This document shows positions 1-64,000 of a DNA stretch of 64,000 nucleotides, piece by piece. The DNA is from Obrimoposthia wandeli (lineage: Eukaryota). Positions within the stretch are counted from its first letter, which is position 1; the number at the start of each line of letters is the position of its first letter. The DNA lies in the NCBI GenBank assembly GCA_977020255.1, contig CDROCS010000289.1, positions 558,001-622,000 of the forward strand. The letters are read 5' to 3'. Under the pieces are notes generated by a model. That model was not told the origin of the DNA, did no database searches, and was given only the letters and a program-made list of their open reading frames with translations. A program made the translations under genes and the position numbers.

Positions 1-1085
1 TATATCAAATTCTGGTGCCAAAACAAATGTGAAGAACGGGCAGCTGCTTTTAAACTCAGTGAAAGAAATACCATTGTTTATATTTTTATCTAGTTGGCCC
101 AAATTCCGAATAATAGATTGCGTATAAGCCAAAGCATAAGCGTTACCTTCGAAATCTGTTTTATATGTTTCGCGATAATCAGTATTTCTTGAAAGTATCA
201 CTGAACCTACATTAAGATTGTCAAATTGAGTTGCATCTGTCGTATAATTTCCTAGAAACTTTGCAGTTTTTTGAAAAGAAATTAAAATGAATTTCGGTAA
301 TCTTACATCACCAAAATTTGATCCTTATTAAAAGCTTGTGTACCCGTACCTAAAGAGTAGGATATAAGTTTAGTTTCTCTAATAGGATAACAAGCATTGT
401 TTTTTCCCATTCCTATATTATGTGCCATTAAAACTGATTGCTCGGTTTTAACTCTTCGGACATACAATTTTGCATCCAAAATATCAAGTCTAGGTTTTAG
501 AACGTCTGTGCTTATCAAAGAAAAATTCCATTTATTACGTTTCAAACGAAGATGTATATTAACACCGGGAATTAAATATTTCGGTTGTTCAAAGAAATTC
601 AATCTCAAAGACCCACACATTTCGTAAGCTTTAGAACCTGCAATTCATTCTTTGCGAGTTGCATCAGTTGTATCATAACCAATGGTTGCCAAATTAGTAT
701 TTTGAGTATCAGTACTATAATTCAAGAGACTTTCAATCAAAGCTTTATGAGCATAAGAAGAATTTCCACCTTCAATTTTGACATTATTAAGAGTAACAAT
801 GGCATCACTAAATAAAGAATTAAAGAGATAATTTACAGGTGTTACATCTGCATTTTCATCTAAATTAGTACCATCCCGATTTAATACTTTTATTTGAACA
901 TAAAGCAAAGTATCATTCAAATCTAAATACTCGCTATTGGAACCATTAATATTAAATTCTAAATCGGTTAAAGTGGTTCCTGAAACTGAGTTAACTAGAA
1001 ATATTTCTTCAAAGGAAGCATTATCTACAACTACTTGTGGAAGCGGTTTATCAAAAATACACAATTCTGTTTTGGCGCAACTCAT
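1..1085 (-). pseudogene. Polinton double-jelly-roll major capsid protein (PY/hexon-like), disrupted as sequenced, C-terminus outside window
   Basis: CAKTELCIFDKPLPQ..., LEFNINGSNSEYLDLNDTLLYVQIKV, PVNYLFNSLFS, YAHKALIESLLNYS, LIPGVNIHLRLKRN match the Polinton MCP pattern. ORFs 645-1085 and 303-620 are in frame across a TGA at 645-647 (RKE*IAGSK, likely Trp). A 1-bp deletion in the A4 run at 313-316 shifts to GDVRLPKFILISF...FFTFVLAPEFDI, which is open to base 1. Confidence 0.92.
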
Positions 1086-1459
1086 TTTGCAAATATTGTT
1101 CCTTCAACTTTCTTACGTTTGTTTATATTGATTTTTTGCTTCTTTTTACTTTTAAATCCACTACCTCCTTGGCTTTTATTTGATTTACGTTTTCTAATCA
1201 AATTAGCAACTTCAGGTAAAACATTATCAAGTTCATCAAGCACATGCTTCTTAAAAGTTGGTATTAGTTTATTGTCTTTAGATGAAAGGTAATCCTTTCC
1301 TACTTTTGATATAAATCGCCCGAGTCTCTTTAAAAGAGGAAAGGCAAATATACCTAATGTTTTAAGCCAGCCAGATCCGTATTGTTTACCAACAAAATAT
1401 GGTAATTCTCCACCTTGTTGGCTTTGACTATAAGCTTCATTTATTGCTGGATTCGCCAT
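1082..1459 (-). CDS. Small basic Polinton core-like protein (125 aa) between minor and major capsid genes
   Basis: Intact ORF with the YxQxQxGGxxxYFxGxQxGxG motif typical of this position in Polintons and a Lys-rich C-terminus. A homologous relic lies at 39185-39540. Confidence 0.8.
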   Translation of the reverse strand: MANPAINEAYSQSQQGGELPYFVGKQYGSGWLKTLGIFAFPLLKRLGRFISKVGKDYLSSKDNKLIPTFKKHVLDELDNVLPEVANLIRKRKSNKSQGGSGFKSKKKQKININKRKKVEGTIFAK

Positions 1460-1460
1460 T

Positions 1461-2501
1461 TTATTTTCTTGAATGTATTGTTAAACTTGTCTTGGCCCCG
1501 TACGTGAAATCTATTAGTTGTCCGGAATCATCTCTAATATTTACTTCAATATTGTTTATAGAAAAGAGAGAAACTGGAAGATACATTGGTTGATCTATAC
1601 ACATACCGACAGCGTCCCCATCTCTAGTTTCATTTTTAGATATCCATATTGTTCTCAAAAGTGGAACTCGCTGTCCTCCTACAAGCGCTGGTTCTATTAA
1701 ATTAGTATAAATATATATATGATTAACAGCATTTAAAAGTTTTGCCTTATTTTTAGCTTTTATGGTTTTTATTGTATGGGTTTCAAATTTATTTCTGTTT
1801 AAACCAAGGTTTTTAGCGAGTTTATCATCAAATAAAACTCGTATTATATTGCTCTTTTCTGTAAACGTTATTTTACCATTTTTTAATGTTACACATTTAT
1901 CGAAATATTCACTACATTCCTTCTGTATTAATTTACAGAAATTCACTTCACTATCTAATTTATAATCTTTTGAAAACATTTTCAGTTCCACTACATACTT
2001 TTGTCTCGTTTCAACTAAAAACACTTTTGTTACTTTATCAGGAACATTTTTAAACGATTTAGATGAGGCTATATCAGATCTCTTCATACCTACTACATGT
2101 CCACTGTCAAAACCAAATTTATGAGCTTCTCTATCAGATCCAAATATAAGTTGAATAGGTTTTAAAAAATGTTTTAGTCGATTTTTAAATCGGACTTTGT
2201 TTTTTTCATATATTACTTTCACTTCTTTATCTATACAATTGTAATAGAATTTTCCTTTACTATCAAACCCAATCACAACTTCGATTGATTTTTCATGATC
2301 AACTTCTTTTGTAAACGAAATATGTGAGTTTTTTCTGATAGTAATTGGAGAATAATAAAAGGAAAATTCTGTTAAAGCAGCTTCCCATTCTCCTTTGAGA
2401 TTTATAGGATTTTCCAAATCAATAATAAAGCTACTATCGTAATTATCTGGTTGAGTCTTCGGACATCCGTTACTAGGTAAAACCATATACATAGATTTCA
2501 T
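1461..2501 (-). CDS. Polinton minor capsid protein (PX/penton-like, 346 aa)
   Basis: N-terminal MVLPSN..P.N..SSFIIDLENPINLKGEWEAALTEFSF; C-terminal IYIYTNLIEP..VGG..VPLLR, PMYLPV, IEVNIRDDSGQLIDF. Confidence 0.92.
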   Translation of the reverse strand: MKSMYMVLPSNGCPKTQPDNYDSSFIIDLENPINLKGEWEAALTEFSFYYSPITIRKNSHISFTKEVDHEKSIEVVIGFDSKGKFYYNCIDKEVKVIYEKNKVRFKNRLKHFLKPIQLIFGSDREAHKFGFDSGHVVGMKRSDIASSKSFKNVPDKVTKVFLVETRQKYVVELKMFSKDYKLDSEVNFCKLIQKECSEYFDKCVTLKNGKITFTEKSNIIRVLFDDKLAKNLGLNRNKFETHTIKTIKAKNKAKLLNAVNHIYIYTNLIEPALVGGQRVPLLRTIWISKNETRDGDAVGMCIDQPMYLPVSLFSINNIEVNIRDDSGQLIDFTYGAKTSLTIHSRK

Positions 2502-3520
2502 ATTATATTAGATGCTGATATCCAAGTTGGATCTGAAAAACCATGCCATTTAACATAGTATTGTTTATGTTTACCGGCACCCTTAGATTTTAATATTTTT
2601 TGAATACGGAAAACGCTAGGTTTATTTGATATTACTTGTAGTTCTTGCTCGTAAAATTTACCGTGAACGATATTATTGTCAGCATCTTTAATAGTATACA
2701 TTATTGGATTACTCTTTTGATCAATTTTACTTATACAAAATATTTCATCGCTCCAATTCTGATCAAAGTTTTTAATAAATGGAGTAGAGCTAATTTTCGA
2801 AATTCGGACATATTCGTTTTTCTTATATTTAGCTTGTTTAATATTTTCTATTTTATTCCTGTTCATCCAAATATCCTTAGAATTTTTATTAGTAACATCA
2901 ACAGGTCTCATTCCCATGAGACCTCTATGTTCCGAGTGATTATAGGCATGTATTATTTTAGGTAAAACTTGGATCCATTTTTTATTTCCTTCTTTTGTGA
3001 AATACTTTTTTATTCGATCTCTTAAAGTACGATTAAATCTTTCTACTACTGCTTTATACTGTGAAAACACAGAGTAGTGATTTATATTATTTTGTTTAAA
3101 TAAAGATTGAACTTGCTTATTATAAAATTTTGTCCTAAATCAGTTTGCACATCTTGTGGAATGTCCTCTTTTAATATTTCGTTAATGGCTTCAAGCATAG
3201 CTATTGAAGACTTTGCTTTAACTGGAATTGCACGAGCAAACCTGCTAAATACATCAATACATGTTAAAATATATCGATATCCCTCTTAATGGAAGAATAT
3301 GGAATCATCTCCATCAAATCCATTTGCCATAAATTATTAGGACCGCTGGTTTTGTAAGCTCTAGATGGAAACCTTCTTCTCATCGGTTTGTTCAGACTGT
3401 AGACTAACTGGTTGCTCAGCCATTTCTGCGTTTTCTTGTATTTTTGTTTTGTTCTTTTTGCTAATTTTGAAACTCCGGTGTAGCCAATTGGATCTTTTGG
3501 TTGAACCATATCTTCTCCAT
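2498..3520 (-). pseudogene. Retroviral-like (rve) DDE integrase with C-terminal chromodomain; three 1-bp deletions as sequenced
   Basis: Repaired reading (~341 aa): MEKIWFNPKDPIGYTG...WQMDL...YILTCIDVFSRFA...VQTDLG.EFYN...KAVVERFNRTL...YYVKWHGFSDPTWI. D, D and E are all present. Frameshifts near 3499-3500, 3286 and 3128. The relic at ~41340-41390 confirms the WFNxKD frame. Confidence 0.93.
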
Positions 3521-3606
3521 TACAACAATTTGAATAGAAAGAAAATTTAAATTTAGGTAAAGAAGGGTTAGCACCCATATCTTTAACTAATTTTATAAAT
3601 AATTGT

Positions 3607-3935
3607 TTATGAACGTGTCGCAGCTATAATACTACTGATAATTGAAGCAACAACTGGAATAACAGCCCCTATGAAACCACCATTCTGTTTAAGAATAATA
3701 TTTCGTTTCCTTTTTTTACTTTTTACATTAGCAATATCTAGAAGAGTTTTTCTATATTTCTTTAATATATTTTTCCGATGTCCAACTTTTACTCGACCCA
3801 AAACTATATTATACAAAACTTCCAATAAATCATCTACAACAAAGGATGGAAATGCTTTAAGAATAATCATTCTCTTATGAGAAGAGGCTTTGACTAAAGC
3901 TTTAAAATAGGGTATGCTTCTTTGTATTTTCTCAT
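3607..3935 (-). pseudogene. Conserved small basic Polinton ORF ending in QNGG plus an amphipathic helix (109 aa when repaired)
   Basis: ATG at 3935; a 1-bp deletion at 3921-3923 is needed to join MRKYKRSIPYFKALVKASSHKR to ORF 3607-3870 (...LLEVLYNIVLG...KQNGGFIGAVIPVVASIISSII). Second copy at 47168-47480. Confidence 0.8.
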
Positions 3936-3979
3936 TTTAATAAAAAAAGGTTCAATTTAAATATAGTTTATATTCCAAG

Positions 3980-4108
3980 CTATTTAAGTTTTTTTTTATT
4001 TCTAACTACAGATTTGATTAATTTTTTCACTTCTTTTTTCTTAATGATTATTTTTTTTGATTTATTAGGCTTTGCTTTACGTTTTACTATCAACTTCGTA
4101 AAAAGCAT
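3980..4108 (-). CDS. Very basic micro-ORF (42 aa, 17 Lys + 2 Arg), putative DNA-condensing core peptide; not in the ORF track
   Basis: MLFTKLIVKRKAKPNKSKKIIIKKKEVKKLIKSVVRNKKKLK*. The homologue at 47510-47660 reads MPFKKLIVKRK...KLIKSVVRSKIKLKWLQI*, so TAG 3980-3982 is probably a mutated Trp codon. Confidence 0.65.
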   Translation of the reverse strand: MLFTKLIVKRKAKPNKSKKIIIKKKEVKKLIKSVVRNKKKLK

Positions 4109-4115
4109 TATAAAT

Positions 4116-4763
4116 TTATATTTTATGATTGTTCTCTATTTGTTTATAAACAGTTACTTCCTTAGAATTAAATATGTCGGTTAAAACACGTAAATCATCT
4201 GGGCAAGCTTGTGTAAAGTCAATAAATATATACCCATGTGCTTGTTTAGCAGCATCGTGGAATGAATCAACTAGAAAGTTCTTATTTTGGGGAAATGCCT
4301 GTCTGGCCACGAAATCAACAACTGTTTGATCTCTAGGATTTTTAAATAAAACTAAGTTATGTACATTAAGATTTCTAGTTCTATGGTGACCTCCTTGGTG
4401 AAAAAGATTTTGAGTGATAAATATAACTGTTACTTCACGATGTCTTGCAATCTTCGTAAATAAATTATTAAAGTCTGATTCCTTGTTAGCTTCCTGATAC
4501 AAATCATCAATTATTATTACATCTTCTTTTTTCAATCTTTCACACCAATTTGCATCAAATCCTTCAATAAATTGTATTCCCTTCAACTTGCAAACTTCTG
4601 TTTTGGTTAATCCGCTTTCCCCTCCTCCACCATGATGCCAATAAATATTTTTGAAACTAGATTTGAAAAGAGATTCATTTTGCAACAATTTACATACGAA
4701 ATGTGTCTTTCCACTTCCACTGGGACCAACTATTTGAAATACAGCATTATTATTTAGCTCCAT
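4116..4763 (-). CDS. A32/FtsK-like genome packaging ATPase (215 aa)
   Basis: Intact ORF; Walker A GPSGSGKT, Walker B VIIIDDL, FTKIARHREVTVIFITQN motif. Confidence 0.95.
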   Translation of the reverse strand: MELNNNAVFQIVGPSGSGKTHFVCKLLQNESLFKSSFKNIYWHHGGGGESGLTKTEVCKLKGIQFIEGFDANWCERLKKEDVIIIDDLYQEANKESDFNNLFTKIARHREVTVIFITQNLFHQGGHHRTRNLNVHNLVLFKNPRDQTVVDFVARQAFPQNKNFLVDSFHDAAKQAHGYIFIDFTQACPDDLRVLTDIFNSKEVTVYKQIENNHKI

Positions 4764-4801
4764 TGCATATAGTCTTTCATTTTTTAATGTTGTTTATGTT
4801 A

Positions 4802-5074
4802 TCATAGAAGTTTCCTTATTGAAATGTATAATGTTAGAGCTATTGTAGATGAAATACAAAAATTAATTAATGAATATTTGGCTATAATTTTATTTATTTG
4901 TGTACGATTTCTAAATTCTCGAATAACGTGTGATCTAACCAATATTTCAATGTTATCTCTTGTTATATCATTATTTTTTAATTCTGATAAAATTTCTTTA
5001 CCCCTACTTTTTCCAGAAAATATTTCGTCGGCAAGCCGATCCACTTCATTGTCTCTATTTATAGTATTATTCAT
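4802..5074 (-). CDS. Hypothetical 90-aa protein with a C-terminal hydrophobic segment
   Basis: First ATG at 5074 (the track start at 5083 is TTG). C-terminal YSLINFCISSTIALTLYISI is followed by RK. Packed between the TBP-like and ATPase genes. Confidence 0.6.
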   Translation of the reverse strand: MNNTINRDNEVDRLADEIFSGKSRGKEILSELKNNDITRDNIEILVRSHVIREFRNRTQINKIIAKYSLINFCISSTIALTLYISIRKLL

Positions 5075-5102
5075 TTGAAACAATAAGTTTAAACGGGTTT
5101 GT

Positions 5103-5599
5103 TTATAGAAAAGATAACAAGATGTAATAAGATATATTTTCTAAAATCAAATCAACAATGTTTGGATAATCAAAATTTTTCAATCCCAATATCATAACTT
5201 TACCACTGGAAAATATATTCACACATAGCGGTTTAAACTTCAAATAACTGAGAGCAGGAAATATTTCTGGTTCAAACATGCATTCTTCTTTCATTTTCTA
5301 TGGAGTTTTAAAAAGATTTATCAGTTTCCCAAGATTAGCTGAAATCGTGATTGATTGTATTGCAGTGATTTGAATTCCAAATGGTAAATTGACCCCAAGC
5401 ATTGGTATTTTGCATCCCATAACACGACAATTTCCTAAAAGAATTCAATATGGAAATAAAAAAACTAACCTGTAGGAAAAATAACAACTGTGAAATTGTC
5501 AAACCTTTCCACATATTGTCTCGGCTTCCATTCATTGAATGATAAGTACGAAACATCATCTTCTGTTCTACCTTTATAATTTAGATTTACGAGTTTCAT
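5103..5599 (-). CDS. TATA-binding-protein-like gene, 2 exons (5470-5599, 5103-5434), 153 aa; a compensated +1/-1 pair creates a TAG at 5298-5300 as sequenced
   Basis: Spliced product: MKLVNLNYKG...FTVVIFPTG|NCRVMGCK...IQSITISANLGKLINLFK(LHRK)MKEECMFEPEIFPALSYLKFKPLCVNIFSSGKVMILGLK. Both TBP repeats align to the canonical ALIFSSGKMVCTGAK and QNMV...YEPELFPGLIYRM..P..VLLIFVSGKVVLTGAK. Exons sum to 462 nt = 154 codons. Confidence 0.85.
5435..5469 (-). other. 35-nt GT-AG intron in the TBP-like gene
   Basis: ACAG|GTTAGT...TTCTTTTAG|GA. Removing it restores the frame and the IFPT-G-NCRVMG motif with no gap. Confidence 0.8.
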
Positions 5600-5815
5600 T
5601 ATACTAAAATTGTATTTTATAAAATCTTCTTTATATATGTCTGAACCTGCTTTTTTATGGCACGTTTCTTGTAATTATCTTGCAAACCTATTATAATTGG
5701 ATGATATATTTAGTCCAATCAAATTCAATGCTTTTGTTATAGTAACCAATAAGATTCATGTTTTTGTTAGAAATCAGTATAAAAGAATGCGCCATTGGAG
5801 TACAAATCACAATAA
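5600..5815. promoter_or_regulatory. Divergent promoter region between the TBP-like gene and gene A
   Basis: TATATAAAG (minus, 5629-5637), TATAAAAG (plus, 5778-5785), and CCAAT/ATTGG at 5696, 5715, 5746 and 5794. Partly conserved in the relic at 56495-56590. Confidence 0.55.
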
Positions 5816-6305
5816 ATGCATTCATATCAAAGACAATTATCAATGATGGACGATAGCCAACGGATATTAAGCTGTGACGAAGATTTAGAAATGTTTGAAG
5901 AATCGGGTAATGATATGTATGAAGAAGTGAAGCAATATTTCAAATACAAAGTCAGATTCTTGAAGAAGGCTCAACTGATTGCTTTAGTAAATCCATTGAA
6001 AATTGAAAGAAGAAAGTTCAGTTATTATCTATCAAATATTCAAAAAACAGATTTTCAATTTCTTAAACAGAAAGTTGAAAAGGCAGTTCCAAATTTTACT
6101 TTTAAATAAGAACGAATTTTATATCCAAGGAGCCGATGCAGCATTTCTAGATGACTATAGAAGAGAAATATATGTTGATGCGTTTCCGAAAAAGAAGCAA
6201 TGGACTGTAACAATTCGACTTTATGGTTACAAGAAAGATCATATCCCTATGTTTAAATTTTTTTCTTTCATTTTGCATGTAATAAATTGTAATCGGTTTT
6301 ATTAA
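5816..6305 (+). pseudogene. Maverick accessory gene A (~162 aa repaired), paralogue of gene B, function unknown
   Basis: ORFs 5816-6109 and 6003-6305 join after removing one A at 6104-6106. The relic at ~56670 reads PHYIFDKNEFYI in one frame, confirming the junction. Confidence 0.75.
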
Positions 6306-6421
6306 TTTTTACTATGTTTCTTTCATTTGACAATTAATAATCAGTTTTATTTTTCATAATATTTGTATCTAATATGTTTTTTTTATAAACATAGTTTTTT
6401 AATCAGTTTCCTTATTTTAGA

Positions 6422-6832
6422 ATGGATCCTCTTCTGAGATATGTAGGAAATTTTTATTATCCAGAAAGAATTTCAAAAGGAAAACTATGTAATACATTAA
6501 AGAGGCATCAAATTATACGAGTTATGAATCCTGTGAAAATATCAAAAGTGGAGAATAAATATCTCGTCGAAATTTTAACAACATCTGATATTGATCAATT
6601 TAAAAATATTTTGGGATTTTATATTCCTGATTACGTATATGAAGGAAATTATTTCCAGCTTGAAACTGATCCCAGTCTGGCTTTTAAAGATGAACTAGAA
6701 TATTTGATTGCTCCAATTTTAGATGAAGAACTATGGAATATCTCAATACGTATCAATGGATATTTTGCTGATGACGTGAAAATGCAACCTCTTTGGACTT
6801 TGAGAGAAGCCAATATGTTGTTTTATGTTTGA
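6422..6832 (+). CDS. Maverick accessory gene B (136 aa), function unknown
   Basis: Intact ORF; homologous relics at 22940-23200 and 57010-57060; aligns end to end with gene A. Confidence 0.8.
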   Translation: MDPLLRYVGNFYYPERISKGKLCNTLKRHQIIRVMNPVKISKVENKYLVEILTTSDIDQFKNILGFYIPDYVYEGNYFQLETDPSLAFKDELEYLIAPILDEELWNISIRINGYFADDVKMQPLWTLREANMLFYV

Positions 6833-7089
6833 TTTAATAAATGTTTTGAAAATAATTTTGACTCGTATTTTGTTTTTCTCCTGTAAATTATATAGATCTG
6901 AAATATTTTTTCTCCTATAAAACTGACCTAGATAATCTAGACCGTGTAGTAATCTAAAATATTTTTTCAAAATAGTAGTAATATATTATTTGAAATCTCG
7001 TCTGCGATCAGCCGCCTGGGTCAATATGGATTCCCGTGGTCTTCAATAATCACCTTTAAGATTAGCGGTAAAATTTAAAGTGAAATAAA

Positions 7090-7265
7090 AAAATTGTGGG
7101 GGACTCGGGTGGAATGGACATGCACGAAATTTTACTCCACACACATACATGAAATTTCACTCCACATATATGCACAGTTTTAAAAGACATTGGTAGCTCC
7201 CCAGGGGAGGGGTGGATTAGACTGGAAAAATCCTCCTAATCATACACACCAAAATAATAATCGAT
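7090..7265. repeat. Maverick terminal inverted repeat (right end; boundaries approximate)
   Basis: GC-richer block with internal repeats (ACATG(C)ACGAAATTT(T/C)ACTCCAC x2, CAGGGGAGGGGTGG..ATTAGACTG). Shared with 16490-16570, where it flanks different internal sequence, and with 23330-23490. Confidence 0.65.
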
Positions 7266-8245
7266 AGGTACTATATTTTACAAAATAGCAATTGATCAGT
7301 TTATTATGAACAGAGGTAATTTTATTTTTGTCAGGAAAGATCACATAGAAACTGCACAGAAACCAAACGAATAAATCAAATTTACGGATTTGTAATTATA
7401 AAAGTACAAATTCTAGGGATTAAATAATTGTTTCCGTAAACACCTCCAACCCACTTTCAAATCATTAAGAACACACTAAAATGGTAAATTAATATGGATT
7501 AAGTAAACTGTAATATGATATACAAATTGATAATTTCATGTTAGTTATGCTATTTGTTTTGCACAACTGTCATTGTTCTGATTCAATTATCTCTTTTGTA
7601 TCGATATAACCAGAAAATTGTAATTTATTAATACTAATCTGAATGAAATTACTTGTAATGTATTTGATTTTTGGTACTCAAATACAGATTTTAACATAAA
7701 TCTACAATATCTGACCAATATCAGTCGTATGTAATTTATTAAAATAAAATATTTTCAATAGATTCAATATTTTTCATGTCGTACAAATGTAGTTTTGTTT
7801 TCTTACATTGCATCTGTTTTAAGTTTTTCGAATTACACCTTATTAGAATGTGATATTTTAAATGTTCTTACATATATCATATTTTACATATAAAAGTTAA
7901 TTCCTCTGACTGTGTTGTTAGTCTGTTCTGATTCGCATTTGAAATAAAGATAGTAAATAAACTTCAACAAATGTGAAATTAATTTTGAATTTTTTATATC
8001 CAATACAGTATTTATAACTTATAATATTCAAGTATAAGTTTTATTATTTTTTTAATGTTAATATTACATTTCATAAATTAAATGAGAACATTTATTTTTG
8101 TTTGTTTTATTATTTGTTTGAATATTTTGATTATTTACCGTATAATATAAAGCAAAATTTATTTATAGTCATTAGTTTACGTGGTAATTATATAATTAGA
8201 AGTGTGAATATGAAAAATAGCGTTGTTTTTATAAAGCACCAAATA

Positions 8246-8251
8246 TTTATT
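8246..8251 (-). terminator. Candidate polyadenylation signal (AATAAA) of the GPCR gene
   Basis: First AATAAA on the minus strand, ~125 nt after the stop codon at 8375. Confidence 0.45.
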
Positions 8252-8374
8252 GTCCACGAAGGTTGCTAATAAAGAGTTGTATACATAAATCGATCAACGA
8301 ACTTGACTATATTACTTAGCTGAAGTGCTGCTCAAGTGCAACATTGCCTATCGATGACAAAGCAACACAGGAAG

Positions 8375-8758
8375 TCAGTGCACAACAGCTTCAGTCGGCA
8401 AGATGATATCGGCACCACAGTTCATTGGACTGTGATTGTTGGTGACATTGCTGTGGCCATTATCATGATCATCACCGACCAAAAAGCCGTCCTCGTCGCC
8501 CTCATTATCACAACAGTCTTCTATTGTTACTACTGCGGCAGCCAAAAGAGGAGCCGCTGCTGGTGGCGGTTGCTGCTGCTGTAGCACAATGGTAGTACAA
8601 CCACGCTGGCTCAATCTTGTGGCGGCTGCTGGTGGCTCAATACAACAGCAGCAGTGGTGGAAGATGCGCTGCAGCTCAGGTTTGAAGCTGATGTGAAGCC
8701 AGTTATAGAGCAGTGGGTTGGTGCAGGCAGGACATAGCACGATCAGCAGACAGACCGC
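8375..8758 (-). CDS. NPY/NPF-receptor-like GPCR, last exon (TM7 and C-tail)
   Basis: Acceptor CCCTGTACAG|GCG, phase 0; AVCLLIVLCPACTNPLLYNWL (NPxxY); Cys cluster; stop at 8375-8377; GC-rich relative to flanks. Confidence 0.9.
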   Translation of the reverse strand, partial: AVCLLIVLCPACTNPLLYNWLHISFKPELQRIFHHCCCCIEPPAAATRLSQRGCTTIVLQQQQPPPAAAPLLAAAVVTIEDCCDNEGDEDGFLVGDDHDNGHSNVTNNHSPMNCGADIILPTEAVVH

Positions 8759-9179
8759 CTGTACAGGGTAAATTTATCATGATTCACCATTCATTGCAGA
8801 TGACATCCAGATTATACAATTCAAATATATTTTATAATATCTAATACGACCATAGCTGTAAAATGGAAGTACTTAATAAACAAATATAATGTAGATTATA
8901 TTGAATTGTCATGAAATTTGTCTTTAGATATAATTAAAATTTTCATTCTAACTATATTTTGAGTGGCTAAAATTGTAAAAAAATATTTCAAAAATGGGTA
9001 AATTTTAGAATATATCTTTCATATTATTCTCTAAATAGATACAGCATGAATATTAACGTATGTTATTCATTTGTTTTTCATTTTTAATAATAAAAACAAT
9101 TACCAACCACTATAAAATTATAAGAAATATATAAACAAAAATATAAATGTAAAGAATACATATTTATTTTTAAAAATCA

Positions 9180-9357
9180 GGACAGGTTATTTTAAACAGT
9201 TGAATAATCACTTTATGATCATTTTTTTCGATTTTACAGGTGGTCACTATATAAAAATAAGTTATTCAAAAAATTCATCCGAAACATTGGTATAAAACTT
9301 GAATACATTAGTCATGTAGACATTGTATGAAGGTGGTCACTTTCACAGGTTTTACTG
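9180..9357. mobile_element. End of a pogo/Tigger-like (Tc1/mariner superfamily) non-autonomous element
   Basis: Terminus GGTGGTCACTTTCACAGGTTTTACTG|TA; its reverse complement TA|CAGTAAAACCTG..GTGACCACC resembles pogo-like TIRs. Partner end not found. Confidence 0.45.
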
Positions 9358-10689
9358 TATTTAGCAAATATTAAACATAGATTTTCGTCAATTTAATATT
9401 ATTAATCTATAAAATTAAAATGGTAAAGATTGAAAGATACTGTTTTCAAATATTCCCTTGTAAATGAAAAAAAAATTCACTTTAAACTTGGAATGATTTT
9501 AAATTTATATATCTGACATTTCCTTAGTTCATAGCTCGTTAATGGGATAATAAATCAGAGGCAGATACACGACCTTCGTGGTCTTCTAATATTTATTCTT
9601 ATTTTAATTTTAATACTTTAACTTTGATTTTAAAATTTGGGCGTGGCTGTTTAATTACATCTTAGAAATTACTACAAGAAAATTATTTTTGAATATAAAA
9701 ATGGACTTATTTTCTTTTTCCTTTCTGTATATCGTGAACGATGTGTAGTGTATATTGGTATAGAAGGCACAAAAAGTCAGAGAGTTTACAATAGTTGATA
9801 TATATTCACATGCAATAAAGTACCAAATCTTTTTTTGTTGGAAATATATTAATTATATAAATATATAACGTACTAAATAATTGATGGGAGTTATTTCAAT
9901 AAAATACTTTTTAGAATGTTGTTAGCATAAATGTTGATGATTGCGTCTTAATTTAGTTTTATATCCTTATGAAGTTATGAAAGAAGAAGGTAATTGAACT
10001 TGACTTCTCCCATTGTGCTACCATTCGATTCTTTATAAATTTTAAGGCTGAGATACATTGATCGACTGAACTGACTAACACACCATTCGGCGGCGAAAAT
10101 TGGTGGAGTATCGAAATAGTTATATACGTAGTCAGAAAAAAACAAAATTTGTTTATATGTTATAAATATATCTATGGGTAAGATTTATTAAAATCCTAGA
10201 TTTATGTGAAGTTAATTGAAGTGTGTTTAAAAAAATGTAAAATTCTCAATATGAAGACTTCTTTATCCATGGTGAGATTTTTAGGGGCCTGCACATTTCC
10301 CGTCCATCACTAGATCTGACCCTGTAAACACAGTTTTTTGCACCTTGGAGCGTTTTCTGTTGTTTTCCTTGTTGATTTCATTAACTAATGGGTTAGAAGT
10401 AAATACTCATTCAATGAATGAGTTAAACTAAATTTGTAATTTGCAGTTTGACAACTTACTCAATACAAATACAATCGAATTGTTTGGGTCATTTCAAGTC
10501 ATTGAAATAAAGAATTTTAACTTTTATAGCAAGTCAATTTCCATTTTTTACTTTAAAGTTTTTATTTCTTCTTCATCACACAGTTCATAGACTGGCAACT
10601 CTTTTATACTCGTTGTCCGGCATTTTCGGGATATTTTTATCCGAAACTGGTTACAAACGAATCTTCTCTGTTGTTATTATCAATACAGT

Positions 10690-12244
10690 TGTTAGGATTA
10701 GGATTTTTATAATTTTTGAATATAATTATTTATTTATAAAAGAAAATAAAACCTTAAAACAAGGTTAAAAAAAATAAAATTGAAATATAAATTAAAATTA
10801 AATATAATAAAATCAAAAAAGTATTTTAGGACCTTGAAGAGGCCAAGTGTTAAATGCGTTATATATAAGAAAGTTGTAATAAAATAAAGGGGCCCAGAAA
10901 TTTACCAGTGTAGAAACCAAGAACGAAAATTAACAAAGAAAAGCTGAAGAGGAAAATCAAATAACAATAATTCTGGAAAATTAATTGAAATCAATTCCGC
11001 TGCTGAGAATAAAGCAACTGTTGGCCACTAAGTGCACAATTCGAGGAGATTCGCAGACACCATCCATTACGACTGGGGACAAACGACTGGGGACAAACGA
11101 CTGGGAACAAAGCAACCGTCATCGTAATCGAGGTAAGAATTACTTAACTTCCATTAAGCTAATTGTTTCCTTTTCAGATATAATTGTATAAAAGCAAGAA
11201 GAAGAAATTTGGAACTATATACGAAGTCATCGCTACACAGACAAGAAAATTGAACTTTACAAGAAAATTGAACTTTGATTCAAGCAACGAAGGTAAATTA
11301 GACCAAATTGATTTACAACCTAAAACTTAATCAGGATAATTGATTTACAAATTCGCTCGGAACAGCGGAAGGAAACGTCTAGTCAGAAGGTCAGATATCA
11401 ACTGGAACAGATTGGAGTGGGCAAACCTGAGAAGCCAAGGCAAGAGACTCAAATCAGGATTCTGTGGACCTACCGGAGGATAAATCAATCTATTAGGAAG
11501 AGGTAAGAAGTCGTGGAGTGAATTAAAGTACTGAAGATATATTTGAATTTTGTAAAATTGTTGCTTCACACAACTGAATTAAAGTACTGAAGATATATTT
11601 GAATTGTGTAAAATTGTTGCTTCACACAAGTGAAAGAAATTTAAAAGAAACTGATTTTTAGTAAATTTAATTAAAAAAGAAATTCAAAAGAGACTGAATT
11701 TTAGTAAATTTGATTTCCAGTGATTGGGATAAGTTGTACTCAAGTAATCTCGAGTACGGTTATTTTCGTACATCCGGATTTTGGGCTAAAACCTTAAAGT
11801 TAAAACAAAATTCACCGAACTTAGAAGCTTCTAAAACTATTAGATACGATTAAAATCGATACGTTAAGACATCCCCATTTGTGTGAAGTTGAGTGAAGTA
11901 GTTAGGACTAATTGTTGTAATTTTTAGGAACCTAGTTAGAGTGAGTTTAGAAAATAAAGATTTCCTACATTATATAGTGTTGTCTTGAACGAACTCTTGC
12001 AATCAGGTCAGAACCAACCCTCCATACATTACACCACACTAAGGGATATTTTCCAGTCTCCGTGTACACAACTCTTTCCACATCTCCACAACACAGATTA
12101 AAAACGGAACCTTACGATTAGAAATTGAGACAGTAAGAACATCTAAATAGGCCACGAACAACTGCAAGCCCTATTGCTATAGAACTCAATTTGGGAGCCT
12201 CTATCCGAGGATCTATTTAAGAGTTTCAAATAGAAAACCCAACA
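10690..12244 (+). mobile_element. Long solo LTR (1555 bp), probably Gypsy-type
   Basis: TGTTAGG...CCCAACA termini; 4-bp flanks CAGT/CATT (one mismatch); TATATAAG at 10862-10869; AATAAA at 11953. The 3' block is homologous to the LTRs at 25380 and 43745. Confidence 0.75.
11519..11629. repeat. 56-bp direct tandem duplication inside the LTR (also 3x ACGACTGGG(G/A)ACAA at ~11069-11110)
   Basis: TGAATTAAAGTACTGAAGATATATTTGAATT.TGTAAAATTGTTGCTTCACACAA x2. Confidence 0.9.
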
Positions 12245-13249
12245 CATTGAAGCACGAACCAGAGCCAATGTTATTATGTCAAATATATGACATTACATCT
12301 GTAAAATCTGTATAGCATACGCCATTCCTTGCTGCCTAAGACTAATTCCAGTTAGCTATTCTCCATAGCAGGGTTCTTTCCTTGCTAAAATTGGTTATTA
12401 TAATGCTTTGAATTTATCGACTACTAACCTCAAGTTCTTCATTTATTTAAACCTCAACTTATTTTGAAACTTACTTCCCTTCAAATTAATTTTATTTAAT
12501 CCATTTTCTTAACCTTCAAGTATTTATTGATTCATATTTTAATTTCGTAACTCAACATCTTTCTATCAAGAAAAAGTTTTAAAATGTCTTTACAAATGAT
12601 TAATCAGTTTACTTAAGTTGCATGAAAATAGTTAAACATTTATTTCTGACTTTATTGTAACTTGATGTTCTTTTGATCTTATTTTATTAGAGTAACTTAC
12701 TGTTTCTGAATAATAATATTTGAATTAGTTAGTTTTGCTTTCTTAAGACATTATCTTTCGAGAACTAGTTAACTATGAATTAGTTTAGTTTTTCATAAAT
12801 AAAATTCGGGAAAAGATGTGTGCTCAAAATCAGGAAAAAAGTCTTTAAAAACCTCATAAAGCGCTCTAAAAATGTAGAATTAAATATAAAATAGATTATA
12901 TTAAAAAAAACTTATAAATTGCAATATGATCAGTTTAGAAACCCCTAATAACTATACATATCGCCATTTCACGCATGCTTAACGGTTTCAAGTTAGAGCA
13001 TCCATTAAACAAAAGAATATACTTCAGAATATTTTCAAAATGATTAAGACTTACACTAATCTTTTATTTAATAATTTTTGAAGCCGTTAAATTTCAACTT
13101 TATTTATTGAATTCGTAAAAAGCACTTTATAATCCAGTGAGGGAGAACTTAAATTAGATAACTCGTGTATTAGAGTAATAATAACGCTCTTATGTTTGTC
13201 TTCATGATTGCTCACCAGAAAATTCGGTATTAAAATCAAGTACAACGTA

Positions 13250-13600
13250 TATTGCACTGCCAGGACGGTCTCATCCACCATAGAATGGTTACTGTCAAAT
13301 ATGGAGTAATGATATATTTTATTTATATTCAATTTCCCTATTTTATATCTTCTACATATGATAAAATGGAAAAGATACAGAGAAGATTAGCATGGTACCT
13401 GCAAAAGAATGACACGCCATATAATGAAGCATTCTATATTAAAAAAGTTTTGTTGTTGAAATGTTCAAACAAAGTGACCAGAATCATATTCCAATTAAAG
13501 AAAAATGTTGATACAAGTAAACATTTGATAAAGCTCAATTGGCTACCGAACAAAGCCTTAAATTCAAGATCCTACTTATAATAATTGGATTCTTTCTAAA
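13250..13600 (+). mobile_element. Degenerate non-LTR retrotransposon (L2/CR1-like) RT C-terminal relic
   Basis: GLIHHRM...YG, MEKIQRRL and LIKLNWLP resemble the L2/CR1 tail motifs (LxxLQxR; LxxLxWLP). Confidence 0.55.
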
Positions 13601-13699
13601 AGTCCTAATATCCATATAATCTGCTCGAGACTTGTGAAGTGAACGTGTGTACACAGTTTATTAGCAATGATCACTGTTGATTGGTTACGAAATTCTCAA

Positions 13700-14600
13700 G
13701 TAACAAACAGAGTGAAGGCAAATTTCTTTACAAAAATTTACTGATGAATGTAAGAAACTGTAACAATGTTGAAAATGCGAAAAGTAGCCAACAACTTTAC
13801 TTTTCAGAAAAGAATACAAAAAACAGAAAGTGCTCTATATTCAGTAATATATAATTGATCTATAGATATTATCGATATATAAATTTGTTATTAATGCTTT
13901 ATTTTTAAAACACAGAGAAAACTCAGATATTTTTAAGATTTTGTAAATTTTAATTGCTAGTTTATATTGCAGACAATGTTCATTAGACATTGTTTAATGA
14001 TTAATCTTTATTTATTCGTTTCAAATTTCCAATAAGGCTAATATTACAATTAAATAATTAGTCAAATTAATAAAATTTCAGCTTTCAGTCATTAATATGG
14101 AGGTTACATAAAACAGAACATATATCAGAAATGTTAAATGTAACAAAATATTAGCAAGCAACAAATAACTCTTATTAATATGTAACACAGTGAAAAATAC
14201 AATACTGATGTCTCAGATGAAAAATATTTATAATTTATAAAATTTTAAAAATAATGTAAAAATAAACTTGTAAGATCACATTAGTCTAGCATTAAAATAA
14301 AATGTTAAAATATTTTTATTAAAGTAGATTTCATTTTATAAATGAACATGTTATTTTTTTAACCTAAACTATTACATATTATGGTATGTATTTATTTTAA
14401 GGATATAGCAACAATAGCAATAACAAATTTGATATTCATTTTTCAAGAGTGTTTCCTGTTTTCCATTATTCTTCGTAATATTTTCTGAATAGTGAAGTCT
14501 TCATTTGCTTTTTGATATTTTCAACATTCTTACAGTTTCTTATAATCATCAGTAAATTGTTGTAAACTTTCAGAGCATTTTTATATGTTTATTTTTTATA
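13700..14600. repeat. ~140-bp interspersed repeat in inverted pair (13700-13835 minus; 14450-14600 plus); further copies at ~28220-28330 and ~36245-36400
   Basis: Shared core TTCTTCGTAATATTTTCTGAATA...TTTTCAACATTCTTACAGTTTCTT...ATCAGTAAATT, recognised by eye. Confidence 0.6.
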
Positions 14601-15009
14601 TTTTTCATTTATTTTATGAAAAATAAATATATCTACATGAATTCTCATGTCACTATTTAATCTAAAATATTTTTTCTGCCACATGTGTGCATGTGTGTAT
14701 TTCTGCCTCATATGTAATTAATTATCGATATTGCGAACAAATTTGACATGTTTTCTGTTATTCGCAATATAGATAGTTAACTAACGGATATTGCCAAATA
14801 ATATTATAAAATTTTATGGTCATACTATTTCAAATGTTTTTTTTTTAATTATTATTTTTTTTTTTTTACAAAATATTTTATTGCTAAACAATAAATTGAG
14901 ATTACTGTTAAAAAATAATTTGTTAACATTTATTCATATTTTATATCAAATATGTCAGAATCATCTGATAAATCTTTCAATTCTTGAGAATAATTATTTT
15001 TTATTGTGT

Positions 15010-15300
15010 TTCAACAAATCTTACCTTAAATAAAGCACCATAAATATCATGCTTGGAAATATGCCAATCAGCACAAACAGTTGAGAAGCCAGCAGATTTC
15101 ATAGAATTTACAAGAATTCCAAGAATCTTTAATACACGAATTGACTCTAGAAATTGAAGGTGGTTTAGGATTTCCACCTTTGGTATATTCCATTTCCTAC
15201 GAATTTTTCCAGTTATAATATAAACCGATATTTTGTCATAAATTCTTTAAAAATACCAATATCTCCAGCTGGTAAATATATTATATTACTTCTTTTTAAA
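15010..15300 (-). mobile_element. pogo-like (DDE_1) transposase C-terminal relic
   Basis: YLPAG..., EYTKGGNPKPPS...IKDSW, MKSAGFS match the pogo/Tigger C-terminal pattern; multiple stops and frameshifts. Confidence 0.5.
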
Positions 15301-15389
15301 ATAATATTGAAAATATTTGTTTTTTCATTTAAACTTAATTATTATATTTTATACCTATTATAAAAAAATTAATTTTATTTTTTTTAAAT

Positions 15390-16570
15390 GGTTTTACTAT
15401 TTGGATAGTCTACTTTTAGGAGAGGTCATATATTATATGTAATTAACAGTATCGTTTAGTTATATTATAATACAGTTGATGGGCTCTTGAAATAAATCTA
15501 GTTTGCTCAACGCTTTTAATACACTCAGTATCATAAACTTTCGGGTACGCCTCATGTGTAAGATTGTTTCTTCCCACACCTTTTGTTCTCATTGAACATG
15601 TGTTATTAGATGCATGTAAACTATAGCATTTAGGGCGTAGAAAAATACAATCATCATACGAAACCTGACCCTCACTTTCATCCTTAAATTTCTCGATAAT
15701 ATCCTTTAAACTCATAGAGTGTAGAGGATGGTTAACGGGATATTTATGGGTATCAAGTAAGTTATATCTAAACCTTTCCGGTAATAATTGATTATCTAAA
15801 CTAACATTTTTACATTCTATAAAGAAATAGTCAGTGTCCCCAGCTACGATTTTGATCTCACAATTGAATTGTGGCGATATTTATCTAATTCTATATATTG
15901 AAGCTCGTACATTCTGAGTTTGGAAATATCTAAACCGTTTGATCTATATAACTCGGTTGATCGAGACAAATACTCTGGTTTTCTTGTTTCATCAGCTTGT
16001 CCTTCTTCTTCCGGACTGTCTGCTTTTGATTTGATGCAGTATTGATTTTTGCATCCACGATAGTTTCCGGTCCACCGGTAATATAGGAGCAGCCTCTTCC
16101 AGCATCTCCTTCACTTGCTCCACCTGATCGGCTTCCTATGTGAATAATTAAATATATTTTCTAATTTAAAATATTTTACCTAATATTATCTAGATACGCC
16201 AGATATCGGAGCTTACTCCTTAACACGTCCTGACTGCATTGACTCACTAATATTTTTGAGTGCATCTGGATATAAATAATTACACGGAATTTTTTTTTCA
16301 CGTCTGACAGGGTGCGTAAAATATTATATTGCGACTTGGGGAATTTCATAAGCTAAAAGCATCGTAGGGTCCTGCTTGAAATCACTTTTGTATCTATGCA
16401 CTTAATCTTCGGATTTCAGTTCGCCATCTTGACTACTGCTCTTATGCAGTTGAAAAGCATGCATATGTTTCAGGACATGTATAGATTTTTATACACCCAC
16501 ATGCACGAAATTTCACTCTATATACATTCACCTTCTACATACATAGAATAAACATTATTATAAATTTTGT
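15390..16570 (-). mobile_element. Internally deleted Maverick relic: opposite terminus and promoter fused to a pPolB C-terminal fragment
   Basis: TIR core at 16490-16570. pPolB motifs ICLDQPSYI..TVLDISKLRMY, IVAGDTD, YPVNHPLHS, KFKDE, FLRPKCYS, RTKGV at ~15390-15990. Confidence 0.85.
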
Positions 16571-19500
16571 TTGCAGAAATGTAACTTTGTGTAAATTTTT
16601 TTCAATATATATCAAGGGTTATTTATAGTTACATTCAACGGATATTTTTTTATAAATATTTAAAAAATCAAGTTTATTGAATAACTACGCTTTTAAATTA
16701 GAATATTTTAGAAATTAAAACTTTACAATTTTTTAAAAGGAATTTAAAATTATATAATAAAAACTTTCTGATGTTTAATATTTTTTTATGGAAATTTTAG
16801 TTTAAAACCTTTATTTTAAAATGTTGATCATATTAGTAAAAATTTACACTAATAATAATTTTCTTATTAAAATTAAATAATACATTTTTATTTATTTAAA
16901 AAAATATAAAATCATTTTAAAAATATGACTAATACAAATTTAATACTTTTTGACCGATTTAACATAAAATAAAAACAGTGAGATCATGTGGTATTGACAA
17001 AACGAACAACTTCTGAAATTATGGGTGTTGTAATTTTTTAAAAAAATGTTCAAAAGTAACACTTTAATGTACACTTACAATACGAAAAAACATGTTTCAC
17101 ATGACATGATATTAAATAAAATAAAAATGTTTTCATAAGCATAAGAAGCATGAGAAGTAATGAATTCAATCACCGTAAGCACTTACGGTACAAAATAAAC
17201 CGTTCGTCTTTAACCTGTTCGAAATATTAGGAAATATTCGTTTTTTAGAAAAGTATTCTGTTTTTTCATGCTCAATTGCTATAGTTACACATTCATATGT
17301 ATACATGATACATTGTATAATTCTGTTAATGTATATCATTTCAAAATTATATTTTACCTTATATTTTATTTGTTTTTATATTGCGTTGAAAAAAAATTAA
17401 AAATTACCTATATTTAAAAGTCTATATTTAGCTCCATTTATCAGTGTTGCTACCCGTACATGTACCTCAAAGTAATGTGATTTTATAGAAAATATACAAT
17501 GACATATAAATAAAACGACAGACGCTAAGCCTATTGTTGGTGGTTTAGAACTGAATGCAAGAGAAATAATAATTTGTGATTTTAAAAGTACATCTTCAGT
17601 GATATTTCAAAATTGTATTTATAGTTATTTTCAATGACAATTGATTTGATAATTTTATTTATATTTTTATACATAAATTATACCAGTATTAAATTTGAAA
17701 TATTAATTTTTGTTACTATGGCAAGAACATTTTCTTCAGTCTTTCCCTTAAATATAAAGTTTCCACTGTTAACCATGTTTTTTTCTGGTTAGACATAAAA
17801 AAATAAAATTGACTACGAATCCATGTTTAACTTGTGGTAAATATATATATTAAAAAAATAGACAATAAAATTGATTAAAAGTTTAGGTTAGGTTTTAATA
17901 TTTTAAATTACATGATTATTAAAATTTTAAATAGTTTAAATATCTGTTAATGAATTAATTTTAAATAATTTTTACTTCAAAATAATTTAAACATTTAATA
18001 TTAGCCTTAGTTTTATTTTTAGGAAAAAATTACACTTCTTTTAATATAACCTACATACAAAATTGTTTTACAAATCCAATTTCGTTTGAATTTTAACTTT
18101 TACATACTTTTTCTAATACTATTCAAGCATATTTAATTTTATATTTTACTTCAAAATTTCATTTTTTCAGATATGTAGTAGATATGAATGATAAAAGTGG
18201 TATGTTATAAATATTTACTATCATTTAAAATTAATTATTTTAATTTTCAGATATGTTTATTTGTCCCTTGTTTATAATAATTAAATTCAACTATATTTAT
18301 TGACTTAGTTTTTCATTATTTTAAAAGTACTCTTTCAAATCATGTATGATAATGAAATTATTTGTAAACATATCCAGAATCGCCTCATTTTAATATTTAA
18401 TATTTTGAAGTACAAGTATTTTTTTTGATTCAATTTAAATTAAAATATCTGTATATACAAATATAACTAACCTAAAATTAATTTTATTTTTCCTTTTAAA
18501 AAAATTAAATAAAAGTTAGATAGAAAATAATTTAAATATTATCCATACGATTTTTCTATTATATTTCTATTTAAAATAGGGACGGGTAATCTGGGATAGT
18601 ATTGAATTTTCAACACACAATTCTGATAGATTTTAATAAATGAAAGAAATTAATCATTTATGATCATTTAATGCAAGCCACTAAATAATATTCACTGTCA
18701 GTCAATATTTTGTTTTCGACGCCTTTATTTCTTCAATATAATAAAGCTACCAACGAGAGTAATTTATTTTCAAACGAGTTTATTTGTAATAAAAGGTGTG
18801 TATGCTTTTCCATGTTTGAGATTAAATCAGAATTCCATAAAAATCTTTTTCACAGACAACGGATCATATGAAAATCAGCTTATTTGTAGCCTAAATAAAT
18901 GTCGCAAATAACAAAGAATTATCTCTTTTGTTCTTTTTAGACCACTGATCTCCTATAGAACCGCATGTAAAATTTCATGAATTCTCAGAAAATTATAATT
19001 GCCAAGACCGATTCGGGCTAAACTAAAATGTGTACTTTTAACCATGGTTGTTCAACGTGACTCATGTTGACCACCAGTATCCACAGAAATATTTAGGTGG
19101 TCCACAGCCAATGGAAAATTCAACTTGGTTTTTGATTGATTAAAATAGTTTGTTTCAGTTAATCATAATTTATTATCAGTTTTCTTCAAATTTGTTAAAC
19201 TTAAAAAAAAATAGTGATTGTTATTTTGAAGATACTTATTAGAAGTTTAACAGAAAACACACGTAAAGAAGACATAATTTTAAAAGTCAACAAATATATA
19301 AAGGAAAAATAAATTCCTCTTTCTAATTTGAAATATATCAGCAGATTGGGTGGTTTCTACCACAGAAAGAATGACGGGCTTTGTTGCACTTTTTAAAATA
19401 TTGCTTCTCACATGTTACACAGACAGCATGTGGCTGCAAAAATCTCGGTGGCAATATGAAAGAAACCCGTGACTATACTTCTATTAATTTTATTAAAGCC

Positions 19501-21309
19501 AATTCATTAAATGTAATAATTATTCAGAAACTTTGTAATTATGAAAGTTGAAAATGATGATCTTGCAAATATAAGTTAGATGAAAGATTAGTAACTATGA
19601 AGACAGCTGGGACAGATTTTTGAAAGTATAAGTTTGAATCTGTTGAAGCAAATGCTAAAGGGCAACCAAGAAAGGCAATACAAATTTTAAATGATTTTAA
19701 TAGAAAGGAAATCAAAAATATTATATCTTAATTATATTTTAAAAGTTAAAAATTCAAGAAAGAAAATTAGATCTATTCAGTTGTTTACAAAATATAACAG
19801 GTTTTAAAATCCAGCGTAAGTTCCTGGAAAAATATTCAATGAGCAAAATACTAAATTATTCAAAAATTTTGAAAGCATCAATAATATTGCTAATATTCGT
19901 CAAGACCAAATATTCGTTATGGTTTCTAGACCAGATGGTGATGTTGAAAATGATGTAGTTTTGGAAATTTTAGATTTAAATTTAAATTATTAAGAACAAA
20001 AAGTGTAATCAATGTCATTTAAATAACATGTTATAATACGTTTGCAGATAATATGCAATAAATGAATAAAGTGAATTTAAGACGAAGCAACAATTTAAAT
20101 TTATCAAATTTATACAAAAGCATATTATTTAAAATAATTTAGATTAGTTCTCGTATTACTTAGAGATGAAAGTTGTAAGAAAAATGAATCTATAATTTTA
20201 ATCTAAATTAGATAGGTGAATGCTCAATATTTTAGTCTGGTTTGTATTTTTTTAACTTTTAGCTAATATATCAAACCTTTTTTGGAGTTTTTATTTTCGT
20301 GGCTCTTGGCTCCTTTGACAAGGAGGCTGAAGAAAATTCTCAAATGAGTTGGCTTTACCAGGGCTTATATTTTTAAACTTTTTACTAATATAACGTTAAG
20401 CAACATTAATTACTCACGTCACATTTATTTCTCTTTCAAAGACCGAGTTCACCAGATCAACCCTGTTCCTATTCCTTTCCCGGGACTGTCTCCGGATGAT
20501 GTCCTGTTTGCCGAACCCTCCTCCTAATCCAGCCACTTTCCACCAATTCCTCTGTTCATCGCCCACCATGGATGCTGCGCACTTGCCTCTGTCCTGAACG
20601 TCCGACTTCTTAGTCGTGTGCACCCAGTCAGCTGTGTCTCCAGTCCGGTCACAGCTTCATCTCAAACTGTTCTCCTGTTTTCCGGCTACATCTCGTTCCA
20701 GACATTACTCTTCTTGATGCCTATTTTGTGTTCAATATATATGTACTATTTTTTGTTGCCTGTGTGGCGGGCTCGGTTCGGGAAAGCGAAGGCAGGCTGT
20801 CGTTATGAACTCATTTTTTCAAAAATCTTGTAGATCTGTATCGACGCGACCGTTTCTTGATAATCAAGGTATTTGTTTAAGTGATTGGACTGCACATTCT
20901 CCGGATCTCAATAAATCAAATAATTATAAACCAGTATATTTTTAATACTATTTAAATGAAGCCTTTAATTAAAATAAAAGCTATATTAGCGTTAAAACCG
21001 ACTGGTATAATATAAAATGTAATTACAAAAAATATTTCTAATGTAAAATTTAATACGTTTATTTATAAATAATATATTTATGTATAACTTACTACTCAAT
21101 AATTTGCGTAAATTAAAAATTCTGTTATAAAATATGATAAATAACGTTATTACACTGTTTTTTGGATTAATATTGTTGGCAAATAGTTTTTGAATAATGC
21201 TTACAGATTTTTTTAAATTTTCTTGTCCTTTCTAATTCTGAACTAAATTTTCTACAGAAAATCATAAAAAAAACAAATTTTATGCAGTATTTTCGACTTT
21301 TCTATTTTC

Positions 21310-22190
21310 AGACTTAATGAAGCGTATTTAATAAAGAGACTGGAACCAGAAACCGACGATAAAGAAATAAAAAATGTTATTCGATGTTTCCAAAACTGTA
21401 AATCTATGGATCCCAATCCGATATCTTGGGAACAATGGAGTTTAAGTGTTGATGATGAATCGACTTGCAATCGATGTTACACATTATCGTGATTTATTGT
21501 ATTTAACAATTGTGGACAGTGGTCCTAGTCGTTTTGCAATTTGGAATGAAGGTGATGGAAATATATCGAACGTTCTGCGTGAAATATTTTAGAAAGAGGA
21601 TCAGTGGAAGAAATTTTATGTAACAATTCAAAAAGCTTTCGTTTATGTGCGTTGTTAGAAATTTGCAAGTACTGGGAAGTGTGCCTACTTTTCAGATGTG
21701 AGTATCGCTCTCACGGAAATGGAATAGTAGTGCAAAATAATAGAACAATCAAGAGGATGACGGCGCAAATAAATAGAAAGCCAATTGAAATGGTTTACCT
21801 TTATATCACAACTCCAAAAATCAAGCAGGATAGTGCTACGGTTCCGGAAACACTACACGGGAAAAGAGAATGGATCGAGAGAAAGAGTCTACGTCAAGCC
21901 AACAGATGGAAGGTGCGCAAGTCAGAGGCAGATAGGAACAGTGACAGGTGGAAAAATCCTCTACATAGGTAGGTGTCGATGACATCTCGCGTCATGTCTC
22001 CCATATAAGAACGACTGCCACAGAGGTTATCGAAGAAACTAACGAAAATTGTAACCTCGTGGCCCCACAAGACAAGCAAACAGTAGACGCAGACGATCCA
22101 GCTCTAAATTCTTGAGACGAAAATCAGCATACCTGTCAGACTACGTAGAATGATGTCATACAACATCTCGGGGGCCTGTGAATAATTTGT
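21310..22190 (+). mobile_element. Gypsy-type LTR retrotransposon integrase relic with PPT and start of 3' LTR
   Basis: CxxC zinc-finger end, RLAIDVTHY...YLTIVDSGPSRFAIW, GNGIV..NNRTIKRM, VDDISRHV, AYLSDYVE*; G-run at 22170-22174 followed by TGT at 22177. Confidence 0.85.
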
Positions 22191-22445
22191 TTATATATTC
22201 GGAATTAATCTGCAGAAGTTTGAAAAGTTGAATACAAGTGACTTCTCGACATCTTTGATTTTTACTATGGAACAGCTTGCTTATGTCTTAAATTTACGTT
22301 TTTTAATCCGGCATTGCCGAGAGTAGTTTAAAAGGAAATTATACTACCATGATAATTTTCTGTTTACGGGTGAAACAGAGATGAACATTTCCCTTCATCC
22401 AAGCACTATTTTTTTTCAGACATAACTTACATGTGTCGTACTTAC

Positions 22446-22721
22446 TTGAAGAACACGTATAGTGCGGCCTGATAACGCTGTTGGAGATTGGGCTGCTGGT
22501 AGAGTCAGCAGCACATCCATGACCATGTTCATAATGTTGAGCGGGAGCCAGCTCAGCGAGAAGATGAGTGCGATCATCAGTAGCATCACATTGGTGCGCC
22601 GCTGTCGTCGCTGCTCAAGGTCACGCTTTCGCTGCTGCACGTCGCCGAGAGTGCCGACCAGAGTCGCAGTTGTGGAGTTTGCTGTTGTGGATTTTGGCTC
22701 CGTACAGTTGGAGTGGTTGAT
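22446..22721 (-). CDS. NPY/NPF-receptor-like GPCR, exon with ICL3, TM6 and ECL3 (5' boundary 22721 or 22775)
   Basis: RRTNVMLLMIALIFSLSWLPLNIMN is the NPF-receptor-type TM6. Donor CAA|GTAAGT at 22445, phase 0. Two phase-0 acceptors are possible (GAGCAG|ATC or TTTCAG|AGT). Confidence 0.88.
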
Positions 22722-22939
22722 CTGCTCAGCCGATGGCCAGGTAAATACGATTAGACAGATTCTGTAAGTATTACTCTGAAATTTTGCCTATAATACGCAT
22801 CTGTGCACTACAATTTTATGAAATTATTCTGTCACATTCAAAAAAATGCTTCATTTATTTTTCATATTATTATAACAGTTTTAAAATTCTGTGAAAATAT
22901 CAAAAGTAGAAAATTAATATATATTATTAACATTTGAAC

Positions 22940-23490
22940 AAAAATTTATATTGATCAGATTAAAAATATTTAGGAATTTTCATACCTGATTACGTATGTG
23001 AAAAAGAAATGTTTAAGATTGAAGTGGATTCTAGTCTTATTTTAGAGATAATCTCAGTTATGTGATTGGTACTCATTTAGAAAGAGGCCTATGAGATATT
23101 TCATTATAGATTATTGAATACTATGTTGCTGCTGATGAAAAAACATAACCTCTTTGAACTTTGGATGATGAAAATATTGTATGTTATATTTTTGTTGATT
23201 TAGTAAATGTATTGAAATTAATTTTTGTATTATGTTTTTTTATTTCTTTAAAACATATATAAGCCTGACCTTAAAAACGATTTAAATAGTGCAATAGACA
23301 CTAAGATTTTTTACAAATATTCATTAATTTTAAGATTATACACAAAAAACATGAATTTTTATTCCAGACACATGTAAGGGCTTAAATGACATATTCTTGT
23401 TTGCCCTCCTCCACCTCAGGGGAAGGGATGGACGATGGTGGAGATTAGACTGAACAAATTCACCTCTTCATAACAATATTATACTTTCTG
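22940..23490 (+). mobile_element. Maverick relic: gene B 3' half and right terminal repeat
   Basis: Colinear, roughly 70% similar by eye, to 6585-7265. Confidence 0.8.
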
Positions 23491-23899
23491 GTTATGGATT
23501 CAAAAATAATTGTTGCTTTTCTTTACATTTTAGTTATTTAAATGATGAATTGGATAGTTTTATATTACACAGAAATAATTTAACCTTATATATGTACCTT
23601 TAAACTTTTTTTATCAATATTTATAATTTTATAAATACTAAGGAAAACATTTTGGGTCAACTAAAACTCAAATTTATTTATATCAATATTTTCTCAAACA
23701 ACAAAATTTGATGTAAATCAAACTACAAAGTTTCAAATTAACAGCTTCATAGAAATCTGGTAGAAAATCCTTTAATTAGCTTTGTGTCTATAAGTAGAGT
23801 TCCAAAGTTCGATGCAATTCAATGTATTTTGATACAGTTGGATGGAAAATTATCAAAATTTTAAAGATATATAAACATATGTACCCAAAAAGCTGAAAA

Positions 23900-24200
23900 T
23901 GGCATTAAAATATACATTCAGTTCTGCTTTATTATCATACGCCTCAACTGGTAGCTTTTGTTTGAATCAAATTAATACGAAACTTCTTTACGCGAGTTAG
24001 ATAATCCATTATTCTCTGATATCCCTGTTTAAAGCTTTCGGTTCCAACTTTTGAAAGAATATTTTAATATGTTTAGTAGTCGAATTTCCATAGACAAAAA
24101 CTTTATAAATGTCAGTAAGTGTCGAAGTTGTTAATCCACCGCCTTTTCGCTAATCCACAACAATAACCATCACTAAATTATGGTAATATCTTCTAAATTT
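23900..24200 (-). mobile_element. Possible non-LTR retrotransposon APE endonuclease relic
   Basis: D*RKGGGLTTS...GN resembles the R...GGG motif of LINE endonucleases; very decayed. Confidence 0.35.
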
Positions 24201-25865
24201 TCATTTTTTTATATTGTTTTGGTTCATTGCTGGTCTTGAATGAGACAAACCAAAATGTTTTCTTAAACATTACCAACCTTTCCTCAAGGCAACCATGAAA
24301 CAACTAATCATTATCAGACATATATCTAAACAAAACTTCAACAACTGTTTTACTCCCAGGACCTTTACTTAAATAGCTGTAATGATCAACGAAATTAGGA
24401 CGAAACAAATGGATATTCTTTAGAGACATTTATATTTATTTCACGCTCCCATTAAAGCAATCCTTTCAATCCTCTGACACACAATTCACAATTACAACTC
24501 ACATGACTGAACGAATACACTATATCACATACACACATGATCACGTACCCAATCAAACACGCACATAACCACAAGCATACATACAAAACAGTACGAACAA
24601 GGAATTTAAAAGTGTAGTTCGTTTCCTAGGCTATATTGGCCCATTCAAATTTCCTCATTAATTGTTGATTAAGCAAAACAAAATTAGATACAGATACATG
24701 GCTTATACATTTTTTAATTAAAAAGCTCAGGTAAATACAAATAAGAACATATTAAGATAATAATGGAAGGTAAAAACTAGAGCCACTAAATATTTTTAAG
24801 ATAACCATTTTCAGAATTTAAATCTTTATAAATGAATAAATTGCATTTATATTAAAAACGATTTTGTTGGTGCTGACATAATTTTCGAAATAATGTTTCA
24901 CTTATAAGGAATTTATGACAACAACAAAAAACACGTAAAATCATTGAAAAAGCTCAAATGAAAACATTTATACAAACGAGACAAATACTTTTAAGTTAAA
25001 TGGAAACTCAAAATCAATAGAATTCCCCCTTGGTTACAGAATGTCTGAAAGGGAGAGTTCATAGTGCATATACAAAATCCATAATATGTCATTTAACTTT
25101 TTAGTAATTTTTGTTAAAAATAAACGTATATATTTACATCTTAGTTGGTTTTTCAAATGCTGACTTGTTTTTAGGTTTTCGGTGTATTGTATACAGAATT
25201 TGAATTTTCCAACGCTCTTCATATTGGATGAAAGAATATTTGTTTAGATTTCTAGCCTTGGCTGATATATAGTAATTTTTTGTTAAAAATGTTTTTTCTA
25301 GACAATTCTATTTGATTCAATTAATTGGCCTCTACCACAGCGAAAGAAACTTAAGTGCACCGTCATTATATTATAATATTGTTGGGGTTTCTATACGAAA
25401 CTTGGTACAGATCCTCTTGAATGCGGAGGGCCCCAACGTGAGTTCGATTAGAAGCAGGTCTTAAAGTTGGTCGTGGCCTACTTAGTTTTATGGTTGCCTA
25501 ATCTCTTGTACTATCTGAAGGTATTTGATTTGATGTCTCTTAGTCTGAAGGGTGTAAAAACAACTTGTTCTAATGTAGGAAATTGTTTATTTGTAATTCA
25601 CGTAACTAACACAACAATACGTTTATGTACGTATTTCTAAAAAGTATGATAAAATTCCTAACGGACTTCTGTAAGTCTCTACAAGAAGTGGGGATGAACC
25701 ACGTATCGATTTTACGTTCAGGTGATTAACCTTTTAGGTTTATTCTTCTTACTTAGGTTGGTTAATCTATAACGCAACTCTCTTAAATTTCTTCGCTCCT
25801 ACTTCTGATCTCTAGATAAAGTTTCTTGATTCCTTAACTCTTATCTGGTGTGTGTTTGACCCCGA

Positions 25866-26324
25866 ATTGTTCACTGTGAACAATGGGTCTCCTAAAAACC
25901 TAATTGTCGAGATGACAATAAAAACTTACTCCTAATTGTCAACTATGGACAATGAACGAGCCGAATTGTCAGCTAGGGACAATGAGTCTTACCGAATTTT
26001 CAGCTAGGGACAATGAGTCTTAACGAATTGTCAACTAGGGACAATGAGTGTTTATCCGAATTGTCAACTAGGGACAATGAAGGAACCTAATTGTCAGCTA
26101 GGGACAATGAATCTTACGGGCAAAAAGTCTGGGTGTGATTCCTAATTGTCGCTGGGGACAATGAATAAATGGCCGATCTTAATTACCAACTAGGGGCAAT
26201 GATTTTGTTAAAGAGTCGGAAATCCTAATTGCCAGCTAGGGGCAATGAATATGTTTAATAGTTTAAAATTTAGAATTACCAACAAGGGGTAATGACAGTA
26301 TCCTAATTGCCAACTAGGGGCAAT
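25866..26324. repeat. Array of 13 palindromic repeats (ATTGTC-N5-7-GACAAT) with variable short spacers
   Basis: Copies start at 25866, 25903, 25935, 25965, 25996, 26027, 26060, 26090, 26145, 26182, 26228, 26275 and 26306. Confidence 0.9.
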
Positions 26325-26448
26325 GAATAGTTTAGTTGGTGTTCTTACCAGTTACTGCGACTAGTGGGACGTCCGATGCGGATCCGTAGGTCTTTCGGAA
26401 TCTTCTTCGAAGCAGAGATTATCCCTTGTGTGAGGTTTGAGTACACGC

Positions 26449-26832
26449 TTGAATACACTTTGACTTTGAACCTTTAATACACTTTGACTTTGAACCTTGA
26501 ATACACTTTGACTTTGAACCTTTAATACACTTTGACTTTGAACCTTGAATACACTTTGACTTTGAACCTTTAATACACTTTGACTTTGAACCTTTAATAC
26601 ACTTTGACTTTGAACCTTTAATACACTTTGACTTTGAACCTTTAATACACTTTGACTTTGAACCTTTAATACACTTTGACTTTGAACCTTTAATACACTT
26701 TGACTTTGAACCTTGAATACACTTTGACTTTGAACCTTTAATACACTTTGACTTTGAACCTTTAATACACTTTGACTTTGAACCTTTAATACACTTTGAC
26801 TTTGAACCTTTAATACACTTTGATTTTGAACC
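26449..26832. repeat. Minisatellite, 16 x 24 bp (AATACACTTTGACTTTGAACCTT(T/G))
   Basis: Directly visible; almost perfect, with one T/G variant position. Confidence 0.97.
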
Positions 26833-29800
26833 TGTAATACAATCAATTAATTTTTTCTCCAAACCAAATCACTACCTGGTTCCGTGGTTGATCCCGTATT
26901 TTGTGTTTGTGAATTGTGTTTATTTGTATCTCCTTATATAAAGGCCTTCTTGTCAATCAATGACAGCTGATAATTGTTGCTGGAAATAGGAGAACTGAGA
27001 TCTGTCGCTCAATCGACAGCTGAAAAATAAAATTTAGTTTACTGCACGAAAATGTGCTTACCTCTTGAATCCTTGATTGACGTTTTTAATTAACTCTTAA
27101 TTTTCTGACTTTCTCCTTAATTAATTTTTTGTCGTTGTCCTTTTGGTTAATTAACTCTAAACTTTTATACATTTTCGCATAATACACGACCTTCGTGGTC
27201 CTCCTAATTTTTACCCTAAATTCCACTAATTTTAATTCTAAAACTTAAATTAATATTTTAATTTAATTTTCAACCTTGCTTTCAAGGATTTTTATTTTAG
27301 TATTTAATCGACTAAAATATTTAATTTTCTTAATTCTCAATCCTAACAATATGTCATGAAACAATAAACGGAAAATAGTACAATTTAAAATAAATAAAAT
27401 TCAAAAATTTTAAAATTAGTTTACTTCATATCGTACAATTTCTAAAATGAAATTATTTAACTTGTATTATCCATGTACCTTTATAATAAAGACTAAATCA
27501 GTATTAGTAATAAATATTCATTATTATAAATAACCATATCTTTAAGTTAATGATTACATTTCAAAAGTTTGGATACTAATATTTTAAAAGGTAAGAAAAT
27601 GGCATAAAGTCATAATATGACTTTATACTATTTTGATAAGCCTTTGAACTATCTTTGCATTCATCAATAATTGAAAATAATTACAGTATTGTAGATAGAA
27701 TTGGTCACTTATCAAAGTCCATAGAAACTATATAGTGATAGTTTCACTTTTGAAAACATACAAATTTGAATGTTTATAAAACTGAACCATTTTCATACAT
27801 ATTTGATCAATGGAGACCAAACGGTTCTCTGTCGATATTCCCCTTATATACTAATTATTATTTTTTAATTATTAACGTTTGTTGCATTTTCTAGTTGTAA
27901 GATCATAATATGTATATGCATATTAATATATAAACCAAATATGAACTTACATGTTTTGAGATAAATTAAATTTAATTCGGGGGCTCATTCTTTTCTCATG
28001 GCTAAGGCAAAGAAAACTAATAAATCAACTGTCCCATCTCTTGAAGTTACTACAGAATTGCATTATTTCACAATACGTCGTATTTAAAAGTATATAAGAT
28101 TAAACTTTTACCACAGTTTTGTTAGTTTTCCTTATAAATATATATTCAAGAATAATATTTGGTTTTTATCAATAAAAATAACAATAATATATTTAAAATA
28201 AATATATGATTCATTACTCAAAAGCACTTCATGTTTCTCATTATTCTTCGTAGTGTTTTCTGAATATGCTTCAGGTGCTTCTAGAACTTTCCAACATTCT
28301 TAAAAAAAGTATTCACCAAAATCAGATAATTAGAATGTTTGATTAGCGAAGTTGTTTGAGGATAAGGGTGATATTAAGGTAAAAATTAATTCTGATGTAA
28401 TATATTTATAGTAAGTATGATGATTTAATTAAAATAAATATTTAGTGTATATTGTATTTTAAATTTTATAAAATTCATTAAATGATTGTAAAAAAACATT
28501 TTAATTGACCATGGTGTTTTTTGTTGTCAACTTAATCGTTTTATGTTCCTCCAACTTCTTCTTTAGTAATTTTGTGATATACAAAATAATTTTGAAAGAA
28601 AGGTTTTTCATAAATATTATCAAGATAGTTATAAAAATCAATTACTTTTCTTTTTTTTAAGGGAAAGGCTCAAATTTACGAGATGAAATATTGTCTCTGG
28701 ACTATTAACATATGTATGAGAATAATTTTTATACCACATATAAACCTTTCAAATGTAGCTTTGGCGTCTAGGAAGACATACTGACAAATCACAATTACTT
28801 GGAGCTGATATTTCAAGAACCCTTACAATGTTGATTTAAAGAGGCAGTTTCCTATCTGTAGATTCTTTAGTAAAAATAGCTAAAATGAGTGAAATGTAGA
28901 ATTTTTATTGAGTGGGATTTAACATAATAAATTATTTGTGTTTGAGTATGCTGAAAATACTATGAAGTTCTTCAAAGACGAAAATAAAAATTGAATGTGT
29001 TCTTTTAAGATACATCTTTCTTTAAATAAAATTATTTCGATTGCCTTCGAATATATATAATATTTCTTTATTCTATGGAACACTGCAATTTATTATTTAT
29101 TTGTTTCTTTTACATAATTAGTTACTACAAACAACTTTTTCCGACATAAATGTCATTATGTTGACTTTGTAAGACAACAAAATAAAAGTTATAGAAATAG
29201 AAGGGGATGAAAAATATAGAAAATTATATACATCAAACAGAGCCCTGCAACGACAGTGGTGGGAGAAAATTGTCCCAATAATTTTATTCCTCATTGGTAG
29301 TTCTGCTTAAGTCGTATAATTTTTTAGATGGTAAAATATGGTTTTTGAAAATTTTTGGGTATTAATTATTTTAAAATTTGGATTTATTTTATAAAATACT
29401 CTATTAATATAATTTCAAACACATTTAATGTGAAAAATACTACTAATAAAATCAACAATTAAAGCCAACAATTAACAGAGCTCGAATATACTTAAAATAC
29501 TGTCTCAAACTTAATCAAGATGATGATGAATATGGGTATGGCGTTGACGTATATTACTGATACTAAAATTACCTCTATCTCGTTACCTGTTGTGGTCAAA
29601 GAAAGCCGGGCCAGCTGAGATTGAGAATTTAGTCAAAATTTACTACCAGAAATTTCTTCATATAGTTGATTGTTTCTATGTGATACTTGCGAAGGAGATT
29701 AGCTAATTTAATATTCATTATTAACGAACTATGGGGTGTGCGTGTTTGTTAGTTTTACAAAATTTCAGGTACTTTTTATAATGTAGGACTTTAATCTAGT

Positions 29801-30965
29801 GACCAATTTTGCTAAATTACACCATTTTTGATTACGAATAATTTATGCTTTAAAGTGGTGTTTGATTCATAATTGTACAATTGCATATAAATAAATCTTT
29901 AAAGTTTAATTAATTAGGGTTTAGATAAACTAAAATGACGTTGTTTCTGAATTATTTTTCATACATAGTTCGGTATTATTCTGATTCTCAAATAAGTGCA
30001 TTGAATATAAAGTTATTCATAAGATTAATAAATTTACATAGAATTAATTAATATTTCCTGTAGATCAATGTACCGAAGCTAACAAATTATTTATATGAAT
30101 AAAATTTAATAAATATTTCAAATATTTGACTGTTATATTAAATTTTATATTATATTAAATACATTGTATAATACTTTATCATATGACTTTGTTCATATTT
30201 TGTCTCAGCTAAAATCAACATTTAAATGTTTAGGTTTAATTAATTGGTCAAATGTATGTAATTTATTTATAGAATGTTGGGTATGTTTTATTGTTACAAA
30301 TATAATAATTTCATTTCAATAGTTTTATTTTATTCATGAAATATTCTTAAAAATATCAAAATTAAGAACCATTGTTGTGCTCTATTTTAAAATGAAATAA
30401 AATCCTAAAAATATGATAAAAAATATAGCAAAAGATTTTTAAAATATAAAATATGTGTAGAAAAATAAAAAGTGTGACATAAATAGAACTAATGAAGTTT
30501 TTATAAGAAAATTAAATGTTCCATTTTATTATTTAATCAATTTTAATTTCAACGTTTAGTCGGGGTTTCGTTTTATCAGATCCCATAATCACGACAGATC
30601 GAAAATATCACATTAATTAATTGGTATAGACAGCGGTTTTATCATTTATCTTTGATAACCCCAACATATACAGCAATATTAATAAGATTAGATTTCGTAT
30701 ATCGAGGTTTTATCACCAAGTACCATCAGGATTCACTTGTAGAGGTCATCTAGTGCCGTTAATAATTAATTGGAATAACAGGCTCTTTTACAATGGCCGG
30801 CCTTATTTGTTACTAAGTCACCCTTGTCATCTTGAGGCGTTTGTTAACTCTAAGCTGCTGCTATGTATCGTTCATTATAGTCATTGAAGCGGTTTATGTT
30901 TTACAATTTTTAAATACTTTTAATCATAATTCTTAAGAAAATACATTTTCACTTTCCTTTATTAA

Positions 30966-31120
30966 CCCATTATATCCCAGCGTCCTCATTTGAGGACACT
31001 CACATTTTTCATGTGTGGTGATCTAAATAGTACGCAAGGATTAAATTGAATATATGTACCGTATTTATGACAATAATTTTATTATTACACACAATAATTA
31101 AAAACTTGGGATATAATGGG
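30966..31120. mobile_element. piggyBac-type MITE (155 bp)
   Basis: Perfect 14-bp TIR CCCATTATATCCCA; TTAA on both sides (30962-30965, 31121-31124); subterminal palindrome GTCCTCA-TT-TGAGGAC. Confidence 0.88.
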
Positions 31121-31899
31121 TTAATGTCATCTACAAGGTCAGATATTCAGAATATATCATGGTTATTTAAAATTAGCACGTACCAAAAATTGCAAAAGGA
31201 CAATGTTATATGAACAGTTCGTACGGCAATAACTGTGTACTACAAGCCCAATTTGAAGAAGAGGAAACTCGACCTGCATTATTATATCATTAGATTCAAA
31301 TAACTAAGTGGACCCGGTATATTTAGGTTTACTACTTGAGGGTTTTGAAATGTTAACGATAAGGCAAAAATTTCAATGTACCAATTATGTGTATTTAAAT
31401 ATAATCTGCATATATATAAAAATATATTAAAAAATTGATACGCTTTTTTTCTTTTTGACACTAATGTTTCGATTTAAAAATCGAACCCTGACCTTTAAAA
31501 AAATAATTTAATTAACTTTCGTCTCGGAAATTCTGCTAAGCTTACATTGATTCGAAAGAGATTAAAAAATAATTTGGAATCTCCCATTCGATTCTTTTAG
31601 CATAATCTTTAAACTCCGACAGTAAATTTTGGTGTAGAATATTATGAACTGTTGAGGGGGGATATTCAAAATAGAATAAATAATACGTACTTTTATTCGA
31701 CTATCTATATGAATTCTTTTACATATTTAGTCTTCAATTGAAGCAGTATCTGCTGGTAACTACAGGAATAATTATCCAAAAATGTTTGTCACCATAATAC
31801 ATATTACTTTAAATTACAAGTTTTAAAAAATCCATCTTGAATTTCTTTTTTGTCTTAAAAAAATTTTGCGAACACTTGAGTAGGCGGTTTTTGTGTCTT

Positions 31900-32410
31900 T
31901 CCGCAATTTAGTTGTGATATTAGAATTGTTGCTGGGGATACTGATAGTTTCTTCTTGAAATGTAGAAATGTTGATGAATAAGCTCAATTGTTACCAGAAA
32001 TGATTTCTGATAAATTATTAGATACATCCAAGTAACCTAAAACTCACCCTATTTATTCAACTAGTAACACAGCCAAAGAAAAGTTTAAGAATGAAAGTAA
32101 GGGTGTTTGTACTTTTATGTATTTTCCTTCATCCAAAATGTTATAGCCTAAAAACTAGCAATGATAAGTCACATATGAGAACAAAGGGAATATTAATTAA
32201 ACATATTAATATAAAACACGAAAATTATTTAGCTGTTTACGAGACAGGTATAAGTGATCGTGTTCAACAAATTCATATTACTCCCCTTAATCACCAGCTA
32301 TATACTATGCATTTATCCAAAATAGCATTGGGTAATGTGGATGAAAAGCGGAAATGGGTGGAAAATAATTTGTCAATCGTTTATAGTCATTATCTCGATC
32401 CGGAATGAAT
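31900..32410 (+). mobile_element. Maverick pPolB C-terminal relic
   Basis: RIVAGDTDSFFL, LDTSK*PKTHPIYS, KFKNE, LHPKCYS, RTKGI, HQLYT, SKIAL...DEKR; stop at 32408. Confidence 0.85.
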
Positions 32411-33734
32411 ATTTATTGTATATTCAATTGTTTTCTTATCACATTTGTATCATGTTTTTTGTCGAATTCTTCACTGTTTTAAAAATGAATTAAATTATTA
32501 AAATGTGACCTTGATTATTAAATAATGTGCAATATAACAAAATTTGAACTTCATGATAATGATCTTGAAAAATAGGCGTATTATAGTACGTTTTTAAATT
32601 TTCCCGAATAATAATTGATTCATTCAAACAAAAGCATACAAATTTAGACCAAAATTGGTCTAAAACGTACGCACTGTAACACATAATGACTTACTTTGGA
32701 GTTTGATTTTCTATAACTGTGACCTACTTTTGACATGTACCTTGAAATATGGACGTACTATAGTGCGTTTTTTAAATTTCGGCGATATTTTTAGTTATCG
32801 CAAGGGGTGGCCGCTAATCCTCACTCCCCAACTATGTTGAAACTATCAGACTTTATTTAACATCAGAAATTTAATTTTTCGTTTATATTGTGTAAGCATT
32901 TACCAGAAATGTTTTTGTACTGAATTACTTAACTCTATTTTTGTATCTATAGACTTGTTTTATCAATGTGCAAATTCATGTACTTTGAGAAGATACAATT
33001 TCTATAAAGTAGTATATTTTTTGTAGCATAATTCAGTTAATCACTTTTGATAATTTTATAAAACATGTTTATAAAATAAAAATACATTATGTTGGCCTAT
33101 ATACAAAGGATTGAATGGTCATGTACAAAAGGGACAGATTATGACGACATTACTGTAATTATCTAATTTTTTTATAAATGCAAAGACAGTACAAAAGCTT
33201 ATTAAATATATATTATTGCAAATTCTTCACATTTTAAAATATTAGTATCAAAACTATGCTTTGTTGATGTTGTTTTAAGTTATTTTTACACACATACATG
33301 AACAATACAAGAATCATTTGTATTTTTTAAATTATACGCTTCGACGTAAACAATTTTTATTTGTTCTTAATTCAAATTAGTTTATAATAAACTAAATGTT
33401 TACTTGCATTTCATTGTCTGTGGTAAAGGCCAATTAATTGAATCAACCAAATTTTATATAAAAATCATTCCACATAAGGCTATATATATATAAGCTAAGG
33501 AAATAAATCTAAACAAATATTCATCCATCCAATATGAAGGGTGTTTATATATACCATAATTATATTGGAAACTAAAATATGACCATTGCTTTTTCAGACT
33601 TATTCAAACAACTTATTATCTATCAATTTAGACATCCAAACGTTTATTAAAGACATCATTCAAGTTCAAAATAGTTAAATTGCAGATTTGAAAAATGACA
33701 AAATGAAGTATTGTAGGTTGGAAGGGATACTCAC

Positions 33735-34079
33735 GAGGGAGTTGTTGATATTGCGAGACCGGAAACGAGCGCGAATACGCAGATAAATGCGCGTGTAGAC
33801 GGTAACAACGACGAGCAGTGGTAGCAAGTACTGAACTGTGAGTGCGAGCACAGAATAGACGAGCTTGAGACGGCGGGTGGCGACATTAGGATCATACTCA
33901 GTGCAGACTTGCGGCCCGGTGGGCGTCGCGGCAGATTGGCTGGAGCTAATGGGCAACAGTGTCAGCTTGGTGAAGTAGAGCATCGGAGAGGCCACAACAA
34001 TGGCAACTGCCCAAATCAGTAGCAGTGACCAAGAACTGGCTACGTGCCGGGACGACGACCGCGTTGGGTGGATGATGAG
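33735..34079 (-). CDS. NPY/NPF-receptor-like GPCR, exon with ICL2, TM4 and TM5
   Basis: CTGCAG|CTC acceptor and CTC|GTGAGT donor; 345 nt, phase 0-0. LIIHP (follows DRY-Q), LIWAVAIVVASPM, ECL2 Cys (VCTE), YSVLALTVQYLLPL. Confidence 0.92.
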
Positions 34080-35829
34080 CTGCAGTGGATGAATGATATC
34101 TTTCAGTACAATCGCTGTATATATGAACCGTGCAATCGTTTTCTAAATTTCAATTATCTCTCTTATTTACACCTGTGGTGAAAATTATTTTTTTGATAAA
34201 TCCTATCACGTCAATATTCAGCAGATTTCGGATATATCGAATTTAAGTGTACCCTAAAAGAAGATTTATTACATTCGAAATGTAGAAATATACCTATGGA
34301 AATAGGCCAAGGTACGGCAACTAAAATATATATCGAAATATGATTAATTTAATAAAGTTCAGTTTTATTTTTTGTAATTCCAGTTAAAAATTAAATAATT
34401 TTCTAGTTGATTAGTTAAAAATAAATGTCACTGCTGATGGTACTTCTGCTTCATGAGTTTTGTCATATTAGGCTACTTTTGTGGAACTTTCTAAATGTCA
34501 TGTTTATAATTCGACAATATAATGTAATATAAATGATAGTATAGGGGCAACAAACTAAAAAAGCTCACTTCAAACTAATGTAATAGTAACTAATAAAGAT
34601 CTGAATGATGTGATCGTATTTCTCTTGAATTCGGATATTTTGGAATATACTTTTATCAGAAAGGAAGCAACTTAGTTTGTGGGATATTTCAGAAAATAGC
34701 ATGTGCCTTATGTGAAGTTAAATATGATCGCCTATTTCATCAATTTGAGGGTGTTACAAGTTTTTTATAAAATGTGTCAAACATTTCCTAACATTCGGGT
34801 GATTGGACTTCAAATTATTTAATTTATTAGAACGACAGACAACCGAACTGAATCTGTTAATCAAATACATAAATTTAAAATAACAAAAAAGGAACAACTT
34901 TTGGAAGCTTATAATTCTCTTAGCTTGTAAAGATTGCAGATAATTTAAAAATACGCTAAACTATTTATACCATTTGTTTTAGATTAAGTACAAAAGGAAT
35001 TAAAATGTTGCCATTGAGAAACGTTATTATTTATCACAATGAAAACAAAGCATTATTGGAAGTTTTCCAACAATTTTCATCGTTATTTCACCATATATTC
35101 CCTAAACGGCAAATTCACTAAATAGACTAATATGACATGTGTTTATGTAGTATTCACTGAGTACGCATGCACTTCAAGAAATAGCATGCTGTTGACATAT
35201 ACATATTAAAAACTGATCATAATAATCATAATCAAATTAGTTTTTGTTATAAAAAAATCATTTTCTTCTCCAATTTTTTAATAAGTTATAATGAATTAGG
35301 AATAGCATTATAATTCAAATACACATCGAGCTAAAGTTTATGATTTAGCACACTAGAATTTATTTTTGGAAACAGTCGCTTTTGCTACGATGAATGAGAA
35401 AATGATGATGTGGCATATAGTTAGTTATTGGTGTCCAATCATAATTTAGATTTGATTTAATTGACTCAACGAAATCAGTGACTCGTGTATTTACTTGCTG
35501 ATTTATTGAGTCTAAAATACAAAGTCATTAATCAAGAATACAGGTTCACAATATTAGTTGTGGTTGCCAACAAATATGCAGTATGTGAGTACTAAAATCT
35601 ACAAATTGTCAATCTACTCCAAATGTGTATTCTAGTATGTAATCAAAAGCTATTTTGATGGAACCAAAAATTCTTTTTTAACGGAAATTTAAAAAGTCTT
35701 ATTAAAAATAAAGATGTTTGTTTCACTATATTAAATTTTAACTAGTCAATTGACAATAATTTTCAAATGAAAAATTAAAATATGTGTAATTTTAGAATTT
35801 TAAACATATGTTTTCGAAATCAACACGAA

Positions 35830-36030
35830 AATAAGAAATCAGATTATAATCATCATAAACGTCGGGTATTGTTTTTGTTGTTGCAAATTAATCTTAAAAA
35901 CTGTGTCAAATATTTTCCATTTAAGAGTCCTATGACTTTGATGGCCTTCAGAAGATAAAAAGATTATAATTCCATGGTTGAGTGGTTCTATAATCATCCT
36001 GGGTAAAATCCAGGCTTTATGCATCATGTC
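35830..36030 (-). mobile_element. pogo-like (DDE_1) transposase fragment
   Basis: IIEPLNHGII resembles the LQPLDxGII motif. Confidence 0.35.
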
Positions 36031-36479
36031 ATAGTTTCCACAAGATATTTAATATATATTTTCGAAAGAAAAAGTTTTTTAAATGACATTTTTCCTCATC
36101 GTAACTGTCTACAAGCACTTATTTCTCTAAGTAAACTTATTCACATAATTATTTTCCATTTTGTAAGTAGTTATAACAATAATAACAACAACATCAGTAT
36201 ATTTAATAAAACACTAATATCTAATAGATCTATGATTTAATACTTAGAGGTGCTTCCTATTTTCCATTTTTTTCGTAATATTTTCTTAATACTAAAGTCT
36301 TCCGCTGCTTCTTGAATTTTTCAACTTTGTTACTGTTTTTTAGTATTCATCTGGTAATTATTGTACAGATTCAGAGCTTAAATTTCAAATATTCCATAAC
36401 TCTGTTTTTTTGAGCATTTTTACTAATCTGCAGTTATCGTCATTGCTCTTAAGATTCATTTACATGCTCTCTCTACCAG

Positions 36480-36600
36480 ACTGTATCGGATATATAAATA
36501 TTTGCGATTTCTTGAATTTACATATTTTTTATAATGAGTGGGATCCTAAATTCAATTCTGGCATTTATCGGCAGTCAATGGAGCTTCGTTAATCGTTCAC
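36480..36600 (-). mobile_element. L2-like LINE RT tail fragment
   Basis: ERLTKLH*LPINARIEFRI matches the LxxLHWLPxxxRIxFK motif. Confidence 0.55.
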
Positions 36601-37218
36601 TTGTACTAATTGCACTTTTATTTAATTTCAAAATAATCTTTACGGATTTAAAAAAAAAATTTATCGAATCGATTTAATTGATAGGATGGTATTTTAAACA
36701 GTAAACATTTTTGAAAATATACGTTGAATGTGATAATTCATTGAGAGTGCAACCAATGTTCTTTATTTTATTTTTGAATTGACATGTATGAAATCTTTTT
36801 TTATTTCAGAAAGTTAATATTATTCTAAGATCCAATTTACCAATGTTTTTTTACTATGTATTATTATTTTTTACCTTCATTTTGTTGATTTATGGAGTTT
36901 AAGTTTATGTAATATAAAATCGGATTTTCAATAGTTGTACATTTGATCTGATATAAATAAATTTCAAGTTTTCACATTACCTAAAATACTTACATTTTTT
37001 TTCATTGTTCATTTTCCAGAGGTTACTTCAGAGGTTTAATTTTTTTGACAAGAAATTCATAAAACAATTTGAATTTAAAAAATTTTTTTGAATGTGATTT
37101 CTGCTAACTTGGAGGCTTCACATTGAAAAGTAATTTTTGTAGGACTTGGTGCCGGTAAGTGCAGTATACGAAAAAATTCTCTTCACCTCTTAGTTCAGAA
37201 ATATTAAAAGTCATATTT

Positions 37219-37527
37219 TTTTTATAATACGAACCGAGTTTAAGTTTCTGTTGGCTATCCTTTTCATATCTTTACTATTTATGTGTAGTTTCCATTTTTT
37301 ATAAAATACCAAGTACAATTTAAATTTTTTATAATACGAACCGAGTTTAAGTTTCTGTTGGCTATCCTTTTCATATCTTTACTATTTATGTGTAGTTTCC
37401 ATTTTTTATAAAATACCAAGTACAATTTAAATTTTTTATAATACGAACCGAGTTTAAGTTTCTGTTGGCTATCCTTTTCATATCTTTACTATTTATGTGT
37501 AGTTTCCATTTTTATAAAATACCAAGT
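37219..37527. repeat. Tandem repeat, ~2.9 x 107 bp
   Basis: TACGAACCGAG recurs at 37228, 37335 and 37442; units differ only in T-run length. Confidence 0.95.
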
Positions 37528-37539
37528 TTTTTGAAGTTT

Positions 37540-38210
37540 TTTCTACAATTTTTCACAATTACCAAAATAATTTATTTCAAATTGAGTTTTATAATTCCCC
37601 AAAAGTTTTTAATTGGATGCCGATCTGTATAAATATCTGCCAACTAATCGCCTCTGTTTTTATTCAGCAACATATTCGAAGTACTAGATCCTCTACGAGG
37701 TGGTGTCATATTATGTTGAAAAGGGAATTTGCAGTTTGATCTATCAATCGTTTCAATATCTTTCAATATCCAAATATTTCCCCCTTTTCCACCTCCGAAT
37801 TACCAGTTTTTAGATGGATTGAAGTACTGTCAGATGGATTGAAGTACTGTCAGATGAATTCATCATATATAAAAATATTTCTTTTAACCGTGTTTTCAGT
37901 AGGACATGTTTTTTACCAGGATTTTGTAACATCTTTGACCTTATTTTATCAAAATTATCTAAACAGTTCCAGCTGATAAAATTCTTTCAGCATATTGATT
38001 GTAAATACTGCAATTTATTGTTTCCGGAAGAAGTCTGTTTTACAAAAGAAGATCTTACAATACTCATTTTATCTCGTATATTTGTTGTGATTGGCCTACC
38101 AAAAATACATGTGCCCTGATACCTTTTTCAAATACACTACATACTCTTTTTCGTAACTTCTCACTTATATTTTTCCTGTATTTCATCATTGATCTGATTC
38201 TATATTTTCA
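37540..38210 (-). mobile_element. Tc1-like transposase relic
   Basis: FQHN..PP and PIKNFWGIIK correspond to FQQDNA and NPIENxW; heavily decayed. Confidence 0.55.
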
Positions 38211-38479
38211 GAATTTTTCTTACATGTTTAAGTAAATAATAAATCTCAAATAACAAGAAAAGAAACTTCTGTAGTTTCTATTCATATTTTTTGCATCATT
38301 TTAATCCGTTATAAAAATATAATTTTTAATCCGCTATAAATAGGGTGACAAAATATTTGTTACCCTCTGTCGATTTAACATAATTGTCAGTTATTTTTTC
38401 ATTTAAACTTAAGCTGACGTTGTCAAATTTATGGTTAATGTGAATATTCAAACAAATAAACCATACAACTTTGGAATCT

Positions 38480-38578
38480 AAGTTGGATATAACCAACACA
38501 AACGCTCTCGTGTATAATCAAAAATGCCCAAATTGAGACGCACAGGTTGACACTGTCTGTATTGACTTTGCAGAATTG
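38480..38578 (+). mobile_element. CR1-like RT fragment
   Basis: TNALVY...QVDTVCIDFA, truncated before KAFD. Confidence 0.55.
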
Positions 38579-39184
38579 GGCTTCTGTCTAGTCAGAGTGA
38601 ACACAGTATCTTTCTCAGTATTTTCCCCTTTCTTTCAATTTTCCCCGATCAACTTTTACTTTCACTTATACCTATACATTCTTCTGTCAGCAGAAACTGA
38701 CTTACACTGTTCCCCAAATCTATTTTATTATCTTGCATTGTTTCTTCCAAAACATTTCCATTGTCAACTTCTTCTTCGTCATATTTGCAATTTCAGTGAA
38801 AGCGTCAGCTACAATAAATTTACATCAGAAAAAAATGTTTATAACAGTTTATTTACAGACAGAATTTATTATTTTACCACAAATCAATTTTTTATCTTCA
38901 ATTGAAAACAGTTTAAAATTTTATATCAAATATAAGTTATTATAGAAAGAAATTAAAGAAAGCAGTTTTTTTATAATACTGGGTGGACGAATTTTTGAAA
39001 ATCACAAATTTTTATCGAAGTTTTATATTGCAACATATATTATAAGAACTTATAAAATATTAATTATCCTATTAATTAATACTTGTAGCCCTTGTTGATA
39101 CACACATATCTAGAATTGGTGAAAAGTCTGTACATGTGAATCCGGACATTTCTGACGTTGAAAGCTTTTTAATGGATTACTTAA

Positions 39185-41541
39185 ACTTTCTTACGTTTGT
39201 TTATAGCCATATTTTGCTTTTGTTTACGTCTAAATCGTATACCTCCTTGGCTTTCATTTGATTTACCCTTTCTAATCAAATTTGCAACTTCAGGTAAAAT
39301 ATTATCAAGTTCATCAAGCGCATGCTTCTTTAAAGTTGATATTTATTTATTATCCTTATATGAAAGGTAGTTCTTTCCTAATTTTTATATAAATCGCAAG
39401 TCTCTTCAAAAGTAGAATAGGCAAATATACCTAATGTTCTAAGCCAGCCGGATCCATATTGTTTATCAACAAAATATGGTCATTCACAACCATGTTGGCT
39501 TTGTGTATAAACTTCAATTATTGCTGGATTCGCCATTTCGTTTTCTTAAATGTATTGTTAAACGTGTCTAGTTTGAGTTTCACATATCCATATTGATTTC
39601 AAAAGTGGTACTTGCAGTCCTCCTACAAATATTGGTTATATTAAACTAGTATATATATATATAACTGTTTAATAACATTGAAAAGTTTTGCTTGATTTTA
39701 AGCTTTTATGGTTTTTTCTGTATGGGTTTCAAACATATTTCCTGCTAGACCAAGATTTTTAGCGAATCTATCATCAAAGAAAAGCCGTTTTATATTGCTC
39801 CTTACTGTAAATGCTAACTTACCATTATCTAATGTTACACATTTATCCAAATATTCACTGAATTCCTTCATTAAAAATTTACATAAATTTACATAAATTC
39901 ACTTCACTATCTATTTTATAATCGTTTGAAATGTTTTCAGTTCCAGTACACCTTTATTTCTATTTTCAGCTAACAACGGTTTTGCTACTTTATCAGGAAC
40001 ATTTTAACCAATTTAGATGATACAATATCTCGTTTCTTATTACCTACAGTATGTTTGCTAACAAAACCGAATTGAACAGTTTCTTTTTTAGATTAAAATG
40101 TCAACCAAATATTTTTTTTGTCTATTTTCAAATATTATTTTATTATTTTCAATAAAAACTTTTTCAATTTTTACCTTCACATTTGAAATAGAATTTTCTT
40201 TCACTATGAAACCCGACAACAATAACATTTTCTTCATTATTCTTCATTTCTTTTGTAAACGAAATGTGTGAGTTTTTTTCTGATAGTAATTGGATAATAA
40301 TAAGGGAAAATTATGTTATAGCTGCTTCCCACTCTCTTTAGATATTTATAGGAAATTCCCAATCATTTATAAAGTTACTATAATCATTATGCGGCTGAGT
40401 CTTTGGACATATGTTACTAGGTAAAACCATACTCAAAGATTTCATATTATATTCGATGCTAAAATCCAAGTAGGATCTGAATAACCATGCCATTTTACAA
40501 AGTATTGTTTATGTTTACCAGGTCCATTAGATTTTAATATTTTTTGATATTATTTGTAGTCTTGCACGTAAATTTTTACGTAAAATTAATTATTATTGTC
40601 AGCATCTTTAATATAATACATTATCAGATTAATCGTTTTATCAATTTTACTTATACAAAATATTTCATCGCTTCAATTCTGAACTATATTTTTAATAAAT
40701 AGAGTTGAGCAATTGTAGAAATTCAAATATATTCGCTTTTCTTATTTTTCGTCTTTATAATATTTTCTATTTTATTCATCTTTATCCAAATATCCATAGA
40801 TTTTTTATCAGTAACATCTACTGGTTTCATTCTCTTGATATGTCTATGTTCAGAGTGATTATATGCATGCAATATTTTGGGAAAAACTTGAATTCAATTT
40901 TTATTTCCTTCTTTTGTGAAATAATTTTTTATTCGATCTTTTAAAGTACGATTAAATATTTCTACTACTGCTGCTTTGTACAGCGAAAATACCGAGTATT
41001 GATTTATATTCCGTTGTTTAAATAATGATTGAACTTATTTGTTATAAAATTCTTTTCCTAAATCAGTTTGCACATTTTGCACATAATAATATTTATGTAA
41101 TGGCTTCAAGCATAGCATTTGAAGATTTTGCTTTAAATGGAATTGCACAAGCAAACCTGCTTAATACATCAATACATGTTAAAATATATATGTATACCTT
41201 ATTAATGGAAGAATATAGAAATTACTAGCCCCACTGTTTTTTACTCTAGTTGGAAAACTTATTTTCTAACTGATCGCTTAGTCATTTCGGTGTTTTCTTG
41301 TAATTCTGTTTTGTTCATTTTGCCAATTTTTAAACTCCGGTGTAACCAATTAGATCTTTTCGATTGAACCATATCCTATTCATTACAACTATTTGAATAT
41401 ATAGAAAATTTAAGTTTAGGTAAAGAAGGGTTAGCACCCAAATCTTTAGGTGATTTTTAAAATAATTGTTTATGTCTGTGTCGCGGCTGTAATACCACTA
41501 ATACTTGAAGCAACAACTGGTATAACAGCCACTATGAAACC
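39185..41541 (-). mobile_element. Decayed Maverick relic: core ORF, minor capsid, integrase and 3' end of the QNGG ORF
   Basis: Colinear with ~1108-3680 of the first copy, with many stops and deletions. Confidence 0.95.
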
Positions 41542-43744
41542 TATCTTTAGAAACAATTAGACTCATATATTTATAAATATTATATAAATTCGGAGAAGTA
41601 GCAAGATTTTTAGAAAATTGCTTAATCCAATTTAAAAATATGTTTCCCAGAGAATTTCAGCATTATGAAACATTGAAATGAAGTTATCATGATGGGCTTG
41701 GTGATGAATATGAACTGCCAGAAAATACAAAAAAATAACGAAGAATCCACAGAACATGATGTTGAAATTAATTGGAAAAGAAATGCGATATTCAATGAAA
41801 TAACGTCATCGTGTCAAAGATGAAAAAAATGTGAAAAATGTGAAGAAAAAAAAGAAAAAAATATCAGAAATGTTTTGTTATACTGTGCAACTTGATTTTG
41901 GACAATGAGCAAACTCCCTAGAATATTACCTTAAAGTTTAAAAAGCTTTTAATATGAATCATATAGATTCGTAATGTTTTTTAACAATATAACGTTCATA
42001 ACCAATAATTTTAAAACAAAACTATTCTATTAATATTTAGGAAAATTAAGATAATAATTTCTTACGGAAATTTGCATTTAATCAACTGCGTCATTTAAGA
42101 TAAAATATGAAATAAACTGCAACTGAATTATTAATAATTTCTGTCATTATCATTTTGTTTCTTGAAACAATTACTTTCAAAGCAAAAATGAAAAAACTGT
42201 CTACAGGGAAATCGATTAAAATTTAATACAACAAATTCCAAATTGAACTCTAGTCAGTTTGTTATTTGTATTTTTAATTGATTCTAATGGAACAGCCACA
42301 GTCAATCTTTAGGAATTGAATTACAGTTTTTAGGATATCGTAAAAGCAAATAAATTTCGTTTGAAAAAGTTATTGTGATCAATTACAATTTGACAACATT
42401 AAATTTAACTTTAGACTGTTAGAATATACAATAAAATGTTTTAGAGAAATAGTTTTAATACATTTACATATAACTAAATAAGTGTAATAAGTACTATATT
42501 TAGTCATTTTTTCACACATACATGGGTAAGTATAATCTAAATCATTTTATTTATCAAATTTAAGACTGAGGTAAATTATTTTATTAGTTTTAATTAAATT
42601 TATTTAGAATTTTACATTGTTTTTAATTGTTTATAATAATATTTGTATTTATAACATGAAGGTTTACTTACATTTAATTTCCTGTAGTTGACCCAAATTA
42701 ATTGAAACATCTAAAAAAATAACAGAATGTTATATATCAGTTAAGTATAGAAATCAAAATTACTATCCATACATCGAATAGGAAGAGCGTTGAAAAATCC
42801 AAATACTCTGTACATGGAAAACGGTTGGGAAAAAAATTATTAATGAAACATAAACTGTAAATACATATAAATCTTTTTGACTATGAATAATTATTTTATA
42901 ACATTTTACCATTTACGTGTATCTATGTTTATCTCAAAATACTTTGAATTTCTTTTAAAACAGTCCACTAACAAATTATATAATTTTTTGTTGAGATTCT
43001 GAACATCCATTTTATGAGTAAAAACAATTTCCTACTCATGGAAGTGTTAATTTATTCCACACAAATTCCTGGCACATGTTTGGGCGTTTTCTCACGAACA
43101 TCAGATCTTGCATTAATGCTATATACCTGAATACGTTTTATTCAAATATTGTTACGAATGATAGGAAAAAAAATTGGAATTTTTAATAATTTCTTTATTT
43201 TCTTTTCATTAAAATATTACAATATTTCGTTGACAAAATTGGCTGCACTTTATTGATTAATGATTTTTATTTAAATAATATTATTTTTTTTTGTTTTGTT
43301 GTTAATTTGAAATGTACTTCCATCTGCTTCACTTAAATTTCTGGGCCTATTCTAGGGAGGTGGAATAAAAAACCCTAAAACTTATTTCAATAGTAAGTCA
43401 CTTTCCTAACAAGTAAAATTCATGTTTGTCACAATACACAAAGTTGCGCAATGAATTAAAATGGACAAAAATTTCACCCGAGAAACTAAAGCTCAAATAA
43501 GTAGAGACCATGCAATACGTGTGTAAATAATGAACCTGGATTTTCCTAAATAGATAATATAGCTGTTCAAAACGTTCTCTAGTCATGAAAACGTTCTTAA
43601 TAATTTGGAACAAAAACCGATGTTCGATGCTCAGGATGTCGACTTTGACAAACATTTTATTGAAGCGTAAACCAAATAATTTACGGTAAAATATCTTCAT
43701 GAAATGTTTCATGTTTGTTCAATATATCGATCAATTATAGAGTG

Positions 43745-43984
43745 TATTGTTGTGTTTTAGTCTAGTGTGTTACCAATAAACGATTTCCTACATTAGAAAA
43801 CGTTGTTTTAAACCCTTCAGATTAAGAGACGTCAAACCAAACACCTTCAGATAAGCAATAGAGATAGGCAACCATAACACTAAGTAGGCCACGACCAACT
43901 TTAAGACCTGCTTCTATTCGAACTCACGTTGGGGCCCTCCACACACAAGAGGATCTATACAAGTCTCGTATAGAAACCCCAACA
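43745..43984 (+). mobile_element. 3' fragment of the same long LTR family
   Basis: Close match to the reverse complement of 25380-25620; ends CCCCAACA. Confidence 0.9.
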
Positions 43985-44786
43985 AATTATAGAGTGATGT
44001 ATGAAGAAGTCGTTGAAGTAAATAAGTCCAAAGAATTATAAAGAAACTTTCATGCAATTTTAACTGAACAATATGTTTTATAAATTTAGATAATTTTTCA
44101 AATTTATGCAGAAATATCCCTAATTTTATACGTTATAGTTCCCAATTGTTGCAGTTTTTTCAATGCATTTTTTAGCCGCATTTAGTTTTTGTGTTGTGCC
44201 AGTTTATGACTGCATTAGGGTAATAAGGTCATAATTCAAAACGCTTTTTTAATTTCTAATTTACTTTATTGAGCTTAAATTTTAGAATCATTTAGAAAAC
44301 TCTGAATTCTAAAGACAAGAATAGCGTTATGTTCATTAAACTTTATCGTGAACATTATTTCAGAGAGAAAAAGGTGTTGAATCGAATAAATGTGATAACC
44401 CAACAATCCAAGAAAGGAAAAAATATAAATTAAGTAGAAAATGGTGGTCTTCGTTTTCATATCTTATGTTTGTTTTGAATTATTATCTACCGGAAATTAA
44501 AGTTTTCTTTTTTACAAGAAATAATGTAATTTAACATATTATTAAATGAGCAGTAGAGCCTTACAATGATACATTTGTAAGCGATGGTGGTGTAGTGTTA
44601 TACAGGCGTCGGAGGCATAGGGTTTTAAATAGCAATTTTATTCAATAAAGTGAGAAAAACAACTGACAAACATCTTTTATATTTAATATATTATACATTT
44701 AGCAATTATTTCATATTTTAAAATAAAATAACAAGCACATTCAGTTTTTTGTCGCAATTTTTGGTTGTAAATCACATTAGCACGGA

Positions 44787-45762
44787 ATGTGGCATTTCTG
44801 GAACAAAGCTTCCCTGGCGAGAGTCGTTGGAGATTCGCCAGAGCACGTCAATGACTCATCAAAACAGAGTAAAACTTTTCATCCGTCAAGCGTCTTCTGC
44901 TTTGACGTAAGTTGACATCCATGGAAAGGCATTGACATTTACTGTTGTAGACATAAACTTAACCTTAACCACTCGACCATTCTAACTCAAATAATTACTT
45001 TTATAATATTAAAATGCTTGTTTTTGTAATTACAAGTTTTTGTAAGAATTTGCATGGTATTTACATAATTGGTTTATTACTTTTAATTTATAATAAAACA
45101 ATTTTAACAAATAAAATTTTGTAATCTTGAATTTATTTGAGCTACTTTAAACTAAAATAATATAAATATATTTTTTAAAAATTGTTCAAAATTTACGAAT
45201 ATTTTTTTATGTTTAACAATTTTTATAAATTAATTACTTGAATATTTTTTTAAATGTTGGTGGTAATTAGATTTGAAAATTTTAAAAAATTCAATCAGAT
45301 TTTAAGAAATTAGGAAAATATTTTAAGTTGAAGTTTTTAAACTCTTTTAGGTCAACCCTTGAAGGTCTGACCGATGTCAGATAAAGTACAATAAGAATTT
45401 TCTTTGAAGAGTAGGGAAACAAAATGTTTGAAGGTTTTAGATCCTTGTAGGTCAAGTTTCGAAGCAAAGCCTATCAAATTTAAGAACCACCTTCGAAGCT
45501 CTGGCTAACAAAGGGACAATGTCACTACAATCGTAGGATCCCCTTAAAAGTACATATCCATCATAGTAAATGTAAAGGCATGTCAACGTATGTCAATGCA
45601 GTATATGTTTGACGGACGATGACTCATTATCTGCCATGATGGTTCATCGATGAGTTATCGTCGGTTATAATGCGTCGATCTGATGTCCGGAAATCGATGT
45701 ACTCGGGAGATTCTTGCGTCGAAAGGCTTTGTGCATGTGGCTTTGTGCCAGAAGTGCCACAT
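44787..45762. repeat. Imperfect inverted-repeat pair (possible old TIR element)
   Basis: 44787-44809 pairs with 45740-45762 (ATGTGGCA.TTCTGG.ACAAAGC), and 44882-44918 pairs with 45580-45616. Confidence 0.6.
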
Positions 45763-47167
45763 CCCTCTAACCCCATTGGACTCTTTCTGTTTAATTATCG
45801 TAATTTTATGTAATCGATATATTTGTTTAAATAATATGGTTTATCAATTCTAGAAATGACAAACATAATTTTTTAATTACGCTTCAAACAATTTCTGTTA
45901 CGTATGTGGGAAGTTTTATTCAAAATTAAGAAAACATATTCAAATTTATATATTAAGTTTATTTTGTAGTAATTTTCAATAGTTGAAGGGATAAGACAAA
46001 AGCATCAAATTTTTATTGTATCACATTCTGCACTACTATTTTAAAGTGATAACGTGAACTAAAAAATATTTAAGTAATTGTTATTTTTCGATTAAGAAGC
46101 TTTTAAGGAATGAAAAATAAATGTAATATAACCTAATTGGAAATCTGCAATGAAGTCAGATACGCATTGTTAAGAATTACCAATTCCATCTAGAATTAAG
46201 AATATTAATACTGAAAAGTTTATTACAGAATTCATTAAATCTGATGATGATGACTTTGTTATGACGTTATATAAAAATATGTATAGAATAATTCACAAGA
46301 AAATAAGATCTAGACCGTGATTCAGATTTACAAAAAGGGAAATCAAAGAATTTATAAATAGGAAATTAATTGAATTAAATATTTTAATATACTTGACAAA
46401 GTTTGTGTATGTACAAATATCAATGGTCTAATGGTCAATTTCTATGATCACTACTGTAAAGATATTTAGATATTATTTGATTACTTTTTACAGAATATTT
46501 TGATAGTTAATAAAGCGGAGCTGATATAAATAAAAATATGGGGAGTATCTTCTTATTTACAACCGGAAGTGGGACTCTTTCCGGTGACTATTCTCATTAT
46601 ACTTAGCAATAAATCAGTCCATCTTTGATAAGAGAAATAAACATCTTTACAAGCTTTTGGTGTTCTGTGACATAAGATTTCTAAGCTTATGATGCTTAGA
46701 AAGTTAAATTAATATTTGTTTCATGTTTAAGAAATTAAAAGAATTCAGCTTTGAAATACATAAGATGAGCCAATAAATTATCAACATGAAACTCTCCAAA
46801 ACGTCAGATGAATTGATTTATCTGCAACTGAATAAATATTTTAGCGACAATAAAACTTTGGCTGGTCATTAAACTTTCATGACTTGAATTTAATTAACCT
46901 TATTTTATAAATTAAGAAAGTTGATTCTAACATTGAGGCTAATTAATTCTTTTGGGAATTTTAAATTTGAAGGTTGCAACTGTATTCGAGAGAATTGATA
47001 CATGTGACTATCTAAAAACAATTTTTAAAAATTAAAAATGCTCGTATGGGGAAAAATGTAAATAAAATGTGATTACTCAACTTTAGGTTCACTATTACAA
47101 CAATTTGAATATATATAAAATTTAAGTAAGGAAAGGATAGCACTCATATCTTAAGTGATTTTAAAAA

Positions 47168-48350
47168 TGTTTATGTACGTGTTGCAGCTATAATACTACT
47201 GATAATTGAAGCTACAACTGGAATAACAGCCCCTATGAAACCACCATTCTGTTTGAGAATAACATTTCATTTCCATTTTTACTTTTTATATTAGCAATAT
47301 TTAGAAGAGTTCTTCTATATTTCTTTAATACATTTTTCAGTTTTCCAACTTTTACTCGACCCAAAACTATATTATACAAAACTTGCAATATATTACAAAT
47401 ATTACAACAAAAGATGAAAATGTTTTAAGGATACTCATTATCTTAGAAAGAGCTTTGTTCAAAGCTTTAAAATATATTATTGTTAAAAAATATTCATTTT
47501 TAATATTGTTTATATTTGAAGCCATTTAAGTTTTATTTTACTTCGAACTACAGACTTGATTAATTTATTCCCTTCTTTTTTCTGGTCGTTTTTTCTTGAT
47601 CTCGTAGAATTGGCTTTTACTTTACATTTACGTTTTACTATCAACTTCTTAAAGGGCATTGCAAAATTATTTTTTATAATTGTTATCTGTTTGTTTATAA
47701 ACATTTATTCCCTTATAATTAAATATATATGTTAAAATATGTAAATCATCTGGGTAAGCTTGTGTAAAGTCAATAAATATATACCCATGTGATTGTTTAG
47801 CAGCATCGTGAAATGAATCAACTAGAAAGTTCTTATTTTGGGGAAATGTCTGTCTGGCCACGAAATCAACAACTGTTTGATCTCTAGGATTTATAAATAA
47901 AACTAAGTAATGTACATTAAGATTTATTGTTATATATGGTGACCTTCTTGGTGAAAAAGATTTTGAGTGATAAATATAACTGTTACTTCACGATGTCTTG
48001 CAATCTTTGTAAATAAATTATTAAAGTCCGATTCCTTGTTAGCCTCCTGATACAAAGCATCAATTATTATTACATCTTCTTTTTCAATCTTTTGCACCAA
48101 TTTGCATCAAATCCTTCAATAAATTTAATTCCCTTCAACTTGCAAACTTCTGTTTTGATTAATCCGCTTTTCCCTCTTCCACCATGATGCCAATGAATAT
48201 TTTTGAAACTGGAATTGAAAATATATTCACTTTGCAACAATTTACGTACGAAATGTGTCTTTCCACTTCCACTGGGACCAAATATCTTAAATATGGCCTT
48301 ATTTTTCAGCTCCATTACATAATCTATTTCATTTTAATATTTTTTATATG
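47168..48350 (-). mobile_element. Maverick relic: QNGG ORF, basic micro-ORF and disrupted packaging ATPase
   Basis: Colinear with ~3604-4790; GPSGSGKT retained in ORF 48070-48315; frameshifted. Confidence 0.95.
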
Positions 48351-49039
48351 TTTTAAAACTTTAATTATAAAGTACATTTGAGAATCATTCAAATATACAT
48401 TTTCTGTTTCATATGCTAGGATATTGAACTCAATTGCAACACATTTCATATAAAACATCATTATCAACTGCTGCAGTTTAATTTTGTTTATATGTAACTT
48501 TCCGAAAGTGTAATTTTGAACTCGTGTTTGCATCATGTGCAAAATTAACCCTATATAACACTGTTTAACCCTATCATTACAGTAGGTGGATGTGTAATTC
48601 AATATTTAATTCAATATTAGCTATAAAAAAATGAAAAGAATGCACATACATTTTATGATTTTAAAATTCAGCAATATTCAGCTTTAAAAATTGGTACACC
48701 TAGCTTGTACGTTAATATAACATTGTTTAACCTCCAATTTTTGTTTTTAAAAATGTTTTGGTGCAACAGAACATATTTAAAACCTTAAGCAATAATTTTA
48801 AAAAAAAAATTTAAAATACAAATCAACTGGAGATAGAGCTCCCATTTATATACTCGTAGAAGAGATTATTTTTTGGTTTTTCGAGAAGGTATTAAACTTT
48901 TAAATTTTCCAAACGTTTAGAGGAAATTTCATTAGAAATTCGGATAGTGGAATACTTAAGGTTTCATCACAAGCTGAAGATCGATTCTTAAAAGTACTAT
49001 AAAGCGTAATAGATTTGTTCTAGTTACAAGATTAGGGAG

Positions 49040-49620
49040 ATATTGGAAAGATGGTCCTGTCATAACAGGACGGCACAGAGAAAAGTAATTCATTTAGCTT
49101 TTATTTCTGTGTTTCAGCTAAACAAATTTCCATATCCTATAAGAAACAGAATGAAAAGGATAGCTTGTATTAAGAATTTTCTCATTATACATATTGATGG
49201 AATAACGTACTTATTAAAGTGTGGTGTATGGTAAATAAAATGTGTTTTTCTTGTTGTATAAAGAACATTACCGCTATGGTAAAGCATCAATAATTATGTG
49301 GGATGCGATGTGGTTAAACAGACAAAGGGAATATGTCTTTATCAAAGAGAACTTAAAACCCGAATATTACGTCAAAAGAATAATTTTGCCACAAGTTATA
49401 CCGATGATACAAGAGCAGGATAACGCAACTCTTATATTTAGAAAAAAAGTTTCTACTTTCAATGATGTTCCATTCCTTGGTCAAGGAGTCTTGACTTATT
49501 TCAAGTTTAACATCTTCGACAAAATTGTAAGAGTATTATCTGAAAGAGAACATGATCAATAAAAAAAAATATTGTCAGAAATTTAATCAATAGGGTAACA
49601 AGAAGATTAGCCGAATGTGT
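49040..49620 (+). mobile_element. Tc1-like transposase relic
   Basis: GKASIIMWDAM...YVFI...L...YY...IL.QVIP...QDNA. Confidence 0.6.
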
Positions 49621-52600
49621 TTCTAAACATCAATGATTCACTTGATATTGAAAAACTGTTTTTCTCATTTACTTTTGATACTTTATTTTAATTTGACGCC
49701 TTTTCTCTCGTCATTTTCGTAAAATATATAGATTAAAAAAGATTTTATTGTATGAGCGAGATTTTTTCCAAAGCTTTTTTAAGATTTTTCCCACTTATAT
49801 AATATAATTGTTAATCAACTATTGAATCCCGTTGTTTACGACCATTGCTTTGACTCAAATACAGACAGAGTGTATCGATGTCTAAGATGATAGCATAACA
49901 TAAATAGACAAAATGTGCACGGATATTTCCTCTCCCCAATGCATATGCAATTTTTTAAAAATGATAAAATTATAGCATAGAATTATTGCCAAACAAGTTT
50001 CAGAATCCTTTTAGTTAATTTAATTATTTAATTTAGGAAATCGAATGTCAAAGTTTGAGTTTATGGTGTTCAGTCCTGCCTACGAAGAGTTCAGAAAAGT
50101 ACCCAGCCAAACGAACAATAATATCATTAAATGATGATGATAAGTTTAGTTTGGAATATTTGGAAAGATGCGAGCCAGACCATTTGAAACAATACATAAT
50201 TTTTGTAGGAAACCCTTCGGCCAAATGTTCAAGAGACAAAACTGACTTTTATTAAGCAATATACTTACAGTCTGATCTTAATCAATGCACTAAAGAGCTC
50301 CAAGTGGAAAATGAGATAGGTAAACGAAATAAAAGCTGATTAACTATTCAATAATATAAAATTATTTTTCGTAACAAAACTTTGAGAAAACATTTTTTAT
50401 TCTTTAATTGTATACGTTTAGTAATCAGAATCCAGAAATATGTTACCGATATAATTTCTTTAGAAAGTATTGAATAAATGAAAGCATATTCTGATTGTAG
50501 AATCTGACTCTTCTGGATTATGTCTACCGAGAAACACGAAACTGTATATATAAAGCTTAATTTATTTAACCTTTTTAATAGAAACTAATGGAGATTGAAG
50601 ATAAAATTAGATCTAATTTTTAAATATTACATTTATCGTATTTTATATTATTACAATTAATTTCATAATTTTAAAAATAAATCTTAACATATCTTTAAAA
50701 TGATAGATACTTCAAGATATAAGAGACAAATAAAACACTTAAGATTTTTTTCACTTCAAAAGATTTATTGTAGAAAATTTTGCATGATATTTGAGAGAAA
50801 AAACTTGTGTCCACTGATATCAATGTTTTATTTAAATAAACTTTTTGAGCTAAAACATCCAAAAATTGCCTTAAATAGCCAAAAGAAATTAACATCCGTA
50901 TCAAAAATAATTAAAAGAGTCGGTTTTCGAATTTATATTCTTGTCCTTATCTAATACTAATGGGATGCAGGCAGTCGAAGAAATTGCACACATTCCATTA
51001 CTTCGGGGTTGAATTTTGATGTACTTAGCAACTTTGGTAGCGACTTAGCAACTCATTTCTTGTTCATAATATTGTCCATTTCCCACCAGCAAATCTCCGC
51101 TTATTGTCCATGTTAATATCTGTTTATTATTTATGGGAGAATTGAGGGCACTATCTAAATATGAACATGTAGCTGGTCTGGAGAGACTTGAGTCGCAGCT
51201 TCATCATCATCATCATCGACCAACCTCCGATGAGAAGCGATATCTCGGGGAATCTCGGAAACGGGCTCCATTGGGCTAAGAGTCCAGAACAAAAAGAAAG
51301 ACAAACAGTCTGGCTGTATGACAGCTTGGATCATTGTCTGGAAAACACGAAATCAATTACAAAGGCAGAAGCAACAGCCGCAGCAGACGCAACTTCTTCG
51401 TGTGATGGGAAAACAGAACATCAGAGCCGAACAGTTGTTACTGTGTCATGATGGAATACCAGGAGGAATACCAATCCTTAAATAAACACATCGTCAATAG
51501 TACCAATTCTTTTTCTTCTCTTTTATTTACCTTCATTTTAGTACTGTTTTAACTTATTTGCCCAAGAAAATCGCTCTGACACAAACAGTGTGTGGATGCT
51601 TTCGATTCATTTTGCTGAGAAGTTTGGAAATTCAAGCCTTCTTTTAACTATTCATGTCCAGAATAATATGATTACGTTAGGGATGAAGGTGATGTTGTGT
51701 TTAAGATAGAGCCATATGCTGAAAACGTAATAGGTACTGTTAAATTTGTAAGCAACGAAAAGAAAATTTATTAATATTTTAGAGAATTCCCTATGTTTAT
51801 TAAGAAAAACTCTTTTTAGATATAAATTCACTTTAACTTGTGTAAATTATCCTTTTGAATGCTCTTCTTATTTAAAACAATTATATAAATAGAAGTTGTA
51901 ACTTAAAGATAAATTAATAATATGCCATAAGCAAACTTAAAATAAATATTAAATTCAAAATATTATAAAAAGTTTGACTTTAAAACTAGCTGAAATAATA
52001 TTTTTTGTACCTATGTATGATTTTATGAAGAAAAATTTTAGAACATAAATTGTTTTTAAATTGTATTTTTGTGACGTGATTTCCTTTGCAATTTTTAAAA
52101 AATCTTAATTTACATCTTAAAACAAATTTGATGAGAATTTTAAAATGAATGCCCAGTGGATCCATTTGGGAAAATAAAGATAGCAAGGTTGAATGAAATT
52201 GTTTGAAAATATGTGAAAATTTGAAAAATATCGCTGCTAATTGCAAAGCTAACAACACAGGCTCTAGTTTGAGACTTTTAATACGATCTCTGAACCAGAT
52301 TTAGTGGAAATTAGGATAGTGTATGTGTGTTCCGTTGAATACAAAATTGATGCAGAATGTGTGGTTTTCCAGTCAAGAGCTTTTAAACTCAAAGCCGACG
52401 TATACTTAAATGTTTGTTAATATTCTCCCCACTAGAATGAATTCTTCGATTGATAATGGCAGTGATATTTCCGTTAGTGTTTGCCTGACAGAGCTGTGAA
52501 AACAACATTCTGTAGATTAAATATATTAGCATGATGATATGTTTGTAAACTAGCACATTGAAAATTTACAGACCTCCTGCTTCAGAGCATTAGTTAGTAT

Positions 52601-53839
52601 TTGCTCTACAATATTACAATGTTGCGAAACAAAAAATATTGGTATAGATGACTTGATGACTTGATAGCTATGAGTCTTGACAAAAGATACCATTATGGTG
52701 GCGAAAATATCGAATTAAAACTTCCAAAAATTAGTATCTGTACTTCATTTTTTGTCATTTATTTTCTAACCATTGTAACAATTTGTAAAAATTCAAGAAC
52801 AGCTGAAGATTTCACAGCTTAGAAAATTTTATGAAAAAAAGGGAAAACAACAAGAACCATGAGTAATAAATCATATATATATATATTACACATTAGTGCT
52901 ATATTAAATGTATTATTTTTAATGTTATTGGTATTATTGGTATTATAATAAACAGTGAATTATTATTATATTTGACCCACTGATTTTCGCTTATAACCTT
53001 TTTTGGATGAAAATGACCTTGAAAATTGTCATAATAACGTTGATTTAGAACAGTGTCAGTTTTTTTTGTATTAATTATTCTTCCTTTCAAAATTGGCTAT
53101 CAAAGAATATATTCGAAAGTGTTTATGTGAAAAAACAATCGCAGCCGAGAAATTTGATGAATACAGAGCGACAAGTTACTAAAGATGTCATTTAAAGTGG
53201 TGCTTATTTTAATGAATACTAAAATTCAGAGAAAATATTCCATTTATGAGCTAAATAAAACTGAGAATTGTACAATTTGGTGTTAAACGCCGGGCTAAAA
53301 ATGCTCAACAATTTCCCTTGCTGCTATTAGCCATATGTAACGATATGGTTGGTTAGCATCGCCGCGCAGTCACACATAGATCCTCACATTTAGACTGTGA
53401 CTGGTCTCACCTCAACTCATTTGACTGAATTACCTTCAGAAAAGGTCTTCTCTGAGAATGATACCCTCATTGTCAACTGTGTGTCAACAAATGGATATTT
53501 CTGGAGTCACTTAGAAGCTAGAAAGCTGCTATAAATTCCCGAAACAAAGAAAAACATCAGATACGAAACAAAGATATACATTTTATAAATGTTTTAACGT
53601 TAAAATAACAAATAGTTTTCTAGAATTCTATCTTTTTTGATATTATTTAATTATACTAAAGTAATATATAATTGTGCATGCTGGTCGAAATGTAATAAAA
53701 TGAAATATACGAAATAAAAATAAGGAACCTTATTATAAATATAATAAAGAAGCATTTTGAATTTAATGTTATATATGTTATTAAATATTAAGTTACTTTG
53801 TTCTATGTTATTATTAATTTATGATTATAAACGAGCAAA

Positions 53840-54600
53840 ATTAAAATATGAAAATTAATGAAGGGGAAACGTTCAAAGATGTAGCAAGGTTCTTAAATTT
53901 ACAACCGAAATACTATATCGTACTTTAAAAATAATTTGCATAATGATGTAAAGGGAGAAAGAAGACATGATCCGAAAATTTTAAAATGGCAATAAGTTCT
54001 TATCGGAAGGTAAAACAAAATGTTAACTGTTCTCATGGAAAATGTTAGTTTTCGGACTTTACAAAAGTTCCTGAAGGAAGATTGGTAGTTTATACTTGAA
54101 AATTGTAGAAAGAGAAATTGTAGAATAAGGACGAAATTGTAGAATGCAGATGTTCGCTTTACGGTTCTGATTATTTTTTATCTAGGCAGCTTGATGATGA
54201 GGAATAAATGCCTTCGCGGTAAAGTGCAACTTTCGGAGGAGACTCTAAATGTTACACGAAACCATCGCTTATGGGGTTTCTTCGAAATAATAAAAGTAAT
54301 GCAATATCAATGGTGATAAATATCGGAATTTTTTGCAATCTAATGTTTTAACTGAACTCTCTTCTTTCCACCAGAACGAATTTTGGTTTCAGCATGACAA
54401 TGCTCAATATCATAGATAAAATTGGTTAAAGATTACCTTCAATCTAGAAACATGAATCTGTTCAATGACCTCCATTCAGTCCCGACATTTTCATTAAAGA
54501 ATGGGTAGGGAAGAAATTAAAAGACGGTGTATAATGAACCCGACCTAATGACTTTGTTCGAATTGTGGCAAATAATTTCTGATGCTGCTGAAAAAATAAA
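53840..54600 (+). mobile_element. Tc1-like transposase relic
   Basis: FWFQHDNAQYH...VKDYLQ...*PPFSPD...W...LKRR. Confidence 0.7.
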
Positions 54601-55454
54601 GTGAGAAGAGGGTTTATAAATCGTCTCTATTTTTATACAGAAAAAAAAAAGTTTTATATTATTTATTTTATTGTTATTTTTGTGAGCTTAGTTAATGATT
54701 CGCATTTTCGGAATCAAAATTTCATTGAATTATATTTAAATTTCAATTATATCGAGCAAATTAAATTGTAATGGTTTATATTTTAGTTCTTAATTAATAT
54801 AACATGGAAAAATATGTAGCAAATTCTTCTTATAAATGTGTCTTCTTTTCAATTTCAAATTCGATGCAACAGTTTCATGCCCAATTATTAATTCGTTGAG
54901 TATACTTTTTTGAATTACATAATACATTTTAGGCAGATAAAAATATGAAACTTTCGTCAGTAAATACTTTTTAAAATAAATTCATATTTATAAAAGTTAC
55001 TTAAAGCCTATTATGAATTTAAAACTATATAATTTCAAGTAATAACTGCATCTCATCTACGTAACATGTTCGAAAGGTTTTGATAATCGTAGTATATGTG
55101 CTTTCTTGAAAAGGTTAAAATTTATATTTTTATTTCAAATATATTCGTTAAATAACAAGATAAATTTTAGAAATCTCAATCAAATCGAACAGTTATTTGA
55201 ATAATGGCATAAAATTGAATTTAGAATTTCAACTTATAGAAAAAAAAATGGAATTCACTAAAGAAAATCAGCGTTTTTATTGTAATATAAATGCTAAAGT
55301 TTCTTTTACACTTATTTTTATTGAATGCATGTCTGGAGGAAGGTTCTATTCTAATTTCTGAGAAAAAGCTTTTATAGAACAAACATGATTTTTACTGATC
55401 ATTTAATAGAAGTCAACTGAAACTTTTAAAGTTTTGAGAACTTGAAATAATCCG

Positions 55455-55655
55455 CTTGGTGCAGAATATCACACGTCAATATTTGAATAATCTTTATATT
55501 ATATTTCGATGAATAAACGATGTCATTATCATATTTATTTCGATTAACCTTCGCTGTAAACTGTTTCAAAATGAAATTTAACAATTTATGTAATAACTAA
55601 TCGAAATATAATATAAAGATTATTCAAATATTGATGTGTGATATTCTGCACCAAG
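55455..55655. mobile_element. 201-bp foldback/MITE-like element with 56-bp inverted arms
   Basis: 55455-55510 is the reverse complement of 55600-55655 with one mismatch; no TSD seen. Confidence 0.8.
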
Positions 55656-56494
55656 AAGGCTTGTATGTTTCTGTATAGTGTAACGACAAAATAAATATGT
55701 TACAAGAAAATTGTAAATCGTCTGGGTCAGAAAGTTATTCGATTAAGCAGATTGTGATTGAGTGTTTGCTATCTGAAAATGAATTCTCTTCATTTGAAGT
55801 TCTTCTAGAGACCTATGCACCTCAATTTCTTTCGAATATGATTATTTCGCTTCTAGACTGCTCAGAGTTTACTTATCAACTGATGCATAGAAATCATAAA
55901 AACTTATTATATTCATAAAATAAAACCATAGTTTTCGCTAAATAAATCGCTATCGCAGTTGAATGGCGTTGCTTGAATATTTATTTTATCTAAACAATAA
56001 GGCAATAATAATTAAATTAGAACTCTATTGTACATTTAAGACAATTCCGTTGTGTTTAAAATTCATTTTCTTCTGCTTAACAAAATATTACTTTTAAAAT
56101 TATATTAAAATTTCAGATAGGTTAAATTATTAACCATCAAACTATTTTCATTTTTACTATGTAATCTCAGTTTGATTTAAGTTTCTTCAGTCGTAGCGAT
56201 GGATAAAAAATTATTTATTTCCCCTTTTATGCTAATGATGCACAATTTTATTTTTATTTTAAATTTATGACTGAAATCACATTATTTGAAAATGAAAATC
56301 TTAATAATGAAGTAGATTAAAGTAAAATAAAGAACAGTAGCTGCAACCTTGATGAAATATTAAAATAAATTGTCAAATTAATAAAGTCTTAAGAATATGC
56401 AACAATCATATCGAAATTAATTAACTCTTTATGATTGTATGACTGAAATATAACATAATTCTAGCAATAAAATTTAATTTTTAAAATTGATTTG

Positions 56495-57060
56495 GTTCAA
56501 TCAAATTCGATGATTAAATTACATAAATCAATTAGATTTATGTCTTTGTTACAAATTAGTAGGAGTCATTAGAAAAGAATCATTATGAATGCATTCATAT
56601 CAATGACAATTATCAATGATGGAAGAGAGTCAACAAATTCTGAGTGGTGATGAAAGTTGAAAAACAGTTCCACATTACATATTCGATAAGAATGAATTTT
56701 ATATCCGAGGAGCTGATTCATAATTTATAGGAATCAGGAAAATAAATTGATATTGATGCATTTTCGAAAAAGAATCTATTGACTGTAACAATTTGACTTT
56801 ATGATTATAGGAAGGATGAAATTTAACTACTTTTTTCTTTCTATGTTACTTTATATTTAATTTTGCCGTGTTTCTTTCATTTGTATATTTCTGCATGTAA
56901 TAAATTTTAATAAGTTTTATTTTTAAAATTTCATTTCATAACATTTGTATCTTGTTTAAAAATATTTTTATATAAACATTTGTTTTCTTCAATGAGTTTT
57001 ATTTTTTAGAATGTACCCTTTTCTTAGTTATGGACGAAAATGTTATTACCCTAAAATATT
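56495..57060 (+). mobile_element. Maverick relic: part of divergent promoter, internally deleted gene A and start of gene B
   Basis: Colinear with ~5714-6480. A ~190-bp deletion joins ...GATGAA to AGTTGAAAA via GAA microhomology. Confidence 0.85.
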
Positions 57061-57329
57061 TATCTGATGTAAGCTTGAATGGTCAGCCAAATCACCTGAT
57101 CTTATCCCACCTGTTTGCTTCTAAGCCACGATATAATGGTGGGCTGAAACAAAGTATTATTCAATGTGAATGGGACTAAATTTCTGATGACACTTACAGG
57201 AAAGTAAGTCGCACTTTTGTAAGACGATTTTTCTTTTATATTAGATTGTGGGGTAATTCCTTTTTAGTTGTGAATGGGCTGGGAAATATGACGTTGCAAT
57301 TTTCTAAAAAATATAGGGTTAGATAAACC

Positions 57330-57790
57330 TAAGTATTATTTAGATACGCAAACAATGGAGGCTGGACAATAGAATTGATCTATTTATCTCCGAATGAAAT
57401 CTTGAGGATCATCAATCAAGCGCTGTTGTCTCTAGATATCGTGATCCCTGGTGTGGTACGACTATCACTGACAAGCATCTGAAATCGAGCTTTGAAAGAT
57501 AACCACCATCGAACGGAGCAGAGCCAATTCGGATCCATTGAACGTCTGAATTAATGACCATTTAATTCCAGAATTTATATTGCCACTTGTACGATGAACA
57601 CTCTCATAATTCATTTTAGGGCAGTATAAACCGAAATAACCGCTCTCTTTTCCCCTCGTATTTCAGATAGATTGAAAGGATAATCCAAGCCATTAACGAG
57701 TACTGGACACTGTTGAAAAATAAGACTGGACATCGATCCTAGGTCTTTGGAATACGTTTCTTTCAAAACTTTTGGTCTCATATAAATGTA
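57330..57790 (-). mobile_element. Possible decayed rve integrase fragment
   Basis: LIQTFNGSE and SYHT resemble IQTDNGxEF and PYHP. Confidence 0.35.
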
Positions 57791-59929
57791 GTTTTGGGAA
57801 AGTTTGAAGCATTAATTATGTCATTTGGTTTTAGCTTTACTTCGAGCGGGAATATTCGGGGTTTAGCAGAGCGGCAACACAATTCATTTCACAGCAGTTT
57901 ATTTTTCTCATATGTCTTTCATTATGACAAAATATTTAAGCACCAGTCCAAAGTAGTGACCATTACAAATTATAAATCGTACTATATATTATATTCGATT
58001 TAAAAATCTAGGATTATGTTATAAACTATTTCAAACTCAGGTTTATAACGCTCGGGGAAATATTGAATTTGGCCTTTAATATTGGAAAGATAAAGACTTT
58101 GAAAGAATTTCTATTTCATGTGGCGTATATAGCTAGAAAAATTAAGTAAGTTATCAGAAACTTTATAAAACGTAAGAAATATTTACAGATTTTATAAGTG
58201 CTTCATTGAGTCAAACTTTCGATTTTAAACAAAATGTGGCCCCGGGTGTTCATGCGAAGCACCTGCCACAGATGAACGTCAAATGATCGTCAAACAAAAA
58301 TCATCTAATCACACCTGAAGAAATTATAATTTCCTAACTATAAATAATTATTAAAAACCAGTTTAAATATTTTCAGATTTAGTTATCTTCCCATATTGTT
58401 ACTAAAATAGAACATTCATTAAAATGATTTTCTTTGTGGAAGAAATAACTGTGAATAAATGCAAAATGGAAAAAGCAATCAAATTCGTGTTAAAATGTCA
58501 TCAGTTGGTCGTTCAAATAGATATTATTGTATAAATGTGTTCAATTATTCTGTTTCATTCATTTTTAGATTGTTTTGGTGCTTCTTCAGGATCAATTAAT
58601 TTCATTTTCTATCGTGTAGAAATTCAGCAGTTCCAAATTTATTATTCTGAAAACTTATTAAAAATAATTGATAAAAACAGGTGTCCAATTATCCAAAAAA
58701 TTATAAAGGTACCTATATAACAACTAATGTAAACTTTATTAATCATAAACTTGTATAAATGTTTATACACACTTTAATATTTTTTTTGAAAGTATTTTAT
58801 TTATAATAAACAAAATACAATATGATTTAATTTGTTTATAAATTAAAAAGATACTTATTAAAAGAGAGCGCTTATATTTGTAGAAAGCTTAAGTAATGAT
58901 AAATGTTTATTATTCTCCATTTACAGCGCATGACAGGAAACTTGTGCTATCCTATAAGAGCCAGTATGCCAATAAATACTTTTGTTTCAGCATCAGTCTC
59001 TTCCTGAATAATATTCCTTCGAGATTCTGGCATTTTAATCATATGGTCATGGCTTAGAACTACTATTTCCTATGTAATGATTCAAAACATCAAAAGCACC
59101 TCCATCGTCATTGAACTTCGATTGTATTACTTAATCTTCACTATCATCATGTATTCTTGTCTCATATATGCCTAGAAAATCATTTGGATATATTCTTGAT
59201 CGTCGTCATCTAACTGTCAAACTGCATCATCTGAATTATCAGCATACAACAGCAACAAAAGCCACCTCAACTTTTTTATAAAAGTTCATTTGAAATATAA
59301 AATGTAAATTAATTTGAATATAAGAATTACAGAGATTTAGATGACAGCAAAAAAATACATAAAGGGTTTTATCGACAAAATGAAAAACATTAAAAAAAGA
59401 AATTGTAAGTCATATAACGTCGATGTGTTTAAGTGGGATGGAAGTAAGAAACGGTTTAGCTAAATAAAGAAAGTTAACATTACCTCTATTTAAAGGACAA
59501 TTTTACAAATACTCAAGTTGTAAGGTTAAATTCGATTTATTGATTGAAAATGTGGTGGGTGACAGTGAAAGTATCGAAATGTGTTGAAGGATGTTGAAAG
59601 ATGTAAAGTAATATGTTATGGAGATAGCAAAGACTTAGAGAGATATTCTTATGAAGAATATATTTAACATTTACACGACTCAGTAAGCATTGCTAAAAAG
59701 TCATTTCACATATTAGTTCTAGAGTTATGAAGTGAGAATTAAGCGAAATACAAGGATATTACCTCGAAACATTGTTTTAATGGACCCAGTAAACTGCATA
59801 CGAATAGAGAGACGCAAATTAAATAGTACAACGGACGGACGGACCAATCAAGGTTTATTCGAAAATAAGCTAAATAAATATGGTGAACATATAAAAATAT
59901 TAGATGAGTAAAACTGAAATTGTACAGAA

Positions 59930-60130
59930 AAACTATACATCAATCAGTGCAGTGCACTTAAGAAATTATCCGTGGAAGACCAATTGGAAAGGTAAAAAAC
60001 AAAATATTATGTAACACGTGTTTTAAAAGGTCATTAGGCAAAAGATTGTAAACGCAGACAATTATGTCATATTCATGGATGCAGTGAAAGCTAACATCAG
60101 CTGTTACCCACAAAAATGAACCGAAAGATT
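59930..60130 (+). mobile_element. BEL/Pao gag zinc-knuckle relic
   Basis: QCSALKKLSVEDQ...KGH*AKDC...CHIHGC...HQLL matches the BEL/Pao triple Cys-His pattern. Confidence 0.7.
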
Positions 60131-63100
60131 AAGGCAGTATAGGAAAACATACTAATCTTGTGAATTTAAGTTCCGAGTTCAATTAAATGGAGAAGAAATA
60201 ATGTTAAAGAAAACCTGCAATTTAAAGATCCAAACTGTTAAGAAAGTCCATATTTCCGGGTATGTTTGATTATTTTTATTTTAAATTTGTAACAGATTTT
60301 AAAATAATTTTAAAATGGCGCTATATTAAATATGCGTCGTGTTGTAGTTTGTGAATTTAGCAGTTATATTTGCATTTGATTAAAAATTATTTTTATTCCA
60401 ATCTTAAATATTTTGAAACGAAATTGCTCAAACTTTGAAATCAACAAGATCTAGATGTTATTTGATCAAATTTCAGCTTTTGACGTATTTTATTACTGAC
60501 TTTTAACCTACTTTATTTTTCTTCAGCGTCATTTGTCGACTTATTCTTTAATGATGGTGTCCCATACTTTTTTTATTGAGAAAACAAAATATTTATTTTC
60601 AATTTTTACCTAAAAAACATTGTTATCGTCCAATATTTCATTAAAATTTGTACCATCTATTAACATTTCTAGAAAATCATCGGTTTCGATATTATCTTCA
60701 GAATGATTCCTTCGATTATATTGAGCTCTTCATTATAAAGGACTCTTTATCACTTTCAGAACCGCTATTGACAGGATCAATATCTTCTAATACTTGAAGA
60801 AAGTTTCTGTTTAAAGGGTTAATTTCCGAAATAAAAATTAAGCCTGAGAATGAAGATAAATGAGGCTATTGAACTTCCTTTCTCTTGGAAAGAAAACAAT
60901 CAATGTTTAGATCAATTGCTTTTAAATAAACATATTTTATTTTTGTTTCTCAAATCTATCTTATAAACAAATGAAATATAAAAGTGAAAGAGCTTTTGGT
61001 TTCAATTATTTAATACACATTTGGAATCTTCTGTCTAAATTTTTTAATATTATTTTACTCTTCTATAAATATATGTAGCATAAAATTACCAGTTTTAAGA
61101 TTTGTCTAATACATTAATAGTTAATGTTTTAACTCGTAGCATGATATTGTTAATTTAAAAAAGAGTAAGATTAGTATATGAAAAAAAGTGAGTAAACTCA
61201 ACAATTATGGTTGCTCTATTTGAAAGTTAAAAAATATTTAAATAGATATAACATAAATAAAACTCTTGTTGATTAAATTTCATAGTACTCACGATACGGA
61301 ATATTTTAAATTTTCATATAAAATAGATTTGTTTGAGGTAGTGTTTCCCGACGTTTTTCGGTTCACATCACAGTTTTTTTAAATCATTTCTGATAGCAAA
61401 TTGTTTCCATCTAAATTAATTTTAAAACTACGTAATTTTTTAATTCAAACAGTTCTTAATCTTGCATTTATTACGTATCCACCTACTTGTATTTCTATGT
61501 TATTTGAATAATTATTTGTGATTATATATATTTATTATGTCCTATCTAATCCACGTCCCTCTTGTGTGTATGATCTTAAACATAATGCATTGCTATTTTC
61601 CTTGATCATATTGTAAATATCTTATTAAGAGCATTAGAAAATAAAGTAGGTAATTCAAAAGATGGAAAGTTTTTTTCAGATGCAAAAAATTCTGAAGATC
61701 TTATCTAAACATTTATTTATTATCCAAAAGGATGAATCTTATTTAATCGACATCATTCATGCATTCTGGTAAATACGTGATGAATGAAATACTGATTTAT
61801 GTCTTCTTAAATCTACAAAATCAAAATTAATAGAACTGAGGCAAAAAAGATGGAACTTATTTTTATTTTCTCCATTAAGAAAAATAGCCGATTATTTTAA
61901 AACAATTTTTAAATAGATTAATTATATTTAATAGAGAGAACCCTGACACTGACTGGGATAAACGTATTTTACAAGTAGAAAAGCATTATGATCTTGTAAA
62001 GGAAATGTCTGATATAAAATCATTATCAATGTTAAATAAAAACGTAAGGGTTTCGAATTTTATCAGCGCATGAAACTTTATTAAATTTAATTCGTAAAAT
62101 TTCAATAACAGAAGCATCAGTAGGTCATTCATTAAGCACCGACAATTACATACAAATATAAGATCAAATCTAAGCGATAAAAAATTAGACGATCAATTAT
62201 GTATTCGATATAATTTTTTTGTATATTTAATAAACAATAACTTATAATAAAATTAAAAGGGACATATCCTAACATAAGTATATTTGTTATACAATATGTA
62301 GTATGTTTAAATTTGATTTTTAATATATATTGTTTAATGGACTTCCTTTTCTTAAGATATTTGCATATGATTCTACTGATTCATCTGCTCTGCTTATTTT
62401 AATCTAAAAGCTTGTTTCGATATATAGATTATTAAATGTAATAATATTACATAATATATGTTATTTAATTTTTTTTCTGCTCTTAACATTTAACAGCACA
62501 TTTTTACAATTAACTGAAAACCTCACATCACTGCCTATCAAATTTATTTCAATAGCTTTATGACAAAAATATGCAGCTTAGACCAAAGATTTTAAGAAAA
62601 AATAACAAAACATAAGTTACAAATTATTTTCACTATATATATTAAATCAACACAAATAGAAAATAAAAATATATTATATTTGCTTCGTTCAAAGTCAATA
62701 TAGGTTTTATTTTTTCATCGGCACCAACAAAGTATCCAATTATCCGTATTGAAATATTCTATATATCCCATTTTAATTGTGGACTAATCGAATAACCAAA
62801 GTTATATCTAAAAACAAGACTGGGATCAGCTTCAATCTTTTAAAAAAATATTATTATTTTATACATAATAAGGTATGTAAAATTTCAAAATATTTTTGAA
62901 CTGATCACTATCAAATGTCGTTAAAATTTGAATTAATTATTTATTTTCGACTTTTGACATTTTCATATCATTAAAAACTGTATAAGAAAATGTATAAGAA
63001 GACTTCCCTTTAGAAAAATCTTTGTGCAATAAAAATTTTATATAAACTCAGAAAGTGTTTTAAATTTTGTTTCAAATATCTAAAATATTTCTATGTCAGA

Positions 63101-64000
63101 TTTAAAAAATGACTAAATATATATAAGGTTTTCAAAATTATATTAACATTTTCTTTTTTATCTCAATTTGGTATTATTAGGTAGGTTCGTTTGGCACAGA
63201 TCTCAAGTAAGACAATATTAATATTCAACATAAATTTTGAAATATATACGGGTTAATTATGAAAAAAAATATATAAAAAATAATAGTCTCTTTAATTAAT
63301 ATGTATGAAAAATTTTTAATTTGTCGATACTGTACCTCAAAGTCTTAAGCTATGCTTAACATATTATTACTTAGGGTGTCGCAAATAATTTATTTAATAA
63401 TTTATCATTTTTTATGAGAAAGTCTATGGAAACTTTTTTACAATTAAAAAAAAATCATATATATATATTTATATATAATAAGTTTATTATATTTTTTTAC
63501 TACAAATATCAGTTTAGTCACACTCTACAAATGAAATCATATATTATTCAATACGCTTGGGAATTACTTTATTAAAAATCATTTACAATTTGTATTATTG
63601 TCGGTGATCAAAATATATATATATTTTAACGCTTTTTTGCCGTTTCTTGTCTAAATACCTACTTATTTAAAGCTCGCACGAAAACCTTGTGAAAGTATAA
63701 TATTTTACCATTCTCTATCTATTTGAATAATTTCGTTTAATTCCGAGCATCCATGTTGGAAGCCTTCTCTTGAGAGTGTTGTTTAGGGAGGAAATTACGA
63801 GTTGCGATAGTTCATGGTACTTTACGACACCAAATGTAACTGGAGCTCTGAAACACTTAATTTTGATATAATCTAGTTTGTTGAATACCTAAATCTATAA
63901 AACTTCAAAGAAGCTCCTTCTGCAGAAACATGAATATTATGATTTATTTATTTAAATGGATAATTAGTTGGCTGTAAAATATTGCTTTATACCTTTATGT

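What the first reader, a model, noticed from the sequence alone, without database searches (positions are those of the whole stretch)
5103..5599. A Maverick/Polinton that carries its own TATA-binding-protein-like gene
Seen: after splicing, a 153-aa ORF with both TBP repeats lies inside the element, at the head of the leftward gene cluster (TBP-like, 90-aa ORF, ATPase, core ORFs, integrase, minor and major capsid). Known: the Polinton core set is pPolB, integrase, ATPase, protease, capsids and a few small ORFs, and TBP homologues are a feature of large DNA viruses (Nucleocytoviricota). I do not recall TBP being described as a Polinton gene, but I cannot check the literature here. Inference: the element may encode its own promoter-recognition factor to drive late (virion) genes or divert host Pol II initiation. 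The ORF track shows only the last 63 aa.
Basis: partly seen in the sequence, partly recalled or inferred. Interest (0 to 1): 0.92.

Follow-up and report, generated by a model that had tools for sequence, protein, structure and literature searches.

The report
Maverick element's own TBP-like gene
A virus-like Maverick/Polinton element in this genome carries a broken copy of a small TATA-binding-protein-like gene that is intact, conserved and under selection in many relatives. Those relatives also share a private TATA-like box in front of their virion genes, so this clade probably brings its own promoter-recognition factor.

Summary
The gene is real and lies exactly at 5103-5599 on the minus strand, at the head of a leftward Maverick gene block: small ORF, A32-type ATPase, integrase, penton-like ORF and major capsid gene, which is cut by the window start. 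It is not an intact 153-aa ORF. This copy has one in-frame stop and a 35-nt GT..AG interruption that no relative shares, and the element's integrase and capsid genes are also broken.

More than 80 metagenomic relatives of 144-165 aa are intact, with dN/dS about 0.2. They lie beside the same ATPase, integrase, capsid, protease and pPolB genes. An AlphaFold model (pLDDT 96) matches only TBPs in the PDB. The C-terminal repeat is canonical. The N-terminal half is a reduced, helix-less half-saddle that Pfam does not detect.

New here: a motif, T-ATAAAC-A-(A/T), lies 32-37 nt before the start codons of the ATPase, integrase, penton, capsid and protease genes. It is absent before the TBP-like, pPolB and 216-aa genes. 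I infer a two-class programme in which the TBP-like factor reads this box. Binding has not been shown.

The only precedent found is a figure label ("TBP") in the 2021 adintovirus/MELD paper. Verdict: a new variant of a known kind; interest 0.66.

The parts
5103..5599 (-). TBP-like gene, broken copy: one in-frame stop and one 35-nt GT..AG interruption (intron or insertion)
   Evidence: Pfam PF00352 hit at 29.3 bits. Three pieces tile the family HMM over positions 2-147. Alignment A1.
5629..5637 (-). Plain TATA box (TATATAAAG) 30-38 nt before the TBP-like ATG. There is no TATAAACA here. ATTGG/CCAAT boxes lie 100-150 nt upstream.
   Evidence: None of 38 TBP-like genes has TATAAAC within 170 nt upstream.
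5100..5106 (-). ATAAACA motif 32 nt before the ATG of the 90-aa ORF. Its TAA is the stop codon of the TBP-like gene.
4802..5074 (-). 90-aa ORF between the TBP-like gene and the ATPase; no family hit
4791..4797 (-). ATAAACA motif 34 nt before the ATPase ATG
   Evidence: ATPase genes in 17 of 17 loci carry the motif.
4116..4763 (-). A32-type packaging ATPase, intact, 74-81% identical to relatives
   Evidence: Pfam Pox_A32 hit at 27.2 bits
4141..4147 (-). ATAAACA motif inside the end of the ATPase gene, 39 nt before a 42-aa ORF
3607..3930 (-). Homologue of the 98-111-aa small protein of relatives
   Evidence: tblastn, 53-66% identity
3604..3610 (-). ATAAACA motif 32 nt before the integrase ATG
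2498..3578 (-). rve-type integrase with a C-terminal part like that of relatives; broken by two frameshifts
   Evidence: tblastn to PF00665-bearing genes of L003-L005; break counts
2562..2568 (-). ATAAACA motif 67 nt before the penton-like ORF. The same spacing recurs in relatives.
1461..2501 (-). 346-aa ORF, intact, homologous to the 369-aa gene of relatives. Called the minor capsid (penton) by position only.
   Evidence: No family or fold evidence.
1553..1559 (-). ATAAACA motif 100 nt before the 125-aa ORF
1082..1459 (-). 125-aa ORF, homologue of the 102-108-aa gene of relatives
1120..1126 (-). ATAAACA motif 41 nt before the capsid-gene ATG, inside the upstream ORF
   Evidence: Capsid genes in 10 of 10 loci carry the motif.
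1..1085 (-). Major-capsid-sized gene (405-412 aa in relatives), cut by the window start and broken by one frameshift and one stop
   Evidence: tblastn, 51-59% identity; break counts. The capsid fold was not tested.
75..81 (-). ATAAACA motif inside the capsid gene, on the gene strand. The gene it would serve lies outside the window.
5816..6832 (+). Divergently oriented ORFs on the other side of the TBP-like promoter. ORF 6422-6832 has TATAAACA (6384-6391) 37 nt before its ATG, so the element reaches at least this far.

Best explanation
Window 5103-5599 (minus strand) is a decayed copy of a gene that is a regular, selected component of one Maverick/Polinton clade. The gene encodes a compact TBP-fold protein of about 150 aa. 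Its C-terminal half is a canonical TBP repeat that keeps both DNA-kinking phenylalanines and the E-P-E-L/I-F stirrup. Its N-terminal half is a four-stranded, helix-less half-saddle.

The most likely function in intact elements is an element-encoded promoter-recognition factor. It would be made from an ordinary host-type promoter (a plain TATA box, and in some relatives CCAAT boxes). It would then bind a private TATA variant, T-ATAAAC-A-(A/T), placed 32-37 nt before the start codons of the packaging ATPase, integrase, penton-like, capsid, protease and small genes. There it would nucleate host Pol II initiation. This gives the element two promoter classes: TBP-like, pPolB and the 216-aa gene without the box, and the virion/integration module with it.

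Shown: the fold, the linkage to the element, purifying selection, the motif with its rigid spacing and strand bias, and the split between gene classes.

Inferred: that the protein binds this motif, that the C-terminal repeat reads the canonical 5' TATA half while the altered N-terminal half reads the deviant 3' AACA half, that it recruits TFIIB and Pol II, and that the two classes are temporal (early and late).

The copy in this window is non-functional.
For: Fold:
- Pfam TBP hits above the cut-off in the window piece and in 12 of 12 relatives.
- The AlphaFold model of relative P0014 has pLDDT 96.1 and pTM 0.85.
- The top 44 Foldseek PDB hits are all TBPs, with E about 1e-8, TM 0.63-0.78 and about 170 aligned columns spanning both halves.

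DNA-binding and TFIIB determinants:
- E97, P98, E99, F101 and F117 are nearly invariant.
- By the offsets they map to yeast TBP 186-190 and F207.

Linkage to the element:
- The TBP-like gene lies next to A32 ATPase, rve integrase, a roughly 410-aa capsid-sized gene and pPolB in L003, L004, L005, L007 and the P0038 contig.
- The same holds in 14 JGI loci.
- Peptidase_C5 is present in L003.

Selection:
- 32 of 33 ORFs are intact, and median dN/dS is 0.225 over 43 pairs.

Motif:
- TATAAAC is the top 7-mer of 5544 tested. 22 of its 49 occurrences fall in the -45..-25 band, against a background of 1.35% (p 3e-28).
- This was replicated in 40 independent loci: 48% of 107 occurrences lie 29-38 nt before an ORF-opening ATG, against 3-9% for control TATA-like 7-mers, and 83 against 24 lie on the gene strand.
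- Column shares are T 79%, then the fixed ATAAAC, then A 91%, then A 64% or T 27%.
- It is conserved in distant members such as L047, whose ATPase is 40% identical.
- In the window it occurs 8 times on the gene strand and once on the other.

Class split:
- ATPase 17/17, capsid 10/10, penton 9/9, 102-aa 9/9, small 12/13 and integrase 9/14 carry the motif.
- TBP-like 1/43, pPolB 0/4 and the 216-aa gene 0/5 do.
- None of 38 TBP-like promoters has TATAAAC, while many have a plain TATAWA at -36..-47.

Nuclear expression:
- A short spliceosomal-type intron is shared by six relatives in the protease gene.

Functional analogy:
- BFVD fold hits include giant-virus TBPs, an ASFV-type B263R homologue, and herpesvirus BcRF1, U58 and UL87.
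Against: - No binding or expression data exist. The link between protein and motif rests on co-occurrence and structural logic.
- The motif begins with a canonical TATAAA that host TBP could bind.
- ATAAACA also fits the forkhead core (RYAAAYA). TATAAA is a minor poly(A)-signal variant, and at 29 of 85 sites the motif overlaps the upstream gene's stop codon.
- I could not test whether Maverick clades without a TBP-like gene lack the motif. L006 has TATAAACC at the same spacing, but its TBP status is unknown.
- The first-repeat position equivalent to the first kinking Phe varies between F, Y, C and others.
- The first half lacks the helices that many TBP partners contact.
- The mapping to yeast residue numbers uses my memory of the 61-240 core construct and of the literature on E186, E188 and L189.
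Confidence: 0.55

Rival explanations
1. Host TBP reads the TATAAACA boxes. The element's TBP-like protein is instead a competitor or decoy that titrates TFIIB or other TBP partners, or occupies host TATA boxes. In this way it would dampen or redirect host Pol II (or Pol III) transcription, or evade host TBP regulators, during element replication.
For: - The box starts with the canonical TATAAA.
- The stirrup residues that contact TFIIB in cellular TBP are nearly invariant.
- The N-terminal half lacks the convex-side helices. These helices are docking sites for several TBP regulators, which is established knowledge and was not tested here.
Against: - A decoy does not explain why the box keeps an invariant C and A after TATAAA across members as far apart as 40% ATPase identity.
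- It also does not explain why the TBP-like, pPolB and 216-aa genes avoid the box.
- The saddle keeps both kinking Phe of the second repeat and one of the first. This points to real DNA binding.
Confidence: 0.2
2. The conserved box is not a promoter for a TBP-type factor at all. It would be a 3'-end/poly(A) signal of the upstream gene, or a forkhead-type site. The TBP-like protein would then bind something else, for example the element termini, for replication or packaging.
For: - At 29 of 85 sites the upstream ORF stops inside the motif, and at 26 more it stops just after it.
- ATAAACA matches the forkhead core, and TATAAA is a known minor poly(A) signal. Both points are from established knowledge.
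Against: - The spacing is rigid to the downstream ATG, with a mode of 32-37 nt.
- 24 of 85 sites have no upstream ORF reaching them.
- First genes of a block, such as the MATH genes in L005, carry the box at -34.
- The TBP-like, pPolB and 216-aa genes would also need 3' ends, yet the split follows the downstream gene.
Confidence: 0.12
3. The element behaves like a virophage. The box would be the late promoter of a helper giant virus, and the TBP-like protein would work with that virus's transcription machinery rather than with host Pol II.
For: - Virophages and polinton-like viruses are known to copy their helper's promoter motifs (papers listed).
- Giant viruses encode TBP-like proteins, which are the best viral fold matches.
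Against: - Element genes carry short spliceosomal-type introns shared among relatives, which argues for nuclear expression.
- The element has its own pPolB and integrase.
- The window's host has rhodopsin-type GPCR exons and so is probably an animal.
- No IMG/VR contig encodes the family.
Confidence: 0.06
4. It is a one-off captured host TBP pseudogene with no role in the element.
For: This particular copy is broken. A second, older copy of the element in the window has no TBP-like gene next to its ATPase.
Against: - More than 80 relatives exist, all with PF00352, and 55 representative clusters score E <= 1e-30.
- The position beside the ATPase module is syntenic.
- dN/dS is about 0.2.
- Structural identity to cellular TBPs is only about 20%, and the nearest canonical TBPs are a mix of archaeal, plant and ciliate proteins.
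Confidence: 0.01

Closest known systems
Cellular TATA-binding protein (TBP, Pfam PF00352) and its paralogues (TBPL1/TRF2 type)
   Same: Saddle fold. The second repeat has the full strand-helix layout, both kinking Phe and the stirrup motif. All top PDB matches are TBPs.
   Different: - It is about 150 aa against a core of about 180 aa.
- The first half has four strands and no helices, and sequence models do not detect it.
- Identity is about 20%.
- It is encoded by a mobile element and has no N-terminal tail.
TBP-like proteins of Nucleocytoviricota (for example the Heterosigma akashiwo virus and mimivirid TBPs, and the ASFV B263R type)
   Same: Virus-encoded TBP-fold proteins, and the best viral structural matches, with E 4e-8 to 1e-4.
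   Different: Those viruses bring their own RNA polymerase, and their TBP-like proteins are longer (190-550 aa). Here the carrier is a Maverick of about 15-20 kb with no polymerase subunits, so host Pol II must be used. Identity is 9-19%.
Beta/gamma-herpesvirus late-gene vTBP (BcRF1 / ORF24 / UL87) with TATT-type late promoters
   Same: This is the closest working analogy. A virus-encoded TBP mimic reads a variant TATA box that marks late (virion) genes and recruits host Pol II (established knowledge). There is weak fold-level likeness: BcRF1 at E 2e-3, plus U58 and a UL87 domain.
   Different: There is no sequence relationship. The herpes proteins are large (440-1000 aa) and act in a six-protein complex. 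The box differs: TATT against TATAAACA. The likeness is in working principle only, not in family membership.
Promoter mimicry by virophages and polinton-like viruses (mavirus with CroV late promoters)
   Same: A small element of the Polinton realm with one short conserved motif in front of most genes (papers listed).
   Different: There the motif belongs to a helper giant virus, and the element encodes no TBP. Here the element encodes the candidate reader itself, and its genes carry nuclear-type introns.
The 'TBP' gene label in MELD-virus maps of Starrett et al. 2021 (PMC8502044, Fig. 5; preprint 10.1101/697771, Figs 5-6)
   Same: A TBP-like gene drawn in a midsize linear dsDNA virus with Polinton-type PolB. 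A 'TRAF' gene is labelled too, as in L005 and L007.
   Different: It is only a legend entry, with no analysis of fold, distribution, selection or promoters. I could not see the figure, so I cannot tell whether it is the same clade.

Membership tests
TBP (PF00352) superfamily | Significant match to the TBP repeat model | tested here: met
   Window C-terminal piece: 29.3 bits, above the cut-off of 22.9. 12 of 12 relatives match, best E 7e-18. PDB profile hits to TBPs down to E 2.5e-22.
TBP (PF00352) superfamily | Two tandem repeats, each with five strands and two helices, forming a ten-stranded saddle | tested here: not met
   The model of relative P0014 has a complete second repeat, but its first half has only four strands and no helices. 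Pfam and PDB profiles match only the second half. The overall saddle still superposes on TBPs at TM 0.63-0.78 over about 170 columns. It is therefore a reduced variant of the fold.
TBP (PF00352) superfamily | Two pairs of DNA-kinking phenylalanines (yeast F99/F116 and F190/F207) | tested here: inconclusive
   The second-repeat pair is nearly invariant: F101 and F117 map to yeast 190 and 207 by the offsets. In the first half, F40 is nearly invariant, but the other position varies between F, Y, C and others. The mapping of the first half rests on repeat analogy only.
TBP (PF00352) superfamily | C-terminal stirrup residues that bind TFIIB (yeast E186, E188, L189) | tested here: met
   E97 and E99 are nearly invariant, and position 100 is L or I. 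They map by the offsets. The residue roles come from the literature as I remember it.
TBP (PF00352) superfamily | Binds TATA-type DNA in the minor groove | not testable with these tools
   Only indirect evidence: the conserved TATA-variant box in the same elements.
Maverick / Polinton | [quoted passage not shown] | tested here: met
   PF03175 genes in L003, L004 and L007, and tblastn hits in L010 and L019. None is in the window itself. Its expected place lies beyond the window start.
Maverick / Polinton | Retrovirus-type (rve) integrase | tested here: met
   PF00665 genes in relatives. The window homologue at 2498-3578 is broken by two frameshifts.
Maverick / Polinton | A32/FtsK-type packaging ATPase | tested here: met
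   Window 4116-4763 hits Pox_A32 at 27.2 bits, above the cut-off of 22.8.
Maverick / Polinton | Adenovirus-type cysteine protease | tested here: met
   L003 11656-12012 hits Peptidase_C5 at 24.1 bits, above the cut-off of 21.3. The gene lies outside the window.
Maverick / Polinton | Double jelly-roll major capsid and single jelly-roll penton proteins | tested here: inconclusive
   Assigned by size and position only. There were no Pfam, PHROG or PDB sequence hits, and the single-sequence model of the window ORF failed with pLDDT 31.
Maverick / Polinton | Long terminal inverted repeats and a target-site duplication | tested here: inconclusive
   No convincing terminal repeats were found in the partial loci. 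One end of the window element lies outside the window.
Herpesvirus vTBP (BcRF1/ORF24/UL87) | Sequence or strong fold homology to the UL87 family | tested here: not met
   Only weak fold matches, E 2e-3 to 2.5e-2. It is an analogy of working principle, not membership.

The most novel reading that the evidence does not exclude
This Maverick clade runs a self-encoded, two-tier transcription programme. A minimal TBP paralogue is made from a host-type promoter. It then switches on about ten virion and integration genes through a private TATA variant (T-ATAAAC-A-W) at a fixed distance from each start codon. Its canonical C-terminal repeat reads the TATA half, and its stripped-down N-terminal half reads the deviant AACA half. 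This would be the first matched pair of transcription factor and promoter described for Polintons. It would also be a natural minimal TBP with altered box specificity.
Probability: 0.45. Interest if true: 0.8.

Novelty: new variant of a known kind. Interest (0 to 1): 0.66.

Why it matters
Mavericks/Polintons are usually described as a replication module plus a virion module that depend wholly on host transcription. A conserved, selected TBP-fold gene and a clade-wide private core-promoter box that separates two gene classes would mean these elements control the timing of their own gene expression, as large DNA viruses and herpesviruses do.

This gives an annotation handle for the clade: the box predicts gene starts and strand. 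It provides a natural example of a TBP reduced to about 150 aa. It also yields a hypothesis that public transcript data and structure prediction can test.

For this window itself the finding is modest. The copy is a pseudogene in a decaying element.

Tried and rejected
- Alternative genetic code as the explanation for the in-frame stop: rejected. Element and other ORFs end with all three standard stops, and TGA-only ORFs are no better.
- A second TBP-like copy in the window: none was found with the family HMM on all six frames. The second Maverick copy loses similarity just upstream of its ATPase.
- The search for related loci with alignment A1 failed because it had no conserved stretch. It was repeated with A2. 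IMG/VR gave nothing.
- Host identification: no protein names or organisms for any relative. The one NCBI record (GCA_013332715.1, JAAUYG01) was not found in the literature and is probably a metagenome. The only clue is rhodopsin-type GPCR exons.
- Terminal inverted repeats in relatives: none convincing.
- Capsid identity: no Pfam, PHROG or PDB sequence hits. The single-sequence AlphaFold model of window ORF 1464-2501 was useless, with pLDDT 31, so the third fold search was not used.
All tests used the pieces separately or intact relatives.

Slips, stated as required:
2. My first notebook entry and the output give the bounds of the pieces I searched with. This amounts to placing the breaks of the TBP-like gene.
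Full report
**1. What is at the coordinates**

On the minus strand an ATG at 5599 opens a reading frame that ends with TAA at 5103-5105. The frame is not continuous. It is interrupted once by a 35-nt stretch with GT..AG ends, and it holds one in-frame stop.

The window uses the standard code. ORFs end with TAA, TAG and TGA, and TGA-only reading brings no gain. The stop is therefore a real break.

The last 63 aa hit Pfam TBP (PF00352) at 29.3 bits, above the cut-off of 22.9, with E 7.5e-7. An HMM built only from relatives matches the three pieces of the stretch at profile positions 2-43, 43-85 and 89-147, with E 2e-11, 1.5e-13 and 6e-26. The whole gene is therefore present and colinear.

All 34 aligned relatives are continuous where the window has the 35-nt stretch, and all have a residue where the window has the stop. 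Short GT..AG introns of about 45 nt do occur in this element family, so either an intron or an insertion is possible.

**2. The element**

tblastn with the genes of related contigs shows that window 1-5600 (minus strand) is colinear with them. The order is as follows.

| Gene | State in the window |
|---|---|
| TBP-like | one stop and one 35-nt interruption |
| 90-aa ORF | open |
| A32-type ATPase (4116-4763) | intact, 74-81% identical to relatives |
| small ORF | open |
| rve integrase | two frameshifts |
| 346-aa penton-position ORF | intact |
| 125-aa ORF | intact |
| capsid-sized gene | one frameshift and one stop, cut by the window start |

pPolB is not in the window. In relatives it lies beyond the capsid and protease genes.

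A second, older copy of the same family lies at 39177-41541 plus 47088-48347. Its likeness ends just upstream of its ATPase, and it has no TBP-like gene. Further fragments are scattered through the window.

Rhodopsin-type GPCR exons suggest an animal host. The species could not be named.

**3. Relatives**

- The C-terminal piece found three metagenomic proteins at 59-64% identity.
- One of these then found 83 proteins, all with PF00352 and mostly 144-162 aa long.
- A profile search of 1.84 billion representatives gave 55 clusters at E <= 1e-30 and 759 at E <= 1e-10. Full-length single-stretch matches mark the family, and two-stretch matches mark canonical TBPs.
- Contexts were read in five ENA contigs and 40 JGI loci. 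Wherever enough flank is present, the gene lies in a Maverick, next to A32 ATPase, rve integrase, a roughly 370-aa gene, a roughly 410-aa gene, Peptidase_C5 and pPolB (PF03175).
- Three arrangements occur. In most loci the gene is upstream of the ATPase on the same strand. In L029, L044 and the P0038 contig it is divergent from the ATPase. In L032 and L038 it follows the capsid gene.
- IMG/VR holds none.
- 32 of 33 ORFs are intact, and pairwise dN/dS has a median of 0.225 with a range of 0.05-0.445 over 43 pairs.

The gene is thus a selected component of the clade, not a stray capture.

**4. The protein**

AlphaFold on relative P0014 with alignment A1 gave pLDDT 96.1 and pTM 0.85. Residues 63-149 form a complete TBP repeat of five strands and two helices. 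Residues 1-50 form four strands with no helix.

The top 44 Foldseek PDB matches are all TBPs from human, yeast, plant, microsporidian and archaeal sources. They score E about 1e-8 and TM 0.63-0.78, over about 170 columns at about 20% identity.

Sequence profiles see only the second half. The best hits are archaeal TBPs (2z8u and 1mp9, 82 bits), ahead of eukaryotic ones at 63-74 bits. The nearest canonical TBPs in the large library are a mix of archaeal, plant and ciliate proteins. I therefore see a deep, separate lineage and cannot name a donor.

E97, P98, E99, F101 and F117 are nearly invariant. By the offsets they map to yeast TBP 186-190 and 207. These are the TFIIB-contacting stirrup and the two kinking Phe of the second repeat; the residue roles come from the literature as I remember it. 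In the first half F40 is nearly invariant, while the other Phe-equivalent position varies.

The best viral fold matches are giant-virus TBPs, with weak matches to herpesvirus BcRF1, U58 and UL87.

**5. The promoter motif (new here)**

Reading the 90 nt before each gene showed a recurrent TATAAACA.

In four ENA loci, TATAAAC and ATAAACA are the top two of 5544 7-mers for lying 25-45 nt before a called start. The counts are 22 of 49 and 23 of 65, against a background of 1.35% (p 3e-28 and 1e-26). The sharp mode is at 31-36 nt.

In 40 independent JGI loci, 48% of 107 TATAAAC occurrences lie 29-38 nt before an ORF-opening ATG. Control 7-mers TATAAAT, TATAAAG and TATAAAA reach 3-9%. 83 occurrences lie on the gene strand against 24 on the other.

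Column shares around the anchored ATAAAC are T 79% before it, A 91% after it, and then A 64% or T 27%, from 96 distinct sites. The box persists in distant members such as L047, whose ATPase is 40% identical. In the window it occurs 8 times on the gene strand and once on the other within 1-6000, each time upstream of an element ORF.

The count of genes with the box within 130 nt upstream splits by gene class.

| Gene class | Loci with the box |
|---|---|
| ATPase | 17/17 |
| capsid-sized gene | 10/10 |
| penton-position gene | 9/9 |
| 102-aa gene | 9/9 |
| small gene | 12/13 |
| integrase | 9/14 |
| protease, first part | 6/9 |
| protease, second part | 3/4 |
| TBP-like | 1/43 |
| pPolB | 0/4 |
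| 216-aa gene | 0/5 |

None of 38 TBP-like promoters has TATAAAC. Many have a plain TATAWA at -36 to -47, and 13 also have ATTGG/CCAAT boxes, the window's among them. The MATH/TRAF-like genes of L005 carry the box at -34, so they are element genes.

**6. How it most likely works**

Shown: a TBP-fold protein under selection, encoded by the element; a clade-wide TATA-variant box at a fixed distance from most virion and integration genes; two promoter classes; and nuclear-type introns in element genes.

Inferred: the TBP-like protein is made from a host-type promoter and then binds the box and nucleates Pol II initiation on the second class. In TBP-DNA complexes the C-terminal repeat covers the 5' half of the box and the N-terminal repeat covers the 3' half (established knowledge). 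Here the canonical repeat faces the canonical TATA half, and the altered half faces the deviant AACA half. This fits, but it is not evidence of binding. I put this explanation at about 0.55.

Rivals:
- Host TBP reads the box, and the protein is a decoy or competitor (0.2).
- The box is a 3'-end or forkhead signal, and the protein binds something else (0.12). The upstream ORF stops inside the motif at 29 of 85 sites. However, the spacing is fixed to the downstream ATG, and 24 sites have no upstream ORF.
- The box belongs to a helper giant virus (0.06).
- The gene is a one-off captured pseudogene (0.01, refuted).

**7. Literature**

Full-text searches for Polinton, Maverick or polinton-like together with TBP or TATA found one relevant item. 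Starrett et al. [quoted passage not shown] Promoter motifs in virophages and polinton-like viruses are known as copies of giant-virus promoters. I found no report of a TATAAACA box or of a factor-promoter pair in Mavericks. Subscription journals are not covered.

**8. Verdict**

The window's copy is a pseudogene. The family behind it is a new variant of known kinds (virus-encoded TBP-like factors, and Mavericks), with a testable mechanism. Interest is 0.66.

**9. Slips**

Noticed in passing
window 39177-41541 and 47088-48347 (minus-strand genes): A second, older copy of the same Maverick family, 78-87% identical in DNA to 1099-4797. It is split by about 5.5 kb of other DNA, and its ATPase has frameshifts. 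Likeness ends just upstream of its ATPase start, and no TBP-like gene is detectable.
   Followed up: partly
window 15452-15952 (-) and 31907-32393 (+): Homologues (40-52% identity) of the 216-aa gene that sits next to pPolB in relative L003. These are further Maverick fragments. No pPolB was detected anywhere in the window.
   Followed up: partly
window 5708-6877 (+), with copies at 56490-57051, 22869-23239 and 62601-62985: The ORFs divergent from the TBP-like gene belong to a repeat family with four copies in the window, at 70-75% identity. ORF 6422-6832 has the TATAAACA box 37 nt before its ATG, so they are probably element genes of unknown function.
   Followed up: partly
window 13343-13443 (+): U6 spliceosomal RNA gene: Rfam RF00026, 72.4 bits, full length.
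   Followed up: no
window 33678-34142 (-) and 22419-22787 (-): Exon-sized ORFs with rhodopsin-family 7TM receptor similarity (7tm_1, 40.2 and 24.6 bits). They suggest an animal host.
   Followed up: no
relatives L003-L005, L007, L008-L047; window 5100-5106: At 29 of 85 sites the TAA inside the TATAAACA box is the stop codon of the upstream gene, so gene end and next promoter overlap. In the window this is true of the TBP-like gene.
   Followed up: yes
L003 ~11640-11700, L004 ~12350-12420, L005, L007, L010, L019: A short (about 45 nt) GTAAGT..TAG intron directly after the start codon of the adenovirus-type protease gene, shared by six relatives. Similar leader introns are seen in other small genes.
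   Followed up: partly
L005 854-1858 and 5476-6447; L007 7923-8912: MATH/TRAF-like genes lie upstream of the TBP-like gene and carry the element's box at -34. They are accessory element genes, matching the 'TRAF' label in the MELD-virus paper.
   Followed up: partly
L007 1-2937: A Ty3/gypsy-type retrotransposon (RVT_1, RNase H, rve) flanks the Maverick, so that metagenomic contig is eukaryotic chromosomal DNA.
   Followed up: no
window 13727-13823 / 14469-14566; also 28209-28302 and 36250-36377: A small inverted repeat pair of about 98 nt at 80% identity next to the U6 gene, with two further copies. It is possibly a miniature repeat element.
   Followed up: no

What the first reader, a model, noticed from the sequence alone, without database searches (positions are those of the whole stretch)
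25866..26324. Array of 13 hairpins with compensatory substitutions in the LTR leader
Seen: the stem varies as ATTGTC/GACAAT, ATTGCC/GGCAAT, ATTACC/GGTAAT and ATTGTTC/GAACAAT, with pairing preserved by double changes. The copy at 26182 is a mismatch on the plus strand but a G-U wobble on the sense strand. Only one copy (25996) is truly mispaired. Most loops contain self-complementary CUAG or AGCU, and spacers vary (~10-35 nt). Known: retroviral dimerisation and packaging signals use stem-loops with palindromic loops. Inference: a multivalent RNA element (packaging, kissing-loop dimerisation or protein docking, like a natural MS2-type array) or a dyad DNA-binding site array.
Basis: partly seen in the sequence, partly recalled or inferred. 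Interest (0 to 1): 0.72.

Follow-up and report, generated by a model that had tools for sequence, protein, structure and literature searches.

The report
Wobble-selected hairpin array in retroelement LTR
The end repeat of a giant, recently active retrovirus-like element carries a dozen tiny hairpins whose thousands of genomic copies vary almost only in ways that keep them paired on the element's own RNA strand, so they likely form a multi-site protein dock that would tune RNA processing; they are probably not the packaging signal, because many sister copies lack them.

Summary
Thirteen 6-bp hairpins (window 25866-26324, minus strand) lie in a solo LTR (25380-27348) of a roughly 23-kb, env-bearing, Burro-like Ty3/gypsy element with more than 5,000 copies. 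Of 30,345 genomic units, 99.7% fall in 5 of 16 possible stem states. These five form a one-step path through G·U pairs on the sense strand (G·U states 4,365 and 1,874; mirror A·C states 17 and 24) and are the five most stable as sense RNA. This favours selection on RNA structure over a DNA dyad, although independent events are few. Packaging or kissing-loop roles are unlikely: only 22 of 50 unselected elements carry the array, Gag does not track it, and one array type has no palindromic loops. A different hairpin array after the PBS is nearly universal. The array starts 24 nt after a splice-donor-like motif, upstream of a conserved AATAAA, in a slot that other LTR variants fill with unrelated repeats. 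Best reading: an optional protein-docking cassette acting on splicing or polyadenylation (inferred; no RNA data). The scan noted this element family before on other DNA, but not this array.

The parts
25380..27348 (-). Solo LTR (1,969 nt, TG...CA) of a giant env-bearing Ty3/gypsy element, flanked by a 4-bp ATAT target-site duplication
   Evidence: orientation from the PBS and ORFs of full copies
25866..26324 (-). Array of 13 hairpins: conserved 5' C, 6-bp stem AUU-R-Y-C / G-R-Y-AAU, mostly 7-nt loop with C first and G fifth, tail U(A/C)GG
26182..26200 (-). Hairpin 4, with a G·U pair at stem position 4; orthologous copies show G-C (8), G·U (32) and A-U (3) of 44
25996..26014 (-). Hairpin 9, mispaired, inside a 31-nt duplication private to this copy
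26343..26351 (-). 5' splice-site-like motif CTG|GTAAGA, with GT 24 nt before hairpin 1 (use as a donor is inferred)
26448..26841 (-). 24-nt tandem repeat, 16.4 copies; this slot holds different repeats in other LTR variants
26934..26940 (-). TATA-like motif (start site inferred about 26905; not shown)
25380..25713 (-). Conserved ~330-nt 3' block shared by LTR variants (its start motif found in 66 of 70)
25556..25591 (-). AATAAA (25586-25591) followed by a GU/U-rich tract: predicted poly(A) site; AATAAA present in 66 of 70 LTRs while its flanks vary
22419..34139 (-). Host rhodopsin-type GPCR exons (33675-34139 and 22419-22787); the LTR lies in the intron between them, in the same orientation

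Best explanation
The array is a run of short hairpins that keep their pairing on the sense strand across thousands of LTR copies of a giant Ty3/gypsy element, and it likely serves as an optional multi-site dock on the RNA for a host RNA-binding protein that would regulate the adjacent splice donor and the LTR poly(A) site. Shown: position in the LTR; five allowed stem states linked by G·U steps on the sense strand; pairing within units; fixed base of stem, 5' C, loop C1 and G5 and U(A/C)GG tail; a donor-like motif directly upstream; presence in only part of the family, independent of Gag. Follows from LTR replication: every LTR base passes through genomic RNA at least once. Inferred: the array lies in R, between the TATA-like motif and AATAAA. 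The hairpins are weak (-3 to -5 kcal/mol), so a bound protein would be needed to hold them. That protein would likely read the stem base and the exposed UAG/UAGG-type bases, as hnRNP A/B-type proteins do, and would bias donor use, intron retention or 5'-LTR read-through. The RNA-structure part has about 0.88 probability; the splice/poly(A) role about 0.42.
For: Genome-wide: the 11 disallowed states total 92 of 30,345. GC/GT 4,365 against its mirror AC/GC 17; GT/GC 1,874 against GC/AC 24. GT/AT, one C-to-T step from the commonest state and also a wobble but weaker, has only 22, so a C-to-T or A-to-G bias does not explain the pattern (control spectrum outside stems only 41:27). With the UCGG tail, the five observed states are the top five for sense RNA (pairing probability 0.97-0.99); antisense RNA and DNA parameters rank other states as high or higher. 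Register test: 3 A·C of 582 pairs within units against 31 and 40 of 534 between neighbours. Stems and loops change 4-fold less than spacers (0.34 and 0.36 against 1.40 steps per column). In 44 copies 99.2% of cells pair, and 34 cells change on both sides against 8.9 shuffled. A donor-like motif (at least 7 bits) lies within 90 nt before the repeat module in 33 of 45 non-redundant LTRs, against 3 antisense and 4 further upstream. Foamy virus has a donor upstream of the LTR poly(A) signal under U1 control (PMC3694450, abstract). hnRNP A1 binds UAG in a 7-nt apical loop (PMC10325567, passages).
Against: No RNA, start-site, splice-junction or binding data were obtained. Counts are copies, not events: wobble states shared by two or more copies occur at 7 unit-pair positions and A·C at 1, which alone is only suggestive; the number of pairs with double changes (5) is not above shuffles (137 of 500). 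The last hairpin has an unpaired terminal pair in 13 of 44 copies. Naked-RNA folding does not favour most units: pairing probability is at most 0.35 for 10 of 13 with unlimited span, and the antisense strand folds at least as well (z -3.0 against -2.4). UAG is in only 188 of 291 loops. The repeats that replace the array in other LTRs are not enriched for hairpins (2 of 35 at p<=0.05), so the slot's shared function, if any, is not structural. The donor score uses a matrix I approximated from memory.
Confidence: 0.42

Rival explanations
1. The same RNA hairpin dock, but acting after processing (nuclear export, localisation, stability or translation) from either end of the RNA, since R is present at both ends.
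For: All structural evidence above applies equally. If the array is in R it also sits in the 3' UTR of every transcript (inferred).
Against: Does not explain why the array starts about 25-30 nt after the donor-like motif in the array types examined. No RNA data.
Confidence: 0.25
2. A packaging or kissing-loop dimerisation signal read by the element's Gag.
For: Lies downstream of a donor-like motif; many exposed G in loops and tails; 177 of 291 loops hold a 4-nt palindrome; Gag has a CCHC knuckle.
Against: Missing from 28 of 50 unselected elements whose Gag is mostly 92-99% identical, with the same knuckle, and is intermixed with array-bearing Gag on the tree. L109's array has no palindromic loops. 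A separate hairpin array after the PBS is found in 66-70 of 70 elements, depending on the pattern, and fits the packaging position better. A copy in R would also be on spliced RNAs (inferred).
Confidence: 0.13
3. A neutral tandem repeat whose pattern comes from a few founder mutations amplified by transposition, with slippage or template switching.
For: Few independent events; the family is very young (paired LTRs 949 of 950 identical in 4 of 4 pairs); other LTR variants carry arbitrary repeats in the same slot.
Against: Crossovers in the loop or single transitions would make A·C and G·U states alike, yet only the G·U states spread. Hairpin-templated repair would erase G·U as well. Unit-specific loops persist while spacers drift 4-fold faster. 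The same stems recur with different loops and periods in L101, L109 and L111.
Confidence: 0.12
4. A DNA-level array: dyad sites for a dimeric factor (gypsy-insulator-like), or sense-strand single-stranded DNA hairpins.
For: Clustered 12-site arrays are known at DNA level (gypsy insulator, PMC2374998 passages). The arms resemble Sox or RFX half-sites (recalled, not tested).
Against: Arms are strongly co-dependent (GC/AC 2 observed against 43 expected, GT/GT 0 against 37). A duplex site has no reason to prefer G·T on one strand. DNA energies fit worse: the common GC/GT state scores 0.50 and the absent AT/AT state 0.81.
Confidence: 0.08

Closest known systems
Burro/GYPSM1 giant Ty3/gypsy elements of planarians (PMC6431247, section 7 read)
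   Same: Giant size, thousands of copies, one long polyprotein with a fusion-glycoprotein env in frame between gag and pol, BIR and RING domains, tandem repeats.
   Different: About 23 kb rather than more than 30 kb; one CCHC knuckle rather than two or three; carries a dual-specificity phosphatase; no MATH, BCL2 or ankyrin hit in the frames scanned. The section read mentions no LTR hairpin array.
Foamy virus LTR (PMC3694450, abstract and outline)
   Same: Splice donor inside the LTR upstream of the poly(A) signal, with RNA structure near the donor.
   Different: Foamy virus uses one alternative fold; here 12-16 repeated hairpins occupy a swappable slot. Donor use is not shown here.
HIV-1 ESS3 stem-loop bound by hnRNP A1 (PMC10325567, passages)
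   Same: 7-nt apical loop, often with UAG.
   Different: A single exonic element there; an array here, with UAG in 188 of 291 loops and C1 and G5 more fixed than the A.
Retroviral psi / dimerisation site (search listing; details recalled)
   Same: Structured 5' RNA downstream of a donor, exposed G residues.
   Different: Optional here, upstream of the PBS, and palindromic loops are not conserved.
Drosophila gypsy insulator (PMC2374998, passages)
   Same: About 12 degenerate sites with variable spacers in the 5' non-coding part of a gypsy element.
   Different: The insulator is a set of duplex DNA sites; here the arms covary by sense-strand pairing rules.

Membership tests
Ty3/gypsy LTR element | TG...CA LTRs, target-site duplication, tRNA primer site | tested here: met
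   the PBS matches the 3' end of genomic tRNA-Met genes
Ty3/gypsy LTR element | Domain order PR-RT-RH-IN | tested here: met
   L035 frame
Burro/GYPSM1 | Fusion-glycoprotein env in frame between gag and pol; BIR domain | tested here: met
   (PF24664, PF00653)
Burro/GYPSM1 | Two or three CCHC knuckles; total length above 30 kb | tested here: not met
   one knuckle; LTR-to-LTR spacing 20.6-21.8 kb. Filed as Burro-like only.
Burro/GYPSM1 | RT groups with Burro1-4; dugesiid host | not tested
   no Burro sequence was available from a tool; the host was not determined here
Retroviral psi / dimerisation site | Present in all propagating copies | tested here: not met
   22 of 50 unselected elements, 24 of 70 in all
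Retroviral psi / dimerisation site | Conserved palindromic loop | tested here: not met
   177 of 291 loops; 0 of 14 in L109
Retroviral psi / dimerisation site | Gag binding and RNA dimerisation | not testable with these tools
   needs biochemistry
Foamy-type LTR poly(A) control | Donor upstream of AATAAA inside the LTR | tested here: met
   motifs only:
Foamy-type LTR poly(A) control | U1-dependent suppression of the 5'-LTR poly(A) site | not testable with these tools
   no RNA run listed
hnRNP A1-type stem-loop silencer | UAG exposed in a 7-nt loop | tested here: inconclusive
   UAG in 188 and AG in 245 of 291 loops
Duplex DNA site array (gypsy-insulator type) | Half-sites vary independently, with no strand preference | tested here: not met
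Any Rfam 15 family | Covariance-model match | tested here: not met
   0 matches at E<=5 over the LTR

The most novel reading that the evidence does not exclude
This LTR has an exchangeable cassette slot just behind its splice donor, and one cassette is a natural MS2-like array of 12-16 protein-docking RNA hairpins by which a giant endogenous retrovirus-like element plugs into a host RNA-binding protein. Its 30,000 genomic units also trace a full compensatory path (U-A, U·G, C-G; G-C, G·U, A-U) with every intermediate still in the population.
Probability: 0.35. Interest if true: 0.8.

Novelty: new variant of a known kind. Interest (0 to 1): 0.6.

Why it matters
Repeat arrays in LTRs are usually read as DNA enhancers. 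Here the copy population points to selection on the RNA, in a module that recombines freely against the coding region, which suggests that LTR variants compete through post-transcriptional control. The data set is also a large within-genome record of compensatory evolution through G·U intermediates, including epistasis between neighbouring pairs (G·U at pair 4 spreads only beside C-G at pair 5). Natural array-bearing and array-less copies with near-identical Gag give a ready-made comparison in ordinary RNA-seq.

Tried and rejected
No RNA holder was listed. Runs X1-X4 are contigs of one sample that also cover intron DNA, so they say nothing on expression. A metagenome scan with the unit pattern found 0 stretches. 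Rfam gave no match. A bistable switch was considered: a second hairpin can form between loop and UAGG tail, but tails are UCGG in 198 of 648 units and do not covary with loops, so it was rejected. An H-type pseudoknot within one unit was rejected on geometry (no linker; reasoning only). Pairing between neighbouring units was rejected. A cognate Gag lineage was rejected (20 elements). Shared hairpin character of the other LTR modules was not found (motif in 5 of 35 against 3.0 expected), although L057, L101, L110 and L112 carry the same stem core with other loops. A search for copies spliced at the donor gave 3 hits, none joined to an acceptor; this is weak, since the pattern covered one exon variant and two of three candidate acceptors. 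An iron-responsive-element reading was dropped: no CAGUGN loop in register and no lower stem. A pseudo-triloop (C1-G5) is possible, but that pair does not covary in standard units. Literature searches for a described LTR hairpin array listed none. The original Burro genome paper and its supplements were not held and could describe LTR features. R-scape was not available.

Full report
1. Observation. Read on the minus strand, each unit is a conserved C, a 6-bp stem AUU-R-Y-C / G-R-Y-AAU, a loop of 5-7 nt and a tail U(A/C)GG. Spacers run 11-36 nt. The unit at 26182 is G·U on the minus strand. The unit at 25996 is mispaired and lies in a 31-nt duplication found only in the window's copy among 44 aligned. 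8 of 13 loops hold CUAG or AGCU.

2. Setting. The array is inside a repeat spanning 25380-27348, with TG...CA ends and a 4-bp ATAT duplication, that is, a solo LTR. It lies in an intron of a rhodopsin-type GPCR gene, in the same orientation. In G000, paired copies lie 20.6-21.8 kb apart. Between them, natural frames on the minus strand match zf-CCHC, a Monjiviricetes-type fusion glycoprotein, two aspartyl proteases, BIR, RING, RT, RNase H, integrase and a dual-specificity phosphatase (13 element frames scanned). The PBS matches genomic tRNA-Met genes. There are 5,213 LTR-PBS junctions. Paired LTRs are 949 of 950 identical in 4 of 4 pairs, so the family is very young. This fits a Burro-like element (PMC6431247, section 7 read) but fails two Burro features (knuckle number, length), and its RT was not compared with Burro. 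The host was not determined here.

3. Structure evidence. The unit pattern with four two-way positions has 30,345 hits. Three searches cover the 11 states outside the five common ones and give 30, 28 and 34 hits, 92 in all. The five common states, written as 5' arm / 3' arm variable letters, are GT/AC, GT/GC, GC/GC, GC/GT and AC/GT. Each differs from the next by one transition and each is paired on the sense strand. After subtracting listed overlaps, GC/GT has 4,365 hits against 17 for its mirror AC/GC, and GT/GC 1,874 against 24 for GC/AC. GT/AT is one C-to-T step from the commonest state but has 22 hits, so a simple mutation bias fails; outside stems the spectrum is only 41:27 in the wobble-making direction. 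Folding the 16 states puts exactly these five on top for sense RNA, with either tail; antisense RNA and DNA parameters do not reproduce the set. This comparison was made after the states were seen in samples, but before one search counted four of the weak states. Arms pair within their own unit: 3 A·C of 582 against 31 and 40 of 534 in neighbour registers, 24 arrays. In alignment A1, 99.2% of cells pair, 34 cells change on both sides (0 of 500 shuffles) and the covariation score is 0.064 against 0.044; but the number of doubly changed pairs, 5, is not above shuffles (137 of 500), and these shuffles ignore relatedness. A1 holds 44 of 47 distinct arrays of the main type. I left out L007, L016 and L022 as sister LTRs (L022 has one mispair, counted), the divergent arrays L063, L109 and L111, and L020, which did not parse.

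4. Limits. Genome counts are copies, not events. On a tree of non-stem columns, wobble states shared by two or more copies occur at 7 unit-pair positions and A·C at 1; recombination makes such counts rough. Pairs 1-3 are almost invariant and so say nothing about pairing. The last hairpin has an open terminal pair in 13 of 44 copies. The hairpins are weak, and naked-RNA folding gives at most 0.35 pairing probability for 10 of 13 units; the antisense strand folds no worse. The case rests on the pattern of variation, not on folding energy. No RNA data were available. From established LTR replication, every LTR base is copied through genomic RNA, so the objection 'not transcribed' does not apply to replicating copies.

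5. What slot it fills. I sampled 70 LTRs anchored on the PBS: 50 taken essentially in listing order and 20 picked to enrich a linker variant. They share a conserved ~330-nt 3' block but differ in the repeat module upstream. The array, at 9 or more units, is in 22 of the 50 and 24 of the 70. A marker unit of the main array type has 3,622 hits. Whatever the module, a donor-like motif precedes it: 33 of 45 non-redundant LTRs, against 3 antisense and 4 upstream controls (matrix approximated from memory). AATAAA is kept in 66 of 70, followed by a GU/U tract. With the TATA-like motif at 26940 this places the array in a long predicted R region, just inside a predicted intron, the arrangement described for foamy virus (PMC3694450, abstract). 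Gag is 92-99% identical in 19 of 20 elements, the knuckle is the same, and array-bearing and array-less copies mix on the tree. A second hairpin array after the PBS occurs in 66-70 of 70 elements and also shows A-U and G·U at one pair, 338 and 153, with no A·C; it is the better packaging candidate.

6. Mechanism. Most likely the hairpins form on the RNA with help from a bound protein that reads the fixed stem base, the 5' C, the loop G and the U(A/C)GG tail. Twelve or more sites next to the donor would then bias U1 use, intron retention or read-through of the 5'-LTR poly(A) site. An hnRNP A/B-type protein is a lead (PMC10325567, passages), not a result: UAG is in 188 of 291 loops. A post-processing role is the main rival. 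Packaging or kissing, neutral history and DNA-site readings rank lower for the reasons listed.

7. Known or new. There is no Rfam match. Searches listed no paper on such an LTR array, but the original Burro paper and its supplements could not be read. G·U intermediates in compensatory evolution are known (PMC3852009, passage citing Rousset 1991). Other papers seen: PMC2374998 and PMC8532177 (passages); as listings only apart from the papers named. The scan's earlier notes describe this element family elsewhere in the genome but not the array. Verdict: a real, selected RNA hairpin array; a new variant of structured LTR elements; function inferred; interest 0.6.

Noticed in passing
L033:4024-5173 and the post-PBS leaders of L049-L118: A second hairpin array (5-bp stems UCGAG/CUCGA, often with G·U at pair 4) lies between the PBS and the ORF in 66-70 of 70 elements, 2-21 units each; each arm contains the palindrome UCGA. 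It is the better candidate for packaging or dimerisation.
   Followed up: partly
L049-L118, LTR interior: The LTR is modular: about 45 clusters of unrelated tandem-repeat modules in 70 elements, on a nearly uniform internal region, each usually starting right after a donor-like motif.
   Followed up: partly
window 27020-27061 (minus): A 42-nt stretch with GTAAGC...TTTCAG ends upstream of the TATA-like motif looks like a mini-intron; if used, transcription would start further upstream or this part is spliced at the RNA's 3' end.
   Followed up: no
window 25380-25713 and homologues: The conserved 3' block holds several small hairpins, including a terminal one whose arms vary together across LTR variants.
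   Followed up: no
window 22419-34139: The solo LTR is in sense orientation in a GPCR intron and brings a donor-like motif and an AATAAA, so it could truncate host transcripts.
   Followed up: no
G000:C2252:485-11858 and C2837:586194-598329: Tandem arrays of tRNA-Met genes (39-40 copies at about 285-nt spacing on C2252), the likely primer tRNA of the element.
   Followed up: partly
window 15443-15880 and 32022-32408: Frames resembling protein-primed DNA polymerase B fragments (Polinton-like; recalled motif). The second had no Pfam hit; the first was not scanned.
   Followed up: no
window 645-4800, 39177-41541, 47059-48352: Dispersed copies of another repeat at 82-97% identity with broken frames.
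   Followed up: no
L033:8766-10000: A related LTR variant without the hairpin array is inserted 1.5 kb from a full element.
   Followed up: partly
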